The notes below the pieces were generated by a model. The model was not told the DNA's origin. It made no database searches and saw nothing but the letters and a program-made list of their open reading frames with translations. Positions 1 through 64,000 of a stretch of 64,000 nucleotides of DNA are shown here, piece after piece. Numbering within the stretch: the first letter of the stretch is position 1; each line of letters starts with the position of its first letter. The translations under genes were made by a program, and so were the position numbers. The stretch comes from Candidatus Bathyarchaeia archaeon. GTDB taxonomy: Archaea > Thermoproteota > Bathyarchaeia > Bathyarchaeales > DTEX01. The stretch spans positions 13,862-77,861 of the forward strand of contig JAWAZE010000002.1 of NCBI GenBank assembly GCA_038817885.1. The letters are read 5' to 3'.

Positions 1-1028
1 ATTGTTATTGGCCTAGGCTCGGCTTTCATGTAATCTACGGAGTTCTCAAATATTTCACTGTTAACTTTTAATTGGACTGATTGGCATATGTCCATTATAT
101 CGCTGCCGGAGAAACCCTCAGTCATCCTTGCCAGCTTATCTAAGTCTACGTCTGGCGCCAGCCTTAAAGGCTTTGTATACAACTTAAATGCTTCTAGGCG
201 CTCCTTAAATCCCGGTGGGGGGACGTATATTCTCTTCTGAAACCTCCTTATGAATGGTGGATCTAGGTCCCAAGGTTTGTTCGTTGCGCCTACAACATAT
301 ACTCTTAATGGGTTTTTCTTATCTAATATTCCATCCATCTCCTTAAGGAACTGGTTTCTAACCCTCACCTCACCACCAATCTCAAACCGTCTAACGCCTA
401 CCAGCGAGTCAATTTCATCTATGAAGATTATTGCTGGTGAGCTCTTAGCCTCTCTCCTAGCGAGATCAAACAGTCTAGCAACATTCTTTTCAGCCTCTCC
501 AAGCCACTTAGACATTATGGACGCCGCATCAACCGGTATAAACTTAGCCTTAATCTCATTTGCGACGGCCGCCGCCAGTAGAGTCTTCCCACATCCAGGG
601 GGTCCAAACAGAAGTATCCCCCTAGGCCAGCCTAACGGAAATAACTCAGGCCTGAGAGATGGGTATACGATGGCTTCTTTTATAGCCCTCTTCGCATCCT
701 CAAGCCCAACAATTTCATCCCATGTAACTTTAGGCGGCTCCCTCAATATTAGGTCTTCGAAAGCTCCATCACCAGAAACGTCCGAGGTCGCTGGGCTCAT
801 GTGTAAGGAGCATTTGAGGGTCGCAATCCTCTTTTTATAGGCTTCAGCCCTTTGCAAGTATATTTTGTTTAGCTCATAGTCTGGGTTCAACTTAACTATT
901 TTAAGTAGCGCATCCACAGCCTTTTGGTAAGATTCTATGGCTAATCCACTTTTTCCCTGCCTATCCAGCATCACAGCCTTTTCCGCATACTTGAGTGCCA
1001 GATGCTCAAGCTCTTGCGCAGCGCTCAT
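1..1028 (-). CDS. cdvC: Vps4/CdvC AAA+ ATPase with N-terminal MIT domain; C-terminus cut by window edge
   Basis: Absent from the ORF track because it runs off the window. Reverse translation from ATG at 1028 reads MSAAQELEHLALKYAEKAVMLDRQGK (MIT-like helices), then GILLFGPPGCGKTLLAAAVANE (Walker A) and AIIFIDEIDSL (Walker B). The + ORF 250..840 is its antisense shadow. Confidence 0.9.
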   Translation of the reverse strand, partial: MSAAQELEHLALKYAEKAVMLDRQGKSGLAIESYQKAVDALLKIVKLNPDYELNKIYLQRAEAYKKRIATLKCSLHMSPATSDVSGDGAFEDLILREPPKVTWDEIVGLEDAKRAIKEAIVYPSLRPELFPLGWPRGILLFGPPGCGKTLLAAAVANEIKAKFIPVDAASIMSKWLGEAEKNVARLFDLARREAKSSPAIIFIDEIDSLVGVRRFEIGGEVRVRNQFLKEMDGILDKKNPLRVYVVGATNKPWDLDPPFIRRFQKRIYVPPPGFKERLEAFKLYTKPLRLAPDVDLDKLARMTEGFSGSDIMDICQSVQLKVNSEIFENSVDYMKAEPRPIT

Positions 1029-1042
1029 AGCCCTCCCTACAT

Positions 1043-1891
1043 CTACTTAACCCTTATTATACCTTTTCTGCTTAGTGACTCAATAACCTCCATAATTTTG
1101 TCTGGCGGCATGTTTAGCTCCTCAGCACATTTTGACAGACTCAGTTCACCATTGTTTCGCTCAATATAATCAAGGATAAGTTCCTCCATGAGCCTACTCT
1201 GATTATTGCTTCTGGTCTCAATTATTGATCCATCCTCACCTATATAGGCCTCCGCACCGTCAACTGTTAGGGCTATGCGAGGCTTAATAGCGACCATCTC
1301 AGGCGTGGGGGTCTCTTCCGGCGGCTCTGGAATCTTCCTCTCAACCTCGTCTTTAATGAAGTTTAACGCTTCCTTGAGTATTTCCTCGGTGGTCTCATCG
1401 CTTACCACCACAGGCTCACACCTCACTTGGCTTATCTCGGTAGCTGAGAGCAGATCATTTATTGAATTCATAAAGTTATTTAGCTCGGGCATAAGGGATG
1501 GCATAACTTTAGCGAGCAATCCAACTGTATTTTTGACGTCGCTGAAGACGCCCTTAATATCCTGCAGCGTAGGTGTTACGGCCCTAAATGTCTCAAGCCT
1601 TAATATTGTCCTCTCGATTGAGAGCTGAATATTCTGTATAATAGACATGAGCTTTCTTATTTCGGCAATCTCATTTGCGTAAATTATGGCTTTATTCCTC
1701 ATCCCCTTGCCCAGAGATGAGGCGCACTCGCTAAATAGATCCCGCTCTCTCTTAGAGAGCTTAGCATAAGCCAGCTCAAGCCTAGAGTAATATTTCCCAA
1801 GCTCATAAATAGACTCGATAAGCATCTCATTCAAAGACTTCTTTGATCCCCCGAAGAAGACTGCCGGAACCATAATGCCCACCATCACCAA
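1043..1891 (-). CDS. cdvB: CdvB, ESCRT-III (Snf7-like) division protein with C-terminal winged-helix tail
   Basis: 282 aa. Helical ESCRT-III-type core (AEIRKLMSIIQNIQLSIERTILRLET) plus a C-terminal wH-like segment LILDYIERNNGELSLSKCAEELNMPPDKIMEVIESLSRKGIIRV. Sits between cdvA and cdvC as in Sulfolobus. Confidence 0.85.
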   Translation of the reverse strand: MVMVGIMVPAVFFGGSKKSLNEMLIESIYELGKYYSRLELAYAKLSKRERDLFSECASSLGKGMRNKAIIYANEIAEIRKLMSIIQNIQLSIERTILRLETFRAVTPTLQDIKGVFSDVKNTVGLLAKVMPSLMPELNNFMNSINDLLSATEISQVRCEPVVVSDETTEEILKEALNFIKDEVERKIPEPPEETPTPEMVAIKPRIALTVDGAEAYIGEDGSIIETRSNNQSRLMEELILDYIERNNGELSLSKCAEELNMPPDKIMEVIESLSRKGIIRVK

Positions 1892-1901
1892 GGGGTCTTA
1901 T

Positions 1902-2564
1902 TCACTTGTCCGTTATGTGCACGCTTATGGCTGGCTTTTGGTCAAGATTAGTATCGGGGATAATGCCATATTGGAAAGCCAAGCTCGAAATCTTTTCCTT
2001 AATCTTTAGTAGGCTCATTTTCTTGTATGATGCATACTTTAACTCTCTAAGAATTGATAATAATGATTGGCGGAAGACTTCGTCCTTAACATTTCCTACA
2101 CCATGCTCCATTTCTAGGAATGTTCTGGAAAGGTGAAGCACCCTAATTAAATTTTCCTGTTGCTGGATCTCGTCTTCCACCTCTTTTAGAAGGTTCTGCG
2201 CCTCAGCCCTCACCTCGCTAATCAGCTTATCTATCTCCGCGCTCAGACTCTCATAAATCTCGGGTAATATCTCCTTGTTTTTAAAGAGGGATTCAAGGAT
2301 TTCACGCTTCTTAAGCAGTACTGGAATTTTCCCACAAATCTCTTCAACCCGCCCCTCTATGTTGAGGACTAAAGAAATATCCTCTTGGGCGCTCCTCAAC
2401 CTCTCAACCGGATATCTAACCAAAATTTCACTCTTACTTTCAACCAGAACCTCCCTAACATTGCCAGAGGAGTCTATTATAAAGGATACTATCTTACCTA
2501 TCTCCCTGCCATTCTCATCCTTCAAAGTTTTCCCAATTAATGAGGGAAATATCTTATCCATCAA
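1902..2564 (-). CDS. cdvA: CdvA, archaeal division protein (PRC-barrel-like N-terminus plus coiled coil)
   Basis: 220 aa. N-terminal LIGKTLKDENGREIGKIVSFIIDSSGNVREVLVE resembles the CdvA PRC barrel, followed by a long coiled coil and a short C-terminal tail. Lies directly upstream of cdvB. Confidence 0.8.
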   Translation of the reverse strand: MMDKIFPSLIGKTLKDENGREIGKIVSFIIDSSGNVREVLVESKSEILVRYPVERLRSAQEDISLVLNIEGRVEEICGKIPVLLKKREILESLFKNKEILPEIYESLSAEIDKLISEVRAEAQNLLKEVEDEIQQQENLIRVLHLSRTFLEMEHGVGNVKDEVFRQSLLSILRELKYASYKKMSLLKIKEKISSLAFQYGIIPDTNLDQKPAISVHITDK

Positions 2565-2588
2565 ACCACATAACCTCGCAAAATAATA

Positions 2589-3230
2589 TTACTTAGTAAA
2601 TTCGCCTTCCTCCGAACTATCCGCAGCCTTAATGGGCGGAAGCTCCGGGAATATTTCCTTCATTCTCTGCTCAGCCATTAGGGCGGCTTCCTTGAGAATC
2701 CTCTGGGCATCATCGCTCGCAACCTCAAAGTTTGGCGTTATACCAGTGAGTTCACCAGCCTCAACGATGAGGTCGTTGAGGACAGAGCCGATTTGATCAA
2801 GCTCCCTCCCAGCGTTTGGTAGAAGACCGCTTAATCCCGCGCGGACATTTTCAAGAACCTGCATTGCCGGAGCCAATGTCGATACGACATTACCGAGCTG
2901 GCTTACGGTCCTAAGCCTTAACACAACCCTCTCAAGCGCCAATACAGCGTTCATCATAAAGTTTGCCATTTTCCTTAACTCGGCAAGCTCGTTCGCTAGA
3001 ACCCGCGCCCTCTGCACTTGATGTTTAGAGAACGCCTCAACAATTTTGGAGAAGAGATACCTGTCTCTCTCACCTAAGCGATTTAAGGCATCCTCAATAT
3101 ACTGTATTTGAGTCTCGATCCGCTTAATGGCTAGCTCAACCCTATTTCTAAGTGGCTCCGAGGGACTCAGTATACCTTTAATGCCCTTAAGCTCGCCTTC
3201 CTCCCACTTTTTAGCAAATCTCGTCGACAT
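2589..3230 (-). CDS. ESCRT-III/Snf7-family protein (CdvB paralog without winged-helix tail)
   Basis: Helical ESCRT-III pattern (ANELAELRKMANFMMNAVLALERVVLRLRTV) and an acidic C-terminus. I place the start at ATG 3230 (MSTRFAKKWEE); the longer ORF-track start at 3320 adds a Cys/Leu-rich, unlikely leader. Confidence 0.75.
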   Translation of the reverse strand: MSTRFAKKWEEGELKGIKGILSPSEPLRNRVELAIKRIETQIQYIEDALNRLGERDRYLFSKIVEAFSKHQVQRARVLANELAELRKMANFMMNAVLALERVVLRLRTVSQLGNVVSTLAPAMQVLENVRAGLSGLLPNAGRELDQIGSVLNDLIVEAGELTGITPNFEVASDDAQRILKEAALMAEQRMKEIFPELPPIKAADSSEEGEFTK

Positions 3231-3614
3231 ATTCTTCACGCTCAGCCTCAAATACAATGGCTGAGAAGTGAATAGTTTTAAACTTGTTAATACGCTTAAA
3301 ACATCACTACATATACACATTTAACATACCTTCACACATGCTTAAGCGGGTAATTATGATTATCAAGTGTAAAAGTTTGTGGATGGGATGGCTATTATTT
3401 ACAAAATAAAATCATTTTTTATGAAGAGCATTTAAAGTACTTTAATACAGCTGTGTAAATTTTTGGCTTTGCTATAAAGATTCCTGAGAACTCTTCTCGA
3501 TGACCGCAAAAACGAACTCTTAGCTAAATAATGAAAACTTTTCTTCAACAATCCCTTAGAGATTCCTTTAAGATATTTTTATTATATTTTATATTTTAAT
3601 ATTGAGGTGATGGA

Positions 3615-4895
3615 TTGAGCTCGGCAAAGAGTTCCGCCATCTCTGGCTTCTATAAAATGAGTATTGATGAGAGACTTAAGTTTGTTAAAGACTTCGCCGG
3701 CTTAACTGATGAGGAGGTTAATATGCTTAAAGCCCCGAGCCCGCTCAGCCTAGACTTAGCCGACCGGATGATAGAGAATGTTATAGGGATTTTCCCGATG
3801 CCCATGGGTGTGGCCGTAAACTTCCTGATTAACGGTAAAGATTATCTTATACCAATGGTTATTGAGGAACCGTCCGTTGTTGCGGCTGCCAGCCACGGCG
3901 CCAAGATGATGAGGAGTAAGGGCGGAATATTTACCAGCAGCACTGAGCCAATAATGATTGGACAGATACAGGCGGTAAAGATAAAGGATCCATATAGGGC
4001 CAGAATGGCGATTTTAGATGGGAAAGAGGAGATATTGAGGAAAGCTAATGAACAGAGTCCAATTCTTGTCTCGGTTGGCGGAGGCGCCAAAGACTTAAGG
4101 GTTAAGGTCCTCGAGACGTTTAGGGGGCCAATGGTTATAACTGAGCTGCTCGTCGACTGCAGGGATGCCATGGGCGCCAACGCCGTTAACACAATGTGTG
4201 AGGCTGTCACACCATTAATAGAGAAGATGACTGGCGGCAAAGTTTACCTCAGAATAATTTCAAACCTTGCTACTGAGAGGCTTGCAAGGGCGTGGGCCGT
4301 TGTTGACAAGAATGCTGTCGGCGGAGAAGAAGTCGTTGACGGCATAATTGACGCTTACGCCTTCGCTGCCGCAGATCCATATAGGGCTGCAACTCACAAT
4401 AAGGGTATCCTGAATGGAATAATAGCCGTAGCCTTGGCAACATGCAACGATCATAGAGCTATTGAGGCTGGCGCCCACGCATACGCCGCTAGGACCGGGC
4501 GCTATATGCCGCTAACAGTTTGGGAGAAGAATGAGGATGGGGATCTGGTCGGATCAATTGAGATGCCGATGGCAGTAGGCATAATTGGTGGGGCGACGAA
4601 GGTTCACCCAATAGCGAAGATAGCCCTGAAGATTCTCGGCGTTAAATCCGCTAGGGAGCTGGCTGAGGTTATGGTAGCGGTTGGCTTAGCCCAGAACCTA
4701 GCTGCCTTAAAGGCTTTAGCTACTGAGGGTATACAGAGGGGGCACATGGAGCTACATGCAAGGAATTTAGCCATAATGGCAGGCGCAACTGGCAAGTTAA
4801 TAGACATTATAGCTGAGCAGATGATTAAAGAGCGTAAGATTAGGATGGATAGGGCTAAGGAGCTCCTGCAAGAATATTTAGAGAAGAAATGTTAA
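3615..4895 (+). CDS. hmgA: HMG-CoA reductase, class II (bacterial-type) sequence signature
   Basis: 426 aa. TTG start preceded by GAGGTGA. ENVIGIFPMPMGVAVNF and PMVIEEPSVVAAASHGAKM match class II enzymes rather than the class I TTEGCLVAS pattern. Confidence 0.9.
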   Translation: MSSAKSSAISGFYKMSIDERLKFVKDFAGLTDEEVNMLKAPSPLSLDLADRMIENVIGIFPMPMGVAVNFLINGKDYLIPMVIEEPSVVAAASHGAKMMRSKGGIFTSSTEPIMIGQIQAVKIKDPYRARMAILDGKEEILRKANEQSPILVSVGGGAKDLRVKVLETFRGPMVITELLVDCRDAMGANAVNTMCEAVTPLIEKMTGGKVYLRIISNLATERLARAWAVVDKNAVGGEEVVDGIIDAYAFAAADPYRAATHNKGILNGIIAVALATCNDHRAIEAGAHAYAARTGRYMPLTVWEKNEDGDLVGSIEMPMAVGIIGGATKVHPIAKIALKILGVKSARELAEVMVAVGLAQNLAALKALATEGIQRGHMELHARNLAIMAGATGKLIDIIAEQMIKERKIRMDRAKELLQEYLEKKC

Positions 4896-4944
4896 ATCCT
4901 TCGCTAACAATATATTTTAATCTGAGTCTTTTACCCCTCGTTTA

Positions 4945-6018
4945 TTGAGAGGTAGTGGTGTGGCTAAGATCTTCTTCGTAGTCTCTGGGGAGAACCCAAC
5001 CCTTCCATACTCCGAGGTTAAGTCAATCCTCAGCGCTGAGGGCTATCCATATAAGGCTCTAGGCGAGCTAACGCAAGTCCTAAGGGTTGACGCCGATGTC
5101 AAATGCGTTGAGGCCATTAAGTTTAGATCCGCGCTAACAAGATACTGCTGCCTAGAGATATTCGTATGTAAGGCCGATCTAGATAGAATTATGCTCAACC
5201 TTAGGGAGGTTGACTTCGCTCACTTCATGGGAGACTCTAAGAGCTTTGCTGTTAGGATATTGAGGATTAGGGGTTCATCTCCACACATTAGCTCTCTCGC
5301 CCTGGAGAGGAAAATAGGCGAAATAATATTTGAGAATACGAAGGGGAGGGGCGTGAAAGTTGATTTAAAGAATCCAGATAAAACCTTCTTCGGCCTTTTA
5401 ACAGACGATATCTTCCTTTTTGGCTTAAAACTATCTGAATTAACCCGAAAGGACCTAATGGAGCGAAAACCCAGCAGGAGAGCGTTCTTTCACCCAGCAG
5501 CGTTAACGGCGAAGATGGCCAGGTGCATGGTTAACTTAGCGCAGGCCAAGAGAGGTGATTTAGTTTTAGACCCATTCTGCGGGACTGGAAGCATCTTGAT
5601 AGAGGCTGGGCTGATTGGGTGTAGGGTTATGGGCTTTGATGTTAAGAGATATATGGTTAGGGGGAGCATAAAAAACCTGGATTTCTTTGGTATAAGGCCG
5701 GAGCATGTTGCTGTGGCGGATGCACGTTTTCTGCCATTAGCCGCCGGAAGCGTCGACTGTATAGTAACTGATCCACCATATGGAACAGCTTCAACAACAC
5801 TTGGTCTCGCAGTAAAAGATCTTATAGAGCAGTTCTTTCGCTCGGCAGCAGACGCCCTCAAAAATGGTGGTATGATATGTTTAGCCGCCCCAAAAACTTT
5901 AGGAATTAAAGAGATTGGGGAGAACTACGGATTTAGGCACTTAGAGTCACATTATATATACGTTCATAGGAGGCTCACGCGGGAGATAACCGTCTTTAAG
6001 GGGCCTGGAGGGGTATAG
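4945..6018 (+). CDS. THUMP-domain tRNA guanine-N2 methyltransferase (Trm11/Trm-G10 type)
   Basis: 357 aa. N-terminal THUMP-like region followed by class I SAM-MTase motifs LDPFCGTGSILIEAG and DPPYG. Confidence 0.8.
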   Translation: MRGSGVAKIFFVVSGENPTLPYSEVKSILSAEGYPYKALGELTQVLRVDADVKCVEAIKFRSALTRYCCLEIFVCKADLDRIMLNLREVDFAHFMGDSKSFAVRILRIRGSSPHISSLALERKIGEIIFENTKGRGVKVDLKNPDKTFFGLLTDDIFLFGLKLSELTRKDLMERKPSRRAFFHPAALTAKMARCMVNLAQAKRGDLVLDPFCGTGSILIEAGLIGCRVMGFDVKRYMVRGSIKNLDFFGIRPEHVAVADARFLPLAAGSVDCIVTDPPYGTASTTLGLAVKDLIEQFFRSAADALKNGGMICLAAPKTLGIKEIGENYGFRHLESHYIYVHRRLTREITVFKGPGGV

Positions 6019-6019
6019 A

Positions 6020-6955
6020 TTGAGTTTAAAGATTATTTTCCTAGGAACTGCCGGAAGCCTGCCGACAAATGAGAGATCTCTTCCATCAATCGTCATACAG
6101 CGTGAGGGGGAAATCCTTATGTTCGATTGCGGTGAGGGGACGCAGCGGCAGATGATGAGGGCTGGCATAGGATTTAACCGCAAAATGATCGTCTTCATAA
6201 CGCATATGCATGGAGACCATGTTCTCGGTCTCCCAGGAATGATGCAGACAATGTCTCTTCTCGGAAGAGATAAGCCGCTTAAGATATATGGGCCGCCTGG
6301 AATTAAAGAATTCATAGACGCGGTGACTTCAACTGTGAACTTCTGGCTTGCCTTTCCAGTAGATGTGCATGAAATAAACAGTGAGGGCATAGTGTATGAG
6401 GGCAGGGGCTATGAGGTGCGGGCAGTATGGGCAGATCACTCAATCCCATCGTTAGCCTATGCCTTAGTGGAGAAACTGAGACCCGGAAAATTCTATCCAG
6501 AGAAGGCTATTGCACTTAGAGTTCCAAAGGGCCCCCTATGGTCGAGGCTGCAGAGGGGCATGGACGTAATCCTCCCAAATGGAAGGATTGTAAAACCATC
6601 TGATGTTCTTGGCCCGCCGAGGCCTGGAAGGAAGATTGTTTATAGTGGCGATACAAAGCCTTCAGAAAAGATCGCCGAGCTCGCCAGAGAAGCTGATGTC
6701 CTAATTCATGAGGCGACATTAGGCGACGAGCTACTTGAAAGGGCTGAGGGGGAGGGGCACTCAACGCCAAGTGGGGCTGCAAGGATAGCTCTCAATGCGA
6801 AAGCGAAGCTCCTTATCTTAACACATATAAGCGCGAGATATAGTGGGGCTGATGCTCTACTTAATGGGGCTAAAAAGATATTTCCAGATACTTTTATAGC
6901 TAGGGATCTGGAAGAGATAGAGATTCCGCTTCCACATGCGCCCGGTGAGGGTTAA
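6020..6955 (+). CDS. rnz: Ribonuclease Z (tRNA 3' endonuclease)
   Basis: 311 aa. Metallo-beta-lactamase motif HMHGDHVLGLPG and short-form tRNase Z length. Starts 1 nt after the preceding gene. Confidence 0.9.
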   Translation: MSLKIIFLGTAGSLPTNERSLPSIVIQREGEILMFDCGEGTQRQMMRAGIGFNRKMIVFITHMHGDHVLGLPGMMQTMSLLGRDKPLKIYGPPGIKEFIDAVTSTVNFWLAFPVDVHEINSEGIVYEGRGYEVRAVWADHSIPSLAYALVEKLRPGKFYPEKAIALRVPKGPLWSRLQRGMDVILPNGRIVKPSDVLGPPRPGRKIVYSGDTKPSEKIAELAREADVLIHEATLGDELLERAEGEGHSTPSGAARIALNAKAKLLILTHISARYSGADALLNGAKKIFPDTFIARDLEEIEIPLPHAPGEG

Positions 6956-7743
6956 GTTATTTTTCCAATTAATCCCTTTAGCACTTTTATGCTCTCCTCA
7001 ACATCACTTATTGATTCCACAACTAGCGCCCCATCATATCCAACGCTCACAAGATCTTCCATCAACTTTGGCCAATTTATCTTACCTAGACCTATACCCA
7101 AATGCGAATCCATATCGCCATTATTGTCATGTAGGTGGGCGTGAACTATTTTGTTATGAAGGGACCTTATCATTTCATCCAGCTGCCCACTAATATTTGC
7201 GTGCCCAACATCAAGCACGATCCCGAGCTCTAAGCCCTCATCGCCCAGCTCCTCATAAAACCTTTCGAAATCCTCAACGCTTCTAAGCAGGAAAGGGAAT
7301 GTCTTTGGGGTATTCTCGATGGCTATTTTTAAGCCGTATTGCCTAGCCTCCCTAAGAAGCTCATGAACAGAACCCAAATTTATCTTCCAATCTAGCCCGG
7401 GAACAATATCGCTGATAGCGCTCCTCACGCCTGGATGAAAGACCCAGAACTCTGAACCCAATTTAGCGGAAATATTCATTGATCTCTTAAGCCTCTTCAT
7501 TATTGCATTTCTAATTGATGGCGAGGTGGACGCTATATTTATGTCTGCAAAGGGCGCATGAACCGAGACAGTTAAACCTCTTTCTTCAATAAACTTCTTT
7601 ATAGCTCCTATTTTCCTGCCATCAAGCTCATGAGCTCCCTCATCGACAATCTCTATATGCTCAATTTCAACTTGGCTTAGGATCCGGAGAGTGGACTTTA
7701 ACGGCTTATTAAGGCAGAAGAGCGTAGATAACCCTAGACGCAT
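6952..7743 (-). CDS. Sugar phosphate isomerase/epimerase (xylose-isomerase-like TIM barrel), substrate unknown
   Basis: 263 aa. Pattern VHAPF, WVFHPG, IAIEN, HLHDNNG typical of the AP-endonuclease 2/xylose isomerase-like fold. Confidence 0.7.
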   Translation of the reverse strand: MRLGLSTLFCLNKPLKSTLRILSQVEIEHIEIVDEGAHELDGRKIGAIKKFIEERGLTVSVHAPFADINIASTSPSIRNAIMKRLKRSMNISAKLGSEFWVFHPGVRSAISDIVPGLDWKINLGSVHELLREARQYGLKIAIENTPKTFPFLLRSVEDFERFYEELGDEGLELGIVLDVGHANISGQLDEMIRSLHNKIVHAHLHDNNGDMDSHLGIGLGKINWPKLMEDLVSVGYDGALVVESISDVEESIKVLKGLIGKIT

Positions 7744-7767
7744 GCCTAAGCCTCCTTGGCGAAACTT

Positions 7768-8184
7768 TTATGTTGCTGTTTTTGGCGTTAGCCAATTTAT
7801 TAAGCTTTGCGGATCATCACATATTATCTCAACGCGTATTGGGCCTAGGGGGGACTCGCCGCAGGACTGGGAGAAGGATATGTGGCCGACATACGCTACC
7901 TGCTTATTAAGATAAAAAGTTATCCTGTTCCCTTGAACCCCCCTTAATAAGACTGTTCTGGCAGCGTCGAGTATTCGCTCTCTTCTAAGCAACTCGTAAA
8001 AATGCGTTAGTGCCTCTAATCCACTAGCCATACCAATAAGCCTTTTGTAGTCTCCATCACCAATCAAATCCAAGTTTATGTTTCCTAAAATTCTCTGCAC
8101 CGCAACCTTAACTTTATTAGCGTCCTCAGTTGGGTTGACCTCAACCTTAACTAAAACCTTAACATCTCCTATTTGACCGCTCAT
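7768..8184 (-). CDS. UPF0201-like small putative RNA-binding protein
   Basis: 138 aa. VKVEVNPTEDANKVKVAVQRIL resembles the archaeal UPF0201 N-terminus. Paired with a UPF0200-like kinase gene, the usual archaeal arrangement. Confidence 0.5.
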   Translation of the reverse strand: MSGQIGDVKVLVKVEVNPTEDANKVKVAVQRILGNINLDLIGDGDYKRLIGMASGLEALTHFYELLRRERILDAARTVLLRGVQGNRITFYLNKQVAYVGHISFSQSCGESPLGPIRVEIICDDPQSLINWLTPKTAT

Positions 8185-8779
8185 CTCCTACCACCTTATT
8201 TATAATCTTTTTAACCTCCATCTCCAGTTGCTTAATTGTTCCTTCATTAATAATCATGTAGTCAGCCATAGCTATAACCTCGCCTAAGCCGACGCTAAGC
8301 TCCCTCCTATCACGTACGCAGAATCCCTCCCAGTCCTTTGGGTCATCAGTTCTACCCCTGCTAAGCAGCCGCTTAAATCTAGTCTTAGGCGAGGCATGTA
8401 TGGCCATAACCTTAAAGGACGGAAACTCCCTTCTAAAAAACTCAACTTCATGGGGGCTACGTAAGCCATTAATCACAATAACATCTGCATCCAATTCCAT
8501 AATCTTCCTTATACAGCGCTTAGCTACAGCATCCGGGCCCTCTTCAACTCTAATCTGCAGCATCAACCTACCAAGGTTCTCCGGCGTGGGTTCAAGGTTT
8601 CTACGAGCTGCCTCAGCCCTAACCTCATCACCCATAGTAATAACCGGGAAACCATACCTGCAAATAACCTCTTTAACGGTATCTTTTCCAGCCCCAGGCA
8701 TACCAGCTATACCAATAACTATGGGTGGTCTCTTAAGCGGCAACTTAAGACACGCCCTAAACGGATAGACAATTTTCAT
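8159..8779 (-). CDS. P-loop nucleotide kinase-like protein (UPF0200 / adenylate- or dephospho-CoA-kinase-like)
   Basis: 206 aa. Walker A GIAGMPGAGKDTV. Overlaps the downstream UPF0201-like gene by 26 nt. Confidence 0.6.
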   Translation of the reverse strand: MKIVYPFRACLKLPLKRPPIVIGIAGMPGAGKDTVKEVICRYGFPVITMGDEVRAEAARRNLEPTPENLGRLMLQIRVEEGPDAVAKRCIRKIMELDADVIVINGLRSPHEVEFFRREFPSFKVMAIHASPKTRFKRLLSRGRTDDPKDWEGFCVRDRRELSVGLGEVIAMADYMIINEGTIKQLEMEVKKIINKVVGDERSNRRC

Positions 8780-8971
8780 ATATTGCGTAAAGGCAAAAGA
8801 ATATTATGTGAGCAAAGATTTAAAGGGTTTTCACATTAAGCTGCTATGGAGATGACCTCATAAACTTTATCGCCTAAAATTTATAAGAGGGCATCAGGTA
8901 ACGGGTAATAAGGATTTTATTTTTGGATTACATTTAATAGCGTGTTTAGTGGGGGTTTAGCTGATTTGGGG

Positions 8972-9526
8972 ATGATCCGCAGCTTCATTGCAATTGATAT
9001 TGAGGATGAAAATGTTATCAGGGAGCTATGTAAAGTTCAGTCCGCTCTCCTCGAATCTGGTGCAGATATAAAGCCTGTTGAGAACGAGAACATTCATGTA
9101 ACGATAAGGTTTTTAGGGGAGATACCATCAGCGATGATTGAAAAAGTTTATAGTGAGATGAATAAGATTGTTTTCTCGCCTTTTGATATTGAGATCAAAG
9201 GTTTAGGGGCATTTCCAAATATAAGACATGTAAACGTCATTTGGGCTGGTATTGGAAGAGGGGCGAATGAACTAAGAAATATATATTATCAGCTTGAACC
9301 AAACCTCCAGAAACTGGGCTTAAAACCCGATGATAAGGGTTTCAGCCCACATATAACGATAGCTAGGGTCAAGAGCGGTAGAAAGAGGGAGGAACTCGCG
9401 CAGATAATTAAGAGGTATGAGGATTATAAGTTCGGCGTCATTAAGGCTAGGTGCTTAAGACTTAAGAAGAGCGTATTAACATCACGTGGGCCAATCTACT
9501 CAACATTAAAAGAAGTATGCCGCTGA
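8972..9526 (+). CDS. thpR: RNA 2',3'-cyclic phosphodiesterase (2H family, ThpR/LigT)
   Basis: Two HxT motifs (HVTIRFLG and HITIARV) at 2H-family spacing. ATG at 8972 (MIRSFIAIDI) is preferred over the upstream GTG at 8942. Confidence 0.85.
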   Translation: MIRSFIAIDIEDENVIRELCKVQSALLESGADIKPVENENIHVTIRFLGEIPSAMIEKVYSEMNKIVFSPFDIEIKGLGAFPNIRHVNVIWAGIGRGANELRNIYYQLEPNLQKLGLKPDDKGFSPHITIARVKSGRKREELAQIIKRYEDYKFGVIKARCLRLKKSVLTSRGPIYSTLKEVCR

Positions 9527-9555
9527 AATGATACTTCCCAGCCGAGGCATAAAAT

Positions 9556-10998
9556 ATGCCGAAAAGCATAAACAATAGCTTGGAGACAAAGATTAAAAGC
9601 ATTTGCGAAGAGGTTCTTAAGAAGGTTACTCCAAGCGAGAAAGAGAGGGCCGAGACGTTAAAATTCTCTAGGTTTTTAGTTGAAGCCCTAAAAAAGGAGC
9701 TTTCAGCAGATGGTATCAGTGCAGAAGTTCAAATCGAGGGTTCTGTCGCAAAGGATACTTGGCTGGCTGGTGAGAAGGACATAGATATATTCGTATTGCT
9801 CCCGCCAGAATACGGCAGAGATGTTTTCCCCAGGGTTCTTAATGCTGCTAAAAGGATTTCTGGAGAAAATTATTTAGAGGCATATGCCGAGCACCCTTAT
9901 ATTGAAGCCTACATAGACGGCTTCAATATAAACTTCGTCCCATGCTTCATGGTTAAAAGTCCAGAGGAAGCAAAATCCTCAGTTGATAGAACGCCATTTC
10001 ATACACAATATATTAATAGTAAAATGAATGATGTCTTAAAGAATGAGATACGACTATTAAAAGCCTTTATGCATGGCATAAGTGTTTATGGCGCGGAGAT
10101 TAAAGTTGGTGGCTTCAGCGGATACCTTTGTGAACTCCTAGTCCTTTATTACGGCTCTTTCATAGGCATTTTAAGGGCAGCGTCAAAGTGGCATAGGGGC
10201 GAGGTCATAGACATTGAGAGATACTATAGGAGCCCGAATGAGGCTAAAAGAATATTCCAGAATGAGCCGCTCATAGTGGTTGATCCAGTTGATAAGGGCA
10301 GAAACGTTGCTTCCGCGGTTAGAATTAATAGGTTAAGCGAGTTTATTTTAGCCTCAAGACTTTTTCTCAAAAATCCCAGTATAAAGTTCTTTAACCCAAA
10401 AATTATAGAGCCCTATTCCGCTGATGACCTACTTAAAGTAATGAGTGAGAGGGGCTCAGCGATAATTTTCATCAAAACAGGCACGATAAAAGCTGCCCCG
10501 GATATACTCTGGGGCCAACTTTTTAGGTCGCAGAGGGCCCTACTAAACTTGATTAAGCATCTTAACTTTGAAGTTCTTAGAAGCGATGTTTGGAGCGACG
10601 AGAAGAGCTCTAACATGATTATTTTTGAATTATCCTCACGCTTCCTTCCGCCCATCGAGAGACACGTTGGGCCGCCAATAGACAAGATTGATAATTGTGA
10701 GGTGTTCCTAAAGAAGCATCTGGGCTCGAAGAATGTCTTCTCAGGCCCAAGGATCGAGGGGGATAGGCTAGTTGTCGAGAAGCGCAGGCGTTACACGGAT
10801 ATAGTTAAGCTCCTTAAGGATAATCTTGCCTCAGGGGGTGGGAGGGGGATTGGTGTCGCACGCTTAGTCGCCAAAGCCTTCTCAGAATCCTTAGAAGTAC
10901 TCGTTAACGAGGAAATACTAGATTTCTATTCCTCTAATATTGATTTTGCGCGATTTTTAACAGAGTACCTCGTTGGTAGGCCTAGGTGGCTCCTCTGA
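9556..10998 (+). CDS. cca: CCA-adding enzyme (archaeal class I tRNA nucleotidyltransferase)
   Basis: 480 aa. GSVAKDTWLAGEKDIDIFVL nucleotidyltransferase motif, VDRTPFHTQY, and the archaeal-length tail domain. Confidence 0.9.
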   Translation: MPKSINNSLETKIKSICEEVLKKVTPSEKERAETLKFSRFLVEALKKELSADGISAEVQIEGSVAKDTWLAGEKDIDIFVLLPPEYGRDVFPRVLNAAKRISGENYLEAYAEHPYIEAYIDGFNINFVPCFMVKSPEEAKSSVDRTPFHTQYINSKMNDVLKNEIRLLKAFMHGISVYGAEIKVGGFSGYLCELLVLYYGSFIGILRAASKWHRGEVIDIERYYRSPNEAKRIFQNEPLIVVDPVDKGRNVASAVRINRLSEFILASRLFLKNPSIKFFNPKIIEPYSADDLLKVMSERGSAIIFIKTGTIKAAPDILWGQLFRSQRALLNLIKHLNFEVLRSDVWSDEKSSNMIIFELSSRFLPPIERHVGPPIDKIDNCEVFLKKHLGSKNVFSGPRIEGDRLVVEKRRRYTDIVKLLKDNLASGGGRGIGVARLVAKAFSESLEVLVNEEILDFYSSNIDFARFLTEYLVGRPRWLL

Positions 10999-11009
10999 CT
11001 TAGGTATAA

Positions 11010-11792
11010 GTGGTGCCACTAATGGATTTTATTGTTCCAGTTAAGGAACTATTTGATGCCAAGTATGGGCATGTAATATGTTATCCAAGATATGATTTGG
11101 AGACGCTTAAGAAAAGGATAGAGGAGATAAGGGGGATGGGTATTAAAGCCATACTCTTCTCAGGGGACAAGATGATTGCTGGTGTTCCTGTTTTAGGTAA
11201 GGGCTGCGTTGGAATAGTTGTCGCAGCCATCTCCTGGAATAATCGCATGGTTGCACTGAAAATCCTTAGAACCGATGCTGAAGCCAATAGACTGCTCCAC
11301 GAGGCGGAGATGCTGCAAATAGCCAACAGCGTTAATGTTGGACCTAAGCTTTTAGGGTATAGTGAGAACTTCCTAGTGATGGAGCATATTAAGGGGGAGC
11401 TCATCACAAGGTGGGTTGAGGGGCTAAGCGGTGATAAAGAGATTACTTTTAGGAGACTCAGCGTGGTGCTGAGAGATATTCTCGAGCAATGTTGGAGACT
11501 CGATTCAATTGGCTTAGATCATGGGGAGCTAGGATGGGCGGACAAACACATAATTATTGACGCCTACGATAAGCCTTATATACTGGATTTTGAGACGGCG
11601 AGCAATAGAAGAAGGACTATAAATGTAACCTCCATAAGCCAATACCTATTCATTAAAGGCAGAACCGCGGAAATAATTGCCCAAAAGTTTAGGCGCATAA
11701 ACGCGAGCGACCTTATTCAAGCCCTAAGAAAATATAAGGCTGAACAAACCAGAGAACGATTTGAGTTAATTCTAAGGATCGTAGGCTTATAG
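11010..11792 (+). CDS. Predicted Ser/Thr protein kinase-like protein (small archaeal RIO-related type)
   Basis: 260 aa. GKGCVGIVV glycine loop, VALKILR lysine, and HGELGWADKHIIID...ILDFETAS catalytic/DFG-like region. Confidence 0.6.
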   Translation: MVPLMDFIVPVKELFDAKYGHVICYPRYDLETLKKRIEEIRGMGIKAILFSGDKMIAGVPVLGKGCVGIVVAAISWNNRMVALKILRTDAEANRLLHEAEMLQIANSVNVGPKLLGYSENFLVMEHIKGELITRWVEGLSGDKEITFRRLSVVLRDILEQCWRLDSIGLDHGELGWADKHIIIDAYDKPYILDFETASNRRRTINVTSISQYLFIKGRTAEIIAQKFRRINASDLIQALRKYKAEQTRERFELILRIVGL

Positions 11793-11869
11793 CTTAAGGT
11801 TTATGTTGCCTTTCATATTAGAGGCAACTGCATTAATTTTTCTAAAAGCCGTCATTCAGACCTTAAAAC

Positions 11870-12073
11870 CTAGGAGGTCTCTCTTATTTCGCATTTTATC
11901 TGCTTCAATAATTCCTCAGCCTTAGCAGGGTCAACCTTCAGTGTATATAGCATCCTTTGGGTTCTAAGCTTTAGCTTAACAATATTCTCCTTCTTTAATC
12001 TCTTTACTATACAATACTTCGCCTTCTCAGATAACTCTATAAATTTCTTAGCATCGGAAATCTCAGCTGGCAT
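11870..12073 (-). CDS. rpl38e: Ribosomal protein eL38
   Basis: 67 aa. MPAEISDAKKFIELSEKAKYCIVKRLKKENIVKLKLRTQRMLYTLKVDPAKAEEL aligns by eye with eukaryotic/crenarchaeal L38e. Confidence 0.8.
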   Translation of the reverse strand: MPAEISDAKKFIELSEKAKYCIVKRLKKENIVKLKLRTQRMLYTLKVDPAKAEELLKQIKCEIRETS

Positions 12074-12142
12074 GCACCAGGCACCCCCTTTAACAGCCTA
12101 TAAAAAAGCGAGTTAACTAATAAATATCTTTTGACTCTAACA

Positions 12143-12478
12143 TCACTTAGCCTCATGATTCAGTACGGCCTTAATTATTTCCCTGTAAAGGCGCATATCC
12201 GAGACGTTCACTACTGGTATTTGCGCCCCCTTCTCGATCTCTAGAATCCTGTTATATTTTGGGAAGCTTGCGTAACAGAGCTGGCTTATATAAAATTCGC
12301 CCTTCTCAATTTCATGCTCGATAGACTTATCATAAACCTCCAAGCATAGAAGGTAGCCATCAACCCAAAATATCCTACTCGCATTGAACGTTATGGCGCA
12401 AAAACCAATGTTCTCAGGCTCACGTTTATCAAGACCCAAAATAATTATCTTCCTCGTTGGCCTAATATCGACTTCCAA
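12143..12478 (-). CDS. Hypothetical protein
   Basis: 111-aa ORF with no competing ORF. No motif I recognise. Confidence 0.4.
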   Translation of the reverse strand: MEVDIRPTRKIIILGLDKREPENIGFCAITFNASRIFWVDGYLLCLEVYDKSIEHEIEKGEFYISQLCYASFPKYNRILEIEKGAQIPVVNVSDMRLYREIIKAVLNHEAK

Positions 12479-12724
12479 CCTTTTTCACCATAAATCTCGC
12501 TCAGGTTCACACTCAACTAAAAATAGAGCTATTTGAACTTATATGTTAAAATCCTGAATTTTGCCAGAGCTGACGTCGTTATCCACTCCCAATAAAGAGA
12601 GACCTTATCTTTAGCCCTACCCCACTACCCTAAAAGCTATTGCTTCCGTAGAACCCCTTCAGCGGACTATTCAAAATAACTAAACTTGATGCGCGAAGCA
12701 AACAAGGGGCTTAAACCAAAATTA

Positions 12725-12825
12725 TGGTGGGCCGGGCCGGACTCGAACCGGCGATCTTCGCCGTTCTCAATTAATTAACATCCGCCTTGTGAGGGCGACG
12801 TCCTAACCAGCTAGACCACCGGCCC
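12725..12825 (-). tRNA. tRNA-Val (anticodon CAC) with a 24-nt intron and genomically encoded CCA
   Basis: Reverse complement reads GGGCCGG TG GTCT AGCTGGTT AGGAC G TCGCC CTCACA[intron]C GGCGA AGATC GCCGG TTCGAGT CCGGC CCGGCCC A CCA. All four stems pair. T-loop is TTCGAGT and the anticodon loop is CU-CAC-AC after intron removal. Confidence 0.85.
12764..12787 (-). other. tRNA intron at canonical 37/38 position, bulge-helix-bulge type
   Basis: Intron AGGCGGAUGUUAAUUAAUUGAGAA. Anticodon-loop CUCA pairs with intronic UGAG to form the central 4-bp helix. It is flanked by 3-nt bulges (CA|A and AA|C) next to the UCGCC/GGCGA stem. Confidence 0.7.
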
Positions 12826-13126
12826 AACCTAAAAATTTATACTCAATTTATTTTTCTTATATTTTTCGGGTTCTCTGAGGTGTTTTTCCTTAAGGTAATT
12901 TTAAGTGGCGTCGTATTTATTCTCTTAGATTTTCTTGGCATCTCTAAAGATTAATTTTCCACTTTGTTTTAGTGGAGTTTCCGTCTCCTGAAGTCTCTTT
13001 AAAGATTACAAGCGGATATATAATATGGACTAAAAGCTCCTTTTTTATTTCTTAGCCATCTTCGGCTAAATGGGGAAAAGTCTATATATCTCCCTCCTAT
13101 CGCTAATTTAAGATTAAGATGCGTCT

Positions 13127-13140
13127 TGAAGCTAGCTTCA
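13127..13140. promoter_or_regulatory. Perfect 14-bp palindrome TGAAGCTAGCTTCA 20 nt upstream of the MATE gene start; candidate operator
   Basis: Read directly from sequence. Zero-spacer 7+7 palindrome in a 334-nt intergenic region. No regulator can be assigned. Confidence 0.25.
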
Positions 13141-13159
13141 GGTAATATGAGGGAGCAAT

Positions 13160-14563
13160 ATGGTTGAGGAGGTTGAAGCGCCGTTAGATTTGCATGAGGT
13201 AAGCAGGTATAGGGATAAGATTGTTAATGGCCCTATTATAAGGACATTTTTTTGGCTTGGTTTTCCTCCGCTATTAAATCAGCTTGTCCTCATAGCATAT
13301 AATGTTGCCGATACCTACTGGCTTAGCCGCTATAATGAGTTGTCTGTTTCAGTCCCTAGACAGGTTTTTCCAGTTATTATGCTTTTTCAAGCTCTTGTGA
13401 TGGCTACGAATACAGCATGCCTAAGTATAATTTCACAGTATATTGGCGCGAGGGCCTACAGGAATGCGAGCACCGAAGCTTCAAGGTTCTTTACCGTGGC
13501 CTGCATCACAGGGGTAACCCTAAACATAACGCTCCTAATTCTTAGAGAGCGGATTTTCTCTTGGCTAATATTTACTCCACCCGAAATATTTGGTGAGGTT
13601 ATGGCTTTCTCAGCCATCACCGCCTTCGACGTGCTCTTTATGGCTATAGCATTTACCCTCACCACCCTGCTTCAAAGTTTGGGGGACACTAAATGGCCGG
13701 CCACAATTAACATAATAAGTGTTGTAATTAATGTGGTGTTAGATCCTTTTCTTGTTTTAGGCATAGGTCCTTTTCCCCGCCTGGGGGTTCTCGGCGCCGC
13801 CATCACAGACGTTATGGGGAAAATCCTATCGATTATCGGTCAAACTTTTATACTTAGAAAGAGCTATCCAATGTTAAGGCTTAGATTTACAAGAGACTTG
13901 AATCTTGAGTGGGCTAAGGTTGCTTTGAGGATAGGTTTTCCCGTCTTATCTTTTGGCTTATTGAACGGATTTGCATTTATTTTGCAGCAGAGACTTGTTA
14001 ATATGCTGGGCATAATTGTTGCAACCGCGTTTTCTATAGGCTTTGTAATAATACAAATTGTTGATGGCATGCTTTTCGGATTATGTCAAGCTACCGCCAT
14101 AATAGTGGGGCAAAGTCTTGGAGCATCTAACTCCAAGAGGGCGAGGGATGCGGCTTTCAAGACAACAGCTATTGTGTTTATGCTCGTTGCGATAGGGGCA
14201 ATTATTGTCCACCCACTTAAGCGGTCAATAATAAGCATCTTCGCAAGCAACCTAGACATAATTGAAGAAACAGAACGCTTCTTATCTATAGTGCTACCAT
14301 CACTCCCATTCTTTGGAATGTGCATAAACATCATGTCTATTGGGAGGGGATCAGGCCACACAGCAATACCAACAACCATCGAAATATTAAGGATATGGGC
14401 GGTAAGAATAGCGCTAGGATACTTTCTTGCGTTTATAGCTGGCATGAACTCAATGGGCCTTTGGCTGCCGCTCTCATTAAGCAACATCGTGGGGGGAGTG
14501 GCCCTCGTCATCTGGACAAAATATGGAAAGTGGGATAAGGCTATAATAAAAGTAGAAAAATAG
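13160..14563 (+). CDS. MATE family efflux transporter
   Basis: 467 aa, about 12 predicted TM helices with two-fold internal repeat. N-terminal PPLLNQLVLIAYNVADTYWLS is typical of MatE. Confidence 0.85.
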   Translation: MVEEVEAPLDLHEVSRYRDKIVNGPIIRTFFWLGFPPLLNQLVLIAYNVADTYWLSRYNELSVSVPRQVFPVIMLFQALVMATNTACLSIISQYIGARAYRNASTEASRFFTVACITGVTLNITLLILRERIFSWLIFTPPEIFGEVMAFSAITAFDVLFMAIAFTLTTLLQSLGDTKWPATINIISVVINVVLDPFLVLGIGPFPRLGVLGAAITDVMGKILSIIGQTFILRKSYPMLRLRFTRDLNLEWAKVALRIGFPVLSFGLLNGFAFILQQRLVNMLGIIVATAFSIGFVIIQIVDGMLFGLCQATAIIVGQSLGASNSKRARDAAFKTTAIVFMLVAIGAIIVHPLKRSIISIFASNLDIIEETERFLSIVLPSLPFFGMCINIMSIGRGSGHTAIPTTIEILRIWAVRIALGYFLAFIAGMNSMGLWLPLSLSNIVGGVALVIWTKYGKWDKAIIKVEK

Positions 14564-14673
14564 TAAATATTGTCCTTTTATAGCGTCCTATACTCTTAGA
14601 ATGCCTAGATGGTTAGATAAGGTGAAAGGATTATGGAGGGGATGAGACGGGCGATGAGGGTTGAGCGTTAATC

Positions 14674-15747
14674 CTAAATTACCTTTACTGATGCTGCCTT
14701 AAACGCTATGAAGACACGTGCGCCCAATTTTAACTTCATTTCCTCAAGGGATTTCCTCGTTATCTTTACTGTGAATTCCTTCCCGCCATCAATCCTAACT
14801 TTAACTTTAACGACGTTCCCCTCATCAATTATCTCAGATATTTTTCCCTCAAAAACGTTTCTAGCGCTTGTCGATACTTTTTCAGCGAGGAGCGTTATGC
14901 TTTCTGGCGGCACATAGATCCGCAGGGGCCCGGTTTTCATGAAAGCCGCTTCAATTCTCAATCCATCACCGATCTCTATAACCGAGGTGCCGTATTCAGT
15001 TGTTCTTGAGAGACCCGAGAAAACATTTTCCAGTCTCATGTATTCCGAGAGCTCGTCAATTGAGCCGATTAATACTTCATTTGGAGGGCCGACCTTAATT
15101 ATCCTCCCCCTATTTAGTATCGCTATGCGCTTGGCCAGATTTCTCACCTCTTGAAGATCATGTGAAGCCATTATAATCGTTATCTTCCCCCGCCTATTGA
15201 TGTCTACGAGGACCTCCTCAATTATTGATGTGCTTCTCGGATCTAGGTTTGATGTCGGCTCATCCAGGAGCAGAAGGCGTGGCTCTGTCACAAGGGTTTG
15301 CGCTAAGGAGACCCTCTGCATCTCACCGCCGGAGAGCTTAAGTGCATTCCTCTCCTCAAAACCTCTCAATTGGAGGAGATCAATAGCATCTTTAACTCTC
15401 TCCTTAATCTCCTGAGATCGTAAGCCCCTAACCTTTAGCCCATAGGCAATATTGTCAAAAACACTCGCATTAAATAATATTGGTTTCTGCGGCACAAACC
15501 CGATTCTTCTGCGGAGCACATGTAGATCTGACCTAGAATAGTCGACTCTTTCACCGTTAAGCCAAACCTCCCCGCTGCTCGGTTCCTCTAGCAAACTAAG
15601 TATCCTTAGTAGCGTCGTTTTTCCAGCACCATTTGGACCTACTAGGGCAAGGAAATCGCTATGTTGAACGCTGAAATTAACACTACTTAAGACCACTTTC
15701 CCATAAAATTCTTTGGAGACGTTACGTACATCAACATGAGCAGTCAT
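14674..15747 (-). CDS. ABC transporter ATP-binding protein with C-terminal TOBE/Mop-like domain (tungstate/molybdate type)
   Basis: 357 aa. Walker A GPNGAGKTT, signature LSGGEMQRV, Walker B LLLDEPTS. C-terminal beta-rich VFEGKISEIIDEGNVVKVKVRIDGGKEFTVKITR resembles a TOBE domain. Confidence 0.8.
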   Translation of the reverse strand: MTAHVDVRNVSKEFYGKVVLSSVNFSVQHSDFLALVGPNGAGKTTLLRILSLLEEPSSGEVWLNGERVDYSRSDLHVLRRRIGFVPQKPILFNASVFDNIAYGLKVRGLRSQEIKERVKDAIDLLQLRGFEERNALKLSGGEMQRVSLAQTLVTEPRLLLLDEPTSNLDPRSTSIIEEVLVDINRRGKITIIMASHDLQEVRNLAKRIAILNRGRIIKVGPPNEVLIGSIDELSEYMRLENVFSGLSRTTEYGTSVIEIGDGLRIEAAFMKTGPLRIYVPPESITLLAEKVSTSARNVFEGKISEIIDEGNVVKVKVRIDGGKEFTVKITRKSLEEMKLKLGARVFIAFKAASVKVI

Positions 15748-15759
15748 ATTGGACCCTAT

Positions 15760-17397
15760 CTAAACAGCCTTTCTACCTTTAATCTGCATTATTGTTAATG
15801 CTAAATTTATTGCGAAGGCTATGCTTAGAAGTATTATTCCGAGGGTTAATGCCATCTCAAAGTTTCCGAGCTCAACCTCAGTTATTATAGCTGTCGTTAG
15901 GGTTCTCGTAAACCATCTTATATTTCCCCCAGCGATCATTATTCCGCCGACCTCAGATATGGCTGCACCAAAGGCAACTATTACAGCCGTTATAATACCG
16001 CCCCTAGCCTCCCTAATAACTATCCATGCGGCCTGCCTCTCAGTTGCGCCAAGAGATAGCGCTCTCTCCCTAACTGCCTCATCAACTTCAGCTACAGCTG
16101 ACATTGTGACCCCAACGACTATTGGCGTGACAAGTATTACTTGGGTTATAACCATCGCTGTAGGCGTGTAAAGTAAACCTAGGAAGCCGAGGGGCCCAGA
16201 CCTACTAAATACTAGGAAGATAATTAGCCCGGCTACAACCGGCGGTAGACCCATAAGCGTATTCATGGATGTCTTAACGGTAACCTCAACCAGCCTTGAG
16301 AGGGCTCTCCTTCTACTAAAGCGTCTAAGGCCGAGTAGGGCGCCCACCGGTATACCTATAGCAGACCCTATGGCAACTGAGAGAAGCGAAACTTGGAGGG
16401 ATAATGCGGTTATATTTAGGACTTCCCAGGTAAATGTTCTCTGAAAGATCTCCCCTTGAAAAGATTCTCCATAAGCTTCTTGACTTAAATACCAGTTGAG
16501 CTCCTCCGCCTGTTTTGGATAACCCATTTCCCTGGCCAATTCGATCTCCCATGCAAGGGGCTTAAAGAGAGAACCGCCATCCCCTCTAAAGTCCTCAATT
16601 AATTCCTGCCCACTTTTAGAGAGTAAAAATCTCGCTAGCATTATAGCACCCCTATAGTTTACGTGCAGTTTTCTCTCAGGGTTAACTAGTATTATGCTAT
16701 AGGGGTTATGAAGTGGTGGATCGCACTCAACCAGCACAGTTAATTTATTCAGCCGACTTTTATGTGAGAGCCATGTTGCCTTATCAACAATAGTGTATGC
16801 GCCCATCTCATCAGCCATTCTCAGAAGCGAACCCATTCCACGGTTAGCCTCAATATACCATGAATCAACGCTTGAGGTGGGCGTCATATTTATGTTTCGC
16901 CATATATTCAGCTCCATGACATGGGTTCCGGACATATCGGCCCTTGAGATAAACTTTAGCCTTTTCTCAGATATCCTGCGAAAAGCTTCGGCTGCGCTCT
17001 TTAAGCCACGTATTCCAGCCGGATCATCAACTGGACCAACGATGATGAATTCGTTGTACATTAGGCCTATCCTATGGATCCCAAAGCCGCTCTCAATAAA
17101 ACTGATCTCTTGATCCCTTGAGTGTACAAGAACTACATCCGCCTCGCCCCTCTTAGCTATCTCTATAGCCTGCCCTGAACCAACCGATATGACTATGACC
17201 CTAAAGTTATACCTCTCCTCAAATACTGGTATGACCGCATCCAGCAGTCCGGAATCATATACACTTGTGGTTGTGGCCAGCTTTATGATTGGCTTCTGGG
17301 CGGCCAGCAAGACATAAGCTAATAGAGTTAATGATAAAGTCACCGCTACCGCGATCACTAAGATTTTTATTAGTCTGGGCAAAAACCAAACCACCAC
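15760..17397 (-). CDS. Fused tungstate-type substrate-binding domain (TupA-like) and ABC permease (TupB-like)
   Basis: 545 aa. N-terminal signal anchor, then TTSVYDSGLLDAVIPVFEERYNFRVIVISVGSGQAIEIAKRGEADVVLVHS (TupA-like oxyanion-binding fold). The C-terminal half has about 5-6 TM helices and an ABC permease EAA-like loop (ERALSLGATERQAAWIV). Confidence 0.75.
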   Translation of the reverse strand: MVVWFLPRLIKILVIAVAVTLSLTLLAYVLLAAQKPIIKLATTTSVYDSGLLDAVIPVFEERYNFRVIVISVGSGQAIEIAKRGEADVVLVHSRDQEISFIESGFGIHRIGLMYNEFIIVGPVDDPAGIRGLKSAAEAFRRISEKRLKFISRADMSGTHVMELNIWRNINMTPTSSVDSWYIEANRGMGSLLRMADEMGAYTIVDKATWLSHKSRLNKLTVLVECDPPLHNPYSIILVNPERKLHVNYRGAIMLARFLLSKSGQELIEDFRGDGGSLFKPLAWEIELAREMGYPKQAEELNWYLSQEAYGESFQGEIFQRTFTWEVLNITALSLQVSLLSVAIGSAIGIPVGALLGLRRFSRRRALSRLVEVTVKTSMNTLMGLPPVVAGLIIFLVFSRSGPLGFLGLLYTPTAMVITQVILVTPIVVGVTMSAVAEVDEAVRERALSLGATERQAAWIVIREARGGIITAVIVAFGAAISEVGGIMIAGGNIRWFTRTLTTAIITEVELGNFEMALTLGIILLSIAFAINLALTIMQIKGRKAV

Positions 17398-17413
17398 AAT
17401 TGATTAGGGGGCT

Positions 17414-18676
17414 TTATGATAAAATCTTTTTTGAGGCTTCTTTGAGCTCATGTACGTTTTCCCTTATCTTCTCGATTGCATGCGCTACGTCATCTATATC
17501 CTCTCTAGATCCTAGTAGGACGTAATGCGGAATCCATAGCCCCTCATAATAGCATGCCCTCTCGGTGGCGGGCAGACTAACTTTAGAATAATCCACGTGT
17601 CTAGCATAATGGTGGCATGAAAGTGGGCACCTCTTAAAGTACTCTAGGTAAGCCTCCTTATAGAGAGGCTTAGAGTACCCGACGCTTACAGGTATCCCCT
17701 CGGCTTGGAGGGCATTGGCAATAACAGATTTTGGTATGCCGCTAAAGACCTCTGGATCAATCCTAAAAATATATAGGTGATATGGATTCCTTGTTACCCG
17801 CTCATCCTCCTTAAGGGTTTTAACACCATCAATTTTCGATAACCTACTGCTCAAGTACTTGGCATTTTCGACCCGCCTCTCCGTCTGCTCATCGAATCTC
17901 TCCATCTGGGCAAGGAGGATGGCCGCCTGAAACTCCGTCATCCGGTAATTCGACCCGGGGAGATAATGCTCGTACCATGCTTTATCTGGCAATCTACCAC
18001 AATTGTGTAGGGACCAAGCCTTAACGTATAGGTCTCCGTCATTCGTTACTATTATGCCACCCTCTCCACTAGTAATGTTCTTGCTTGATTGGAAGCTAAA
18101 TGCTCCTATATTGCCTATTGCGCCAACCCTCCGCCCTCTCCACTCAGCGCCCCATGCTTGGCATGCATCCTCAACTATATGTAAATCCTCTCTTTTAGCG
18201 ATGGATATGAGGGAGTCCATGTCGGCTGGCCTACCGCCAATATGGACTGGAATAATAGCCTTAGTCTTATCGGATATCATGGATTCAACGCTCTTCGGAT
18301 CAATAGTGTAAGTTTCTGGATCTATATCGGCGAAAATCGGGACAGCATTCACGTAGAGGACCGCTATTGCCGTCGCCATGAAGGTATATGCCGGAACTAT
18401 CACCTCATCCCCGCATCCTATACCGAGAGCTCTAAGCGATATCTCAAGGGCTGCTGTACCATTTACGACTGCAATGCCGTGCTTAGCGTGTTGATAAGCG
18501 GCGAAGCGCTCCTCAAACTCCCTCTTCCTTTGGCCGCCAACCCCCCAAAACCCACTCTTGAGAACGCTTAATAGAGCTTCGGCTTCCCTGTCGTCGAAGA
18601 ACGGCCACCTTGGGAAGGGCTTCTTTCTAACCGGCTCTCCGCCAAGCAGGGCGAGCTTAGCCAACCGCAACACCAT
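17414..18676 (-). CDS. DegT/DnrJ/EryC1/StrS family PLP-dependent aminotransferase (sugar aminotransferase/dehydratase type)
   Basis: 420 aa. VVNGTAALEISLRALGIGCGDEVIVPAYTF and SFQSSKNITSGEGG (PLP lysine). Confidence 0.85.
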   Translation of the reverse strand: MVLRLAKLALLGGEPVRKKPFPRWPFFDDREAEALLSVLKSGFWGVGGQRKREFEERFAAYQHAKHGIAVVNGTAALEISLRALGIGCGDEVIVPAYTFMATAIAVLYVNAVPIFADIDPETYTIDPKSVESMISDKTKAIIPVHIGGRPADMDSLISIAKREDLHIVEDACQAWGAEWRGRRVGAIGNIGAFSFQSSKNITSGEGGIIVTNDGDLYVKAWSLHNCGRLPDKAWYEHYLPGSNYRMTEFQAAILLAQMERFDEQTERRVENAKYLSSRLSKIDGVKTLKEDERVTRNPYHLYIFRIDPEVFSGIPKSVIANALQAEGIPVSVGYSKPLYKEAYLEYFKRCPLSCHHYARHVDYSKVSLPATERACYYEGLWIPHYVLLGSREDIDDVAHAIEKIRENVHELKEASKKILS

Positions 18677-18826
18677 CTAAATCTAATATTAGCAGTCTTG
18701 AAAAATAAGTTATGAAGGCCCAATCAATTATATTTTATCATGATGGGGGAATTAGAGCATATCGGTTTGGCAAATCTCAGGTCATATTTAAATATCGTTG
18801 AGTGAAGTCTTCTTGATGGTCTGCTA

Positions 18827-19909
18827 GTGGATATGAGTGGGCAAGTCGGGTCCTACTGTGTTAAGGTTCCAAGAAGTCTTGGCGAGAAGGCGATAAAGAT
18901 ACTGAGTAAGCTTGATCTTCTCAATAAGAATCTGAAGATATTAGGCTTAGGCGATTACCTACTGATACCGCTTAAAGGGGAGCCCTCAAGCAATATCTTA
19001 GATGAGCTTAGCAGAAATATAGAGAAGCTGGAGATATCTTTTCATGAATTCCCTATACGCGTAAGGGAGCCTAAGAGTGTGCTCGAATACCTCGAAGATA
19101 AGCTTCCCCCACACCTTTTAGCCAGCCTACCCAGATCAATAGACTTTATTGGGGATATAGCGATTATGGAGATCCCTGAGGAGCTCAGACCATATAAGCA
19201 TCTTATAGGCGAAGCGATACTAAAAGTCCATAAGCGTGTTAGATCGGTTCTCGCCAAGTCGAGCGCTGTTGGGGGCGTTTACCGGGTGAGGGAGTATGAG
19301 GTTATAGCTGGCTCAGAGAACACAGAGACCATCCATAAGGAGCATGGATGCAAATACTTTTTGGATCCAATAAAGGTTTACTTCTCGCCAAGGTTATCTT
19401 ATGAGCATTATAGGGTTGCATCCCAAGTCCGCGATAACGAAATAATAATAGATATGTTTGCCGGCATCGGCCCATTCTCAATTTTAATAGCGAAGATGCA
19501 TAATAATGTAAGAGTTTACTCAATTGACATAAACCCTGCCGCAATAGAATATCTAAAAAGGAATATTCATGTTAATGGAGTTGAGGGCAGGGTTACCCCA
19601 ATACTGGGTGATGCTAGAGAGATTGTTCGGGAGAGGCTTAGGGACGTTGCCGATAGGGTTATCATGAACCTACCGGAGAGGGCCGCTGAGTTCATTGATG
19701 TGGCGTGCATGGCGCTTAAGCCCTCAGGCGGCATGATACACTACTATCAGTTTTCTGAGGCGCCATACGCTATTGAGAAGGCTAGGAGGAGCCTAATTAA
19801 TGGTGTGGCTTCTGCGGGAAGATCCGTTGAGACGATATTGGCTGAGAGGGTCGTTAAAGAGGTTGCACCTTACAAGTGGCAGATAGTGGTAGACGCAAGG
19901 ATCCGGTGA
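18827..19909 (+). CDS. Trm5/Taw22-family tRNA (guanine37-N1) methyltransferase
   Basis: 360 aa. Met-10+ like pattern: IIDMFAGIGPFSILIAK, VYSIDINPAA, RVIMNLP. Confidence 0.8.
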   Translation: MDMSGQVGSYCVKVPRSLGEKAIKILSKLDLLNKNLKILGLGDYLLIPLKGEPSSNILDELSRNIEKLEISFHEFPIRVREPKSVLEYLEDKLPPHLLASLPRSIDFIGDIAIMEIPEELRPYKHLIGEAILKVHKRVRSVLAKSSAVGGVYRVREYEVIAGSENTETIHKEHGCKYFLDPIKVYFSPRLSYEHYRVASQVRDNEIIIDMFAGIGPFSILIAKMHNNVRVYSIDINPAAIEYLKRNIHVNGVEGRVTPILGDAREIVRERLRDVADRVIMNLPERAAEFIDVACMALKPSGGMIHYYQFSEAPYAIEKARRSLINGVASAGRSVETILAERVVKEVAPYKWQIVVDARIR

Positions 19910-19953
19910 AGGGGGTTGAGTATAACTCCGGGATTAATGAAAGAATTGGTGGG

Positions 19954-21162
19954 ATGGGGTTGTTCATCAGCGTTGTAAGGGATGATTCTCTCTGCAGGGA
20001 CTGCGGCTTCTGCGAGACAGTTAATAAGTGCCTGAACGATCAGTGCGTCGGCTGTCTATCGTGCTATCTTGCATGCCCATATGAGGCAAGGAGGATAGTT
20101 AAAGATGAGGGCCATAGAAGAACTATCAGCATTATAGTTGACGGCGTACACTATAGTGTGCCGGAGCGGATAACTATTAAGGAGGCTTTGAGGCTATGCG
20201 GCTACGAAATTGGTATATATCCCGATGAGAGCAGGGTGGTTGCTCCATGCCGTACTGGTGGGTGCTGGGCATGTATGGTTATAGCTGATGGGGAGGCTGT
20301 TAGGGCGTGCGTCACCGGAGTTAGGGGCAATATAAAGATAAGTACGCTCATCTCTCAGACAACGCCATTAAGGATAATCCATGGGCCTGAGCCGCATACT
20401 GTTGGAGGAAAAGCTACACCTTGGTTTGAGGGGAGGGGTGCAAGGTATATTGAGGTTGCGATATGGGCTGCTGGCTGCAACCTTAGGTGTAGGAGCTGCC
20501 AAAACTATAGCGTCACATACGATAACTCCTCTAAGGCCATATCTCCCGCCGAGGCCGCCAGGGAGGTAACCTATTATAGGAGAATTTATGGCGTTAATGG
20601 CATGGCTATTAGTGGCGGGGAGCCCACATTAAATAAGCGCTGGCTTATAGAGTATTTTAAAGAGCTTAGGAGGCTTAACTCGGATAAGGATGCTAGGTTG
20701 CATTTAGATAGCAACGGCACCCTACTAACGCCCTCATATATAGATGATCTTGTGGAGGCAGGGGCGAACAATATCGGAGTCGAGCCCAAGGGGATTCGCT
20801 TAGAAACATTCATGAATATAACGGGGATAACTGATAGAAGCCTCGCAGAGCGTTATCTGAAGACAAGCTGGGAGGCCGCAAAATATTTAGTGGACAGATA
20901 TAGGGATAGGGTCTACATTGGGATAGGCATACCATATAACTCCGCCTTCATGAGATTTGAGGAGCTGGCTGAGATAGGCGATAAGATAGCCTCAATAGAC
21001 CCCGAGGTCCAGGTATGCGTCCTAGACTACTTCCCAACATTTAGGAGGAGGGAGCTTAGGAGGCCAAGCTATAAGGAGATGCTTAAGGTTAAGGAGATAC
21101 TTAATGGTGTGGGGCTGAAGTGCGTGATAATTCAGACAGTTTACGGGCATGTTGGCCCTTAA
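19954..21162 (+). CDS. Radical SAM enzyme with N-terminal ferredoxin-like Cys cluster and 2Fe-2S-ferredoxin-like domain (PflA-like activase family)
   Basis: Start placed at ATG 19954 (MGLFISV) to avoid overlap with trm5. Motifs: CRDCGFC...CVGCLSCYLACP, then PCRTGGCWACMV...AC, then the radical SAM motif CNLRCRSC followed by GGEPTL. Confidence 0.8.
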   Translation: MGLFISVVRDDSLCRDCGFCETVNKCLNDQCVGCLSCYLACPYEARRIVKDEGHRRTISIIVDGVHYSVPERITIKEALRLCGYEIGIYPDESRVVAPCRTGGCWACMVIADGEAVRACVTGVRGNIKISTLISQTTPLRIIHGPEPHTVGGKATPWFEGRGARYIEVAIWAAGCNLRCRSCQNYSVTYDNSSKAISPAEAAREVTYYRRIYGVNGMAISGGEPTLNKRWLIEYFKELRRLNSDKDARLHLDSNGTLLTPSYIDDLVEAGANNIGVEPKGIRLETFMNITGITDRSLAERYLKTSWEAAKYLVDRYRDRVYIGIGIPYNSAFMRFEELAEIGDKIASIDPEVQVCVLDYFPTFRRRELRRPSYKEMLKVKEILNGVGLKCVIIQTVYGHVGP

Positions 21163-21165
21163 TTA

Positions 21166-22341
21166 ATGATGCTTACGGGAGTGAGTGGGATGAAGAATTC
21201 TGTGGAGACCGCTGAGAAGCTCATGCTTGAGTTTGCGCATGAGACTGGGCTCACATCAAACCTAAAGCCCAGACGATACCTCTGGACTGACTCCTTTGCA
21301 GTATGTAATTTCCTAGAACTGCACCGCAGGAAATATGATGTGAGATACCTTAACTTGGCACTAAAGCTTGTTGATCAGGTTCACCAGGTTCTTGGCAGGC
21401 ATAGGGAGGACGACCCGAGGAAGGGATGGATAAGCGGGCTTAGCGAGGAGGAAGGCTTAAGACACCCAACCCTAGGGGGACTGAGAATAGGAAAGCCCCT
21501 ACCGGAGAGAGGGCCGGATGAACCATACGATGAGGTCTTAGAGTGGGAGAGGGATGGGCAATACTATCATTACCTAACGAAGTGGATGCATGCATTGGAT
21601 AGAGTTAGCGGGGCCACTGGAGACATTAGGTATAAGGTTTGGGCAATAGAATTAGCCAAGACCGCGCACAAAGCCTTCGTCCATATAACCCCCGACGGGC
21701 GCAGGCGCATGTACTGGAAAATGAGCATCGATTTATCTAGGCCGCTCGTTCCCTCTATGGGGCTACATGACCCGCTGGATGGGCTGATCACATACGTGGA
21801 GGTATCGCTCGACGCCCCGAAAGATCCGAGTCTCAGCCTACATTCGGAGATAAAAGAGCTGGAGGAGATGTGCCTAGAAATGGACTGGACGACTAGCGAC
21901 GCGCTTGGCGTTGGCGAGCTCCTCTGGTGTGCTTACACGCTCGCCAAAATAATCTCCTGCGGCGGTTATAGGGGAATAGATCTCCTCATAAATATCTTAA
22001 ATTCAGGTCTCCTAAGCCTTGAGCTCACGCTTGCAACAGGCTTTCTGGAGTTGCCGGCTAGCATGAGATTAGCTTTTAGGGAGGCTGGTCTCTCCATTGG
22101 GCTTAAGGCTGCCGAGAGGCTCCTCAGCCTAACTGAGACTAGTGATTTGCTTAGGGGCGAGGGGGAGGTGCTCTCCCTTGCTAGGAGCTTGGTGGGCTAT
22201 AAGTGGGTTAGTGATAGGATTGAGATCTTCTGGCTGGATCCATTAAATATTAAAAGTAGATCGTGGGTTGAGCATAAGGATATTAATATGGTTATGCTGG
22301 CGACGAGCTTAATCCCTGATGGGTTCCTCGGATCCTACTAA
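21166..22341 (+). CDS. Conserved-looking hypothetical protein, all-helical, function unknown
   Basis: 391-aa ORF starting 4 nt after the radical SAM gene. No catalytic motif I recognise. Trp/Tyr-rich helical segments (DGQYYHYLTKWMHALDRV). Confidence 0.5.
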   Translation: MMLTGVSGMKNSVETAEKLMLEFAHETGLTSNLKPRRYLWTDSFAVCNFLELHRRKYDVRYLNLALKLVDQVHQVLGRHREDDPRKGWISGLSEEEGLRHPTLGGLRIGKPLPERGPDEPYDEVLEWERDGQYYHYLTKWMHALDRVSGATGDIRYKVWAIELAKTAHKAFVHITPDGRRRMYWKMSIDLSRPLVPSMGLHDPLDGLITYVEVSLDAPKDPSLSLHSEIKELEEMCLEMDWTTSDALGVGELLWCAYTLAKIISCGGYRGIDLLINILNSGLLSLELTLATGFLELPASMRLAFREAGLSIGLKAAERLLSLTETSDLLRGEGEVLSLARSLVGYKWVSDRIEIFWLDPLNIKSRSWVEHKDINMVMLATSLIPDGFLGSY

Positions 22342-23246
22342 AGCTTAACGCATCTCTTAATCTCCTCGAGGGCTTCCTCGGGGCTCTTATAGGTCTTATC
22401 TGGTATTGTGCTCAGAATCTCGCTTAGTCTAACTTGCTTATCCGCCTCCATCTCAACGAGCCTCCAGCCAATCCTGTCAATTAAGGTCCTTTTAGCGGCG
22501 GGATACTTTGTTGATGATAGCTGGTCCTTGATTGCGTCCATGCCATAGCTCCCCGTCAGCGGTGGGAAGGCACCATTCTCGATGTAGAACTTGAAGCGCC
22601 TTGCGTCATCGAACATCGTGAGGTTGTTGAAGAGGACATATACGCCCATCTCCAAGCCATCATACTTCTTAACAATCCCGTAAAGTCTCATCAACTCGTC
22701 ATTAGTGTACTGATAATAGTAGAGTTTCTCGCCAAGCCCATGGAGCCGGAAGTAGGCTACATTTCCCACGTACGCCGGGGGAAGCCTTAGAGGGTCCGTC
22801 ACATGGGTTACATTAACCCTGCCCAGCATTTCCCTCAGCAGTCTGAATCCCTCCCCACCCTCCCACGATGGCCCCCGAGTCTCCCAGACCAAAATGAAGT
22901 CCTCCCGCTCAACAACTCTGAAGAACTCCTCCGCATCCCCGATGCTCCCTATCGTGAGTGATGCCGGCGTCTGTATGAGTATTATTTTGGCTTGCAGTAT
23001 GCGGCATATCTGCTTAACCCTTTCAAACGGGTCCCTTGCCTGTTCAATCTTAAGCCTATACTTATGGCTTATGTCCTGATGAGCCTTAACGGTGAACTCG
23101 AACCTCTCCGGAGCCTTTTTCCTCCATCCCTCAACAGTTTTTTGAGCCGGATACCTGTAAAATGTGGCATTCATCTCAACGAGGCTGAAGGCTTCATAAT
23201 ACTTTGGCTGGGAGACTGGGAAGCCGCAGCAGCCAACCTTAATCAT
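22338..23246 (-). CDS. DUF72 (UPF0759) family protein
   Basis: 302 aa. MIKVGCCGFPVSQPKYYEAFSLVEMNATFYRYP...WRKKAPERFEFTVKAHQ is the characteristic DUF72 N-terminus. Confidence 0.8.
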   Translation of the reverse strand: MIKVGCCGFPVSQPKYYEAFSLVEMNATFYRYPAQKTVEGWRKKAPERFEFTVKAHQDISHKYRLKIEQARDPFERVKQICRILQAKIILIQTPASLTIGSIGDAEEFFRVVEREDFILVWETRGPSWEGGEGFRLLREMLGRVNVTHVTDPLRLPPAYVGNVAYFRLHGLGEKLYYYQYTNDELMRLYGIVKKYDGLEMGVYVLFNNLTMFDDARRFKFYIENGAFPPLTGSYGMDAIKDQLSSTKYPAAKRTLIDRIGWRLVEMEADKQVRLSEILSTIPDKTYKSPEEALEEIKRCVKL

Positions 23247-23367
23247 GCCTGGATCCCAACAAAATCCTTTAGTGAAAAGGATTAAAAAGGATAATTAAAT
23301 GAAAAATGTATATTTAAGGAGCCTGTATCCAGCGGTCATACACTCTTATTTTTATAAAAATGTAATA

Positions 23368-24639
23368 TTATTCTCCTCTTTTCTCTGGAGGTTTTATGGT
23401 GGTCGCCATGATCATCCCCACCACCGATAACATGGCAACTATTGGGAAGACAGCGATGTATGATCCGAGGATATCTTTTGTTTGCCCGGCTATTATGTTT
23501 CCTACAAGGGCTCCGGCCCCATATGCTGTGAAGACAAGCCCATAGTTTCGCGTGTAGTCTTTTGTTCCGAAGAGGGTGGCTGTTGCGGCAGGGGCTATTG
23601 CGAGCCATCCTCCTAAGTTTAGCCATAAAACCGTGAATGTAAATATGTAAGCTGGGATAGAGCTTTGGAATACGTATATTGCTAGGGATGCTATGATGAT
23701 TAACGTGAATGAGATTATTGCCGTTTTTTTCGGGGAGAGTTTGTCGGTGAGCCATCCGAAGAGTGGACGGCCGAGGCCATTGCATAGCGCGAATGGTATT
23801 ATTAGAGCCGTGAGCATCGATGATATTTTCTCACCGCTTAGGCCGGCTTTTGCAGCTACTTCTAGACCAACCTGCTTCGATATCCCAATGGCCATTAAGC
23901 CAGCCAGGGTTCCAATCATGTAGCATGCCCAGAGGGCGTAGAATGTGCCCGTCTTCACAATCTCCTCCCTGCTTAAATCTAAGACCGCAGCCTTTTGCCT
24001 TGATGGGCTCCATTTAGATGGGGTCCAGCCGCTCGGCGGAAAACTCAGAAAAACGGCTGAGAGAGCCATGAGAGCTAGGAATATAAGGCTTAGGGCCCTT
24101 AGCATCGCCTGCGCCCCCAGGATTGCTACGAGATAATCTATTAGCGGTCCAATTATGGCTGCTGAGAGGCCGAAGCCGAGAACCGTTAAGCCTACCGCTA
24201 AACCCCTCTTATCCGGAAACCACCTTGCCGAGACAACGATGGGGCAGTTATAAGCGATGCCAACCCCTAAGCCGCCAATTACGCCGTATAGGAAAACCAG
24301 CATGAGCGGTGACTCCGCAAGTGATGCCGAAAACCATGCTAGGCTCACTAGGATTGCGCCTAGAAACGCTATTTTCCTTGGGCCGTATCTCTCCATATAT
24401 TTGCCTACAAGTGGCATTGTGAGCGCGAATAGAAATAAAAATGTTAGGTAGGGAAGCTGCATTTCAGTTGATGAGACTTTAAGGCCATAGCCCTCAAAAA
24501 TTTTTTCAAGGTGAACTCTGATAATACTATAGGCATATACTGCGCCGAGACATAACATAATAATTAATCCAAATACGACGAAAATCCATCTGCCTGACTC
24601 AGCCCTTAAACCAAGAACCCTCAGCTGTGTCTCAGACAT
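23368..24639 (-). CDS. MFS transporter (oxalate/formate antiporter-like subfamily)
   Basis: 423 aa, 12 TM helices. GKYMERYGPRKI and WFPDKRGLAVGL loops are typical of MFS/OFA members. Confidence 0.8.
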   Translation of the reverse strand: MSETQLRVLGLRAESGRWIFVVFGLIIMLCLGAVYAYSIIRVHLEKIFEGYGLKVSSTEMQLPYLTFLFLFALTMPLVGKYMERYGPRKIAFLGAILVSLAWFSASLAESPLMLVFLYGVIGGLGVGIAYNCPIVVSARWFPDKRGLAVGLTVLGFGLSAAIIGPLIDYLVAILGAQAMLRALSLIFLALMALSAVFLSFPPSGWTPSKWSPSRQKAAVLDLSREEIVKTGTFYALWACYMIGTLAGLMAIGISKQVGLEVAAKAGLSGEKISSMLTALIIPFALCNGLGRPLFGWLTDKLSPKKTAIISFTLIIIASLAIYVFQSSIPAYIFTFTVLWLNLGGWLAIAPAATATLFGTKDYTRNYGLVFTAYGAGALVGNIIAGQTKDILGSYIAVFPIVAMLSVVGMIMATTIKPPEKRGE

Positions 24640-24731
24640 GCTCTATTCCCAGCCTGAAGTGAATTAGACAGCTTTAACAATATTGCCTATAAAGTTTACT
24701 GAGAGGAGACCAATCTCTTTTAAGGTTTATC

Positions 24732-25619
24732 TTAAGTTTCCTCTCTAAGCCTTGGTCCCCTGCCCTTAACAAGGTATGGTAGATTGGTTGTCCTAAATAC
24801 CACGATTTTATCCTCGAATCTATTAAGGTATGATAGGAGGAGCTTCTTACCCAGCTTCGTTAGCACGAAAACCGGTATAGTTATGCCAAGCTGCATTAAC
24901 GCCCTCGGTCCAACGACCTCGCGTATTATCTTTGATGCGCTTGCGCACACAACATCTGCCCCTGAAGATATTATCTCAGCATCTTCTCTGGAAACGCATG
25001 TATTGCATACCGAGAATATGGCAACTTCCAGCATCCTCTCCCTCCCTATGCGGCGTATCTCTTCTATTGATCTTGAATTAAAGCCTGTAACTGTGACGGC
25101 TATACGCCTATAGCCCATATCAGCAGCCTTTAAAACGCCTTCTTCCTGGCTTATCCTAGCATTCTCCCTATCTAAAATTATTCCTCCCTTGCCCTCAATA
25201 TATTCTATTATGCTTTTCACCGGGCTTGTTCTGATTATACCAGTTAATCTGGCCCCGATCTCTTGAATCAACTTCGGGTTTGCTGTTATAACTGTTCCAG
25301 CTCCCTCGCAGACGGTTATCCCGCATTCTATAAGACCATCCTCCATACATGTAGATATGATTTCTGAACTACCATATGGAACAACCATGGAGGGATCAAA
25401 TATTCTATGCTCACAGCAGAAGCCGAAGCCTTTAACTTTCGTCTCAACGATCTGCTTAACTGTCTCTGCATTGATCTCGTGAACCCCATAAAGGAGCTCT
25501 ATAAGCGGGCAATATTTTACCCTCGGCTCTGAGAGAACCTTTATTCCGTTCCTACTAACTAGAACTCTAGCCCCACAGCAGTAGAATTCGTGCTCGCCCG
25601 CGACTTCACCTGAAACCAT
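24732..25619 (-). CDS. DUF2099-like protein (family that includes methanogenesis marker protein 8); tentative
   Basis: 295 aa. Cys-rich N-terminal part (YCCGARV, GFGFCCEHR) and CEGAGTVITANP. Assigned from memory of the family pattern only. Confidence 0.4.
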   Translation of the reverse strand: MVSGEVAGEHEFYCCGARVLVSRNGIKVLSEPRVKYCPLIELLYGVHEINAETVKQIVETKVKGFGFCCEHRIFDPSMVVPYGSSEIISTCMEDGLIECGITVCEGAGTVITANPKLIQEIGARLTGIIRTSPVKSIIEYIEGKGGIILDRENARISQEEGVLKAADMGYRRIAVTVTGFNSRSIEEIRRIGRERMLEVAIFSVCNTCVSREDAEIISSGADVVCASASKIIREVVGPRALMQLGITIPVFVLTKLGKKLLLSYLNRFEDKIVVFRTTNLPYLVKGRGPRLREET

Positions 25620-25625
25620 TTAATT

Positions 25626-27713
25626 CTATGCCTCCTCAATTATTACGCTCTGGTTATCTCTCTTATTTACTCTTATTATGTGATCCGCCTTCTCCGCGAA
25701 TGCCTCACTATGCGACACGGCTATAATCTGTTCAATACTCTTCAAACACGAAAGCATTTCAGATAACCTCTCTATGGACCCATCCTCCCTACCAAGGCTC
25801 TCGGTTGGCTCATCAAGCAAAAGTATGCTAAGGCTCCTTCCAGACCTGAAGTGCATTATAAGCTGGCCTATACCAAGCCTATATGCGATGGCGAGGAACG
25901 TTCTCTCGCCCCCAGAGAGATTCTGCGCGCCCCTCTCATACCCTCCTTCATTTTCAATTATCGGCGTATAGTTCTCGTCTATTTTAACCAGAAAAGAAGC
26001 CTTCTCCGGCTCAATGAGCTCATCAAGAACCTGTTGCACAATTCTTTCAAGATACTTTACGAAGTCCCCTCTGATCTTCGGTTGTATACTTCTATATGCT
26101 TGCCTAGTCTCCTCGATGAAGACTAAGATCTTCTTAACTTTCTCTAAACGCTCCATCTTCTTCTGAGCCACATCCAGACGCCACTTAAGGTTATTTAGCC
26201 TGCCGATTACCTCGTTTCTTTGAGCTTCAAGCGCCTCGATTTTATATTTTAACTTCGAGCATAGCTCAAAAGCCTCGTTATATCGTCTTTGAGCTTCCTC
26301 AAGCTTTGTATAATCGAACATCGATGTCATGGATAATATTTCCTCCAATTGCCTTCTCGCGCCCTCAATCTCCATCTCCTTAGCCCTCATCTCCTCAACA
26401 ATTTTATCAAGTATTCTCTTTTCATCTTCAACCTGCCTAATAATTTCCTCTTTCTTTGGAATTATAGTTTGCAAGCTGGAGAAGATCGTGAATAAAGTGC
26501 TTCTTAGCTGCTCCATCTCCTTAATATTCTTCTCTAGTTCGGTAAGCCGCAGCCTATAATTAGATATCTCCTCATAAAAGCGCTTCATTAAAGCATCTTT
26601 GTATTCTGGTGAGAGGGTCTGGAGGCAGAGTGGGCATCTATTCTCCATTGCAAGATTTGATAGACGTTGACTCACCTTCTTAATCTCGCCTCTAACACTC
26701 TCCTCATCCCCACGCATACTTGATATTTGCTCTATAACACTGTTAATATATGCCTGAACCTTTTGGAGTGATATATCCGCCTGCAAACCAAGATCTGCGA
26801 GTCTCCTTCTAAGAACCTCCTCTTGGCCACATAGGGTTTCTAAGCGCCCCTCAAGTTCACTTGTCTTTCGCTTTTTATCCCTGGCTTCGTTGGCGAGTCT
26901 GGCATAAATATTTTCGAGACTATTAATCTTAGATTTAAGCTCGTTTTCTTTCGCCTTCAGCTCCTCGCTTTTTCTGCGCAGCTCCATTAGCTCCTCAAGC
27001 TTGGCTGAAGCCTCCTTAAGTCTAGTCTCAGCTTCAAGAAGCTTTCTTTTAGCTTCCTCTATCTCTCCCTCCCTGAGTGAGAGTTCTTTAACAGCTTCAT
27101 CGTACATCTCTCTAATCTCTTTAGCACTTACGATATCTGGATCTCTGCGGAGATTCTCTAGCTCGCTCTCATACCACTTTTGAGTCGACCTAAGATTAGC
27201 CCAAGAAACCTCATAATCAGATATCCCAAACAGTTGATCGAGGACCTTTTGTCTATCAGAGGGAGCCATGTCCAATATTTCTTTCAGTCTCTCCTGCCTA
27301 ATCCAGATAATGTTCCTAAAAATCTCCTTATCCACACCAGTAATTAGCTTCAACTGCTCTGCCACAGCCTCGCTCTTAATCTCGGCAATAAGCCTATTCC
27401 CCTCAAAGAGCTTCAGTTGCTCTGGATCATGACTTATGCGGTCCCCGCGCCTCTTAAGCCCCCTCCAAATGGTGTATTCCTTGCCGCCCTCAATAAACTT
27501 CAGTACGACCCTCCCTGAATCCACCCCTTCCCGAAGAAGATACTCGTAGCTTCTGCCGAGGGGGTCGCCGAAGAGGGCGAAGTCTATGGCATATAATATA
27601 CTGGTTTTCCCCGCGCCAAGCCCCCCGACAAGACAATTAAATCCATTAGAAAATTTTACAGTAGTCTTAACATGTGATCTAATATTCTCCATTGTGACGC
27701 TCTCTATCCTCAT
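25626..27713 (-). CDS. rad50: Rad50 DNA double-strand break repair ATPase
   Basis: 695 aa. Walker A GGLGAGKTS, long coiled coil, CPLC zinc hook (ENRCPLCLQTL), signature LSGGERTFLAIA, Walker B LLLDEPTESL. 4-nt overlap with mre11. Confidence 0.9.
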   Translation of the reverse strand: MRIESVTMENIRSHVKTTVKFSNGFNCLVGGLGAGKTSILYAIDFALFGDPLGRSYEYLLREGVDSGRVVLKFIEGGKEYTIWRGLKRRGDRISHDPEQLKLFEGNRLIAEIKSEAVAEQLKLITGVDKEIFRNIIWIRQERLKEILDMAPSDRQKVLDQLFGISDYEVSWANLRSTQKWYESELENLRRDPDIVSAKEIREMYDEAVKELSLREGEIEEAKRKLLEAETRLKEASAKLEELMELRRKSEELKAKENELKSKINSLENIYARLANEARDKKRKTSELEGRLETLCGQEEVLRRRLADLGLQADISLQKVQAYINSVIEQISSMRGDEESVRGEIKKVSQRLSNLAMENRCPLCLQTLSPEYKDALMKRFYEEISNYRLRLTELEKNIKEMEQLRSTLFTIFSSLQTIIPKKEEIIRQVEDEKRILDKIVEEMRAKEMEIEGARRQLEEILSMTSMFDYTKLEEAQRRYNEAFELCSKLKYKIEALEAQRNEVIGRLNNLKWRLDVAQKKMERLEKVKKILVFIEETRQAYRSIQPKIRGDFVKYLERIVQQVLDELIEPEKASFLVKIDENYTPIIENEGGYERGAQNLSGGERTFLAIAYRLGIGQLIMHFRSGRSLSILLLDEPTESLGREDGSIERLSEMLSCLKSIEQIIAVSHSEAFAEKADHIIRVNKRDNQSVIIEEA

Positions 27714-28954
27714 CTAAATAAGTCCTCCAGTATCTTCCTAACCTTACTCTCATCGTCCTTAACAAGATATTGAATTAGGTCTATGGCTACGCGAGCTCTC
27801 CTCTCTGCCTCCTCGCGGCTATAATTGCGCTGCATGAAAAATTGTAGTAGGTACTCGTAGGATTTGGCTTTCAGATCCTTCATATCGCTACTAAAGATGT
27901 CCCGCATAGTCTCCTCTGAGAACTCAGCTTCCCTTAAAAGTACAACCGGGTGAACTATGAGAGCCTTTTCGGCAGCGCTCCTAATTTTAGATAGGTTGAT
28001 CTCCCTCCTTGATGCGCCGGCCGGCAGAATACCATTTAATACAGGAACTATGACTACCCCCTCCTCATCCGCCTCTCTAATAGCCTTTATAACCGTCTCC
28101 ACAATCTCACTAGGATGAAGCCCACTATAGTCTTCTTCCATAACCTTAAATTTACGCATCCTCTCAAGCTTCACATAGCTTATGTTGAGCCCCACGTCTC
28201 CGCTAACCTCAACATAATAAAAGCCCTTATTGAAGGCGGCATCCTCATAACTAACATTTTCCGTTGAGCCGCTATAAGCCACTATCCCGCCCCTAAAACT
28301 AAAGCGGAGGGGGGCATGTATATGCCCGCCAGCATAATAGTTGAAGCCGTCCGGGATCAAGTTCGGGTTTGCGTCTGCCGCCGCCCTTGGGAAGACGCTA
28401 CTTATCTCCGGCGTATTCAGAGCCATGTGAAAGACAAATATATTAAACTTATCTTTACGCGGCGTAGGCCTCTTAAGTTCGTAGAAGGCAGGTACCCCCT
28501 CCTCAAATCTCTCTCTGGTCCTAAAGTTCGGTATGCCATAAACGTAGCAGTAATCGTTTTCCCAGCATGCACCATCATGTCTCGGAAGATAGTATATTAA
28601 GCCAGCGCTGTCAAGGGGGTTAAGTATTGTTCCGGTCACGACGTTCGGCGCATGGTCATGTGATCCATCAACGACAAGGATTGGAATATTAGCCTCCTTT
28701 AACCTCCTAAAGTTCCTAATAGCCCTCTCTAAAGTTATGTTTGAGGGTCTAGCGTGATGAAATAAATCTCCAGCGATAATCATAAAGCTGGGCTTGAGCT
28801 CCAAAGTTTTCTCAACAACCTCTGAGAAAGCGTTGTCAAAGTCGTCGCGCCTCTCGCTAAGATTATATTGTTCATACCCAAGATGTATATCAGCGACGTG
28901 GACGAAGCTGAACCCGCTCAAACCTAACTGGCACCCAATATTTTCATAAAGCAC
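27710..28954 (-). CDS. mre11: Mre11 nuclease (calcineurin-like phosphoesterase)
   Basis: 414 aa. Phosphoesterase motifs FVHVADIHLG, IIAGDLFH, VVDGSHD, GGHIH. Directly upstream of rad50. Confidence 0.9.
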   Translation of the reverse strand: MLYENIGCQLGLSGFSFVHVADIHLGYEQYNLSERRDDFDNAFSEVVEKTLELKPSFMIIAGDLFHHARPSNITLERAIRNFRRLKEANIPILVVDGSHDHAPNVVTGTILNPLDSAGLIYYLPRHDGACWENDYCYVYGIPNFRTRERFEEGVPAFYELKRPTPRKDKFNIFVFHMALNTPEISSVFPRAAADANPNLIPDGFNYYAGGHIHAPLRFSFRGGIVAYSGSTENVSYEDAAFNKGFYYVEVSGDVGLNISYVKLERMRKFKVMEEDYSGLHPSEIVETVIKAIREADEEGVVIVPVLNGILPAGASRREINLSKIRSAAEKALIVHPVVLLREAEFSEETMRDIFSSDMKDLKAKSYEYLLQFFMQRNYSREEAERRARVAIDLIQYLVKDDESKVRKILEDLFR

Positions 28955-29078
28955 TCAGCCCTAATTAAGTTTAGATTGATTAGAACAAGGCTGCCAAAGA
29001 CCTTTCCTTCTAAAAAGGAGACGCCCAAAAACCACTTTTAAGAAAAATTCTTAAGTTGCCTGAAACAAAATTTTATTT

Positions 29079-29282
29079 ATGCCAGTAGTTCATGTATATG
29101 TATGGAAGGGTTTTTCCAGCGAGGCAAAGAAGAAGGTTATTGCTGGGATAACCAAAGTTTTTGCTGACCTAGGCGTGCCCGCGGAGGCTGTAGAGGTTCT
29201 AATACACGATGTTCCAAAAGAGGATTGGGGCGTAGGTGGGGAGAGAGCCAGCGAGAAACTCAAGCATGTTCAGCCACCATGA
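29079..29282 (+). CDS. 4-oxalocrotonate tautomerase family protein, copy 1
   Basis: 67 aa. N-terminal MPVVHVY (catalytic Pro1 after Met removal) and a beta-alpha-beta size typical of the 4-OT family. Confidence 0.8.
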   Translation: MPVVHVYVWKGFSSEAKKKVIAGITKVFADLGVPAEAVEVLIHDVPKEDWGVGGERASEKLKHVQPP

Positions 29283-29314
29283 AACAAACATAGCCCATAA
29301 TGGTCGGTGTTTAA

Positions 29315-31495
29315 ATGTCTAGTATTAGGAGGGGCTGGTGCGGCCCCTGCCACATTAGATGCGGCCTTCTCGTCTATTTTGAGGGTGATAGGGCCGTTAA
29401 GGTTACAGGTGATCCGAGCCACCCAGTAAATAGGGGGGCTATTTGCGGTAGGGGTCTATTGATTCTAGAGCACCTGTATCACCCAGATAGAATTAATTTC
29501 CCCTTGAAGAGGGTTGGGGAAAGGGGTAGGGGGAGATGGAAAAGAATAGAGTGGGATGAGGCGCTGGACGAGATCGCCTCGAAGATCAGGGATATTAAGG
29601 CCAGGTATGGAGCTGAGGCGATCGCTTTCTGCGGCGGCACCTATAGAACTTATTCATGGGCTGCTAGAAGATTCTTTAACCTGCTCGGCTCCCCAAACCT
29701 AACTGGGCCGGGCGCAATATGTCATTGCCCGAGCGACTCATTAGAGTCTATTACGTATGGATCTATGGCGCATAGCGATCTACGGAACGCTAATTGCATT
29801 GTGTTATGGGGCCATGCTCCATCTGAGTCTTATCCTATCCCAGAGTGGGCTGAGCTCGTGGAGGCTAAGAAGAGGGGTGCAAAGATAATTGTTGTTGATC
29901 CTAGACTCACTAAGGAGGCGCAAATGGCCGATTTATGGCTCCAGGTTAGATCTGGATCTGACGCTGCATTGATGATCGGCTGGATTAAGACGATTATTGA
30001 GGAAGAATTATATGATAGAGAATTTGTTGAGAAGTGGACGGTAGGTTTTGATAAGCTCAGAGAGCATGTTAAGAGCTTCTCGCTCGATGAGATCTCGAAG
30101 GTGACGTGGGTCTCAAAAGATAAGATTGTTGAGGGTGCAAGAATGTATGCGATTACGAAGCCCGCTGCCTTGACATGGGGTTTAGGTTGCGATAAGCAGG
30201 GGGTTAACCTTGCGAATACTGTGAGGGCTAGGGCTATATTGAGGGCAATAACCGGAAACATTGATGTTAAAGGGGGTGATTTAATTGGCCTACCAAACCC
30301 GCTCTTCGGAGACTTCATCTCAGACGTTGAGATGGAGCTTAACGAGAAGCTACCCACAGAGTGTAGGAGAAAGCAGCTTGGCGGGGATAAATATAGAGCG
30401 TTTAGCTACATGTCCTGGGAGCTTATAAGGGAATCCATTAAAAGAGTGCCTAAAAAATATATGAAGCCTCCGACAGCCCATAGAACCGCTCAGGCGAACT
30501 CAAGGGCTATATGGGAGGCTATAATAAGTGGGCGACCATATCCGGTTAAAGCGATGATCGTTCAGGCGGGAAACCCACTTCTCTCTTTGGCAAACACTAA
30601 ACTAGTTTATGAGGCTTTAAAGAGACTTGAGCTTCTAGTTGTAATGGATTACTATATGACTCCAACCGCTGAGCTGGCAGACTATGTACTTCCAGCAGCC
30701 TCGACGCTGGAGAGAAGCGATATTGCCATGAGGGGTCCTAGAATATATGCTTGCCCGAAAGCCATGGACCCGCTTTATGAAAGAAAAGATGACTATTATT
30801 TGTGGCGTGAACTCGGCTTAAGGTTGGATCAGGACGAGTACTGGTCGTGGAAGACTATTGAGGAGGCATGCGACCACAGACTTAAACCACTTAATATAAC
30901 GTTCAGGGAGCTCGTGGAAAGGTACGAGATATTTGCGCCCCCCGAATACAGAAAATATGAAAAATATGGTTTTGGAACCCCCTCAGGTAAGGTTGAGATA
31001 TACTCTTCAATCTTGGAAAAGCTTGGCTATGATCCGCTACCAAGATATATTGAGCCCCCTGAGAGCCCAATAAGCTCCCCAGAAATAGCTAAAGAGTATC
31101 CGTTCATCTTAATTACTGGGGGGAGGTTCATGCCGATGTATCATTCTGAGCTTAGGCAAATACGCCCGGCAAGAGAGAAGGTTCCAGATCCAATAGTTAG
31201 CATAAATGCCGAGACTGCGAGAAGGCTAGGTATATTTAATGGAGACTGGGTTTGGATTGAGACACGCTTTGGCAGAATTAAGCAGAGGGCTAGACTTACA
31301 AATGAAGTCCATCCGAATATGGTTCACGTTCAGCATGGATGGTGGTATCCCGAGATGAGCGGAGAAGATCCCATCCTCCATGGGGTGTTTATATCAAATG
31401 CTAACGTCCTATGCCCAGACGACCCAGAATACTGCAGTAAAGAGATTGGAGGATGGCCGCTCACAGCCATACAGTGCGCGGTATATAAGTGCTAG
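29315..31495 (+). CDS. Molybdo/tungsto-bis(pyranopterin guanine dinucleotide) enzyme, DMSO reductase superfamily, stand-alone catalytic subunit
   Basis: 726 aa. N-terminal [4Fe-4S] motif at Cys9, Cys12, Cys16 and Cys44 (WCGPCHIRCG...AICGRG). Candidate metal-ligand Cys in GAICHCPS (Cys136/138). No signal peptide or Tat motif. No partner Fe-S or membrane subunit gene adjacent. Confidence 0.85.
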   Translation: MSSIRRGWCGPCHIRCGLLVYFEGDRAVKVTGDPSHPVNRGAICGRGLLILEHLYHPDRINFPLKRVGERGRGRWKRIEWDEALDEIASKIRDIKARYGAEAIAFCGGTYRTYSWAARRFFNLLGSPNLTGPGAICHCPSDSLESITYGSMAHSDLRNANCIVLWGHAPSESYPIPEWAELVEAKKRGAKIIVVDPRLTKEAQMADLWLQVRSGSDAALMIGWIKTIIEEELYDREFVEKWTVGFDKLREHVKSFSLDEISKVTWVSKDKIVEGARMYAITKPAALTWGLGCDKQGVNLANTVRARAILRAITGNIDVKGGDLIGLPNPLFGDFISDVEMELNEKLPTECRRKQLGGDKYRAFSYMSWELIRESIKRVPKKYMKPPTAHRTAQANSRAIWEAIISGRPYPVKAMIVQAGNPLLSLANTKLVYEALKRLELLVVMDYYMTPTAELADYVLPAASTLERSDIAMRGPRIYACPKAMDPLYERKDDYYLWRELGLRLDQDEYWSWKTIEEACDHRLKPLNITFRELVERYEIFAPPEYRKYEKYGFGTPSGKVEIYSSILEKLGYDPLPRYIEPPESPISSPEIAKEYPFILITGGRFMPMYHSELRQIRPAREKVPDPIVSINAETARRLGIFNGDWVWIETRFGRIKQRARLTNEVHPNMVHVQHGWWYPEMSGEDPILHGVFISNANVLCPDDPEYCSKEIGGWPLTAIQCAVYKC

Positions 31496-31609
31496 GGGTA
31501 TAGGATACCACAATAATAATGATGGAAGATTTATGAGAAAGCTACCGCAAAACAGTAGGGGACTAATAAACTAAAATTTTTATAAGCGCTTATGAAACAA
31601 CTTTATTTT

Positions 31610-31813
31610 ATGCCGGTGGTTCATGTTTACGCTTTGAAAGGATACTCCAGTGAGGCGAAGAAGAGGGTTATTGCTGGGATAACTAGAGTTTTCGTCGAGC
31701 TTGGTTTACCCGCCGAAGCTGTGCATGTTCTCATACATGAGGTCCCGAGAGAAGATTGGGGGATGGGCGGCGAACTGGCTAGCGAGAAGCTTAAGCACAT
31801 CCAACTGCCATAA
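31610..31813 (+). CDS. 4-oxalocrotonate tautomerase family protein, copy 2
   Basis: Start placed at ATG 31610 (MPVVHVY). 52 of 67 residues are identical to copy 1 by hand alignment. Confidence 0.8.
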   Translation: MPVVHVYALKGYSSEAKKRVIAGITRVFVELGLPAEAVHVLIHEVPREDWGMGGELASEKLKHIQLP

Positions 31814-31992
31814 AAATCATCAAAACAAGATCACGCTAACATAATAGCGTCCATACGCATGCTTAGCTTAGTCTAGAAAATAAAGAGCCTTTTTCTGATG
31901 AATTTTAATGGGCTCATCTAATTCTTTTAGTAGTGAGTCTGTAAAATAGCCTTAAATGGAAGTTTATTCATTATTCTTCCGAGAGGGCAGCG

Positions 31993-34026
31993 ATGCTGAT
32001 CTCGGAGATAATATTAGAAAACTTTATGTCATATGAGTATGCTAGGATACCCCTTAAGCCGGGTGTCAACGTTATTTGCGGGCCTAATGGCGCTGGTAAG
32101 TCGTCAATCATGCTGGGGGTGTCTGTCGCTCTAGGTCAATCTTATACCGAGCGCTCTAAGAAGCTCTGCGACCTAATAAGGTGGGGGAAGGATGTTGGGC
32201 GTGTAACACTAGTATTAAATAACTCTAAGGTTAAAGGTAAGCGCCCTGTCCCAAGAATCAATAAGGATCAGATTTACTTGACGAGGGTTTTAAGGCGTGA
32301 TGGTAAATACTGGTTTGAGATCGACAATGCCGCGGCGAGTAAGGCGGAGGTATTAAGGCTTCTATCGCACTTTAAGGTTGACCCTGAAAACATGCTGATA
32401 ATAATGCACCAGGACATGATCGAACAGTTTATTCTACTCTCACCGCAAGAGAAGCTTAGTCTCGTCGAATCGGCTGTCGGTTTAGAGACATACCGCAGAA
32501 ACGTTCTTGAGGCTCAGAGTAAGCTAAGCCACATAGTGAGCCAAGAAGAGTCTCTTAAAAAGATGCTCGAGTCCGTTGAACAGACCCTTAACTATTGGCG
32601 TGAGCAATATGATCGATATCAAGAGAAGAAGCAGCTTATCCTGAAGAAACGCTTTTTAGAACGCGAGTTAGCCTGGGCTGAGGTCATTAGAAAGGAAGAT
32701 GGGGCTGAAAGACTGCGGAGGGATCTTGAGGCTAAAAGGATGGAAATAAACACTCTTGAATCCACCATAAAAGAATTAGAAGATAGGGCAGCCTCACTTA
32801 AGGGAGAGGTCGCAGATCTTAAGAGGAAGAGGCAAAATCTTTTGGAGGAGATAATCTCCCTTGAGAGGGAGAGAGCCAAATATAGGGCCGACATATTGAG
32901 AAGCGGTGAGATGCTGAGCGGCCTAGAAAAATTCCTTGTTGATGGGGAGAGGAGCTTCATAAACCTCATAAAAAATCTTCAAGGAATTGATGTGAACCCG
33001 AACCCCGATTCAACACATGTTGTGGAGATGAATCCCGTAAAGGCTGTGGAGGACCTTAAAAACTGGTTTTCTGAGCTCAAATCTAAAATCGGCGAGATGA
33101 GGGACATAGCTGAGATAAATGATATAAAACTTGCCGATGTTGAGGTTAAGCTCCTAGACCTGAAGGATGAGATGCGTAGAATTGAGGGGAGGATTGATGA
33201 GTTAACTGATGCGCTTATTGATAACAGAGTTAACTCAGCCATCACCAACTATAGAAGAGACAGATTACTGAGCGAGATAGAGATTTTAAACAAGAATCTA
33301 GATCTCTTGCTCTCCGATCTTAATGAAGCCATTAAGAGGGCGGAGGAGAAGGGTGCGCGCATAGCTACCACACGAAGCCCAAGCACGATCCTAGAAGAGA
33401 TTAGGGTTATAGATGGGCGGTTGTCGATGATGACGGATATTTCAGAGGATGTTGAGAGAATGTACGAATCTTACTCTAAACTCTACTTTGAGCTGAAGGA
33501 GAAGGCTAGAATTGCCGCCGAGAATAGAGAAAAGACTCTGGAGGAGATTAGGGTTCGTATGGAGAACTGGAAGAAAGTTATCAAGGACCTATTGGAGAGC
33601 GTTAACAATGAGTATCAAAATATTCTTTCCACGATTTCTGGCTCAGGCTTTATCCGCCTAACCAATATAGATCATATTGAGGAGACTGGCATAGAAATTC
33701 ATGTGGGGTTTAAGGGCTCACAGCCAACACCATTAAACATTTATTCACAGAGCGGCGGTGAGAGGAGCGCGGCTACAATGGCCTTTCTACTCGCCCTCCA
33801 AAAGCACATAAAATCCCCCTTCAGGGCTATAGATGAATATGATGTGCATATGGATCCGAGGAACCGAGAGGCGTTCGCTAACCTCCTTGTGTCAATAGTC
33901 GGGAATGAGGGCTCACAGTACCTTATAATAACACCTAACCAGGTCTTCTTTAAAGAAAAAGGTGTTCATGTTATAGTAGTCCAGAACGTTGAGGGTAAAT
34001 CACTTATAAGGGAGGTTGCCCAGTGA
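31993..34026 (+). CDS. Short SMC-family ATPase with Smc5/Smc6-like head signature
   Basis: 677 aa. N-terminal IILENFMSYEY...VICGPNGAGKSS (Walker A), about 340 aa of heptad-rich coiled coil, then C-terminal QSGGERSAATMAFLLALQKHIKSPFRAIDEYDVHMDPRNRE...SQYLIITP (signature and Walker B/D-loop). Confidence 0.8.
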   Translation: MLISEIILENFMSYEYARIPLKPGVNVICGPNGAGKSSIMLGVSVALGQSYTERSKKLCDLIRWGKDVGRVTLVLNNSKVKGKRPVPRINKDQIYLTRVLRRDGKYWFEIDNAAASKAEVLRLLSHFKVDPENMLIIMHQDMIEQFILLSPQEKLSLVESAVGLETYRRNVLEAQSKLSHIVSQEESLKKMLESVEQTLNYWREQYDRYQEKKQLILKKRFLERELAWAEVIRKEDGAERLRRDLEAKRMEINTLESTIKELEDRAASLKGEVADLKRKRQNLLEEIISLERERAKYRADILRSGEMLSGLEKFLVDGERSFINLIKNLQGIDVNPNPDSTHVVEMNPVKAVEDLKNWFSELKSKIGEMRDIAEINDIKLADVEVKLLDLKDEMRRIEGRIDELTDALIDNRVNSAITNYRRDRLLSEIEILNKNLDLLLSDLNEAIKRAEEKGARIATTRSPSTILEEIRVIDGRLSMMTDISEDVERMYESYSKLYFELKEKARIAAENREKTLEEIRVRMENWKKVIKDLLESVNNEYQNILSTISGSGFIRLTNIDHIEETGIEIHVGFKGSQPTPLNIYSQSGGERSAATMAFLLALQKHIKSPFRAIDEYDVHMDPRNREAFANLLVSIVGNEGSQYLIITPNQVFFKEKGVHVIVVQNVEGKSLIREVAQ

Positions 34027-34889
34027 CGGTGACATCACAAGGTGGCGAGGGATCTAAGAGAAGTCTCAGGTCTGCCCGTGAGGATCTCCTTCGAATAATT
34101 AACTTATGTAGGTCTGTTGAGCTTAAGGGTTTAGATCCATATCTCGTTGATGTTGATGATCTCATCAAAGTGATTAGAGAGCACCTTCCCATCTGGAAAG
34201 ATTCTGAAGATTTATGCTTGGATGCTGAAGCCCTAAACCAAATAGCATCAGTGGTTAAAATGCAGAGTGAGTGGGTTAAGAAGAGAGCTACAAGACTTTA
34301 TCGGGATCCCTTCCTAATAGAGGAGAAGATCCGAAGTCTACCAGTAGATAAGATGGCTGAGATACTTCTTGAGGTATGGCGTCCCATAATTGAGCTCGAA
34401 CAGCTCACAACAAAAAGCTTCTATGGAGCATTAAAGTATTGGAGCATTCTCCTACCTCTAAACGAGAGGTGGAAGAGAACTGATTATATTAAGGCTGACT
34501 TACAGATGATGCGGATGGAGGAGGCAATTAGGGAAGGGGTTCTATCAGGCGAGTCGTTCACAACGGATTTAGGGAGGATGTGGATTGAGCTAAGGAACCT
34601 TTCCTCAAAATGTGGGAGGGTTCGGTACTGGGACTTTATTGGCTCAGACACTTATGAGGAGACTATCAAAAGAGCTTATCTGACCAGCTTCCTCATAACC
34701 TATGGCTACGCTAGGCTTGAAATAGACTTTCTTGAAGACGAAATATTCATACTGCCCAATGAGAAGCCCACCCCACCCTCTGAGGGAGAAGTTATATCCT
34801 TCCCGATAACTATAAGTTTCGAAGAGTGGAGGAGATGGAGAGAGGGGCGAGAAGCCGGGAGAGAAAAGCATATTATACTGCAAGAATGA
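34023..34889 (+). CDS. ScpA-like kleisin candidate
   Basis: 288 aa. GTG start overlaps the SMC stop (GTGA). The N-terminal GLDPYLVDVDDLIKVIREHL...AEALNQIASVVKMQSEWV resembles the ScpA N-terminal helical domain. The C-terminal ETIKRAYLTSFLITYGYARLEIDFLEDEIFILP resembles the ScpA C-terminal winged helix. Confidence 0.55.
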   Translation: MTVTSQGGEGSKRSLRSAREDLLRIINLCRSVELKGLDPYLVDVDDLIKVIREHLPIWKDSEDLCLDAEALNQIASVVKMQSEWVKKRATRLYRDPFLIEEKIRSLPVDKMAEILLEVWRPIIELEQLTTKSFYGALKYWSILLPLNERWKRTDYIKADLQMMRMEEAIREGVLSGESFTTDLGRMWIELRNLSSKCGRVRYWDFIGSDTYEETIKRAYLTSFLITYGYARLEIDFLEDEIFILPNEKPTPPSEGEVISFPITISFEEWRRWREGREAGREKHIILQE

Positions 34890-35419
34890 GGAAGGCTGCA
34901 CAGCTACTCTTCTATAAAAGACACTCTATTCCAGGCGCGAAAGGTTGGGAACTTAAAAAGAAGGTAGGCTCAGATTACCCGAGACTCATAAACCTCTTAA
35001 ACGAGTACCTTGTAAAGATAGGGCTCACAATTAAAACTGTCTTTGAGGGGGAGACTAATCCGCCAGAGAACCCCTCAATTGAGCAGTATGATGGGGCAAG
35101 GTTCTATGTCACTTTAAAAGATGAGGTAAATGTTGAAGATGCTAAGATGATGGGATGGCGTATAGATGACCTAGCGGCGCTGTGTGCTTCAATAGCATTT
35201 ATAATCTCTAGAGGCGGGAAGGTTCCGAGAAAAGAACTTGAAGATTTATTAAGAGCTAAGGTTCCGGAGTGGCGTGTTGAGACAAGCATCAACAGGTTTA
35301 CGAGGGCGGGCTATTTAATTGAGGATGAGAGCGGAATGATGTATATAGGCTGGAGAACAAGGGCCGAAGTCGACCAAAAGAGATTAATAGACCTATTACT
35401 CGAAGCCGAAAGCAAATAA
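34886..35419 (+). CDS. ScpB/KITE-like tandem winged-helix protein candidate
   Basis: ATG at 34886 overlaps the upstream stop (ATGA). Two WH-like halves: AAQLLFYKRHSIPGAKGWELKKKVG...LVKIGLTIKTVF and LAALCASIAFIISRGGKVPRKELEDLL...FTRAGYLIEDESGMMYIGWRT. Confidence 0.5.
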   Translation: MRKAAQLLFYKRHSIPGAKGWELKKKVGSDYPRLINLLNEYLVKIGLTIKTVFEGETNPPENPSIEQYDGARFYVTLKDEVNVEDAKMMGWRIDDLAALCASIAFIISRGGKVPRKELEDLLRAKVPEWRVETSINRFTRAGYLIEDESGMMYIGWRTRAEVDQKRLIDLLLEAESK

Positions 35420-35814
35420 ACCCAAAAATATTTTCTATTCCTCAAGATGAGTAACCCTGAAAGAGATATACTACAACTACATTACTATGCTAGGTGCCCT
35501 TAACCATTAAAGCTCACTTATGCGTAGGCTTTTGCTTAAGAATTTAATTTGCGCTTAACGAAACCTTTATATATTTTGAGTAAATAAAAAAGGCTTAATA
35601 ATTTAAATCCGTTATGAATTATTGGTTAGGGTGACGTTGCGAATAATTATAGAGATCAGTAGAAAAAGTTCATTTTACTAGTCATATACCTTATTTTTAT
35701 GGGGTCTTTATAATTAATTTAATTGATTTAAATCTTCTATCAAGCGGCTGGTTTCATATTTTTCTAATATTACTATGCCTTTATCCTTTAATCGGCATTC
35801 TGCTCATTTCAAAA

Positions 35815-36120
35815 TTGAGATATTGGGATTTAGCATTAGCTCTCGGTTTGCTTATCACTTTAATGAATGACATGTTTTTTGCCCCCGTGGGCAATCTCCT
35901 CTCAGTCTCTAATTACGATTTGCTGGAGTGGTATATGCGACAGTTTGGGTTTCAGGGCCTAAAAGAGTTTTGGACATTTCAAGGCGGAATAATAACCTTT
36001 AAAGTAACAAGTATCGCAATAGGTCTAAGCGTATATGCGCGGCTAATTGTCATAATATACCTCCTGGCCAGACACCAAAAATCGCGCAAAAAGAGACTCC
36101 CCTCTAAAGAAGAGAGATAG
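35815..36120 (+). CDS. Hypothetical small membrane protein
   Basis: 101 aa with 2-3 hydrophobic helices and a basic tail. TTG start. The hydrophobic reading frame continues about 50 codons upstream without a canonical start, so the start is uncertain. Confidence 0.35.
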   Translation: MRYWDLALALGLLITLMNDMFFAPVGNLLSVSNYDLLEWYMRQFGFQGLKEFWTFQGGIITFKVTSIAIGLSVYARLIVIIYLLARHQKSRKKRLPSKEER

Positions 36121-36224
36121 AGATCTCGTTAAAATCTAAGATTCCAGATTAGCATATGAAGGTGTTTTCATAGGCTGGTTTCAAAAAAAAGAGGAGGAGT
36201 GTTATTTAAAGGATTATTTTTAGT

Positions 36225-36446
36225 CTACATTAGTCTATCCAATAGATAGTAAAAGGCTGTTGAGAATGTCTCTATTAAAAGCACGGCAACAATTGACCCG
36301 GAGAGTTCACCGGTGAAAATGTATGTTATTATTAGGGCAACGGGATCCACAACTAAGCGGTATATTACCGTCTTCTTTATACTCGTCCTCCGAGGGCGAG
36401 AAATTGGCTGGGCATCCCACCGCACCTGCCAGGTATAAACAGGCAT
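36225..36446 (-). CDS. DUF2061-like small membrane protein
   Basis: 73 aa. KKTVIYRLV...TYIFTGE...IETFSTAFYYLLDR resembles the two-helix DUF2061 pattern. Confidence 0.5.
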   Translation of the reverse strand: MPVYTWQVRWDAQPISRPRRTSIKKTVIYRLVVDPVALIITYIFTGELSGSIVAVLLIETFSTAFYYLLDRLM

Positions 36447-36636
36447 AAAGATGAAGCATGAACCGATATTTAAGCATTCTCCACGAGATTATCACGCAAA
36501 ATTTCGCCGAGAACCTCTCCAGAAATCGTTCAGCTATAAACCTGACTTAATTCTTTGGCTTCATAATGTGGTGGATACATATATTATTAACCTCCTCATA
36601 TTTTAAGAATATTTAGGTGCTTGGATGTGAGATAAG

Positions 36637-37041
36637 ATGAGTGTTGTACGTTTTAGTGTTTCGCTCCCTCCATCTGTCGTTAAAGAGTTTGATAACGTTT
36701 GGAGAAGTATGGGTTATGAGAGCCGTTCTAAGGCCATTCATGACGCTATCCGAACTTTTATAAGTGAGTTTAAGTGGACATCTGCGGAGAGTGAGCATGT
36801 AGCCGGGGCCATCCTCGTCCTATATTATTTAGACAAACCAGACCTCCTAGAGAAGGTTATGAACATACAACATAAGTTTAGGGATATTATATCCTCGACA
36901 ACACATATACATTTGGAGGAAGATAAATGCCTAGAAATAATCGCTGTTAATGGGAAAGTCGACGAAATAAGAAGGCTGGCGGAAGAGCTAACCGCTAAAA
37001 AGGGAGTTAAGCAGGTTAAAGTTGCTGTGGTAGCGCCCTAG
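36637..37041 (+). CDS. nikR: NikR-type nickel-responsive transcriptional regulator
   Basis: 134 aa. N-terminal ribbon-helix-helix (VRFSVSLPPSVVKEFD...GYESRSKAIHDAIR) and a C-terminal ACT-like domain with HVAGAILVLY and THIHLEEDKCLEI metal-site residues. Confidence 0.85.
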   Translation: MSVVRFSVSLPPSVVKEFDNVWRSMGYESRSKAIHDAIRTFISEFKWTSAESEHVAGAILVLYYLDKPDLLEKVMNIQHKFRDIISSTTHIHLEEDKCLEIIAVNGKVDEIRRLAEELTAKKGVKQVKVAVVAP

Positions 37042-37145
37042 CGCCGGATTATCTGTCATCAAGGCGCTGTTCCTTTACCAACATTATTCTTCATGAATGT
37101 ATGTTTAAATACGACTAATCGTAATTATTTTTTAGATTAATCAAA

Positions 37146-37826
37146 ATGAGGAAAAATGTCTTGGAAATGGAAGTGTCAAATACTGTAGAAGAGTACCTTG
37201 AAGCGATTTATAGGCTTCAGAAGCGTTATAATGTTGCCAGGACAAGTAATTTAGTAGACATTCTAAAAGTTTCCCCTGGAACAATAACAAATACGATTGA
37301 GAAACTTGAGAGAAGCCTTCTTGTTGTTCACGAGCCATACAAGGGTGTGCAGTTGACCGAGAAGGGGCTGAAAATAGCTTTAAGCGTGATTAGGAGGCAT
37401 AGGCTCCTAGAGAGACTTTTAGTTGACATTTTAGGGATTGAATGGCATAAAGTTCATGATATCGCCTGTAATCTCGAGCATTGGATAAATGGGCGGGTTG
37501 CTAAAAGAATTGAACTTATCTTAGGTTGCCCAAAGACTTGTCCCCATGGGAATCCTATTCCTACAGAAGATGGCGAAATTCCTGAGGAAGATGATCGCTT
37601 CCTACTTTCAGAAATGGGTATTTGCGAGAAAGGGGTTGTCCTGAGGATACTTGAGGAAGAAAGCACCCTTCTAAGATATCTTGAGGGTATTAAAATAAAA
37701 CCGGAGAGCGTTGTCGAAGTTATTGAGAGGAGTCCATTGAATGATTTAATGACAATTAGGGTTAATGGAAAGGTTCAAGCGCTGAGCCATGAGGTTGCCT
37801 CCCTTATAACTGTTAGAAAGATTTAG
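37146..37826 (+). CDS. DtxR/MntR/IdeR-family metal-dependent repressor with C-terminal FeoA/SH3-like domain
   Basis: 226 aa. EEYLEAIYRL, SPGTITNTIEKLE (HTH), RRHRLLERLLVDILG, CPHGNPIP. Confidence 0.85.
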   Translation: MRKNVLEMEVSNTVEEYLEAIYRLQKRYNVARTSNLVDILKVSPGTITNTIEKLERSLLVVHEPYKGVQLTEKGLKIALSVIRRHRLLERLLVDILGIEWHKVHDIACNLEHWINGRVAKRIELILGCPKTCPHGNPIPTEDGEIPEEDDRFLLSEMGICEKGVVLRILEEESTLLRYLEGIKIKPESVVEVIERSPLNDLMTIRVNGKVQALSHEVASLITVRKI

Positions 37827-37845
37827 CGGATTTAGGGGGATTTAC

Positions 37846-38103
37846 GTGGAAGTCCCGCTGACTGAGTTAAAGGAGGGTGAAACGGGAACAATAACGGCGA
37901 TAAAAATTGGTTTCGGCCATGGGAGGTGCTGGAGACATGGTGTTAGGAATAGACTCGCAGATATGGGACTAACTCCGGGAACAAAAATTACGGTTGTTAG
38001 GTCAGCTCCACTTAACGGTCCAATTGAGGTTTACGTCAGAGGCTATAAGCTCGCTATTGGCAGAGAGGTTGCCAAGAGAATCTTCGTAGAGGTTCAGAGA
38101 TGA
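37846..38103 (+). CDS. feoA: FeoA ferrous iron transport protein A
   Basis: 85 aa. SH3-like LKEGETGTITAI...GLTPGTKITVVRSAPLNGPIEV. Immediately precedes feoB. Confidence 0.8.
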   Translation: MEVPLTELKEGETGTITAIKIGFGHGRCWRHGVRNRLADMGLTPGTKITVVRSAPLNGPIEVYVRGYKLAIGREVAKRIFVEVQR

Positions 38104-40044
38104 ATGAGAAAAGTGATTAGAATCGCGTTAGCGGGAAACGCGAATGTTGGAAAATCTGTAATATTTAATCAGTTAACTGGGCTTCATCAGCACGTTGGCA
38201 ACTGGCCTGGAAAAACTGTTGAAAGAGCTGATGGAACCCTCCATTTTAAGGGTTATACGATCGATATAATTGATTTACCAGGCATATATTCACTGTCAAC
38301 TTTCTCACTTGAAGAGCTGATCTCTAGAGAATATATAGTTGATGAGAAGCCGGATGTTGTGATAAATGTTGTTGATGCATCTATTCTGGAGAGAAACCTT
38401 TTCTTCACGCTCCAGCTAATGGAGCTTGAGACACCATTAATTATAGCCCTCAACCAAATAGATGTCGCTGAGAGGAAGGGGATAAAGATAGACTATAAGA
38501 GACTTGAGGAGATGCTGGGGGTACCAGTCGTTCCAATGGTTGCCATTAGAGGCAAAGGTATACATGAACTGCTATGTAGTATAATCGAGGGCTTCGAAGG
38601 GAGCTTTAGGAAACCATCTCCCATAAGATATGGTAGCGAGATTGAAGCAAGAATACAAAAGTTAGAGGAGATTTTAAGGAGCGCCGGCTTAAAGTATCCG
38701 CTCAGATGGACTGCCATAAAGCTTCTTGAAGGCGATGAAGAGGTTATAAAAGAGGTTAGGGCGGTAAGACCCGAGGCTCTAACGCTATCTGAGAAATTGG
38801 CTAGGGAAATAGAGGAGATACATGGTCACCCCTGCCCGACAGTTATTGCATCAGAGCGATATGAGGCTGCTGGCAAAATTGCTAGAGAAGTTCAACGGAT
38901 TCTTCCAACAATAAGGATCCCATTAAGTGACAGAATAGACCACTTAACAACACACAAAGTTTATGGTTATATTATAATGGTTGGGGCGCTCTTAGTGATT
39001 TTCTACACGATTTTCAACCTCGGCAGCCTCCTCTCAGAATACCTTACTAACATGTTTTATGGTTATAAGATGCTCCTCGAAACGATTTTTGGGTCGGGAT
39101 TATTAAAGGATCTGGCTTGGGGCGGACTTTTGGAGGGGATTATAGCAACGATAACCATAGCATTACCATACATAATCCCATTCTACATAATACTCTACAC
39201 CCTAGAGGACTCCGGTTATCTTACCAGAATAGCCTTTTTAATGGACATATTCATGCATAAAATTGGATTGCATGGCAAAACCTTTATCCCCCTGATGCTC
39301 AGCTACGGATGCAATGTTCCGGCATGCTTGGGCTGCAGAATAATGGAGACTGAGAGGGAGAGGCTTATAGCGGGCTTCGTGGTTACACTGATTCCGTGCG
39401 CAGCCCGCACTGTCGTAATACTCGGGCTTGTTGGAAGATACCTTGGGATAAGTTGGGCTCTATCTCTATATGTGATAGATTTAGCCGTAGTATTCCTCCT
39501 AGGCAGGGTGGCTTTTAAGGTTCTCCCAGGGGAAGCGATGGCGCTTATAATGGAGATGCCGGAGTATAGAGTGCCGCATTTAAAAACGATTGTTAAACAG
39601 ACGTGGTTTAGGCTCAAAGAGTTCTTAGAGATAGCCTTGCCTGTGATAATTGTCAGCAACCTAATAATTAAGGTGATAGAGTCTTTAGGCGCATTATCCA
39701 TCCTCTCAAGGACGATGAGTCCAATAACTGTAATTTGGCTTGGATTGCCTGAGATAACCGGCGTACTGCTGATATTTGGCGTCTTGAGAAAGGAGCTTAC
39801 CTTAGTACTACTCGCGGCTCTGCTCGGCACAGAAAAAATTCACGAATATTTTACACCGCTCCAAATGTTTACATTCTCGCTGGTAATGATGCTTTATGTG
39901 CCTTGCGTCGCAACAATAGCTGCATGTATCAAAGAGTTCGGTTGGAAGAAGGCGATAATAATAGCGGTTGTTGAGATCCTCTTCGCAATCCTTGTAGGAG
40001 GTTTAGTCTCTAGGATACTTGCGGCACTAAATATACTCAAATGA
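38104..40044 (+). CDS. feoB: FeoB ferrous iron transporter (G-domain plus polytopic membrane domain)
   Basis: 646 aa. G1 GNANVGKS, G3 DLPG, NQID (G4), then about 8-10 TM helices containing gate-motif cysteines. Confidence 0.9.
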
Positions 40045-40248
40045 GGATCATTAAAAAGAGACTAATAAATCTTAATCCTCAGAAATATTTATGCTGGTGG
40101 GATAAATCCGATGGGGAAGTTAGGAAGTGATGTAAGGCTCTTGTTAAGGATCTCAGGGAGAAGAGATATAACGTTAAGCAGATATCTGAGAGCCTAAATG
40201 TGCCGCTGAAGATTGTTTATAGATGGCTTGCTGAATTATAGGGCGTCT

Positions 40249-41346
40249 CTAGATTATCTTAGGTACTGTTTTCCGCGCGGTTAGCGCCCATATTCTACAT
40301 GTTCCCTCTATGCCAACCATGCATGATCCAACAGGCTTTTGCGGCGTGCAAGCCTTCATGAATAGTGGGCACTCTGTGGGCACAATCTTTCCTATTATAA
40401 CTAGGTGGCATTGGCATCCCGGCGGAATATCCCTTCCCCCCTTGACTCTAATATCATATTTCTCGTGAGCATCATACTCCATGTATTCTTCATTAAGAGC
40501 TAACGCTGAGTTCGGTATTCTTCCAAGACCCCGCCAGTTCCCGCTAACAACTTTAAAGACCTTTCTCATCAATTCTTTGGCTTTAACATTGCCTTCCCAC
40601 CTTACAGCTCGACTATACTCGTTCTCTAGGACAGCTATTCGGTTTCTGATCTGTTTTAAAGCCATATATATTGCGAGTAGAACATCTATTGGTTCAAAAC
40701 CAGCAATGATCGTTGGCATTCGATAAACTTTTGGAAATATTTCATAAGGTTCTAAGCCTATGATCGTACTGACATGTCCTGGGGCTATGAAGGCATCTAT
40801 ATATAGATCACCTATGCCCAACATAAGCTCCATAGCTGGCGGGATAAGCCTATGAGATATCAAGAAACTGAGATTTCTCGGCGGCCTCCTGAGTATCTCG
40901 GAGGCGGTTGATGGCGCGGTCGTCTCAAAGCCTATTGCGAAGAAAACAAAGTCTTTTTTATGTTCCTTTTCAGCCATTTTCACTGCATCCATGGCGCTAT
41001 AGACTATTCGGACATCCGCCCCACTAGCCTTAGCATCTATGGGGGACATGCTGGTTCCCGGAACTCGGACAGCATCCCCAAAGCATATGAGCGTAACTCC
41101 TTTTAACGCTATTTCTATTGCCTCATCAACCTCAGAGGCCGGCACAATACATACTGGGCAGCCTGGACCGGCTATAACGTTAACATTTTCCGGCAGTAGG
41201 CTTCTTATACCATAATGTGATATAGTCCACTCGTGCGTCCCACATACATGACAGATTTTTATAGAATCCCTCTTAGGCGCTATCTCATGTATTTTTTCAA
41301 CTATTCTCCTCGCGAGTTTCGGATCCCTAAAATCTTCTAGGAGCAT
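40249..41346 (-). CDS. hypD: HypD [NiFe] hydrogenase maturation protein
   Basis: Start placed at ATG 41346 (MLLEDFRDPKLARRIVEKI), which shares 1 nt with the hypC stop (TAATG). Motifs CHVCGTHE, GPGCPVCI, FETT, and the C-terminal Cys cluster CxxH...PGCQC. Confidence 0.9.
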   Translation of the reverse strand: MLLEDFRDPKLARRIVEKIHEIAPKRDSIKICHVCGTHEWTISHYGIRSLLPENVNVIAGPGCPVCIVPASEVDEAIEIALKGVTLICFGDAVRVPGTSMSPIDAKASGADVRIVYSAMDAVKMAEKEHKKDFVFFAIGFETTAPSTASEILRRPPRNLSFLISHRLIPPAMELMLGIGDLYIDAFIAPGHVSTIIGLEPYEIFPKVYRMPTIIAGFEPIDVLLAIYMALKQIRNRIAVLENEYSRAVRWEGNVKAKELMRKVFKVVSGNWRGLGRIPNSALALNEEYMEYDAHEKYDIRVKGGRDIPPGCQCHLVIIGKIVPTECPLFMKACTPQKPVGSCMVGIEGTCRIWALTARKTVPKII

Positions 41347-41576
41347 TATTCTCTCGACCTTTCCATCCCCAGAATCTCCTTCCATAACATTAGAGTTTCC
41401 TCAGCCTCCTCCTTATCTAAAACCTGTATTGCGTACCCCGCATGAACGAGAACGTAATCGCCAACTTTGGTATCCACAAGCGATATGTTTGCCTCCCTAA
41501 TCACCCCGCCGCCAAAATCAACTTTAGCCAACTCGCCGTTTATCTCAATAACCCTTGCGGGAACGGCTAAGCACAT
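41346..41576 (-). CDS. hypC: HypC/HupF hydrogenase assembly chaperone
   Basis: 76 aa. The invariant MCLAVPARV N-terminus. Confidence 0.9.
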   Translation of the reverse strand: MCLAVPARVIEINGELAKVDFGGGVIREANISLVDTKVGDYVLVHAGYAIQVLDKEEAEETLMLWKEILGMERSRE

Positions 41577-41750
41577 CCCTCAGTCTCCTTAAGATATAAA
41601 GAGGGTGAAAATAAATATTTTCTTCAAACCCCACAAAATTGATTCAGGAATCAGAGGGAAATTCTTCTGTAAAAGTGCTTTTGCTGCATTGGGTATTTTA
41701 GATATCTTTAAGTCATTATATCTTCATTTTAATATGCGGAGGTCTCTCTT

Positions 41751-42692
41751 TTGAGATATAAGGTTAAGTTGATTTCTATCAAAGAAAAGGATAGGTTAAT
41801 GGAAAAGTATGGCGATCGTTTCCTCTATGAAGTTAAGGCTGACATTTATGGTTGCTGCATTAAGCTCCTCACCGATATAAGGTATGTTAAGGAGCGGTGG
41901 GAAGAGAGTTTTTATCCAATGTCAGCGAATATCCGCTCCCATGGAAGATTAGTGGTTACAAATGAAGCAGACAGGGAAATGCATGTACTCTACGACCCAC
42001 TATCAAAAACATCCTTCTTAATAAATGTAGATTATTATGGCTGGATTAAATCAATAGCCTTAAGCGTGGCTGGTGACATCCTAGAGGACGAGCATGGCAT
42101 AAACTCCGTTCATGGCGCGTGCGTTGATGTAGGGGGACAGGGAATTTGCCTAATAGCTCCACCAGGCACAGGAAAAACAACACATACATATGGACTTTTA
42201 AGATTTAAGGGAATACGCGTCGTTTCAGACGACTGGTTTTTTGTGCGTTTAATGGGCGACGAAGCCCTCGCATTTGCCTCAGAAAAGAACTTTTACATTC
42301 AGGCGGATATAGCTGATATTTGGGGTGAGTATAAAAGCCTGGTTGATAAGGCTGAGTTTGACCCGATGGGCAGAGCCGTGGTGAATGTCAGGTGGATCGT
42401 TGGAAAGGGGAAGATTCTTCCAATGACAACCCTGAAAAAAGCTATAATTTTAAAGCGGGATCAAGGGGACAAGACGGTCTTCGGCAAAATCTCATCAAGT
42501 GAGGCTATGGCTTGCGTAGAGCCCTTTAACTTCTGTAACCCCCATCTATTGGTGAAGGATGAGCGGAAAACAAATTTAAGGAGAAGGTTCTTCGAAAAAC
42601 TCTTCAGTCTCTTAGACACCTATATTGTGAACACTGCTGCACCAATATCGGAGACTCATAGGGCGATTAGAGAGGAGATTTTAGGCTTATAG
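41751..42692 (+). CDS. Hypothetical P-loop protein with HPr-kinase/PEP-carboxykinase-like nucleotide-binding motif
   Basis: 313 aa. HGACVDVGGQGICLIAPPGTGKTTHTYGLL...VSDDWFFV resembles the HprK C-domain/PEPCK P-loop followed by Asp-Asp. Otherwise unrecognised. Confidence 0.45.
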   Translation: MRYKVKLISIKEKDRLMEKYGDRFLYEVKADIYGCCIKLLTDIRYVKERWEESFYPMSANIRSHGRLVVTNEADREMHVLYDPLSKTSFLINVDYYGWIKSIALSVAGDILEDEHGINSVHGACVDVGGQGICLIAPPGTGKTTHTYGLLRFKGIRVVSDDWFFVRLMGDEALAFASEKNFYIQADIADIWGEYKSLVDKAEFDPMGRAVVNVRWIVGKGKILPMTTLKKAIILKRDQGDKTVFGKISSSEAMACVEPFNFCNPHLLVKDERKTNLRRRFFEKLFSLLDTYIVNTAAPISETHRAIREEILGL

Positions 42693-42711
42693 GAGGCAGC
42701 CGAGCCAAATG

Positions 42712-44988
42712 TTAAGAGAACGATGCCACAACAGCTTGGCCGAAGGATAACCCTCCATCTCCGGGCGGCAGGATCTCATGGACGAAAAAGTTTAATCCAT
42801 TCATCTCAACCAATCTATGTATCTCTTCGGCGATTATCTGGTTGCATGCAACCCCCCCAGTGAAACCAACATCTTTCACACCATATTCTGCGGCCAGATG
42901 AACTGCTAGCTGAGCTAAACCCCTAGCCAAGTAACAGTGAAGAGAGTAGGCTAAATCCCTTCTAGAATAATTATTTCTCTCCTCAAATAGTGAGACTATT
43001 ATGTCCGTCGTCTTCAGTTTAGTGCCGCCAATTTGCGGTTTAATATTAATAACATTTCTTCCATGAATTGCCGCCGACTCAAGCCTCATTGCCGGTTCAC
43101 CCTCATACGTTCTTTCATAACATATGCCTAAGATTGCTGAGGCAGCGTCTAAAACTCTGCCGCAACTGGTAGTCTTAATCTTAATTTCCCCCTTCTTGAG
43201 CTGCGAGAGTATTAACTGGGCTTCCCTGACACCATAGGGTAAATTAATGCTGTTCTCCATAAGCCAATCCTCTATATTCACATGTTTATAAAGTATGCCG
43301 GCCGCAATTCTAAGCGGATACTTTGTAGCCAAATCTCCTCCAAGGAGCGGCTGCTCCTCTAAATGGCCAAGGCGCTTAAACTCTAGCGGGCTAATCGAGC
43401 CAAATATTATCTCTCCGCCCCACGCACCACCGTCTTGGCCGTAACCATAACCATCACAGCATATGGCTATGATCTCGGTTAGGCCATGTTCAGCCATTAA
43501 AGCCGCCGCATGAGCATAGTGATGCTGGGCTTGAAGCATTTGCCAACCATGTTCTTCAGAGAGTCTTTTAGCAAGCATAGTTGTAGCGAACTTTGGGTGT
43601 AGATCACATGCGACCACCTCAACATTGCTGTTAGTTAAACGTATTAGCCTCTTAGACGCGTGCTCAAGGAACTCTAAGGTTTCGAGGTTCTCAACATCAC
43701 CTATGTGCTGTGAAAGGAAAGCCTTATCGCCCGCTACTAAACATGCAGTATTATTCTTTTCACCCCCCAGACCCAGCGCACAGCGTCTAGCTTTAAACTT
43801 TAATCTAATCGGCTCAGGCGCATATCCCCTCGACCGCCTTATGAAGACAGTTTTATTTCCATGTAAGCGTAGGACAGAGTCGTCGCATCTATGAGCTATC
43901 CGCCTATTATGCAGTAAAAAGTAGTCTGCTAGACCGCGTAATTTCTTAAATGCTTCCTCATCGTCCTTAATTATCGGCTGGTTCGGCGGGTTGGCGCTAG
44001 TCATAACGAAGGCTGGGTCAGAAACCCAGTCAAAGAGCATATAGTGCAGTCCAGTATATGGGAGCATGACACCAATATTATGTAAGCCAGGTGAAACCAT
44101 GCCGGAAAGATAATAATCCTCACTCTTCTCCAATAGAACTATTGGGCGCGTATAGGATGTTAAGACAGCCTCCTCCCACGGGCTGACGTGAGCAAAGGTT
44201 TTAACCGCCTCTAGGCTCCTAGCCATTATCGCAAATGGTTTTTGTCTTCTGTGTTTCGCCATCCTAATCCTTTTAAGCGGATTCTCTAGGAGCGTTGAGG
44301 CAGCAATATGAAAGCCCCCATAACCCTTCACGGCAACAATATATCCTTCTGAAACTAATTTTCCAGATTCTCTGATCGGATCTCCGCACTTAACCCCCTC
44401 GCCATCAGCGCTCACTAAATATGCTTTCGGACCACATCTGGGACACGCAATGGTTTGCGCATGAAACCTCCTATTGGCTGGATCCATATACTCTGATCTG
44501 CAGAAATCGCACATCTGGAAATCGCGCATCGTAGTATTCTCTCTATCATATGGAACATCCTCTATTATTGTATATCTTGGCCCACAGTTCACGCATGTTA
44601 TGAAAAAGTAATCGTATCTCGGGTCCGCCGGGCTGCGCATCTCCATGAGACATTCATCGCACATAGCTATATCTGGCGGTACAACCGAGCCCGATAACTC
44701 GGTCTCCTCAGAACTCCTATATATGCTAAAACCACTATAATCTTCTCCGGACTCTTTAATCGGCGTGATTATAACATCGTGTATTCTGGCCAATGGTGGC
44801 TTCTTATCAATAAGATCCCTTAAAAAATTCTTTATGTTCTGATCTGCACCATCAACAACTATCTCTACACATGAATCTCCCCTATTCCTAACGTAGCCTT
44901 TTAAATGATTTTTAACCGCAATTCTGTATATGAATGGGCGGAAACCAACCCCTTGAACTATGCCTGAAACAATTACTTTTAAACGCAT
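42712..44988 (-). CDS. hypF: HypF carbamoyltransferase for [NiFe] hydrogenase CN ligand synthesis
   Basis: 758 aa. Acylphosphatase-like N-terminus (GIVQGVGFRPFIYR), two zinc-finger pairs (CDECLMEM...CVNCGPRY, CDFCRSEY...CPRCGPK), then YrdC-like and Kae1-like domains. Confidence 0.9.
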   Translation of the reverse strand: MRLKVIVSGIVQGVGFRPFIYRIAVKNHLKGYVRNRGDSCVEIVVDGADQNIKNFLRDLIDKKPPLARIHDVIITPIKESGEDYSGFSIYRSSEETELSGSVVPPDIAMCDECLMEMRSPADPRYDYFFITCVNCGPRYTIIEDVPYDRENTTMRDFQMCDFCRSEYMDPANRRFHAQTIACPRCGPKAYLVSADGEGVKCGDPIRESGKLVSEGYIVAVKGYGGFHIAASTLLENPLKRIRMAKHRRQKPFAIMARSLEAVKTFAHVSPWEEAVLTSYTRPIVLLEKSEDYYLSGMVSPGLHNIGVMLPYTGLHYMLFDWVSDPAFVMTSANPPNQPIIKDDEEAFKKLRGLADYFLLHNRRIAHRCDDSVLRLHGNKTVFIRRSRGYAPEPIRLKFKARRCALGLGGEKNNTACLVAGDKAFLSQHIGDVENLETLEFLEHASKRLIRLTNSNVEVVACDLHPKFATTMLAKRLSEEHGWQMLQAQHHYAHAAALMAEHGLTEIIAICCDGYGYGQDGGAWGGEIIFGSISPLEFKRLGHLEEQPLLGGDLATKYPLRIAAGILYKHVNIEDWLMENSINLPYGVREAQLILSQLKKGEIKIKTTSCGRVLDAASAILGICYERTYEGEPAMRLESAAIHGRNVINIKPQIGGTKLKTTDIIVSLFEERNNYSRRDLAYSLHCYLARGLAQLAVHLAAEYGVKDVGFTGGVACNQIIAEEIHRLVEMNGLNFFVHEILPPGDGGLSFGQAVVASFS

Positions 44989-45048
44989 AACTCAAATTAT
45001 CCTTAATAAAGGTTAAATATTGATTAAAGGGAAGGTTCTCGTTGAAGC

Positions 45049-45939
45049 TTATTTGGGTGTTTGAACCTTTTCTAGGACCTTTATGGGTTTCACACGTAAT
45101 TCGTCGAAACCAAGCTCCTCAGGTTGCATGCCCATCGCTAACCCGAGAAGCTGCGTGTAATGTAATACTGGGATACCATACTTCTCACCGAAAATCTTTT
45201 CGACCCGCGTTTGATTAGCATCATACATTATGTGGCAGGCTGGACATACAGTTACTAGTGCATCAGCCTCAGAATCTTTGACGTGAAGGAGCTTCTCTCT
45301 AGCGAGGGACAGTGATATCTTATCGTCTATGGCGGCTATAGTCGAACCGCAGCACTCGGTCTCACCCATATACTCGATAGGCTTTGCCCCGGTCACGCTG
45401 ATGAGCGTTTTCAAGACTTTTGGATCCTCAGGATCCTCAAACTCAATATACTTCTTTGGTCTCGAGAGATGGCACCCGCTATGCCCAGCAACCCTAAGAT
45501 TCTTAAGCGGCCTAGTGACAGCCTTCTTAATTCTGTCTAACCCGATATCCTCAATTAAAGCTTGGGATATATGCTTAACGTTTATGCTTCCCTTAAACTC
45601 TAAGCCGGCTTCCTTCAAATGCTTATTAATTTCCTCTCTAAGCGTCTTATCCCCTTTAAGGATCTTGTTAGTCTTCTTCAATGTACCAGCACAGCCAGGA
45701 CAGAGAGTTAAAATGTTTAAGCCAGTTTGTTCTGCTACAGCGAGGTTTCTCGCAGACAATATAAGCATTAGCTCGTGGCTTAGGGGTTCAAGTGGAAGGC
45801 CGCAACAATTGAATTCTGGCATCTCAGCTAGCTCTACACCTAGTCTACTCAAGACTTTTCTTGCAGAGATCTCGTAGGAAGAGACTCTATATGGGATGGC
45901 GCAGCCTAGATAAAATAAATATTTCTGGCTCATACCCAA
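45049..45939 (-). CDS. HdrB-like protein with two CCG domains (copy 2)
   Basis: 296 aa. Two repeats of the CCG pattern: LGCAIPY...FNCCGLP...LCPGC and SGCHLSR...TECCGST...VCPAC. Start overlaps the hdrC-like stop. Confidence 0.8.
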   Translation of the reverse strand: MGMSQKYLFYLGCAIPYRVSSYEISARKVLSRLGVELAEMPEFNCCGLPLEPLSHELMLILSARNLAVAEQTGLNILTLCPGCAGTLKKTNKILKGDKTLREEINKHLKEAGLEFKGSINVKHISQALIEDIGLDRIKKAVTRPLKNLRVAGHSGCHLSRPKKYIEFEDPEDPKVLKTLISVTGAKPIEYMGETECCGSTIAAIDDKISLSLAREKLLHVKDSEADALVTVCPACHIMYDANQTRVEKIFGEKYGIPVLHYTQLLGLAMGMQPEELGFDELRVKPIKVLEKVQTPK

Positions 45940-46478
45940 ACCTCTCCGCGCTTCTTAGGCTCTCCTCCGAGGAATTTTTCAATACCTATGTTCTGGAGGG
46001 ACTTATTTAGGCTCTCAAGGTTAACTTTTGGTAGCGGCGGGAGGCCAAGAGCTTCGCGCCTCTTAATCCTCGATTCCGGTATCTCATAGATATAACCAGT
46101 TTTAATGAGGGTTCCTAGGAGAGCCTTATATACCTCTGGTATCTGACCCTCCATTACAGCCATATTCTTTAATATTCTTATCACGCTTGCAACCTCAATC
46201 CCTTGCGGGCACCTATCAGTACATGTAAAACACGATGCACAGAGCCATAGGAAGCCACTGCCTAAAACCTTCTCCCGCAGCCCCAGCTGAACCATCCTAA
46301 TAATTTTTCTAGGTCTATACTTATCGCTAAACCTTGCAACCGGGCAGTCGGATGTGCATGTTCCACATTGGAAGCACTGCAGAAGCTTTTCCCCGCCCGG
46401 TATCTTAAGGACTTCATACTTAAACTTTGGATCTATCTTGGAGTATGCTGATACACCTTCTCTACTCGCTTCAGACAA
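45930..46478 (-). CDS. HdrC-like 2x[4Fe-4S] protein
   Basis: 182 aa. CFQCGTCTSDCP and CASCFTCTDRCP cluster motifs at HdrC-type spacing. Confidence 0.8.
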   Translation of the reverse strand: MSEASREGVSAYSKIDPKFKYEVLKIPGGEKLLQCFQCGTCTSDCPVARFSDKYRPRKIIRMVQLGLREKVLGSGFLWLCASCFTCTDRCPQGIEVASVIRILKNMAVMEGQIPEVYKALLGTLIKTGYIYEIPESRIKRREALGLPPLPKVNLESLNKSLQNIGIEKFLGGEPKKRGEVWV

Positions 46479-46553
46479 TTTTAGTCCTCCGGGGATCTTT
46501 GACTTATTTTAATAAAGAAAAAAGGTGGGATAAAAATATGCCTTTTTAGCATG

Positions 46554-47450
46554 CTAAAGTCTTCTAGCCCTTTCTGAGAGACTTGTAAGGAGACTCTTCG
46601 CTCTCTTTATGTTCTCTATTTTTCTCCGGCAGTTTAAGCATATCTTCATCGAATTATAGATGTTGCCGCCGTACTCCTTATACATTGGGACCTTCTCCTC
46701 AACCACGCGCTTTAATGCCCAGTCTATCTGCTTCTGTGGGAAGAACGTTCCGCCACATATAGCGCATTTGAGTAAATCTACCTCATTCTCAACCCTAGCG
46801 GTCTGCGGATCATTTGTCAGCAGGTGGTATGTTCTAGTGAGCCTCAGCGCCTGTGCTGGGCACTCGTCTTGGCAGAAGGCGCAGAAGGTGCAGTGTCCAT
46901 ACTTAATCCTAACAATCCTTTTATCGGGGCCATCAATAATATCTATTGCGTCGCCAGTGCAGATCTGGGAGCAGGCGCCACATCCAATACACTTCTCCTT
47001 ATCAAATTCATGCTTACCCCTGAATCCCTCAGGCGTCTGCCAGAAATCCTCCCTCTCCTCGATCCTCGCACCAAGTATGTCGGCTACAGCCTTAATTATC
47101 GCTTGTGGGCGGGGCGGGCACCCGGGAATATAGTAATTAACTGGTATAAGCTTGTTGGGCGGGCCGACTATTGGATAGCCCTTCTCGAAGATGTTCGACG
47201 TTATCGAGCAGTTCCCGACGGCAATCACTATTTTAGGTGGGTTAATCTTTTTGTACACTTCCAGCAGAGCATCCCTGCCCTTAACAGTCCCGGCGCCAGT
47301 TAAAATTAGAACGTTAGCCTTCTCCGGCTCCTCAACAACCTCAACGCCTAGATCTGCGATCTTATAACGCGGGACAAGGCATTCTAATATCTCCACATCA
47401 CATGCATTACAGCCAGCGGATAGGAAACGATAAACGGAAATCTTACCCAC
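46554..47450 (-). CDS. [NiFe] hydrogenase small subunit (NuoB/EchC type) fused to a 2x[4Fe-4S] NuoI/EchF-like domain and a C-terminal CxxC..CxxC ribbon
   Basis: 298 aa. NuoB-like cysteines GCNACDVE, VGNCS, IPGCPPRP; then CIGCGACSQIC and CTFCAFCQDECP; then CAICGG...CLNCRRK. Confidence 0.8.
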   Translation of the reverse strand: MGKISVYRFLSAGCNACDVEILECLVPRYKIADLGVEVVEEPEKANVLILTGAGTVKGRDALLEVYKKINPPKIVIAVGNCSITSNIFEKGYPIVGPPNKLIPVNYYIPGCPPRPQAIIKAVADILGARIEEREDFWQTPEGFRGKHEFDKEKCIGCGACSQICTGDAIDIIDGPDKRIVRIKYGHCTFCAFCQDECPAQALRLTRTYHLLTNDPQTARVENEVDLLKCAICGGTFFPQKQIDWALKRVVEEKVPMYKEYGGNIYNSMKICLNCRRKIENIKRAKSLLTSLSERARRL

Positions 47451-47464
47451 TCTAACACCCCCAA

Positions 47465-48592
47465 TTACTTTAAGGCCATAATCCTCCTCTTCCCCGTCTT
47501 AACATCGATAACTGCCACGCGGTCTGTGCAGGCGAAGCATGGGTCGATGCTCTCTATCACAGTTCTTGCGTTCTCAAGCTTTTCTCCGCGGAGCATTGCG
47601 AGAATAGCGAAATTATTTGCATATGAGGGCGTCCGAACCTTAACTCTCTCTGGGATATTTGTACCATTAGATCTAACATAGTAGATTAACTCTCCGCGCG
47701 GGGCCTCTACCCTACCGATCTCCTCACCAACCTTAGGCTCACCCGGCTTAACAACAATATCACCCGGCGGGAGGTTGTCGAGAGCCTGCTTAATAATCTT
47801 CATGCTCTCATAGTTCTCTCTCGCCCTGACAAGGGCTTTGGCGCGTACGTCTCCGTCCTTTTCTACTATAACCTCGAAGTCAAGTTTATCGTAGGCGGCG
47901 TACGGATCATCCTTCCTTATATCGCTAGGTACTCCGGAGCCCCTGAGCGTTGGACCGACAGCGCCAACCTCTATGGCTTTATCCCTCGGCAGTACTCCTA
48001 CGCCCCTAGTCTTTTTCGTGAAGATTCCGTTGTCACCTAGGAGCGACATTATATAATCGGATAAGGGAACGAGGGCCTTCAGAACCTTGCGTATCTTCTC
48101 GGCTTTCTCCGGCGTAATATCTCTGCGCACCCCCCCAATGGTGTTTATTGTATAGTTAATTCTGTTTCCAGTCAAGTATTCAAGCAAATCTTGGATTATT
48201 TCTCTCTCGCCCATTATCTTCGCGAAGGCTTCATGCTCATGTAGGCTGTGGGCTAGTATGCCGAACCATAGATAGTGGCTGTGTAGGCGCTCAAGCTCCA
48301 TATATATGGATCTGAGGAACTTAGCCCTCTCAGGAACCTCTATGCCCATCAGCCTCTCAACGGTCTGCACGTAACATAAAGTGTGTATCCCGCTGCATAT
48401 TCCGCATATCCTCTCCGCAAGCGCTATGTTCTGCATATATGTCCTAGTGGCGAATAGCTTCTCTATACCCCTATGCATGTAGCCTAGCTCCATCTTCGCA
48501 TCAATTATTTTATTTCCTTCAACTAAGAGCTCGAAGCGCTCAGGCTCAACGAGCTGCGGGCGGTATGGACCAATATAAATCTTCTCAGGCAT
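47465..48592 (-). CDS. [NiFe] hydrogenase large subunit, complex-I-related (group 4 type)
   Basis: 375 aa. N-terminal Ni-Fe motif RICGICSGIH and C-terminal DPCFACTDR, followed by a 17-aa extension (protease substrate). NuoD/EchE-like length. Confidence 0.85.
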   Translation of the reverse strand: MPEKIYIGPYRPQLVEPERFELLVEGNKIIDAKMELGYMHRGIEKLFATRTYMQNIALAERICGICSGIHTLCYVQTVERLMGIEVPERAKFLRSIYMELERLHSHYLWFGILAHSLHEHEAFAKIMGEREIIQDLLEYLTGNRINYTINTIGGVRRDITPEKAEKIRKVLKALVPLSDYIMSLLGDNGIFTKKTRGVGVLPRDKAIEVGAVGPTLRGSGVPSDIRKDDPYAAYDKLDFEVIVEKDGDVRAKALVRARENYESMKIIKQALDNLPPGDIVVKPGEPKVGEEIGRVEAPRGELIYYVRSNGTNIPERVKVRTPSYANNFAILAMLRGEKLENARTVIESIDPCFACTDRVAVIDVKTGKRRIMALK

Positions 48593-48596
48593 ACAA

Positions 48597-49487
48597 TCAC
48601 ACCCCCAACCTCTTAACTAACTGTGGAACGGGACTCCTATGGAATTCTACTAAGAGCTCCTTTGATGGAACCCCGAATGAGAGGGCTAGTAGCTCCATGA
48701 GGTTTATGCATGGCACATTAAATTGGATGCCGTGTGACCTCAACATAACTTGGCCGAGCTCAAATTGTATCATGCATGCTGGGCAGGCGGTGACCACGGC
48801 GTCCGCTCCGGCACCAGTAATCCTGCTGAGCTTGCGGGCCAGCCTCTCCTTAAGCGAGAACTCTTCATCAGCCTGCATGCTTGGGTATCCGCAGCACATG
48901 CGCTCAAGACCATAGTCTACTACTTGGACACCCGTTTGCTCAGCTAGCTCCTTCATCATATTGGGCTTGCGCATTATATCCGTGCTCTTGTACTCGCGGT
49001 ATAGGTGGCAGCCGTAGTGCAGTGCGACCCGCATATTTAATGGCTTAACCACCAAATCCTTAATCTTCTTTGGACTCACATCCTCATAGAGAACCTCTAT
49101 GACATGCTTTACATCCACTTTACCCTTATATTCCCTACCATACTTCCTTAAGACTCCGTTTACCATGCTCCTCTTCTCGGCGTCATGCTTAAGGATCTCA
49201 TTTGCCTCCGCCAGCGTCTCATAGCAGCCATTGCATAGGGTCATGAGGTCTAAGTCTAGATCCTCAGCTAACGTTAGGTTCCTTGCAGATATCATCAGTG
49301 AGGCCTCCTCATCGACTAGGCGGGAGATGACTGGCTCTGGGCAGCATGAGTAGCCCAGTAAATCAACTGCATCCACACCAAGTCTATCAAAGACTTTTCT
49401 AGTGGCAACCTCAATGTTTGGCAGGCGCATTGGAATCTGGCACCCGAGGAAGAAGGCATATTTCACCATAACCATCACCTCAATCAC
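48597..49487 (-). CDS. HdrB-like protein with two CCG domains (copy 1), inserted between nuoC-like and large-subunit genes
   Basis: 296 aa. LGCQIPM...YSCCPEP...LCNGC and YGCHLY...RMCCGYPS...ACPAC. 4-nt overlap with the upstream nuoC-like gene. Confidence 0.8.
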   Translation of the reverse strand: MIEVMVMVKYAFFLGCQIPMRLPNIEVATRKVFDRLGVDAVDLLGYSCCPEPVISRLVDEEASLMISARNLTLAEDLDLDLMTLCNGCYETLAEANEILKHDAEKRSMVNGVLRKYGREYKGKVDVKHVIEVLYEDVSPKKIKDLVVKPLNMRVALHYGCHLYREYKSTDIMRKPNMMKELAEQTGVQVVDYGLERMCCGYPSMQADEEFSLKERLARKLSRITGAGADAVVTACPACMIQFELGQVMLRSHGIQFNVPCINLMELLALSFGVPSKELLVEFHRSPVPQLVKRLGV

Positions 49488-50167
49488 TTATATCTAAGTT
49501 TTCTCTTATCCCAATCAAATCCAACCCTATCACCCATGCCAGAAGCCTTAATGACCCCATGATATTCGCTTAGAACTTTTTCATCCGTGAAGGGGAATGG
49601 TGCGGTCTTCGGTAGGCCGACCTCCTCACGCTTCTTCTGGACGAAGGCCGATATTGGAGCCACACATCCACTCGCTATTAATGCTTCAGCAACGGGTCTA
49701 GCCTTTGATGGTAGAGCGCCTTCAAGAGGCTTCTTTAATGGCCTCTTATCCTCAGACCAATCCTTAGTTAACACTAGGCCGACTGGATCCGGCTCTGGGT
49801 GATTAATTATCTTGATTCCGAAGAGGTCTGAGATCTCCCTCTCAATAAAGTTTGCCGCTGGGATGAGACTGGCTATAGACTCTAGTGTCGGATCTTCCTT
49901 AGGCTTAACAACTTTAACTGTAACAACTATCCCATCTATGTGAAGGTGGTATAGGTACTCCATGTCTAGACCGTTATCCACGGCGGAGATCGTCATAAAG
50001 CGCATATCCTTATACTTCTTCTTTAGGGCTTCGATGGTTTTCCTAAGGGCTGCTGGCTTAACATTAGCGAGTATCCTTCTCTCCCGCTGCCTATAAGCCT
50101 CCACTAAGTCTGCCCCCAAAGCCTTCTTCAAATAATCCATTACCTCAGACTCAACTGGCAGGGCCAA
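49484..50167 (-). CDS. NuoC/EchD-like hydrogenase subunit with about 70-aa C-terminal extension
   Basis: 227 aa. FMTISAVDNG...YHLH...PAANFIEREISDLFGIKIINHP matches the complex I 30-kDa subunit fold signature. Confidence 0.75.
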   Translation of the reverse strand: MALPVESEVMDYLKKALGADLVEAYRQRERRILANVKPAALRKTIEALKKKYKDMRFMTISAVDNGLDMEYLYHLHIDGIVVTVKVVKPKEDPTLESIASLIPAANFIEREISDLFGIKIINHPEPDPVGLVLTKDWSEDKRPLKKPLEGALPSKARPVAEALIASGCVAPISAFVQKKREEVGLPKTAPFPFTDEKVLSEYHGVIKASGMGDRVGFDWDKRKLRYK

Positions 50168-50170
50168 ACA

Positions 50171-50656
50171 CTACACCCCCAAATAGCGTTTTCTATTAAA
50201 TTCCCAGGCCTCCTTCCTTAATGTAACCCTAATAGCCTGTGGTGAGCAGAACTTAGCGCACTTCGGGTCGCCATCACAGAAGTCGCATTTAAAGGTGATT
50301 CTCCGCTCGGCGTTAAACCAGGGTGCCGATAGCGGGCAGGCGACGGTGCATGTCTTGCAGCCTATACACCTCAGCGGGTTTATCTTAACTAGACCCGTCA
50401 CCTCATCTTTAACGGCAGCCTCATTTGGACAGGATGCGACGCATAGGGGTTCATCACAGTGCTGGCAGTAAATTGCCTCAAACTCCCCAGTCTTCTCGTC
50501 AAATATTATGCGTAGGTTGACCTTCTCTAGGCCGATCTCCTTAAAGTGCTTATATGAGCAGGCTATTTGGCAGAAGAGACAGCCCGTGCACTTCGTGGGG
50601 TCATATAGAAGAACATTCTGCTCAGCAGCATTACCCTTCATAAACTCTTCCCTCAA
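50171..50656 (-). CDS. HycB/DmsB-type ferredoxin with four [4Fe-4S] motifs
   Basis: 161 aa. CTGCLFCQIAC, CQHCDEPLCVASCP, CIGCKTCTVACP, CDFCDGDPKCAKFCSP. Confidence 0.8.
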   Translation of the reverse strand: MREEFMKGNAAEQNVLLYDPTKCTGCLFCQIACSYKHFKEIGLEKVNLRIIFDEKTGEFEAIYCQHCDEPLCVASCPNEAAVKDEVTGLVKINPLRCIGCKTCTVACPLSAPWFNAERRITFKCDFCDGDPKCAKFCSPQAIRVTLRKEAWEFNRKRYLGV

Positions 50657-50667
50657 CTTTAGATTAC

Positions 50668-50691
50668 ATATACTTTAAACTTGAGGTATAT
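50668..50691. promoter_or_regulatory. Inverted repeat ATATAC-N12-GTATAT bracketing a TTTAAA box in the hydrogenase/protease divergent promoter
   Basis: Read from sequence, 12-35 nt upstream of the first hydrogenase-operon start codon. Short arms in AT-rich DNA, so it could be chance. Confidence 0.2.
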
Positions 50692-50743
50692 AGAGCTTTC
50701 TTTAAAAAATTCTTAAATCACTGGCTTTGTAAGAGTATCTAAG

Positions 50744-51241
50744 ATGTCCATTAGAAATGAGCTTAAGTCTTGGTTAGGCGGCTGCAGAAGGCTCGTTATA
50801 CTCGGGGTCGGCAACCCCCTCAGGGGGGATGATTCTCTCGGACTGGAGATCCTAGAGAGAATTAGGGGCAGGGTTCCGAGGAACGTTAAGCTAATATATG
50901 GTGGAACAGTTCCGGAGAATTTTATTGGCAAAATGGGGAGGCTTAGGCCATCCCACGTCATCATAATTGATGCGGCTCTCTTCGGCGGCAAGCCCGGCGA
51001 GGCCAGGCTCATACCGCCTGAGCAGATACCTGATACAACCATATCCACACACGCGATCCCGCTAAATCTACTGGCCTCATTGATCCAGAAAAAGACAAAC
51101 GCAAAGGTCATTTTGTTGGGGATAGAGCCGAAGAACTTAGGTCTCGGGGAGAAGATGAGTTGGGAGGTTAGGGAGTCGGTTGAGAGGTGCGCCAGAACAT
51201 TAATAAACGTAACATGGGAGCTAAAACCGTCTGTAATTTAA
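50744..51241 (+). CDS. Hydrogenase maturation endopeptidase (HycI/HyaD family)
   Basis: 165 aa. VILGVGNPLRGDDSLGLEI N-terminal motif and the downstream ISTHAIPL histidine. Confidence 0.85.
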   Translation: MSIRNELKSWLGGCRRLVILGVGNPLRGDDSLGLEILERIRGRVPRNVKLIYGGTVPENFIGKMGRLRPSHVIIIDAALFGGKPGEARLIPPEQIPDTTISTHAIPLNLLASLIQKKTNAKVILLGIEPKNLGLGEKMSWEVRESVERCARTLINVTWELKPSVI

Positions 51242-52029
51242 ACAAGATGCATTAACTCGGTAAGACTTGGTATATAAATGAAAAAGCACACATATAGGGA
51301 GAGAACAAGCATTATAGCCGAGATTGAAATGAAAAGATAATCTTTCATGCTCATCTTAAGTGAGTATAAATTTGTGCGCTTTTTTGATGCGCCCCAAGCC
51401 CTAGACTCCATAGCCTCAGCGAGCTCCATACTCCTCCTTATGGCACTGACTATAAGTGGTATCAGAATTGGTATATAATTCCTTATTCTTTTTATGAAGT
51501 TTCCCCGCTCAAGCTCTAATCCTCGCGTCCTCTGCGCATCTATTATTGTCTGCGCCTCTTCAGCTAAGACTGGAACGAACCTTATCGCCGTTATAAATGC
51601 GAAGCAGAATTCGTAGGGGATACCTACTTGCTCAAGAGATAAGCTAAGCATATCCGGTGATGTTGTCGCAAAGAATATTGAGAATGATTCGACAAGAATA
51701 ATGAATCTGGCTGTCATGGCTAGAGAACGCTCTATAATTGCTGGTATAGATGGGTAGCCGCCATAAAAGTAGAGTGAGACCGCATTTGTGATGAAGATTA
51801 ACGCTGCGAAAAATGCCGCCCCCCTCATTAGGCGCAGCCATTCCCTCTTAATTTTAGCCACCATAACCAACGGGGTCTGGGAAAAGAATAATATTAAAAG
51901 TGGTATTAGCTGGCTGAACATTATTGCCGCAGCAAATAAAACGCATACATAGATAAATTTAGCTCTGGGGTCAATCCTATGTAAAGGCGACGAAATACTC
52001 CTAAACCTTAAGCCTTCAAACATGCTCAT
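51238..52029 (-). CDS. ecfT: ECF transporter transmembrane (T) component, CbiQ/EcfT family
   Basis: 263 aa, polytopic. SPLHRIDPRAKFIYV N-terminus and the ARxxR-type coupling helices (IDAQRTRG..., AIRRSMELAEAMESR). Confidence 0.8.
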   Translation of the reverse strand: MSMFEGLRFRSISSPLHRIDPRAKFIYVCVLFAAAIMFSQLIPLLILFFSQTPLVMVAKIKREWLRLMRGAAFFAALIFITNAVSLYFYGGYPSIPAIIERSLAMTARFIILVESFSIFFATTSPDMLSLSLEQVGIPYEFCFAFITAIRFVPVLAEEAQTIIDAQRTRGLELERGNFIKRIRNYIPILIPLIVSAIRRSMELAEAMESRAWGASKKRTNLYSLKMSMKDYLFISISAIMLVLSLYVCFFIYIPSLTELMHLV

Positions 52030-52853
52030 TTACTAACCCTACTTTGAAGTCTCTCGAGAATTAAGCGCTTAGCCTCATAAACACCTAAAACTTTTCTTGG
52101 GAAACCAAAATCATTAAGTCTCATAAATACTTGAGTCATCTCCGGCAGCACTAGAGACGCCTCTTTTATCAAGATTGGATCCGTGAGCACCTCCCTAGTC
52201 TCTCCATCAGCAATTATCTTGCCGTTAGCCATCAAGATAACCCTTGGCTCACACTCAGCAGCAAACTCTACATCATGCGTCACTATTATCACAGTTTTAC
52301 CCTGATGGTTCAGCTGAATTATAAAGTGCCGGAGCTTCTCCTTCTGATACGCATCCTGCCCTATCGTCGGCTCATCAAGTATCAGTACTTTTGGATCCCA
52401 CGCTAAAACTGACGCCAAGGCAACCCTCTTTCTCTCCCCACCACTAAGCATAAAAGGCGAGGTTCTACGGTACTGGGTTAAATCTAGGAGGTTAAGCGCC
52501 CAGTCAACCCTCTCTTTAATAGTCTTCTCATCAAACCCAAAATTTTTGAGGGCGAAGGCGATTTCCTCCTCAACTGTTTCGCTGAAGAGCTGGTGATCTG
52601 GATTTTGGAACACGAAACCCACTTTCCTGGCTAGCTCGGCGACGCTAACGCTTCTCGTATCAACCCCATCTATTAAAACCCTTCCTTTAGCCGGCTTTAA
52701 TAGACCAATAAAGTGCTTAACCAGCGTAGTTTTGCCGGCTCCATTCTGCCCCATTATTGCAACAAACTCTCCATCCAAGATTCTCACGGATACTCCCCTA
52801 AGAGCCTCAACGTTATTGGGGTATGTGAAGTAAACGTTCTCAGCCTCTATCAG
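52026..52853 (-). CDS. ecfA: ECF transporter ATPase (A' component); N-terminus extends beyond the first canonical start codon
   Basis: Walker A GQNGAGKTT, signature LSGGERKRV, Walker B LILDEPT. The ORF-track start (GTG 52787) removes conserved N-terminal strands. In-frame LIEAENVYFTYPNNVEALRGVSV continues up to 52853. See findings. Confidence 0.75.
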   Translation of the reverse strand: MIEAENVYFTYPNNVEALRGVSVRILDGEFVAIMGQNGAGKTTLVKHFIGLLKPAKGRVLIDGVDTRSVSVAELARKVGFVFQNPDHQLFSETVEEEIAFALKNFGFDEKTIKERVDWALNLLDLTQYRRTSPFMLSGGERKRVALASVLAWDPKVLILDEPTIGQDAYQKEKLRHFIIQLNHQGKTVIIVTHDVEFAAECEPRVILMANGKIIADGETREVLTDPILIKEASLVLPEMTQVFMRLNDFGFPRKVLGVYEAKRLILERLQSRVSK

Positions 52854-53694
52854 ACCTGAGCACCTCCATGATCAGCTCAGATGCTTCTTCCGGGCTTAAT
52901 GGGACCTTGCCAAGGTCAACATTACTCTCCCTTAATGCGAGGTAAAGCCTAATGACCTTCGGTAGCCCGACACCAACTAACCTGACTTTATCATCCAGAA
53001 AGATTTTTCTAGGCTCCCCATCCAAGATTATGTGGCCGCGGTTCATGATGATGACACGGCTAGCATATCTAACGGCTAAATCCAATCTATGCTCGACAAG
53101 TATGACCGTTATCCTCAGATTCTTATTCAGCTGATAAATTGTCTCTAAAATGCTCCTAGCGCTTAATGGGTCAAGGAACGATGTGGGTTCGTCTAAGACA
53201 ATTACCTCGGGTTGCATCGCGAGGACGGAGGCGATCGCAACACGCTGTTGTTGCCCGCCGGAGAGCTCAAATGGAGCCCTATCCTTTAGATCATATATTC
53301 CAGTGACCTTTAACGCCCAATCAACTCTTCTGCGAATCTCATCTCTAAGGAGACCGAGGTTCTCTAGTCCGAAGGCTACGTCCTTCTCAACGGTGAGAGC
53401 GAATAGCTGATTTTCCGGGTTCTGGAAGACCAGACCAACGTGCTTTGCTAATTTATAAATGGGGTTATCTTTCGTATTTAATCCGGCGACCACGACATCG
53501 CCCTTAAGATCCCCACCATAAAAGTGCGGTATAAGCCCATTAAAGCACCTACAAAGCGTGGTCTTCCCACACCCACTCGGACCAGTTAAAATGACAAAAT
53601 CTCCTTTCTCGATTGTTAAATTTATATCCTTAATGGCGGGCTTCTCGGCGAGGGGATACGTATATGTTAAATCTCTTACCTCAATTATCGCCAA
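52840..53694 (-). CDS. ecfA: ECF transporter ATPase (A component)
   Basis: 284 aa. Walker A GPSGCGKTT, signature LSGGQQQRV, Walker B IVLDEPTS. First gene of the A-A'-T module. Confidence 0.85.
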   Translation of the reverse strand: MAIIEVRDLTYTYPLAEKPAIKDINLTIEKGDFVILTGPSGCGKTTLCRCFNGLIPHFYGGDLKGDVVVAGLNTKDNPIYKLAKHVGLVFQNPENQLFALTVEKDVAFGLENLGLLRDEIRRRVDWALKVTGIYDLKDRAPFELSGGQQQRVAIASVLAMQPEVIVLDEPTSFLDPLSARSILETIYQLNKNLRITVILVEHRLDLAVRYASRVIIMNRGHIILDGEPRKIFLDDKVRLVGVGLPKVIRLYLALRESNVDLGKVPLSPEEASELIMEVLRSDRG

Positions 53695-53854
53695 GGTATA
53701 GTTACACCTTAGCTATCTTCTCTCAAAGTCTCATTTGAAAGAAAACATGGTGTAATTTAAGCTTCTCGTATAAATACTATGGTATTGTTTATATATTTAG
53801 GTCGCGGAAACCATTTTAAATTCTTTATAATATATAAATTGGTGGTTATCTCCT

Positions 53855-54844
53855 TTGAGGATCAGGTGGGAGAGCGGAGTATCAATAGAAGGTGGGGGGA
53901 ACAGAATAGTTTTTGACCCCCAGTCTAGGATCTTAAATTGTAAAGCTTCATTTGTAACCCATGCGCACATAGACCACTCGTACTCCTTCAGGCTTAAACA
54001 TATGCCAGTACTTTCATCTGAGGAAACCATGAAGCTGGTTTCAATAGAAGGCGTTAGGACCAGTAAGTGGCAACCTCTAACTATAAATAAGGGGGTTAGG
54101 ATTGACGACATAGAGGTGGTACCGCATTCATCCGGCCATATTCTTGGCTCCTATGAATTTGAGGTTCGCACGCCCAATGGGGTGGTTCTCTTCACAGGTG
54201 ATCTTAATACCAGAGAGGGGAGGATTATAGAGCCGGCTAAGCCGGTGAGATGCGATGTGCTAATTATAGAGGCGACATATGGGTCGCCAGAATTCGTATT
54301 CCCGTCGGATAAGGAGGTCGCTGAAGAGATTGTTAAATGGGCGGACGAGATTTTAAGCGAAAATAAAATTCCTGTATTTCAGGCAGATGCCATTGGGAAT
54401 GCGCAGGAAATCATAAGAATTTTTAATGAAAATACGAGTACACCCGTTATATCGCATTGGAGGATTTCGAAAGTTAATGAAATTTATGGGTATTATGGCC
54501 ATAAAATAACATATGTTGACATCAACTCTGAGGAAGCCTTCGACCTCATCTCCTCCGCAAATGCCGTGATAATCTCCCCAAAGAGATTAAATTTATCCTT
54601 TAATCATAAGTTTGTCTCAGCGATGGTTTCAGGATGGGCTATCAGATTTAAGCGCAGATCCTTCCCTCTAAGCGACCACGCAGACTTCCCCAGCCTACTG
54701 GACTTCATTAGGAACTGTGATCCAAAAATTGTCTTAACACATCACGGCGGGGCATTCAATAGAATTTTGGCTAAATATGTTGAGAAAAAAATGGGAATAA
54801 GAGCTTATCCGGTCGATCTTATATCAACAAATTTTTCAATTTAA
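53855..54844 (+). CDS. Metallo-beta-lactamase fold nuclease, short beta-CASP type
   Basis: 329 aa. VTHAHIDH motif, later SGHILGS and GDLNT, and a C-terminal LSDHAD...HHG typical of beta-CASP RNA/DNA nucleases. Confidence 0.7.
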   Translation: MRIRWESGVSIEGGGNRIVFDPQSRILNCKASFVTHAHIDHSYSFRLKHMPVLSSEETMKLVSIEGVRTSKWQPLTINKGVRIDDIEVVPHSSGHILGSYEFEVRTPNGVVLFTGDLNTREGRIIEPAKPVRCDVLIIEATYGSPEFVFPSDKEVAEEIVKWADEILSENKIPVFQADAIGNAQEIIRIFNENTSTPVISHWRISKVNEIYGYYGHKITYVDINSEEAFDLISSANAVIISPKRLNLSFNHKFVSAMVSGWAIRFKRRSFPLSDHADFPSLLDFIRNCDPKIVLTHHGGAFNRILAKYVEKKMGIRAYPVDLISTNFSI

Positions 54845-55106
54845 GGGTGATGGGCTTTTCTCCCTCTATTTTATTTAATAAACCTTTCGATATGGTCTCA
54901 ACACAGTATTGTTAAGCGTGCTCATTAAGAAGGTAGGTCTTATTAAACCATCACATATTGTGAATATACGTATTTCGCTCTGGCATGGAAAAGGTGCTAC
55001 TGATACTTATTATTATAATATAAATTGTTAAGGTTTATATCAAAGGTTATGCGAAACTCTCAAAGGAAGATGTGATTCGTAACTGAAGCTTAGGGAGAAG
55101 AAGCTG

Positions 55107-56765
55107 ATGAAACAGAAGGTTGCTTACTTTTCAATGGAAATCGCGTTGTTAAATGATATGAAGACCTATAGTGGGGGTTTAGGCGTTTTAGCTGGCGATG
55201 TAGTAAGATCTAGTGCCGATTTGAGGATACCGCTTGTAGCAGTTACTTTAGTTAGTAAGAGGGGTTACTTTAAGCAGGAATTGACGCCGGAAGGAAAACA
55301 GATTGAGAACTCCGAACCGTGGGATCCCTCAGCCTTCCTCCAGCCAATCAAAGAGGAAGTTACAGTTCAGATTGAGGGTAGGGATGTGAAAGTTAGAGCC
55401 TGGATGTACACTGTCAAGGGCGCTACTGGTGGCATAGTCCCAGTTTACTTCCTAGATACTGATGTAGAAGGGAACTCGTCTGAGGATAGGGAGATTACTT
55501 CGTATTTATATGGTGGTGATGAAAGGTACCGCCTCAAGCAGGAGATAGTTTTAGGCATTGGCGGGGTGAGAATGCTAGATAAATTAGGCGTCAATATACA
55601 AAAGTACCACATGAATGAGGGGCATTCAAGTCTTCTCGCAGTTGAGCTATTGCGTAAATATAACATGGACGTTAACAAAGTTAGGAGTATGTGCATCTTC
55701 ACAACGCATACTCCAGTTGAAACTGCGCACGATAAGTTTTCGTATGATCTCGTCAGAGATGTTTTAGGTGAAGTCGTGCCGTTTGATCTTTTAAAGAAGG
55801 TAGGCGGTGAAGAGAGGTTGAACATGGTCTTACTCGCCCTAAACCTAAGTGAATATATCAACGGCGTATCAAAAAGGCATAGTATCACCTCCAAGGAAAA
55901 GTTTTCAAGCTATGAGATTCATGCCATAACGAACGGTGTTCACCCATATACCTGGACATGCGAGAGCTTTAGAGGGCTTTATGAAAAATATTTGCCGGGA
56001 TGGGCCCATGAGCCAGAATTGCTCATTAAAGTGGATATAATTCCAAACAATGAAATATGGCAGGCTCACATGGAAGCCAAGAGAAGACTGATAGACTATG
56101 TTAATAGTGTGACTGATGTCAACATGGACTATGAAACTCTAACCATTGGCTTCGCTAGAAGGGCCACCGCGTATAAGAGACATACACTGATATTCTCAGA
56201 TCTTAAGAGATTGCGGAGAGTGAATAGGAGAGGAAAAATACAATTGGTTTTTGCTGGAAAAGCTCATCCGAGGGATGAACCTGGAAAGAGGATGATTGAG
56301 GAAATATTTAGGTATAAGAGCAGCCTTAAAGGCGATATCAAAATCGCGTACTTAAAGGATTATAATTTAGAGATCGCGGCCAAGCTCGTTTCTGGGGTTG
56401 ACGTCTGGCTAAATACTCCCTTGCCCCCTCTTGAGGCTTCTGGTACAAGCGGAATGAAGGCGGCTTATAATGGAGTAGTGAACTTCAGCGTTTTAGACGG
56501 ATGGTGGATTGAAGGTTGGGTGGAAGGAATTACAGGATGGGCTATTGGCCCAACGCCCGAGGAGCGGAGATGCATGTCCTTAGAAGAGCAGCTAGCCATA
56601 GAATTAAATGACTTATATGGTAAATTAGAATACATTATCATACCATTATATTATGAAAATAGAGACGGCTGGATAAATATCATGAAGAATTCCATTGAAA
56701 AGATCGCATCACAGTTCAACAGTCACAGAATGATGCAGAGATATGTAACTGAAGCATATTTATAA
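55107..56765 (+). CDS. glgP: Alpha-glucan (glycogen/maltodextrin) phosphorylase, GT35 short archaeal/bacterial form
   Basis: 552 aa. YFSMEIAL...TYSGGLGVLAGD, TTHTPV, GVSKRH, EASGTSGMKAAYNG (PLP-lysine region). Confidence 0.85.
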   Translation: MKQKVAYFSMEIALLNDMKTYSGGLGVLAGDVVRSSADLRIPLVAVTLVSKRGYFKQELTPEGKQIENSEPWDPSAFLQPIKEEVTVQIEGRDVKVRAWMYTVKGATGGIVPVYFLDTDVEGNSSEDREITSYLYGGDERYRLKQEIVLGIGGVRMLDKLGVNIQKYHMNEGHSSLLAVELLRKYNMDVNKVRSMCIFTTHTPVETAHDKFSYDLVRDVLGEVVPFDLLKKVGGEERLNMVLLALNLSEYINGVSKRHSITSKEKFSSYEIHAITNGVHPYTWTCESFRGLYEKYLPGWAHEPELLIKVDIIPNNEIWQAHMEAKRRLIDYVNSVTDVNMDYETLTIGFARRATAYKRHTLIFSDLKRLRRVNRRGKIQLVFAGKAHPRDEPGKRMIEEIFRYKSSLKGDIKIAYLKDYNLEIAAKLVSGVDVWLNTPLPPLEASGTSGMKAAYNGVVNFSVLDGWWIEGWVEGITGWAIGPTPEERRCMSLEEQLAIELNDLYGKLEYIIIPLYYENRDGWINIMKNSIEKIASQFNSHRMMQRYVTEAYL

Positions 56766-56800
56766 GAAAAATTTTCATGCAGGCAGGAAAAATTTAGATT

Positions 56801-57808
56801 TTATTGTCGTTTGCAGCTCTTTAGTTTCTCTCTAAGTATTTTAGCAGCATATTTAAAGGCTGTTTCAAGATCCCCTGTCCCGTTAACCCCCGCAGATGTT
56901 GTGTGCCCGCCACCCACACCATGAAGAAGCTCACCAAGCGGGTTCGCGATATCTCTACCGAGATGTATGCCAGTTTTATTGTAAAACTCATTACTGGACC
57001 TCATGCTGATCAATATTTCACTTTTATCCTCTGAGCCTACTATAGCAACGTCCGCACCAACCTCAATAAGCACCCTTGCAACCGAAGCTTGAAAGGATCC
57101 TGCATGGGAGAAGGCTATGATCCAGCCATATATCCTCATTGTTTTCATCCTTTTACATGCTTTAAGCCTAGCTATGCGCTCCGAGATATCCATCGGCACT
57201 ATCAAAACTTGCAGCGTCTCCTGAACGTTTACGCCTAAGTCCACAATCTCCGAGATCATTTTAAATGTAGATGATCTAGCCAGGGTAAAGTGCCTTGTAT
57301 CGAAAGCCGTCCCCAGGAGCAGGACTTCAGCGACGTCCTTTGATGGTTTAACACCAGCCTCCTTAAAGAGTTCATAAATTATCTCAGAGGTGGCCGAAAC
57401 ATCTTCCCTACATATGCATAGAGAAGATATTTTCTCAGTTTCCGAATGAGGTGCATGATGATCAATTATGATTATCGGCAGCGATAACTCGCATATGCGT
57501 TTGCCCCACTCACCCAATTGGCGCACAGTATTAGCATCTAACACAAATAATATATCAAATGTCTCAAAGTGAGGCTCGCTATGGACAACATCCATTGGAA
57601 ATTTTTCTAAAATAGCCTTTGATACTCTGCTTACACTTTCTGGCGCAGCTATAACGATATCCAAGTTCGGCTTAAACTGCTTTAGCAGGTTAGAGAGAGC
57701 GTAGGATGAGCACATCGCGTCGGGATCAGCGTTTTTATGACATAAAATGAGTATGCGCCTCGCATTCCTCTCTTCAAGGATATTCATTATTTCTTTAAAG
57801 GATTTCAT
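56801..57808 (-). CDS. DHH/DHHA1 family phosphoesterase (NrnA/RecJ-like)
   Basis: Start placed at ATG 57808 (MKSFKEIMNI). Motifs CHKNADPDAMCS, IIIDHHAP, and GGGHTTSAG (DHHA1). Confidence 0.8.
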   Translation of the reverse strand: MKSFKEIMNILEERNARRILILCHKNADPDAMCSSYALSNLLKQFKPNLDIVIAAPESVSRVSKAILEKFPMDVVHSEPHFETFDILFVLDANTVRQLGEWGKRICELSLPIIIIDHHAPHSETEKISSLCICREDVSATSEIIYELFKEAGVKPSKDVAEVLLLGTAFDTRHFTLARSSTFKMISEIVDLGVNVQETLQVLIVPMDISERIARLKACKRMKTMRIYGWIIAFSHAGSFQASVARVLIEVGADVAIVGSEDKSEILISMRSSNEFYNKTGIHLGRDIANPLGELLHGVGGGHTTSAGVNGTGDLETAFKYAAKILREKLKSCKRQ

Positions 57809-58127
57809 CTGGCTCTCCCTTAGGCTCTGGAGCCGTTTTACACCTAATTTTATTGAGATATTTTTCGATGGCTTCAAAGGCCGCCTTTACTGAGCCATCT
57901 GCAATTTCCTGAACGTTAAGCTTCTTGCAGAGGGGTGAGAGCTCTATCTCAACTTCGACCTCAGCATTCAATGCATCAAGACTTTCTAAATTAACAGAAA
58001 TATACAGGTCAGAAACATACTCCCTCTTAACCCTAGAGAAGATATATCTCCTTGCAGATTCCTCAGCCGCCTCACAAATTTCTTCTAGTTCCTTATAGGT
58101 TAAAGAGGAAATTGGGCGCCCGCTCAA
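57795..58127 (-). CDS. Small acidic hypothetical protein upstream of the DHH gene
   Basis: 110-aa ORF in an operon-like position between the prefoldin beta and DHH genes. No motif recognised with confidence. Confidence 0.4.
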   Translation of the reverse strand: MSGRPISSLTYKELEEICEAAEESARRYIFSRVKREYVSDLYISVNLESLDALNAEVEVEIELSPLCKKLNVQEIADGSVKAAFEAIEKYLNKIRCKTAPEPKGEPDEIL

Positions 58128-58155
58128 GCATTACACCACGATTAGTGATGAGAGT

Positions 58156-58518
58156 TTAAGCTTGCGTCGTTGGGCGTAAATCTTTCTGGAGTTTTTCCTG
58201 AAGCTCCTTTATCTGGCTTCTGAGCCTCTCCTCCTGCTTGGTTAAAACGGAAACCCTCATTGTAGCGAGATCCTTTCTCTCATTAAGCTCGCTGGTAATC
58301 TTAGCCTTATCTGTTCTAATTAATAGTGAGCCGATAGACTTATAGATCACAACGTCATCCGGCGCCTTCTCAAGCTCACTAAGCGCCCTATCAATCTCAA
58401 GAATCTCTAGATCTAGCTGCTGCTTCTGAGTCAAAATTGTTTGCAGCGTCTCCTGTAGCTGTTGTAATCTGAGAAGTCTCTCCTGAACAGCTGGTGGTAA
58501 CTGGACCTCTCCGCTCAT
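58156..58518 (-). CDS. pfdB: Prefoldin beta subunit
   Basis: 120 aa. Two coiled-coil arms flanking the beta hairpin region IYKSIGSLLIRTDK. Typical length. Confidence 0.85.
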   Translation of the reverse strand: MSGEVQLPPAVQERLLRLQQLQETLQTILTQKQQLDLEILEIDRALSELEKAPDDVVIYKSIGSLLIRTDKAKITSELNERKDLATMRVSVLTKQEERLRSQIKELQEKLQKDLRPTTQA

Positions 58519-58597
58519 ATACCCTTATCACCACTATAGATTAATTAATCCAAATTTAATATTGGGGTTAATGCAATTAAAGGTTTCCAAAAAGGCA

Positions 58598-59956
58598 TTA
58601 GCTTATAACGCTAGAGCATTTTGCCCAAAAGGTTTCTGGCCGTATTACTCTGAACCCAATCCACCTTTTCTCTAGATTGTATCGTGACAAAGGTTTTGTT
58701 AGGTGTCTCTCTGATCTCGGCGGCGCAACATATAATCCTGGCCTAATATCCCTCTCAACTTTAACAGAAATCTTCGTAAGGTTTGCCCCATGAAAACCAC
58801 ATTTATAACATTCGAATCCCTTCCCTTTTCCCATAGACTTCATCCTTTTGCCGCAAACTGGGCAGAGTGGGTTCTTAAGAATTATTTTCTCGGCAAGACT
58901 AACAGCTTCGATTTTCTCGACGTTTATCGTCATGGGGTTCATGTTTAATGGGGGTCGGACACCACCATAAACCTTAATGACATCGCCCTCAATTAGCCCG
59001 CTAGCTATTTTCCTGAGGTTTCCTCCCTGCTCATATACCGCGCAATCTATTGCCCCAGTATCATCTTTAATACGGAATATTACGTGTCCTCCTGGAATAA
59101 TCCTCGGTGCACCATCAACTCTTCCTTGCACTATTACTGGGTGATATGGCTTGACGTCTCTTATCGAGTGGATAACTCTTAGGTGCGCGTCCGTCCCATG
59201 ATTTGTCCTGAAGATAACCCATCGGTCTATTGGCTCATATACACGGATCATCTCATGCGCCAACTTTACTGCCTCTGGATTTTCCCCTCTAATACCATAG
59301 AGTACTGGGTCAGGGCCTCTGGGCATTATTAATATTCTGCCAGTCTCAGGGTCAACGTTATTGAACGTTAAATTACCCATCTTTCTATCCATCTCTATAA
59401 CAGATGATTCATCAATTCTTCTAGAGGTCCCCCAATTCTCCCTTCTTCTATACGCTATCAGTTCGAAGGTATGATCCCCATTAAGGGTCTCACCTATGGC
59501 AGCTAAACCCCCAATTATACCGCGCCCAGTTTTATAGCCGACAGCCTCAGCTTTAAATTTCTTAATAAGTTTTAATGCGCTCCTCAGCTTTACAATTCCT
59601 TGAATAGCCTCCTTAGCAAAATCCCTAACATCCCGCGGGATCTCACCTTTCAGAAAGACGATTCCTGGATCCGTCCCCTTATACTCAAGGTCGGAGTTTT
59701 CCTCAACTGTTTCGATTACAGTTTCCTTTAAATCTTCATAGAGTTGATCTTCATATAAAATTCTCAGACAAAGAGCGCCGTTCCCGCGGGTCTTCCAAGG
59801 GACATTAGGATTTAATCTAATAAGGTTTGGATAATCGATGAATTGAACATTCATTCCGGCTAGCTTCTCGATTAGGAGGGCTGCAACATATGTTGTGCAC
59901 CCCATTCTAGGTGAATCGGTATCATCAAAACCTATGTGCATTATCTCAGCGTGCAT
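58598..59956 (-). CDS. tiaS: tRNA(Ile2) 2-agmatinylcytidine synthetase TiaS
   Basis: 452 aa. IGFDDTDSPRMGCTTY N-terminus, OB-fold region and a C-terminal zinc ribbon CPVCGKRM...CYKCGF. An alternative start at 59941 (MHIGFDD) is equally plausible. Confidence 0.85.
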   Translation of the reverse strand: MHAEIMHIGFDDTDSPRMGCTTYVAALLIEKLAGMNVQFIDYPNLIRLNPNVPWKTRGNGALCLRILYEDQLYEDLKETVIETVEENSDLEYKGTDPGIVFLKGEIPRDVRDFAKEAIQGIVKLRSALKLIKKFKAEAVGYKTGRGIIGGLAAIGETLNGDHTFELIAYRRRENWGTSRRIDESSVIEMDRKMGNLTFNNVDPETGRILIMPRGPDPVLYGIRGENPEAVKLAHEMIRVYEPIDRWVIFRTNHGTDAHLRVIHSIRDVKPYHPVIVQGRVDGAPRIIPGGHVIFRIKDDTGAIDCAVYEQGGNLRKIASGLIEGDVIKVYGGVRPPLNMNPMTINVEKIEAVSLAEKIILKNPLCPVCGKRMKSMGKGKGFECYKCGFHGANLTKISVKVERDIRPGLYVAPPRSERHLTKPLSRYNLEKRWIGFRVIRPETFWAKCSSVIS

Positions 59957-60216
59957 CTAAAAGTTAACCCTCTAGGAAATACTCTTTTTGAAGAATGTTT
60001 GAGAAAATAATCTCCAATGCCCGCAGCTATGCCAGAGGCTATCCTAGCAGGATCCATACCAAATTTAAGTGAGGTTGACGTGAAGAAACATGATTCCAAA
60101 CAGACAAGCATGTGTGTTCTTAATCCAGCTGGTTTATGAGATTTCTCCCTTTCAAACCCGATGACTAACCCTAAGGCTGCAGCCAAAAATAGGTGAATTA
60201 TCTCCTCAAGAATCAT
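59941..60216 (-). pseudogene. Truncated MgtC/SapB-family membrane protein remnant
   Basis: 91 aa. LAAALGLVIGFEREKSHKPAGLRTHMLVCL matches the MgtC N-terminus. The family pattern degenerates after GIAAGIG and the ORF ends inside the tiaS start region, well short of a full MgtC domain. Confidence 0.5.
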
Positions 60217-60330
60217 ATTTGATCATTAAGTTTTAGCTTCTAGAAATATTTGGCGGTTCATTTATAAATTTTTTATACTAGGTGATTGGAGAGCAACATT
60301 AATATATTCTAACTTATGAAGTTAATTGTT

Positions 60331-60388
60331 GCCGGATGAAGAAAAGGCATTTAGTTGATTGATGATAGATCAGAGTTAAACTGACGGC
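60331..60388 (+). ncRNA. Candidate C/D box sRNA (58 nt)
   Basis: GCCG-GAUGA...UUGA-U-UGAUGA-(15 nt)-CUGA-CGGC. Terminal 4-bp stem GCCG/CGGC, a C-like box (G)GAUGA, a perfect C' UGAUGA and a perfect D box CUGA. Spacers are 15 nt rather than the usual 12, and the D'-C' loop is very short. Confidence 0.3.
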
Positions 60389-60429
60389 TAAAATAAATTT
60401 GTGATTCTATTTAAGATTTTATTCTATTG

Positions 60430-60672
60430 TTACCTCTTCATTTCTTCGATGACTATCATTGTCAAAGTTGACCTAACTTTATTTAACCTGCGGATCTTCC
60501 ATGTAACTATATCCTTGAGTTTCTCCATGGACTCAGCTCTAACTTTAGCAATTATGTCATAGACACCATAGACGCTGTAAGCCTCCTCAACTCCCTCAAC
60601 TTTCTTAAGCTCATTCAAGACTTCCCCTTCTGAACCAATCTCCGAATTTATTAATACAAAGGCTACTGGCAT
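60430..60672 (-). CDS. Stand-alone Lrp/AsnC-type ligand-binding (RAM) domain protein
   Basis: 80 aa. AFVLINSEIGSEGEVLNELKKVEGVEEAYSVYGVYDIIAKV matches the RAM-domain beta-alpha-beta-beta-alpha-beta pattern. No HTH. Confidence 0.75.
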   Translation of the reverse strand: MPVAFVLINSEIGSEGEVLNELKKVEGVEEAYSVYGVYDIIAKVRAESMEKLKDIVTWKIRRLNKVRSTLTMIVIEEMKR

Positions 60673-60749
60673 CCTAACACCTCAAAAAATATTTAGATTT
60701 AAATGCTTAAAAACTTTCTTAATTCTTGTTAATTTGGGAGGATCGTTTC

Positions 60750-62291
60750 GTGGTTGCATCGGCTGAAAAGGTTATAACGACAAAGGAGATGCGCGCATTA
60801 GATATAAACGCTGAGTATTTCGGCATATCTAGGCTTCAGCTTATGGAGAATGCTGGGAGGTGTGTTGCCGAGGAGGTAGCCGTACGCGTTAGGCAACATG
60901 AGGCTAAAATTGCTGTTTTCTGTGGTCTGGGTGGGAACGGTGGGGATGGTTTCGTAGCGGCTAGACACTTAGTCTGCATGGGATTCAATGTTAATGTTAT
61001 ACTTGCTGGTAGGGCGACCGACATAATTAATGAAGAAGCAAGAAGAAATTGGGAGGCCTTAAATAATCTCCGCAGATCGCTCAATATTATTGAGATATAT
61101 GATTCATCACTCATACCAGAAATTAAAGCAGACGTCATTATAGATGCTCTTTTAGGGATAGGTTTAGAAAGGCCTCCGCGCCCACCAATATCTCATCTTA
61201 TAAAAGAAATTAATGAGATAGACTCTTACCGCGTTGCAGTCGATGTTCCAAGCGGGATAAACTCGGATACGGGGGAAGTTTTAGGAGAGGCCGTTAAAGC
61301 CCACCTAACAGTCACGTTCCATAAGATTAAGCCAGGTTTATTGAAGGCAAAGGATTATGTGGGCGAATTAGTCGTCAGATTAATCGGGATCCCAGAGGAG
61401 ATAGAAACATATGCTGGGCCCGGCGATGTCTTAACAACCATAAAACCTAGGCCTCCAGAAGCCCATAAGGGAGATTTTGGCAGGCTCCTCGTGATCGGTG
61501 GCAGCGAAACTTTCAGTGGGGCGCCAACTCTAGCAGCACTAGCAGCACTAAGGGCTGGCGTAGACTTAGCCTATATAGCTGCCCCACGCGAGACTGCGTA
61601 TGCTATTTCCTCAATCTCACCAGACCTGATAACACTTAAACTTGAGGGTGACCACTTAAGCATGCGAAATTTATCGGTGATAAGAAGTTATATGGAGAGG
61701 GCCACAGCCATAGTTATTGGACCTGGTTTAGGGCTTCATAGGGAGACCCAGGAGGCTGTTGAAAAGATAATAGAAGAGACTGAGAGTAAGAAGATTCCAA
61801 TCTTATTGGATGCTGATGGGCTTAAGGCTTTCGCGGGCTTTAAACATAGCTTAAAAACGCCCACCGTTCTGACACCGCATACTGGCGAGTATGCTATTTT
61901 AACTGGAGAAAGATTGCCGGAAAAAATGGAGGAGAGAGCTGAGCGCGTGAGGAGGCAGGCTGAGCAACTTAACGCAGTTATACTACTAAAATCCCATGTT
62001 GACATAATTTCAGATGGTACTAGAGTAAAATTTAATTTTACTGGGAACCCCGGCATGACCGTTGGTGGTACAGGGGATGTTCTTTCCGGGATAGTTGGCG
62101 CCCTCTTAGCTCAGGGTTTTGATCCATTTGAGGCGGCTGTGGCTGGGGCATTCATTAATGGCGCGGCTGGAGACTTCGTAAGGATGGAGAAGGGCTATCA
62201 TATGGTTGCAACAGATCTAATCGAATGGATTCCGAAGGTAATGAATGATCCAATGAGCCACATTAAGCTGAGGGGAAGTTTAAATCGCTGA
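60750..62291 (+). CDS. nnr: Bifunctional NAD(P)H-hydrate repair enzyme Nnr (epimerase plus ADP-dependent dehydratase)
   Basis: YjeF_N motif GLGGNGGDGFVAARHL and C-terminal kinase-like GGTGDVLSGIVGALLAQG. GTG at 60750 is preceded by GGGAGGA and preferred over TTG 60726. Confidence 0.85.
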   Translation: MVASAEKVITTKEMRALDINAEYFGISRLQLMENAGRCVAEEVAVRVRQHEAKIAVFCGLGGNGGDGFVAARHLVCMGFNVNVILAGRATDIINEEARRNWEALNNLRRSLNIIEIYDSSLIPEIKADVIIDALLGIGLERPPRPPISHLIKEINEIDSYRVAVDVPSGINSDTGEVLGEAVKAHLTVTFHKIKPGLLKAKDYVGELVVRLIGIPEEIETYAGPGDVLTTIKPRPPEAHKGDFGRLLVIGGSETFSGAPTLAALAALRAGVDLAYIAAPRETAYAISSISPDLITLKLEGDHLSMRNLSVIRSYMERATAIVIGPGLGLHRETQEAVEKIIEETESKKIPILLDADGLKAFAGFKHSLKTPTVLTPHTGEYAILTGERLPEKMEERAERVRRQAEQLNAVILLKSHVDIISDGTRVKFNFTGNPGMTVGGTGDVLSGIVGALLAQGFDPFEAAVAGAFINGAAGDFVRMEKGYHMVATDLIEWIPKVMNDPMSHIKLRGSLNR

Positions 62292-62309
62292 GTTTTCTCA
62301 GAGTGAGGT

Positions 62310-63131
62310 GTGATGGAAGCTAATTTCCTACTCCCCATATCGCTCTTCACGATTATTGCTTTATCCATTCTGCTGCATAGGAGGGTTGCGGAGAGGGCGA
62401 AAGAAATTTTTGGGGAGAGAAAAATTAGCATACGTGAAGTGATAATTATAGTCATTTTCATGGGAATACTCGTTACAATAATCGGCTTGATCCCAAGCTA
62501 TGCCATCCAAATACTATTTATCGCAGCCCTCTCCTATACTCTCCTTATTTATACATATTTATTCTCAAGAAAAGTAATTGTATCCGTGATCCCGCCCATA
62601 ATGTTTATAGCAGCTTTCTTGTTCCTGAACTACTTCTTAGTAGAAAATATTTTAGTGGTTATTCTGATCATAGACATCTTTTCAGTAATATTCGCGATAA
62701 TCGTAACAACGCTTATAGGCCCCCTATTTTCATGGAAGGTAATAATGGTCTTCGCAGCACTATTAACGGCCATGGACGTCATTCATGTCTTCATGACCGG
62801 TCACATGGTTGAGGCTGCTGGCAAGGTGACGAGCCTTTATCTACCTTTAGTGCTTCTGCTCCCAAGACTCCCTTCCTTAAGAGGGTTCACTGTGCTCGGT
62901 TTAGGCGATATATTTTTATCTGGTCTCCTCTCAACCTACGTGGCATCAAGATACAATCCTAAAGTAGGCTTACTTACAGCAGCATCAATAAGCATCGTCT
63001 TCCTAGCCTTTGACATAATAGTATTCAATTTTGTGCCAAGCATCAGGGCTTTTCCAGCAACTTTATTAGTTCTAGTGGGTTGGCTATTAGGCATGGGTCC
63101 ATATATTCTTAAAAGAAGAGAGAAGATATAA
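62310..63131 (+). CDS. Presenilin/signal-peptide-peptidase-like intramembrane aspartyl protease (A22 family) candidate
   Basis: 273 aa, polytopic. Asp in AMDVIHVF, GxGD motif LGLGDIFLSG, and the PAL-like FPATLL near the C-terminus. Confidence 0.65.
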   Translation: MMEANFLLPISLFTIIALSILLHRRVAERAKEIFGERKISIREVIIIVIFMGILVTIIGLIPSYAIQILFIAALSYTLLIYTYLFSRKVIVSVIPPIMFIAAFLFLNYFLVENILVVILIIDIFSVIFAIIVTTLIGPLFSWKVIMVFAALLTAMDVIHVFMTGHMVEAAGKVTSLYLPLVLLLPRLPSLRGFTVLGLGDIFLSGLLSTYVASRYNPKVGLLTAASISIVFLAFDIIVFNFVPSIRAFPATLLVLVGWLLGMGPYILKRREKI

Positions 63132-63140
63132 AACTCTATA

Positions 63141-64000
63141 TTAAACTCTGTTTTCCTCTATAAAAGCCCTTAACCTTTCTAGTCCATTTTTAATAATTTC
63201 TTCGGAGGCAGCGTACGAGAATCTTATATGTTCACCTTCACCCTCATTTTTATGCCCAAAATGTATATCTGATAGAACTGCTACACCAGCCTCATAGAGC
63301 AGACGCTTCCTGAATTCTTCTGAGTCCTTTGCACCTACAATATTGCATGCTTTAGTAACGTTTGGCCAAACATAGAATGCCCCCTTAGGCTTAATACATT
63401 TAATGCCCTCAATCGAATTTAAACAGTTAACTATAAGGTCTCTACGTATCTTAAAACGCTCAATCATCCTCTTTGAGTCATCCTGTGGGCCAGTCAAAGC
63501 TGTTAAGGCGGCATATTGATTTGGGTGTGGGGCACATGAGTCTGTGTTTGTAACCCACCGGGCTAGATATTCAGCAAGCCTTGGGTTTGTCGCAAAGCCT
63601 ATTCTCCAGCCAGTCATAGCGTATGTCTTTGAGACACCATCAACAATTATTGTTCTCTCCTGCATCCCATCTATTGACGCTATACTAACAAATTCTCCAT
63701 CATAAACCATTTGAGAATAGACTTCATCTGAGAAAACCCATAGATTTTCATACTTTTTAACTATGTCGGCTATTTGTTCAAGAGTATCTTTATCTAAGGC
63801 GCCCCCAGTCGGGTTATGCGGCGAATTTAGTATAAGGAGTCTCGTTCGTTCGTTAATTAATTTTTCGAGATATTCAACGTCTATGTTGAAGCTCCTGCTT
63901 TCAAGTATTGGCAGTGGGACTGGCACCGCGCCATAAGCCCTTATAAGAGATTCATATATTGGGAAGCCTGGGTTAGGATATATGACCTCATGTCCAACCC
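63141..64000 (-). CDS. Class I/II PLP-dependent aminotransferase (aspartate aminotransferase-like); N-terminus beyond window edge
   Basis: NSPHNPTGG and SKTYAMTGWRIG (PLP lysine). The reading frame continues upstream of the ORF-track start to the window end (VGHEVIYPNPGFPIYESLIRAYGAVPV). Confidence 0.85.
   Translation of the reverse strand, partial: VGHEVIYPNPGFPIYESLIRAYGAVPVPLPILESRSFNIDVEYLEKLINERTRLLILNSPHNPTGGALDKDTLEQIADIVKKYENLWVFSDEVYSQMVYDGEFVSIASIDGMQERTIIVDGVSKTYAMTGWRIGFATNPRLAEYLARWVTNTDSCAPHPNQYAALTALTGPQDDSKRMIERFKIRRDLIVNCLNSIEGIKCIKPKGAFYVWPNVTKACNIVGAKDSEEFRKRLLYEAGVAVLSDIHFGHKNEGEGEHIRFSYAASEEIIKNGLERLRAFIEENRV

Follow-up and report, generated by a model that had tools for sequence, protein, structure and literature searches.

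Seven ORFs of hydrogenase or Hdr type, all located on the minus strand of a 64-kb stretch of DNA (the window) from a hot-spring Bathyarchaeia genome, split 5+2 into a conserved core and an accessory pair. The functional unit is, at slightly better than even probability, a five-subunit cytoplasmic [NiFe] hydrogenase that is derived from group 4, has lost its membrane arm, and uses the HdrB-like protein HdrB1 as terminal reductase. As judged by analogy, its most likely role would be that of a cytoplasmic, non-pumping H2:disulfide oxidoreductase. The core, consisting of a ferredoxin (Fd4x), a NuoC-like subunit, HdrB1, the large subunit, and a NuoB-NuoI fusion, was compared among approximately 45 related Bathyarchaeia loci with 10 kb on each side, and appeared colinear in 39 out of 39 contig-covered loci, an arrangement far beyond chance. 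The soluble H2-to-disulfide wiring of the original prediction remains the best reading; the group 4 type of the hydrogenase, the lack of membrane subunits in or near the cluster, and the integral position of HdrB1 are likewise supported.

Gene layout and domain content

The seven co-directional genes were all recovered as near-contiguous ORFs, with gaps of 3, -4, 4, 14, 75, and -10 nt, followed by 60 nt to hypF; the 4-nt overlap is that of the hdrB1 start with the nuoC-like stop. Their domain assignments were borne out by Pfam and NCBIfam, and the predicted maturation set (hypF, hypC, hypD, and the HycI protease) and NikR were all found near the cluster by Pfam. The features are, in window positions:

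50744-51241, plus strand: HycI-type C-terminal maturation protease (Pfam HycI, E 5.5e-21), divergently transcribed
50171-50656, minus strand: Fd4x, HycB/DmsB-type ferredoxin, 161 aa (Pfam Fer4_11), first gene of the five-gene core
49718-50167, minus strand: NuoC (30 kDa) domain of the NuoC-like subunit, residues ~1-150 (Pfam Complex1_30kDa)
49487-49702, minus strand: C-terminal extension of the NuoC-like subunit, residues ~156-227 (HdrC-arm homology)
48597-49487, minus strand: HdrB1, 296 aa (Pfam CCG, twice)
47465-48592, minus strand: [NiFe] large subunit of group 4 / NuoD type, 375 aa (Pfam Complex1_49kDa and NiFeSe_Hases N-terminus)
47067-47450, minus strand: NuoB-type small-subunit domain of the fusion protein, residues 1-128 (Pfam Oxidored_q6)
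46557-47048, minus strand: NuoI/HycF-type domain of the fusion protein, residues 135-298 (NCBIfam PRK12387)
46479-46553, minus strand: 75-nt spacer between core and hdrC (sequence inspection)
45930-46478, minus strand: HdrC, 182 aa, 2x[4Fe-4S] (PDB HdrC match)
45049-45939, minus strand: HdrB2, 296 aa, with two complete CCG motifs (Pfam CCG)
42712-44988, minus strand: HypF maturation protein (Pfam)
41346-41576, minus strand: hypC (Pfam HupF_HypC, E 3e-28)
40249-41385, minus strand: hypD (Pfam HypD, E 2e-137)
36637-37041, plus strand: NikR nickel-responsive regulator (Pfam NikR_C, E 7e-26)

The group 4 identity that had been proposed for the catalytic subunit is upheld by Pfam and by PDB matches to MbhL (E 4e-76) and HycE (E 4e-70), its best solved relatives, as well as to NuoD. 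The L1 motif RICGICSGIH (residues 61-70, 48383-48412) and the L2 motif DPCFACTDR (residues 350-358, 47519-47545) are present as described, but the protein does not end at the Arg of the latter, since 17 residues, VAVIDVKTGKRRIMALK (47468-47518), follow it. HycE is also extended, and the extension fits the HycI protease gene next door, which adjoins the core in 18 family loci and the product of which presumably cleaves it.

The small subunit is a 298-aa protein in which a NuoB domain is joined to a dicluster domain of HycF/NuoI type. Its NuoB domain contains the four Cys for one proximal [4Fe-4S] cluster, and the second domain (PRK12387, E 2e-27; PDB match HycF 7z0s_F) carries 2x[4Fe-4S] motifs plus four additional Cys, C229, C232, C271, and C274; all cluster ligands and the additional Cys are present and invariant among 46 homologous fusions. 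Fd4x has 16 Cys in four [4Fe-4S] motifs, is found in 39 family loci, and its PDB matches include HycB (7z0s_B, E 3.5e-17). Both CCG motifs of HdrB1 are complete (residues 16-88 and 160-238).

In the NuoC-like subunit, residues 35-147 match Complex1_30kDa (E 8e-21), with Nqo5 as PDB match, and the C-terminal 75 residues share, as judged by profile comparison, homology with the C-terminal HdrC arm. The full protein aligned with HdrC 5odc_C (E 6.4e-5, query residues 159-225 versus 117-183 of 184), the extension alone retrieved four HdrC sequences as its only significant PDB matches (best E 9.6e-6), and its comparison with the family HdrC profile using hhalign gave a P of 9e-6. This homology is a new result of the present analysis. 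The extension is kept wherever HdrB adjoins and is otherwise missing.

Core, accessory pair, and membrane subunits in related loci

HdrB1 is an integral core subunit: the position noted previously, between the nuoC-like gene and the gene of the large subunit, is conserved across the family loci, 45 of which contain HdrB1. HdrB2 shares 39% identity with HdrB1 (BLASTP) and falls in a separate clade, together with methanogen HdrB and with canonical HdrBs that are linked to HdrA or Mvh, in a neighbour-joining tree, a method by which all trees were made and in which deep nodes are unreliable. HdrC (PDB HdrC 8rvu_c, E 2.5e-32) and HdrB2 are encoded near the core in 13 of 43 family loci. In wider context, the pair adjoins either HdrA-MvhD or MvhD together with a group 3 hydrogenase (L006, L028, and L036); in L036, the HdrB of an MvhD-HdrC-HdrB-MvhG-MvhA cluster shares 63% identity with HdrB2. 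HdrC-HdrB2 is therefore a module of its own, equivalent to B and C of a canonical HdrABC unit, and probably shares one thiol/disulfide pool with the core.

The single seven-gene unit assumed in the original prediction is thus not supported, given the 13-of-43 occurrence of the pair and the grouping of its HdrB. A complex of all seven products, in which HdrC-HdrB2 would attach to the ferredoxin chain and provide a second head for disulfide reduction, is unlikely. It would agree with the co-directional and close spacing in the window, with the same order through hypF in seven close relatives (L008, L010, L011, L012, L040, L045, and L047), and with the recurrence of the pair beside the core, in differing arrangements, in those 13 loci; against it stand the 30 of 43 loci that lack the pair near the core, its attachment to HdrA-MvhD or Mvh-type genes elsewhere, and the affiliation of HdrB2 with canonical HdrBs. 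Moreover, the 75-nt spacer that precedes hdrC contains, as read by eye, a T6 run, a TATA-like box (TTTATTAAAATA), and its own GGAGG, and may thus hold an internal terminator or promoter.

The absence of HdrA and MvhD from the window was confirmed, yet these are frequent neighbours in related genomes: HdrA and/or MvhD (FlpD) are encoded within 10 kb in approximately 11 of 43 family loci, any Hdr or Mvh component is nearby in approximately 20 of 43, and in L006 the core is directly followed by HdrC-HdrB2-HdrA-MvhD. These neighbours would suit a core that serves bifurcating HdrABC-MvhD as an alternative H2-oxidising module, replacing or supplementing MvhAG, such that H2 drives disulfide and ferredoxin reduction and the HycB-like ferredoxin could hand electrons to MvhD or HdrA. 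Such a role is quite unlikely, as the window and its closest relatives lack nearby HdrA or MvhD, the core has its own HdrB1, which would be needless for a mere donor module, and a normal group 3 Mvh-type hydrogenase lies beside the Hdr genes in several genomes (L006 and L036).

The proposed lack of a membrane subunit in or beside the cluster holds by hydropathy and across the related genomes. A 19-residue hydropathy scan, which detected 4 segments in EcfT and 8 in FeoB as controls, detected nothing of TM grade in the seven products, and no NuoH, NuoL, or Mrp homolog was found in the 64-kb window, nor within 10 kb of the core in the 45-46 or so family loci, which come from different species. 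The NuoB domain is devoid of the N-terminal 21-38 residues that are present in membrane-bound homologs (its alignment opens at query residue 5-6, corresponding to MbhJ 27, HycG 39, and Nqo6 42), and no NuoH gene is located between the large-subunit and NuoI genes, its place in membrane-bound relatives. On the basis of sequence, the lost NuoB N-terminus, the NuoB-NuoI fusion, and the missing NuoH gene may be signs of a lost NuoH interface. It is highly improbable that the enzyme is an ordinary membrane-bound energy-converting hydrogenase with genes for NuoH- and NuoL/Mrp-type subunits at another place in the genome, since such genes sit within the operon in every membrane-bound relative and the NuoB segment is deleted. 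That reading draws on the span inspected (the window, and the 10-kb flanks of related loci), on MbhD/NuoJ-like small membrane genes directly after the NuoB-NuoI fusion in the nearest outgroup (L007, large subunit 49% identical), and on small unannotated membrane proteins encoded downstream (163 aa with 5 TM segments in L004; DUF2061 in 5 loci), but these small downstream genes are not conserved family-wide.

Proposed electron path and acceptor

For the five-subunit hydrogenase we infer cluster order, docking, reaction direction, and substrate, the electron path by analogy with Mbh, FHL, and HdrABC. The NiFe site in the 375-aa large subunit would split H2 and hand electrons to the proximal [4Fe-4S] cluster of the NuoB domain. 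From there they would travel via both clusters of the fused NuoI/HycF domain and the four of the HycB-like ferredoxin to the two noncubane clusters of HdrB1, which would reduce a disulfide. The net reaction would be H2 + R-S-S-R' -> R-SH + R'-SH, without ion pumping and without flavin-based bifurcation. By analogy, the HdrC-derived arm of the NuoC-like subunit probably clamps HdrB1. The earlier suggestion that HdrB docks at the NuoH site is contradicted by Drh, Ehd, Ehe, and a Nezhaarchaeales cluster, which have both HdrB and NuoH, so that HdrB is no substitute for NuoH; the arm may offer a different docking element.

CCG-domain proteins act also on non-disulfide substrates, and the CCG clusters of HdrB1 might, as in SdhE/TfrB, GlpC, GlcF, or LutA, serve a quinone-like carrier, fumarate/succinate, or a 2-hydroxy acid, or act as relay only. 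This is very unlikely. Besides the functional diversity of the CCG family, it is in agreement with the NCBIfam scores of both HdrBs (284 and 288 bits), which are under the equivalog cutoff of 345, with additional matches to SdhE (129-158 bits), LdhH, TfrB, GlpC, and GlcF, and with the GlcD-like and GlcF/HdrD-like genes that adjoin HdrB in a Bathyarchaeia Ehd-like cluster (L089). However, HdrB1 is with its 284 bits, its match to PDB HdrB 8rvu_b (E 8e-75), and its approximately 41% identity to methanogen HdrB far nearer to true HdrB than to other CCG families, and no conserved flavoprotein or dehydrogenase partner adjoins the core. HdrB1 also comes with an HdrC-type arm, and in solved Hdr structures the substrate pocket is built jointly by HdrB and HdrC (PMC13261682).

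A thiol/disulfide theme recurs in a related Nezhaarchaeales operon, which is headed by a pyridine-nucleotide-disulfide oxidoreductase. Because most Bathyarchaeia are not methanogens, the substrate is probably other than CoM-S-S-CoB. A direct H2:disulfide reaction would waste approximately 50 kJ/mol (textbook potentials of -414 and about -140 mV) and would short-circuit a co-resident bifurcating Mvh-Hdr, which counts against the proposal and places the physiological logic of this route in doubt.

Comparison with known systems

The original statement that this wiring is not a described enzyme class was overstated, as HdrB-linked group 4 hydrogenases are known from genomes, including Drh in Methanocellales, Ehd in Methanomethylicia, Ehe in Culexarchaeia, and Ehg in Nezhaarchaeia (PMC9723716, PMC6046458). 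Kohtz et al. (2022, PMC9723716) described Ehd, Ehe, Ehg, and the Bathyarchaeia 'Ehd-like' clusters as group 4 hydrogenases that interact with HdrB, and Drh ('disulfide-reducing hydrogenase'; Lyu & Lu 2015, cited in PMC6046458 and PMC9723716) has previously been suggested to have a non-pumping H2:heterodisulfide role (PMC9723716). The kind has thus been predicted before, and a form that is entirely free of membrane subunits and has fused subunits appears to be undescribed.

Drh, compared via the Methanocella arvoryzae locus (L087), resembles the window cluster in being of group 4 type, in its HycB-like 4-cluster ferredoxin, HdrC-arm module, and HdrB, in lacking a NuoL/Mrp antiporter, and in a proposed direct coupling of H2 to disulfide reduction that involves no ion pumping. 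In contrast to the window cluster, Drh contains NuoH (313 aa, PF00146) as well as a small protein with 2 TM segments, and hence is membrane-anchored; NuoC and NuoD are fused in its 518-aa large subunit, NuoB and NuoI are unfused, the arm is a separate 90-aa ORF, and in the HdrB tree its HdrB clusters apart from HdrB1. The window cluster has its arm fused to NuoC, its large subunit C-terminally extended, and HycI nearby.

Ehd, Ehe, Ehg, and the Ehd-like clusters share with the window the output trio of Fd4x, HdrC arm, and HdrB, which is also common to Drh, and the catalytic module of NuoB, NuoC, NuoD, and NuoI; the arm is a separate small protein in Ehd and Ehe as it is in Drh, and the order NuoC(+arm)-HdrB-large subunit is found in Nezhaarchaeales (L049). 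Unlike the window cluster, they contain NuoH and a NuoL-type antiporter, with ion pumping proposed, and Ehd, Ehe, and the Ehd-like clusters have a NuoCD fusion of 545-570 aa as large subunit. The membrane-free window family forms its own cluster, with 45-50% identity to any of these.

FHL-1 of E. coli (group 4a; PDB 7Z0S) likewise has a HycE-like active site with C-terminal extension and HycI protease, and uses HycG-like (NuoB), HycF-like (NuoI), and HycB-like (4-cluster ferredoxin) subunits to wire it to a peripheral catalytic partner. This partner is FdhF in FHL-1 and HdrB1 in the window, the membrane subunits HycC/HycD are confined to FHL-1, and in the window NuoC is unfused from the large subunit whereas NuoB and NuoI are fused. 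MvhADG-HdrABC (group 3c; PDB 5ODC and 8RVU) also ties a [NiFe] hydrogenase to HdrB-type noncubane clusters. The window hydrogenase differs in being of group 4, in an HdrB1 without a full HdrC partner, and, with no HdrA flavoprotein or MvhD in the window, in having no bifurcation site. The C and B subunits of MvhADG-HdrABC are close homologs of the window HdrC-HdrB2, and the C-terminus of its HdrC is homologous to the arm on the window NuoC.

Gene content and group 4 identity of the cluster

All seven ORFs of the original prediction were found at 45049-50656 on the minus strand; the intergenic gaps are 3, -4, 4, 14, 75, and -10 nt, and another 60 nt separate the last ORF from hypF.

Genes of the cluster in transcription order, with Pfam/NCBIfam assignments
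Gene 1, minus strand: ferredoxin (Fer4_11), 16 Cys in four cluster motifs
Gene 2, minus strand: NuoC-like protein, 227 aa (Complex1_30kDa)
Gene 3, minus strand: HdrB1, HdrB-like, two CCG domains
Gene 4, minus strand: large subunit, 375 aa (Complex1_49kDa/NiFeSe)
Gene 5, minus strand: NuoB-NuoI fusion, 298 aa (Oxidored_q6 and HycF/NuoI dicluster domain)
Gene 6, minus strand: HdrC-like protein
Gene 7, minus strand: HdrB2, second HdrB-like protein

The cluster is surrounded by genes encoding HypF, HypC, HypD, HycI, NikR, a DtxR-FeoA regulator, FeoB, and a CbiQ/EcfT transporter with two ATPases, in agreement with the maturation genes and nikR that had been predicted nearby. The metal-supply genes for NikR, the DtxR-type repressor fused to FeoA, and FeoB (window 36637-40044) flank the hydrogenase and hyp genes on one side, and the CbiQ/EcfT component and two ABC ATPases on the other (window 51238-53694) may constitute a Ni/Co ECF-type importer; no obvious substrate-capture (S) subunit was seen near the CbiQ/EcfT genes of the window. 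Between hypC and hypF, the opposite strand encodes a 313-aa protein (window 41751-42692, plus strand) that weakly resembles the C-terminal (P-loop) domain of HPr kinase (E 1e-5, under the Pfam cutoff). Some 14 kb from the cluster, flanked by two SMC/Rad50-like ATPase genes, lies a gene for a 726-aa molybdopterin oxidoreductase catalytic subunit (window 29315-31495, plus strand; Fe4S4, Molybdopterin, Molydop_binding). HycB-type ferredoxins are common partners of such oxidoreductases, and no synteny evidence was found tying this gene to the hydrogenase.

The large subunit contains RICGICSGIH at residues 61-70 (L1) and DPCFACTDR at residues 350-358 (L2), the two motifs being defined as C[GS][ILV]C[AGNS]xxH and [DE][PL]Cx[AGST]Cx[DE][RL], respectively (quoted in PMC7886697). 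It is thereby a NuoD-fold large subunit with four Cys ligands, and it matches Complex1_49kDa in Pfam with an E-value of 3e-68. Its closest solved relatives in the PDB are MbhL (E 4e-76) and HycE (E 4e-70), with NuoD also matched, and hydrogenases of groups 1-3 align at the N-terminus only; the enzyme therefore belongs to group 4, as predicted, and not to group 3c. The partner subunits agree with this assignment, comprising a NuoB-type small subunit (Oxidored_q6) together with HycF/NuoI and Complex1_30kDa proteins. The NuoB domain has the 4 invariant Cys for a single proximal [4Fe-4S] cluster and the HycF/NuoI domain has 8 Cys, and among 46 homologs of the NuoB-NuoI fusion all 16 cluster-ligand Cys plus four further Cys are invariant. 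The large subunit had been thought to end in the Arg of L2; it runs 17 residues further, and this tail aligns with the C-terminal extension of HycE, which fits the HycI protease gene next door.

The large subunit is identical (100%) to a protein of a Bathyarchaeia metagenome-assembled genome, and more than 120 homolog clusters with 72-95% identity, nearly all from Bathyarchaeia, are without exception 374-375 aa long. When the library was clustered at 50% identity the family formed its own cluster, with the nearest other representatives 45-55% identical. A rough neighbor-joining (NJ) tree, of which the deep nodes are unreliable, and a profile search placed Ech-type (4e) and unnamed archaeal sequences nearest. 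The profile of the nearest sister representatives retrieved mainly bacterial Ech large subunits, which shows Ech-type sequences as the probable nearest named relatives. In the same tree, with the same reservation for its deep nodes, the window protein groups with those of the related loci L006, L043, L044, and L007, and not with the Culexarchaeia Ehe (L072) or Nezhaarchaeales (L049) proteins. Some taxon labels among the compared loci are odd: L032 (DATKLC010000041.1), labelled Krumholzibacteriaceae bacterium, contains a core of the Bathyarchaeia type, whose large subunit shares 73% identity with that of the window, and L048, L051, L052, and L055, labelled Nanohalarchaeota, contain Mbh-like clusters nearly identical to that of L057, which is labelled Methanosarcinales. 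Binning errors are the likely explanation of these labels, lateral transfer being the alternative.

No membrane-arm genes in or near the cluster

In the textbook view, group 4 hydrogenases are related to respiratory complex I, and they are taken to be ion pumps that depend on binding to the membrane. The enzyme had been predicted to be membrane-free, and this is borne out in that a hydropathy scan (19-residue) found no membrane-grade segment in any of the seven products, with the controls EcfT and FeoB giving 4 and 8 segments. Moreover, no NuoH, NuoL, or Mrp-type homologs were detected with queries from distant relatives among all ORFs of the 64-kb window, nor within 10 kb on either side of the core in any of the ~46 loci of the family.

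The NuoB domain starts at the equivalent of residue 27 of MbhJ, 39 of HycG, and 42 of Nqo6, and the NuoB of the NuoH-containing Nezhaarchaeales locus retains ~41 N-terminal residues. The family has no NuoH gene between the large-subunit and NuoI genes, the spot at which membrane-bound relatives have one. The N-terminal truncation of NuoB, its fusion to NuoI, and the missing NuoH gene are thus putative signs of a lost NuoH interface. In L007, the nearest outgroup (49% identity), the same NuoB-NuoI fusion is followed by small MbhD/NuoJ-like membrane genes, which, together with the rough tree, suggests that the membrane arm may have been lost stepwise and secondarily.

Genes for other small membrane proteins occupy the position downstream of the NuoB-NuoI gene in some loci. 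Directly downstream in L004 (12203-12694, plus strand), and also in L005, is a gene for a 163-aa protein for which 5 TM segments are predicted and Pfam gives no match, a homolog of which is encoded elsewhere in L009; a 74-aa DUF2061 protein is encoded just downstream in L001 (12239-12463, plus strand), DUF2061 being present in 5 loci. Both proteins are missing from the window, and neither is conserved family-wide.

HdrB1, the HdrC-HdrB2 pair, and the HdrC arm

Conservation was assessed in 79 loci from a scan of species-representative genomes, supplemented with look-ups of individual homologs, and synteny counts are based on the ~43 usable loci of the Bathyarchaeia family. The colinear core of ferredoxin, NuoC-like protein, HdrB1, large subunit, and NuoB-NuoI fusion is complete in 39 of the 39 loci with sufficient contig, and the gaps in the core among the ~43 family loci are confined to contig ends. 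The HdrB1 gene lies between the nuoC-like and large-subunit genes, inside a group 4 hydrogenase cluster, both in the window and in 45 loci of the family, in line with the predicted wiring of the hydrogenase to HdrB.

HdrC, together with HdrB2, was found near the core in only 13 of the 43 loci. Seven close relatives from hot springs have the gene order of the window through to hypF, and to that extent the expected seven-gene synteny exists; in most loci the core stands without the HdrC-HdrB2 pair. Pairs of the HdrC-HdrB2 type are found inside MvhD-HdrC-HdrB-MvhG-MvhA (L036), after an HdrA-MvhD fusion upstream of the core (L028), or preceding HdrA-MvhD (L006). In an NJ tree, HdrB2 groups with methanogen HdrB and HdrA/Mvh-linked copies (63% identity to the copy in L036), and HdrB1 groups with hydrogenase-embedded HdrBs. 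Weak evidence also comes from the 75-nt spacer that separates hdrC from the core, where a T6 run and a TATA-like box are accompanied by a GGAGG of its own. From the five-plus-two synteny, the HdrB tree, and this spacer it is concluded that HdrB1 is an integral subunit of the hydrogenase core and that HdrC-HdrB2 represents the B and C subunits of a canonical Hdr unit, often but not always beside the core, so that the proposed single seven-gene unit does not hold.

Both proteins contain two complete CCG motifs (CX31-39CCX35-36CXXC; residues 16-88 and 160-238 in HdrB1, 13-83 and 156-235 in HdrB2), the criterion for binding of noncubane [4Fe-4S] clusters. Their scores against NCBIfam TIGR03288 (284.4 bits for HdrB1, 288.1 bits for HdrB2) are under the equivalog cutoff of 345.15 bits, above which specificity for CoM-S-S-CoB would be implied; by sequence they are HdrB homologs, and the scores do not imply substrate identity. 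A group 3c MvhADG-HdrABC system, with HdrA, MvhD, and a 3c large subunit, is not encoded in the window: tblastn with HdrA and FlpD queries from relatives found neither in the window, in line with the predicted absence of HdrA and MvhD, and HdrC-HdrB2 alone among the window proteins match that system.

NuoC-like proteins encoded beside HdrB are 218-258 aa long, versus ~150, owing to 75 extra C-terminal residues. These show high conservation within the family as well as in L006, L007, L043, L044, and L049, and are absent from the NuoC of clusters without HdrB. The whole window protein matches HdrC (5odc_C) with an E-value of 6.4e-5 (query 159-225 to 117-183 of 184), and with the extension alone the significant PDB matches are HdrC sequences only (best E 9.6e-6). 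This match is colinear to the extreme C-terminus, including a GFDW(E/D)K motif, and profile-profile comparison of the extension with the family HdrC gave a P-value of 9e-6. A hydrophobic stretch in this HdrC arm, of borderline hydropathy (1.63), was rejected as a membrane helix, as it aligns with an HdrC segment. In the 2017 Hdr structure, the HdrC segment homologous to the arm reportedly contacts HdrB. HdrB and HdrC jointly form the pocket for the heterodisulfide in the Hdr structures solved so far (PMC13261682).

An HMM of the extension also matches small ORFs that lack annotation and adjoin HdrB in the Ehe (E 1.5e-22), Drh (1.9e-12), Ehd (1.1e-10), and Ehd-like (1.8e-6) clusters, all of which contain the HycB-like four-cluster ferredoxin (Fd4x). 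All HdrB-linked group 4 hydrogenases therefore have an output trio in common, made up of the HycB-like ferredoxin, the HdrC arm, and HdrB. The module of Fd4x and HdrC arm accompanying HdrB is a feature recognised in the present analysis, not in the literature. The arm is fused to NuoC in the window family, whereas it is a separate small ORF in Drh, Ehd, Ehe, and Ehd-like clusters. In the Drh locus of Methanocella arvoryzae (AM114193.2; L087:6595-7739), the gene call is a single 375-aa CCG protein over a range of 1145 nt, not a multiple of three; the sequence contains two ORFs with a 4-nt overlap, a 90-aa HdrC-arm ORF ending in RYK and a stop, and HdrB from 6864, which the record seems to combine into one product.

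Proposed reaction and comparison with described HdrB-linked hydrogenases

The best-supported reading is that the enzyme would be a cytoplasmic, non-pumping H2:disulfide oxidoreductase, disulfides being a putative substrate class. By analogy with the solved Mbh, FHL, and Hdr architectures, electrons would pass from the NiFe site to the NuoB cluster, then through the two NuoI clusters to the four ferredoxin clusters, and from there through the noncubane clusters of HdrB1 to the disulfide. The main weakness of this non-pumping reading is physiological, because the uncoupled reaction dissipates ~50 kJ/mol (textbook potentials). An Hdr or Mvh component occurs near the core in ~20 of the 43 family loci, which suggests a thiol/disulfide pool shared with the nearby Hdr/Mvh or, with lower probability, a physical link to a bifurcating HdrABC-MvhD. 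For Bathyarchaeia that are not methanogens, the Hdr substrate has been noted as unidentified (PMC7886697; also PMC9723716).

Two other substrate routes were considered and rejected. A sulfur relay, with TusA, YeeE, and DsrEFH beside the core in L001, is limited to few loci and absent from the window. A lipoyl-protein substrate was considered because a GcvH-like gene lies close to the core in 12 of ~46 family loci; the gene, also absent from the window, encodes a 197-201-aa fusion of an N-terminal ribbon-helix-helix domain to GcvH (L001:14337-14942 and L004:18848-19441, both plus strand). By eye, this protein has Met at the lipoyl-lysine position (ETWMFMFDLYAP, compared with the canonical lipoyl motif), and given this substitution and the ribbon-helix-helix domain it looks like a regulator on a GcvH scaffold. 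In most cases the gene has an AbrB/MazE-PhoU-like partner gene near the core.

The full proposal is tentative, our doubt slightly outweighing our confidence: the family would be the first wholly cytoplasmic group 4 lineage, a free-standing homolog of the Q-module of complex I with a wire ending in HdrB held by a NuoC-grafted HdrC arm, in which H2 directly reduces a non-methanogenic disulfide, persulfide, or polysulfide. Because the core often adjoins HdrABC/Mvh genes, this reaction would be half of an H2-driven thiol/disulfide cycle in Bathyarchaeia. These are among the most abundant archaeal groups of sediments and hot springs, and the presence of the enzyme in many of them bears on their hydrogen and thiol metabolism. 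A conserved lineage minus its membrane arm is also nature's own test of how far the peripheral arm can function by itself; it persists with NuoB and NuoI fused and with HdrB as its head, a module that should suit structural work. Furthermore, the HdrC arm would provide a docking rule for every HdrB-linked enzyme of group 4 (Drh, Ehd, Ehe, Ehg).

The enzyme class as such is not undescribed, as had been supposed, since HdrB-interacting group 4 hydrogenases have been inferred from genomes as Drh (Methanocellales), Ehd (Methanomethylicia), Ehe (Culexarchaeia), Ehg (Nezhaarchaeia), and Ehd-like (including Bathyarchaeia). Of these, Drh lacks an antiporter subunit and is upregulated in syntrophic co-culture, and direct reduction of CoM-S-S-CoB by H2 has been proposed for it (PMC9723716, PMC6046458, PMC12700198). 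Bathyarchaeia from hot springs have also been described with hdrB in an 'fpo-like' operon (PMC8407382). The observation behind the original prediction is confirmed, and its interpretation partly supported. To our knowledge, none of Drh, Ehd, Ehe, and Ehg has been purified.

Gene content of HdrB-linked group 4 loci
Drh, M. arvoryzae (L087): ferredoxin, 90-aa ORF, HdrB, 2-TM protein, NuoCD large subunit (518 aa), NuoH, NuoI, NuoB
Ehd, Methanosuratincola (L088): NuoL, ferredoxin, 117-aa ORF, HdrB, NuoCD large subunit, NuoH, NuoI, NuoB
Ehd-like, Bathyarchaeia (L089): NuoL, NuoCD large subunit, NuoH, NuoI, NuoB, ferredoxin, 95-aa ORF, HdrB, GlcD-like, GlcF/HdrD-like
Nezhaarchaeales (L049): disulfide oxidoreductase, ferredoxin, NuoL, NuoC, HdrB, large subunit, NuoH, NuoI, NuoB, HycI
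Ehe, Culexmicrobium (L072): NuoH also present

Hydrophobic proteins of 90-101 aa are encoded near the large-subunit gene in Drh (L087:7736-8008), Ehe (L072:9210-9497), and Ehd-like (L089:6246-6551) loci. They have two TM segments where scored, are alike by eye, and could represent a membrane subunit that is as yet unnamed; the Ehe protein, the sole one scanned, had no Pfam match. In the Nezhaarchaeales locus, a class I pyridine-nucleotide-disulfide oxidoreductase (L049:2893-4275, plus strand; 460 aa, Pyr_redox_2 and dimerisation domain) is encoded directly upstream of the hydrogenase operon, a position that hints at a low-molecular-weight disulfide as shared substrate.

HdrB had been proposed to stand in the place of NuoH; since the two occur together in all five systems (NuoH, PF00146), this proposal was rejected. 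No paper describing a membrane-free form with both fusions was found in the open-access literature. Large subunits of the Ehd/Ehe/Drh clade are NuoC-NuoD fusions of ~520-570 aa, whereas the window protein is unfused and 375 aa long. The described relatives all have NuoH and, except for Drh, an antiporter subunit, whereas the window family has neither in the window or the 10-kb flanks. The window system is thus distinguished by the complete loss of NuoH/NuoL, the NuoB-NuoI fusion, and the fusion of NuoC to the HdrC arm.
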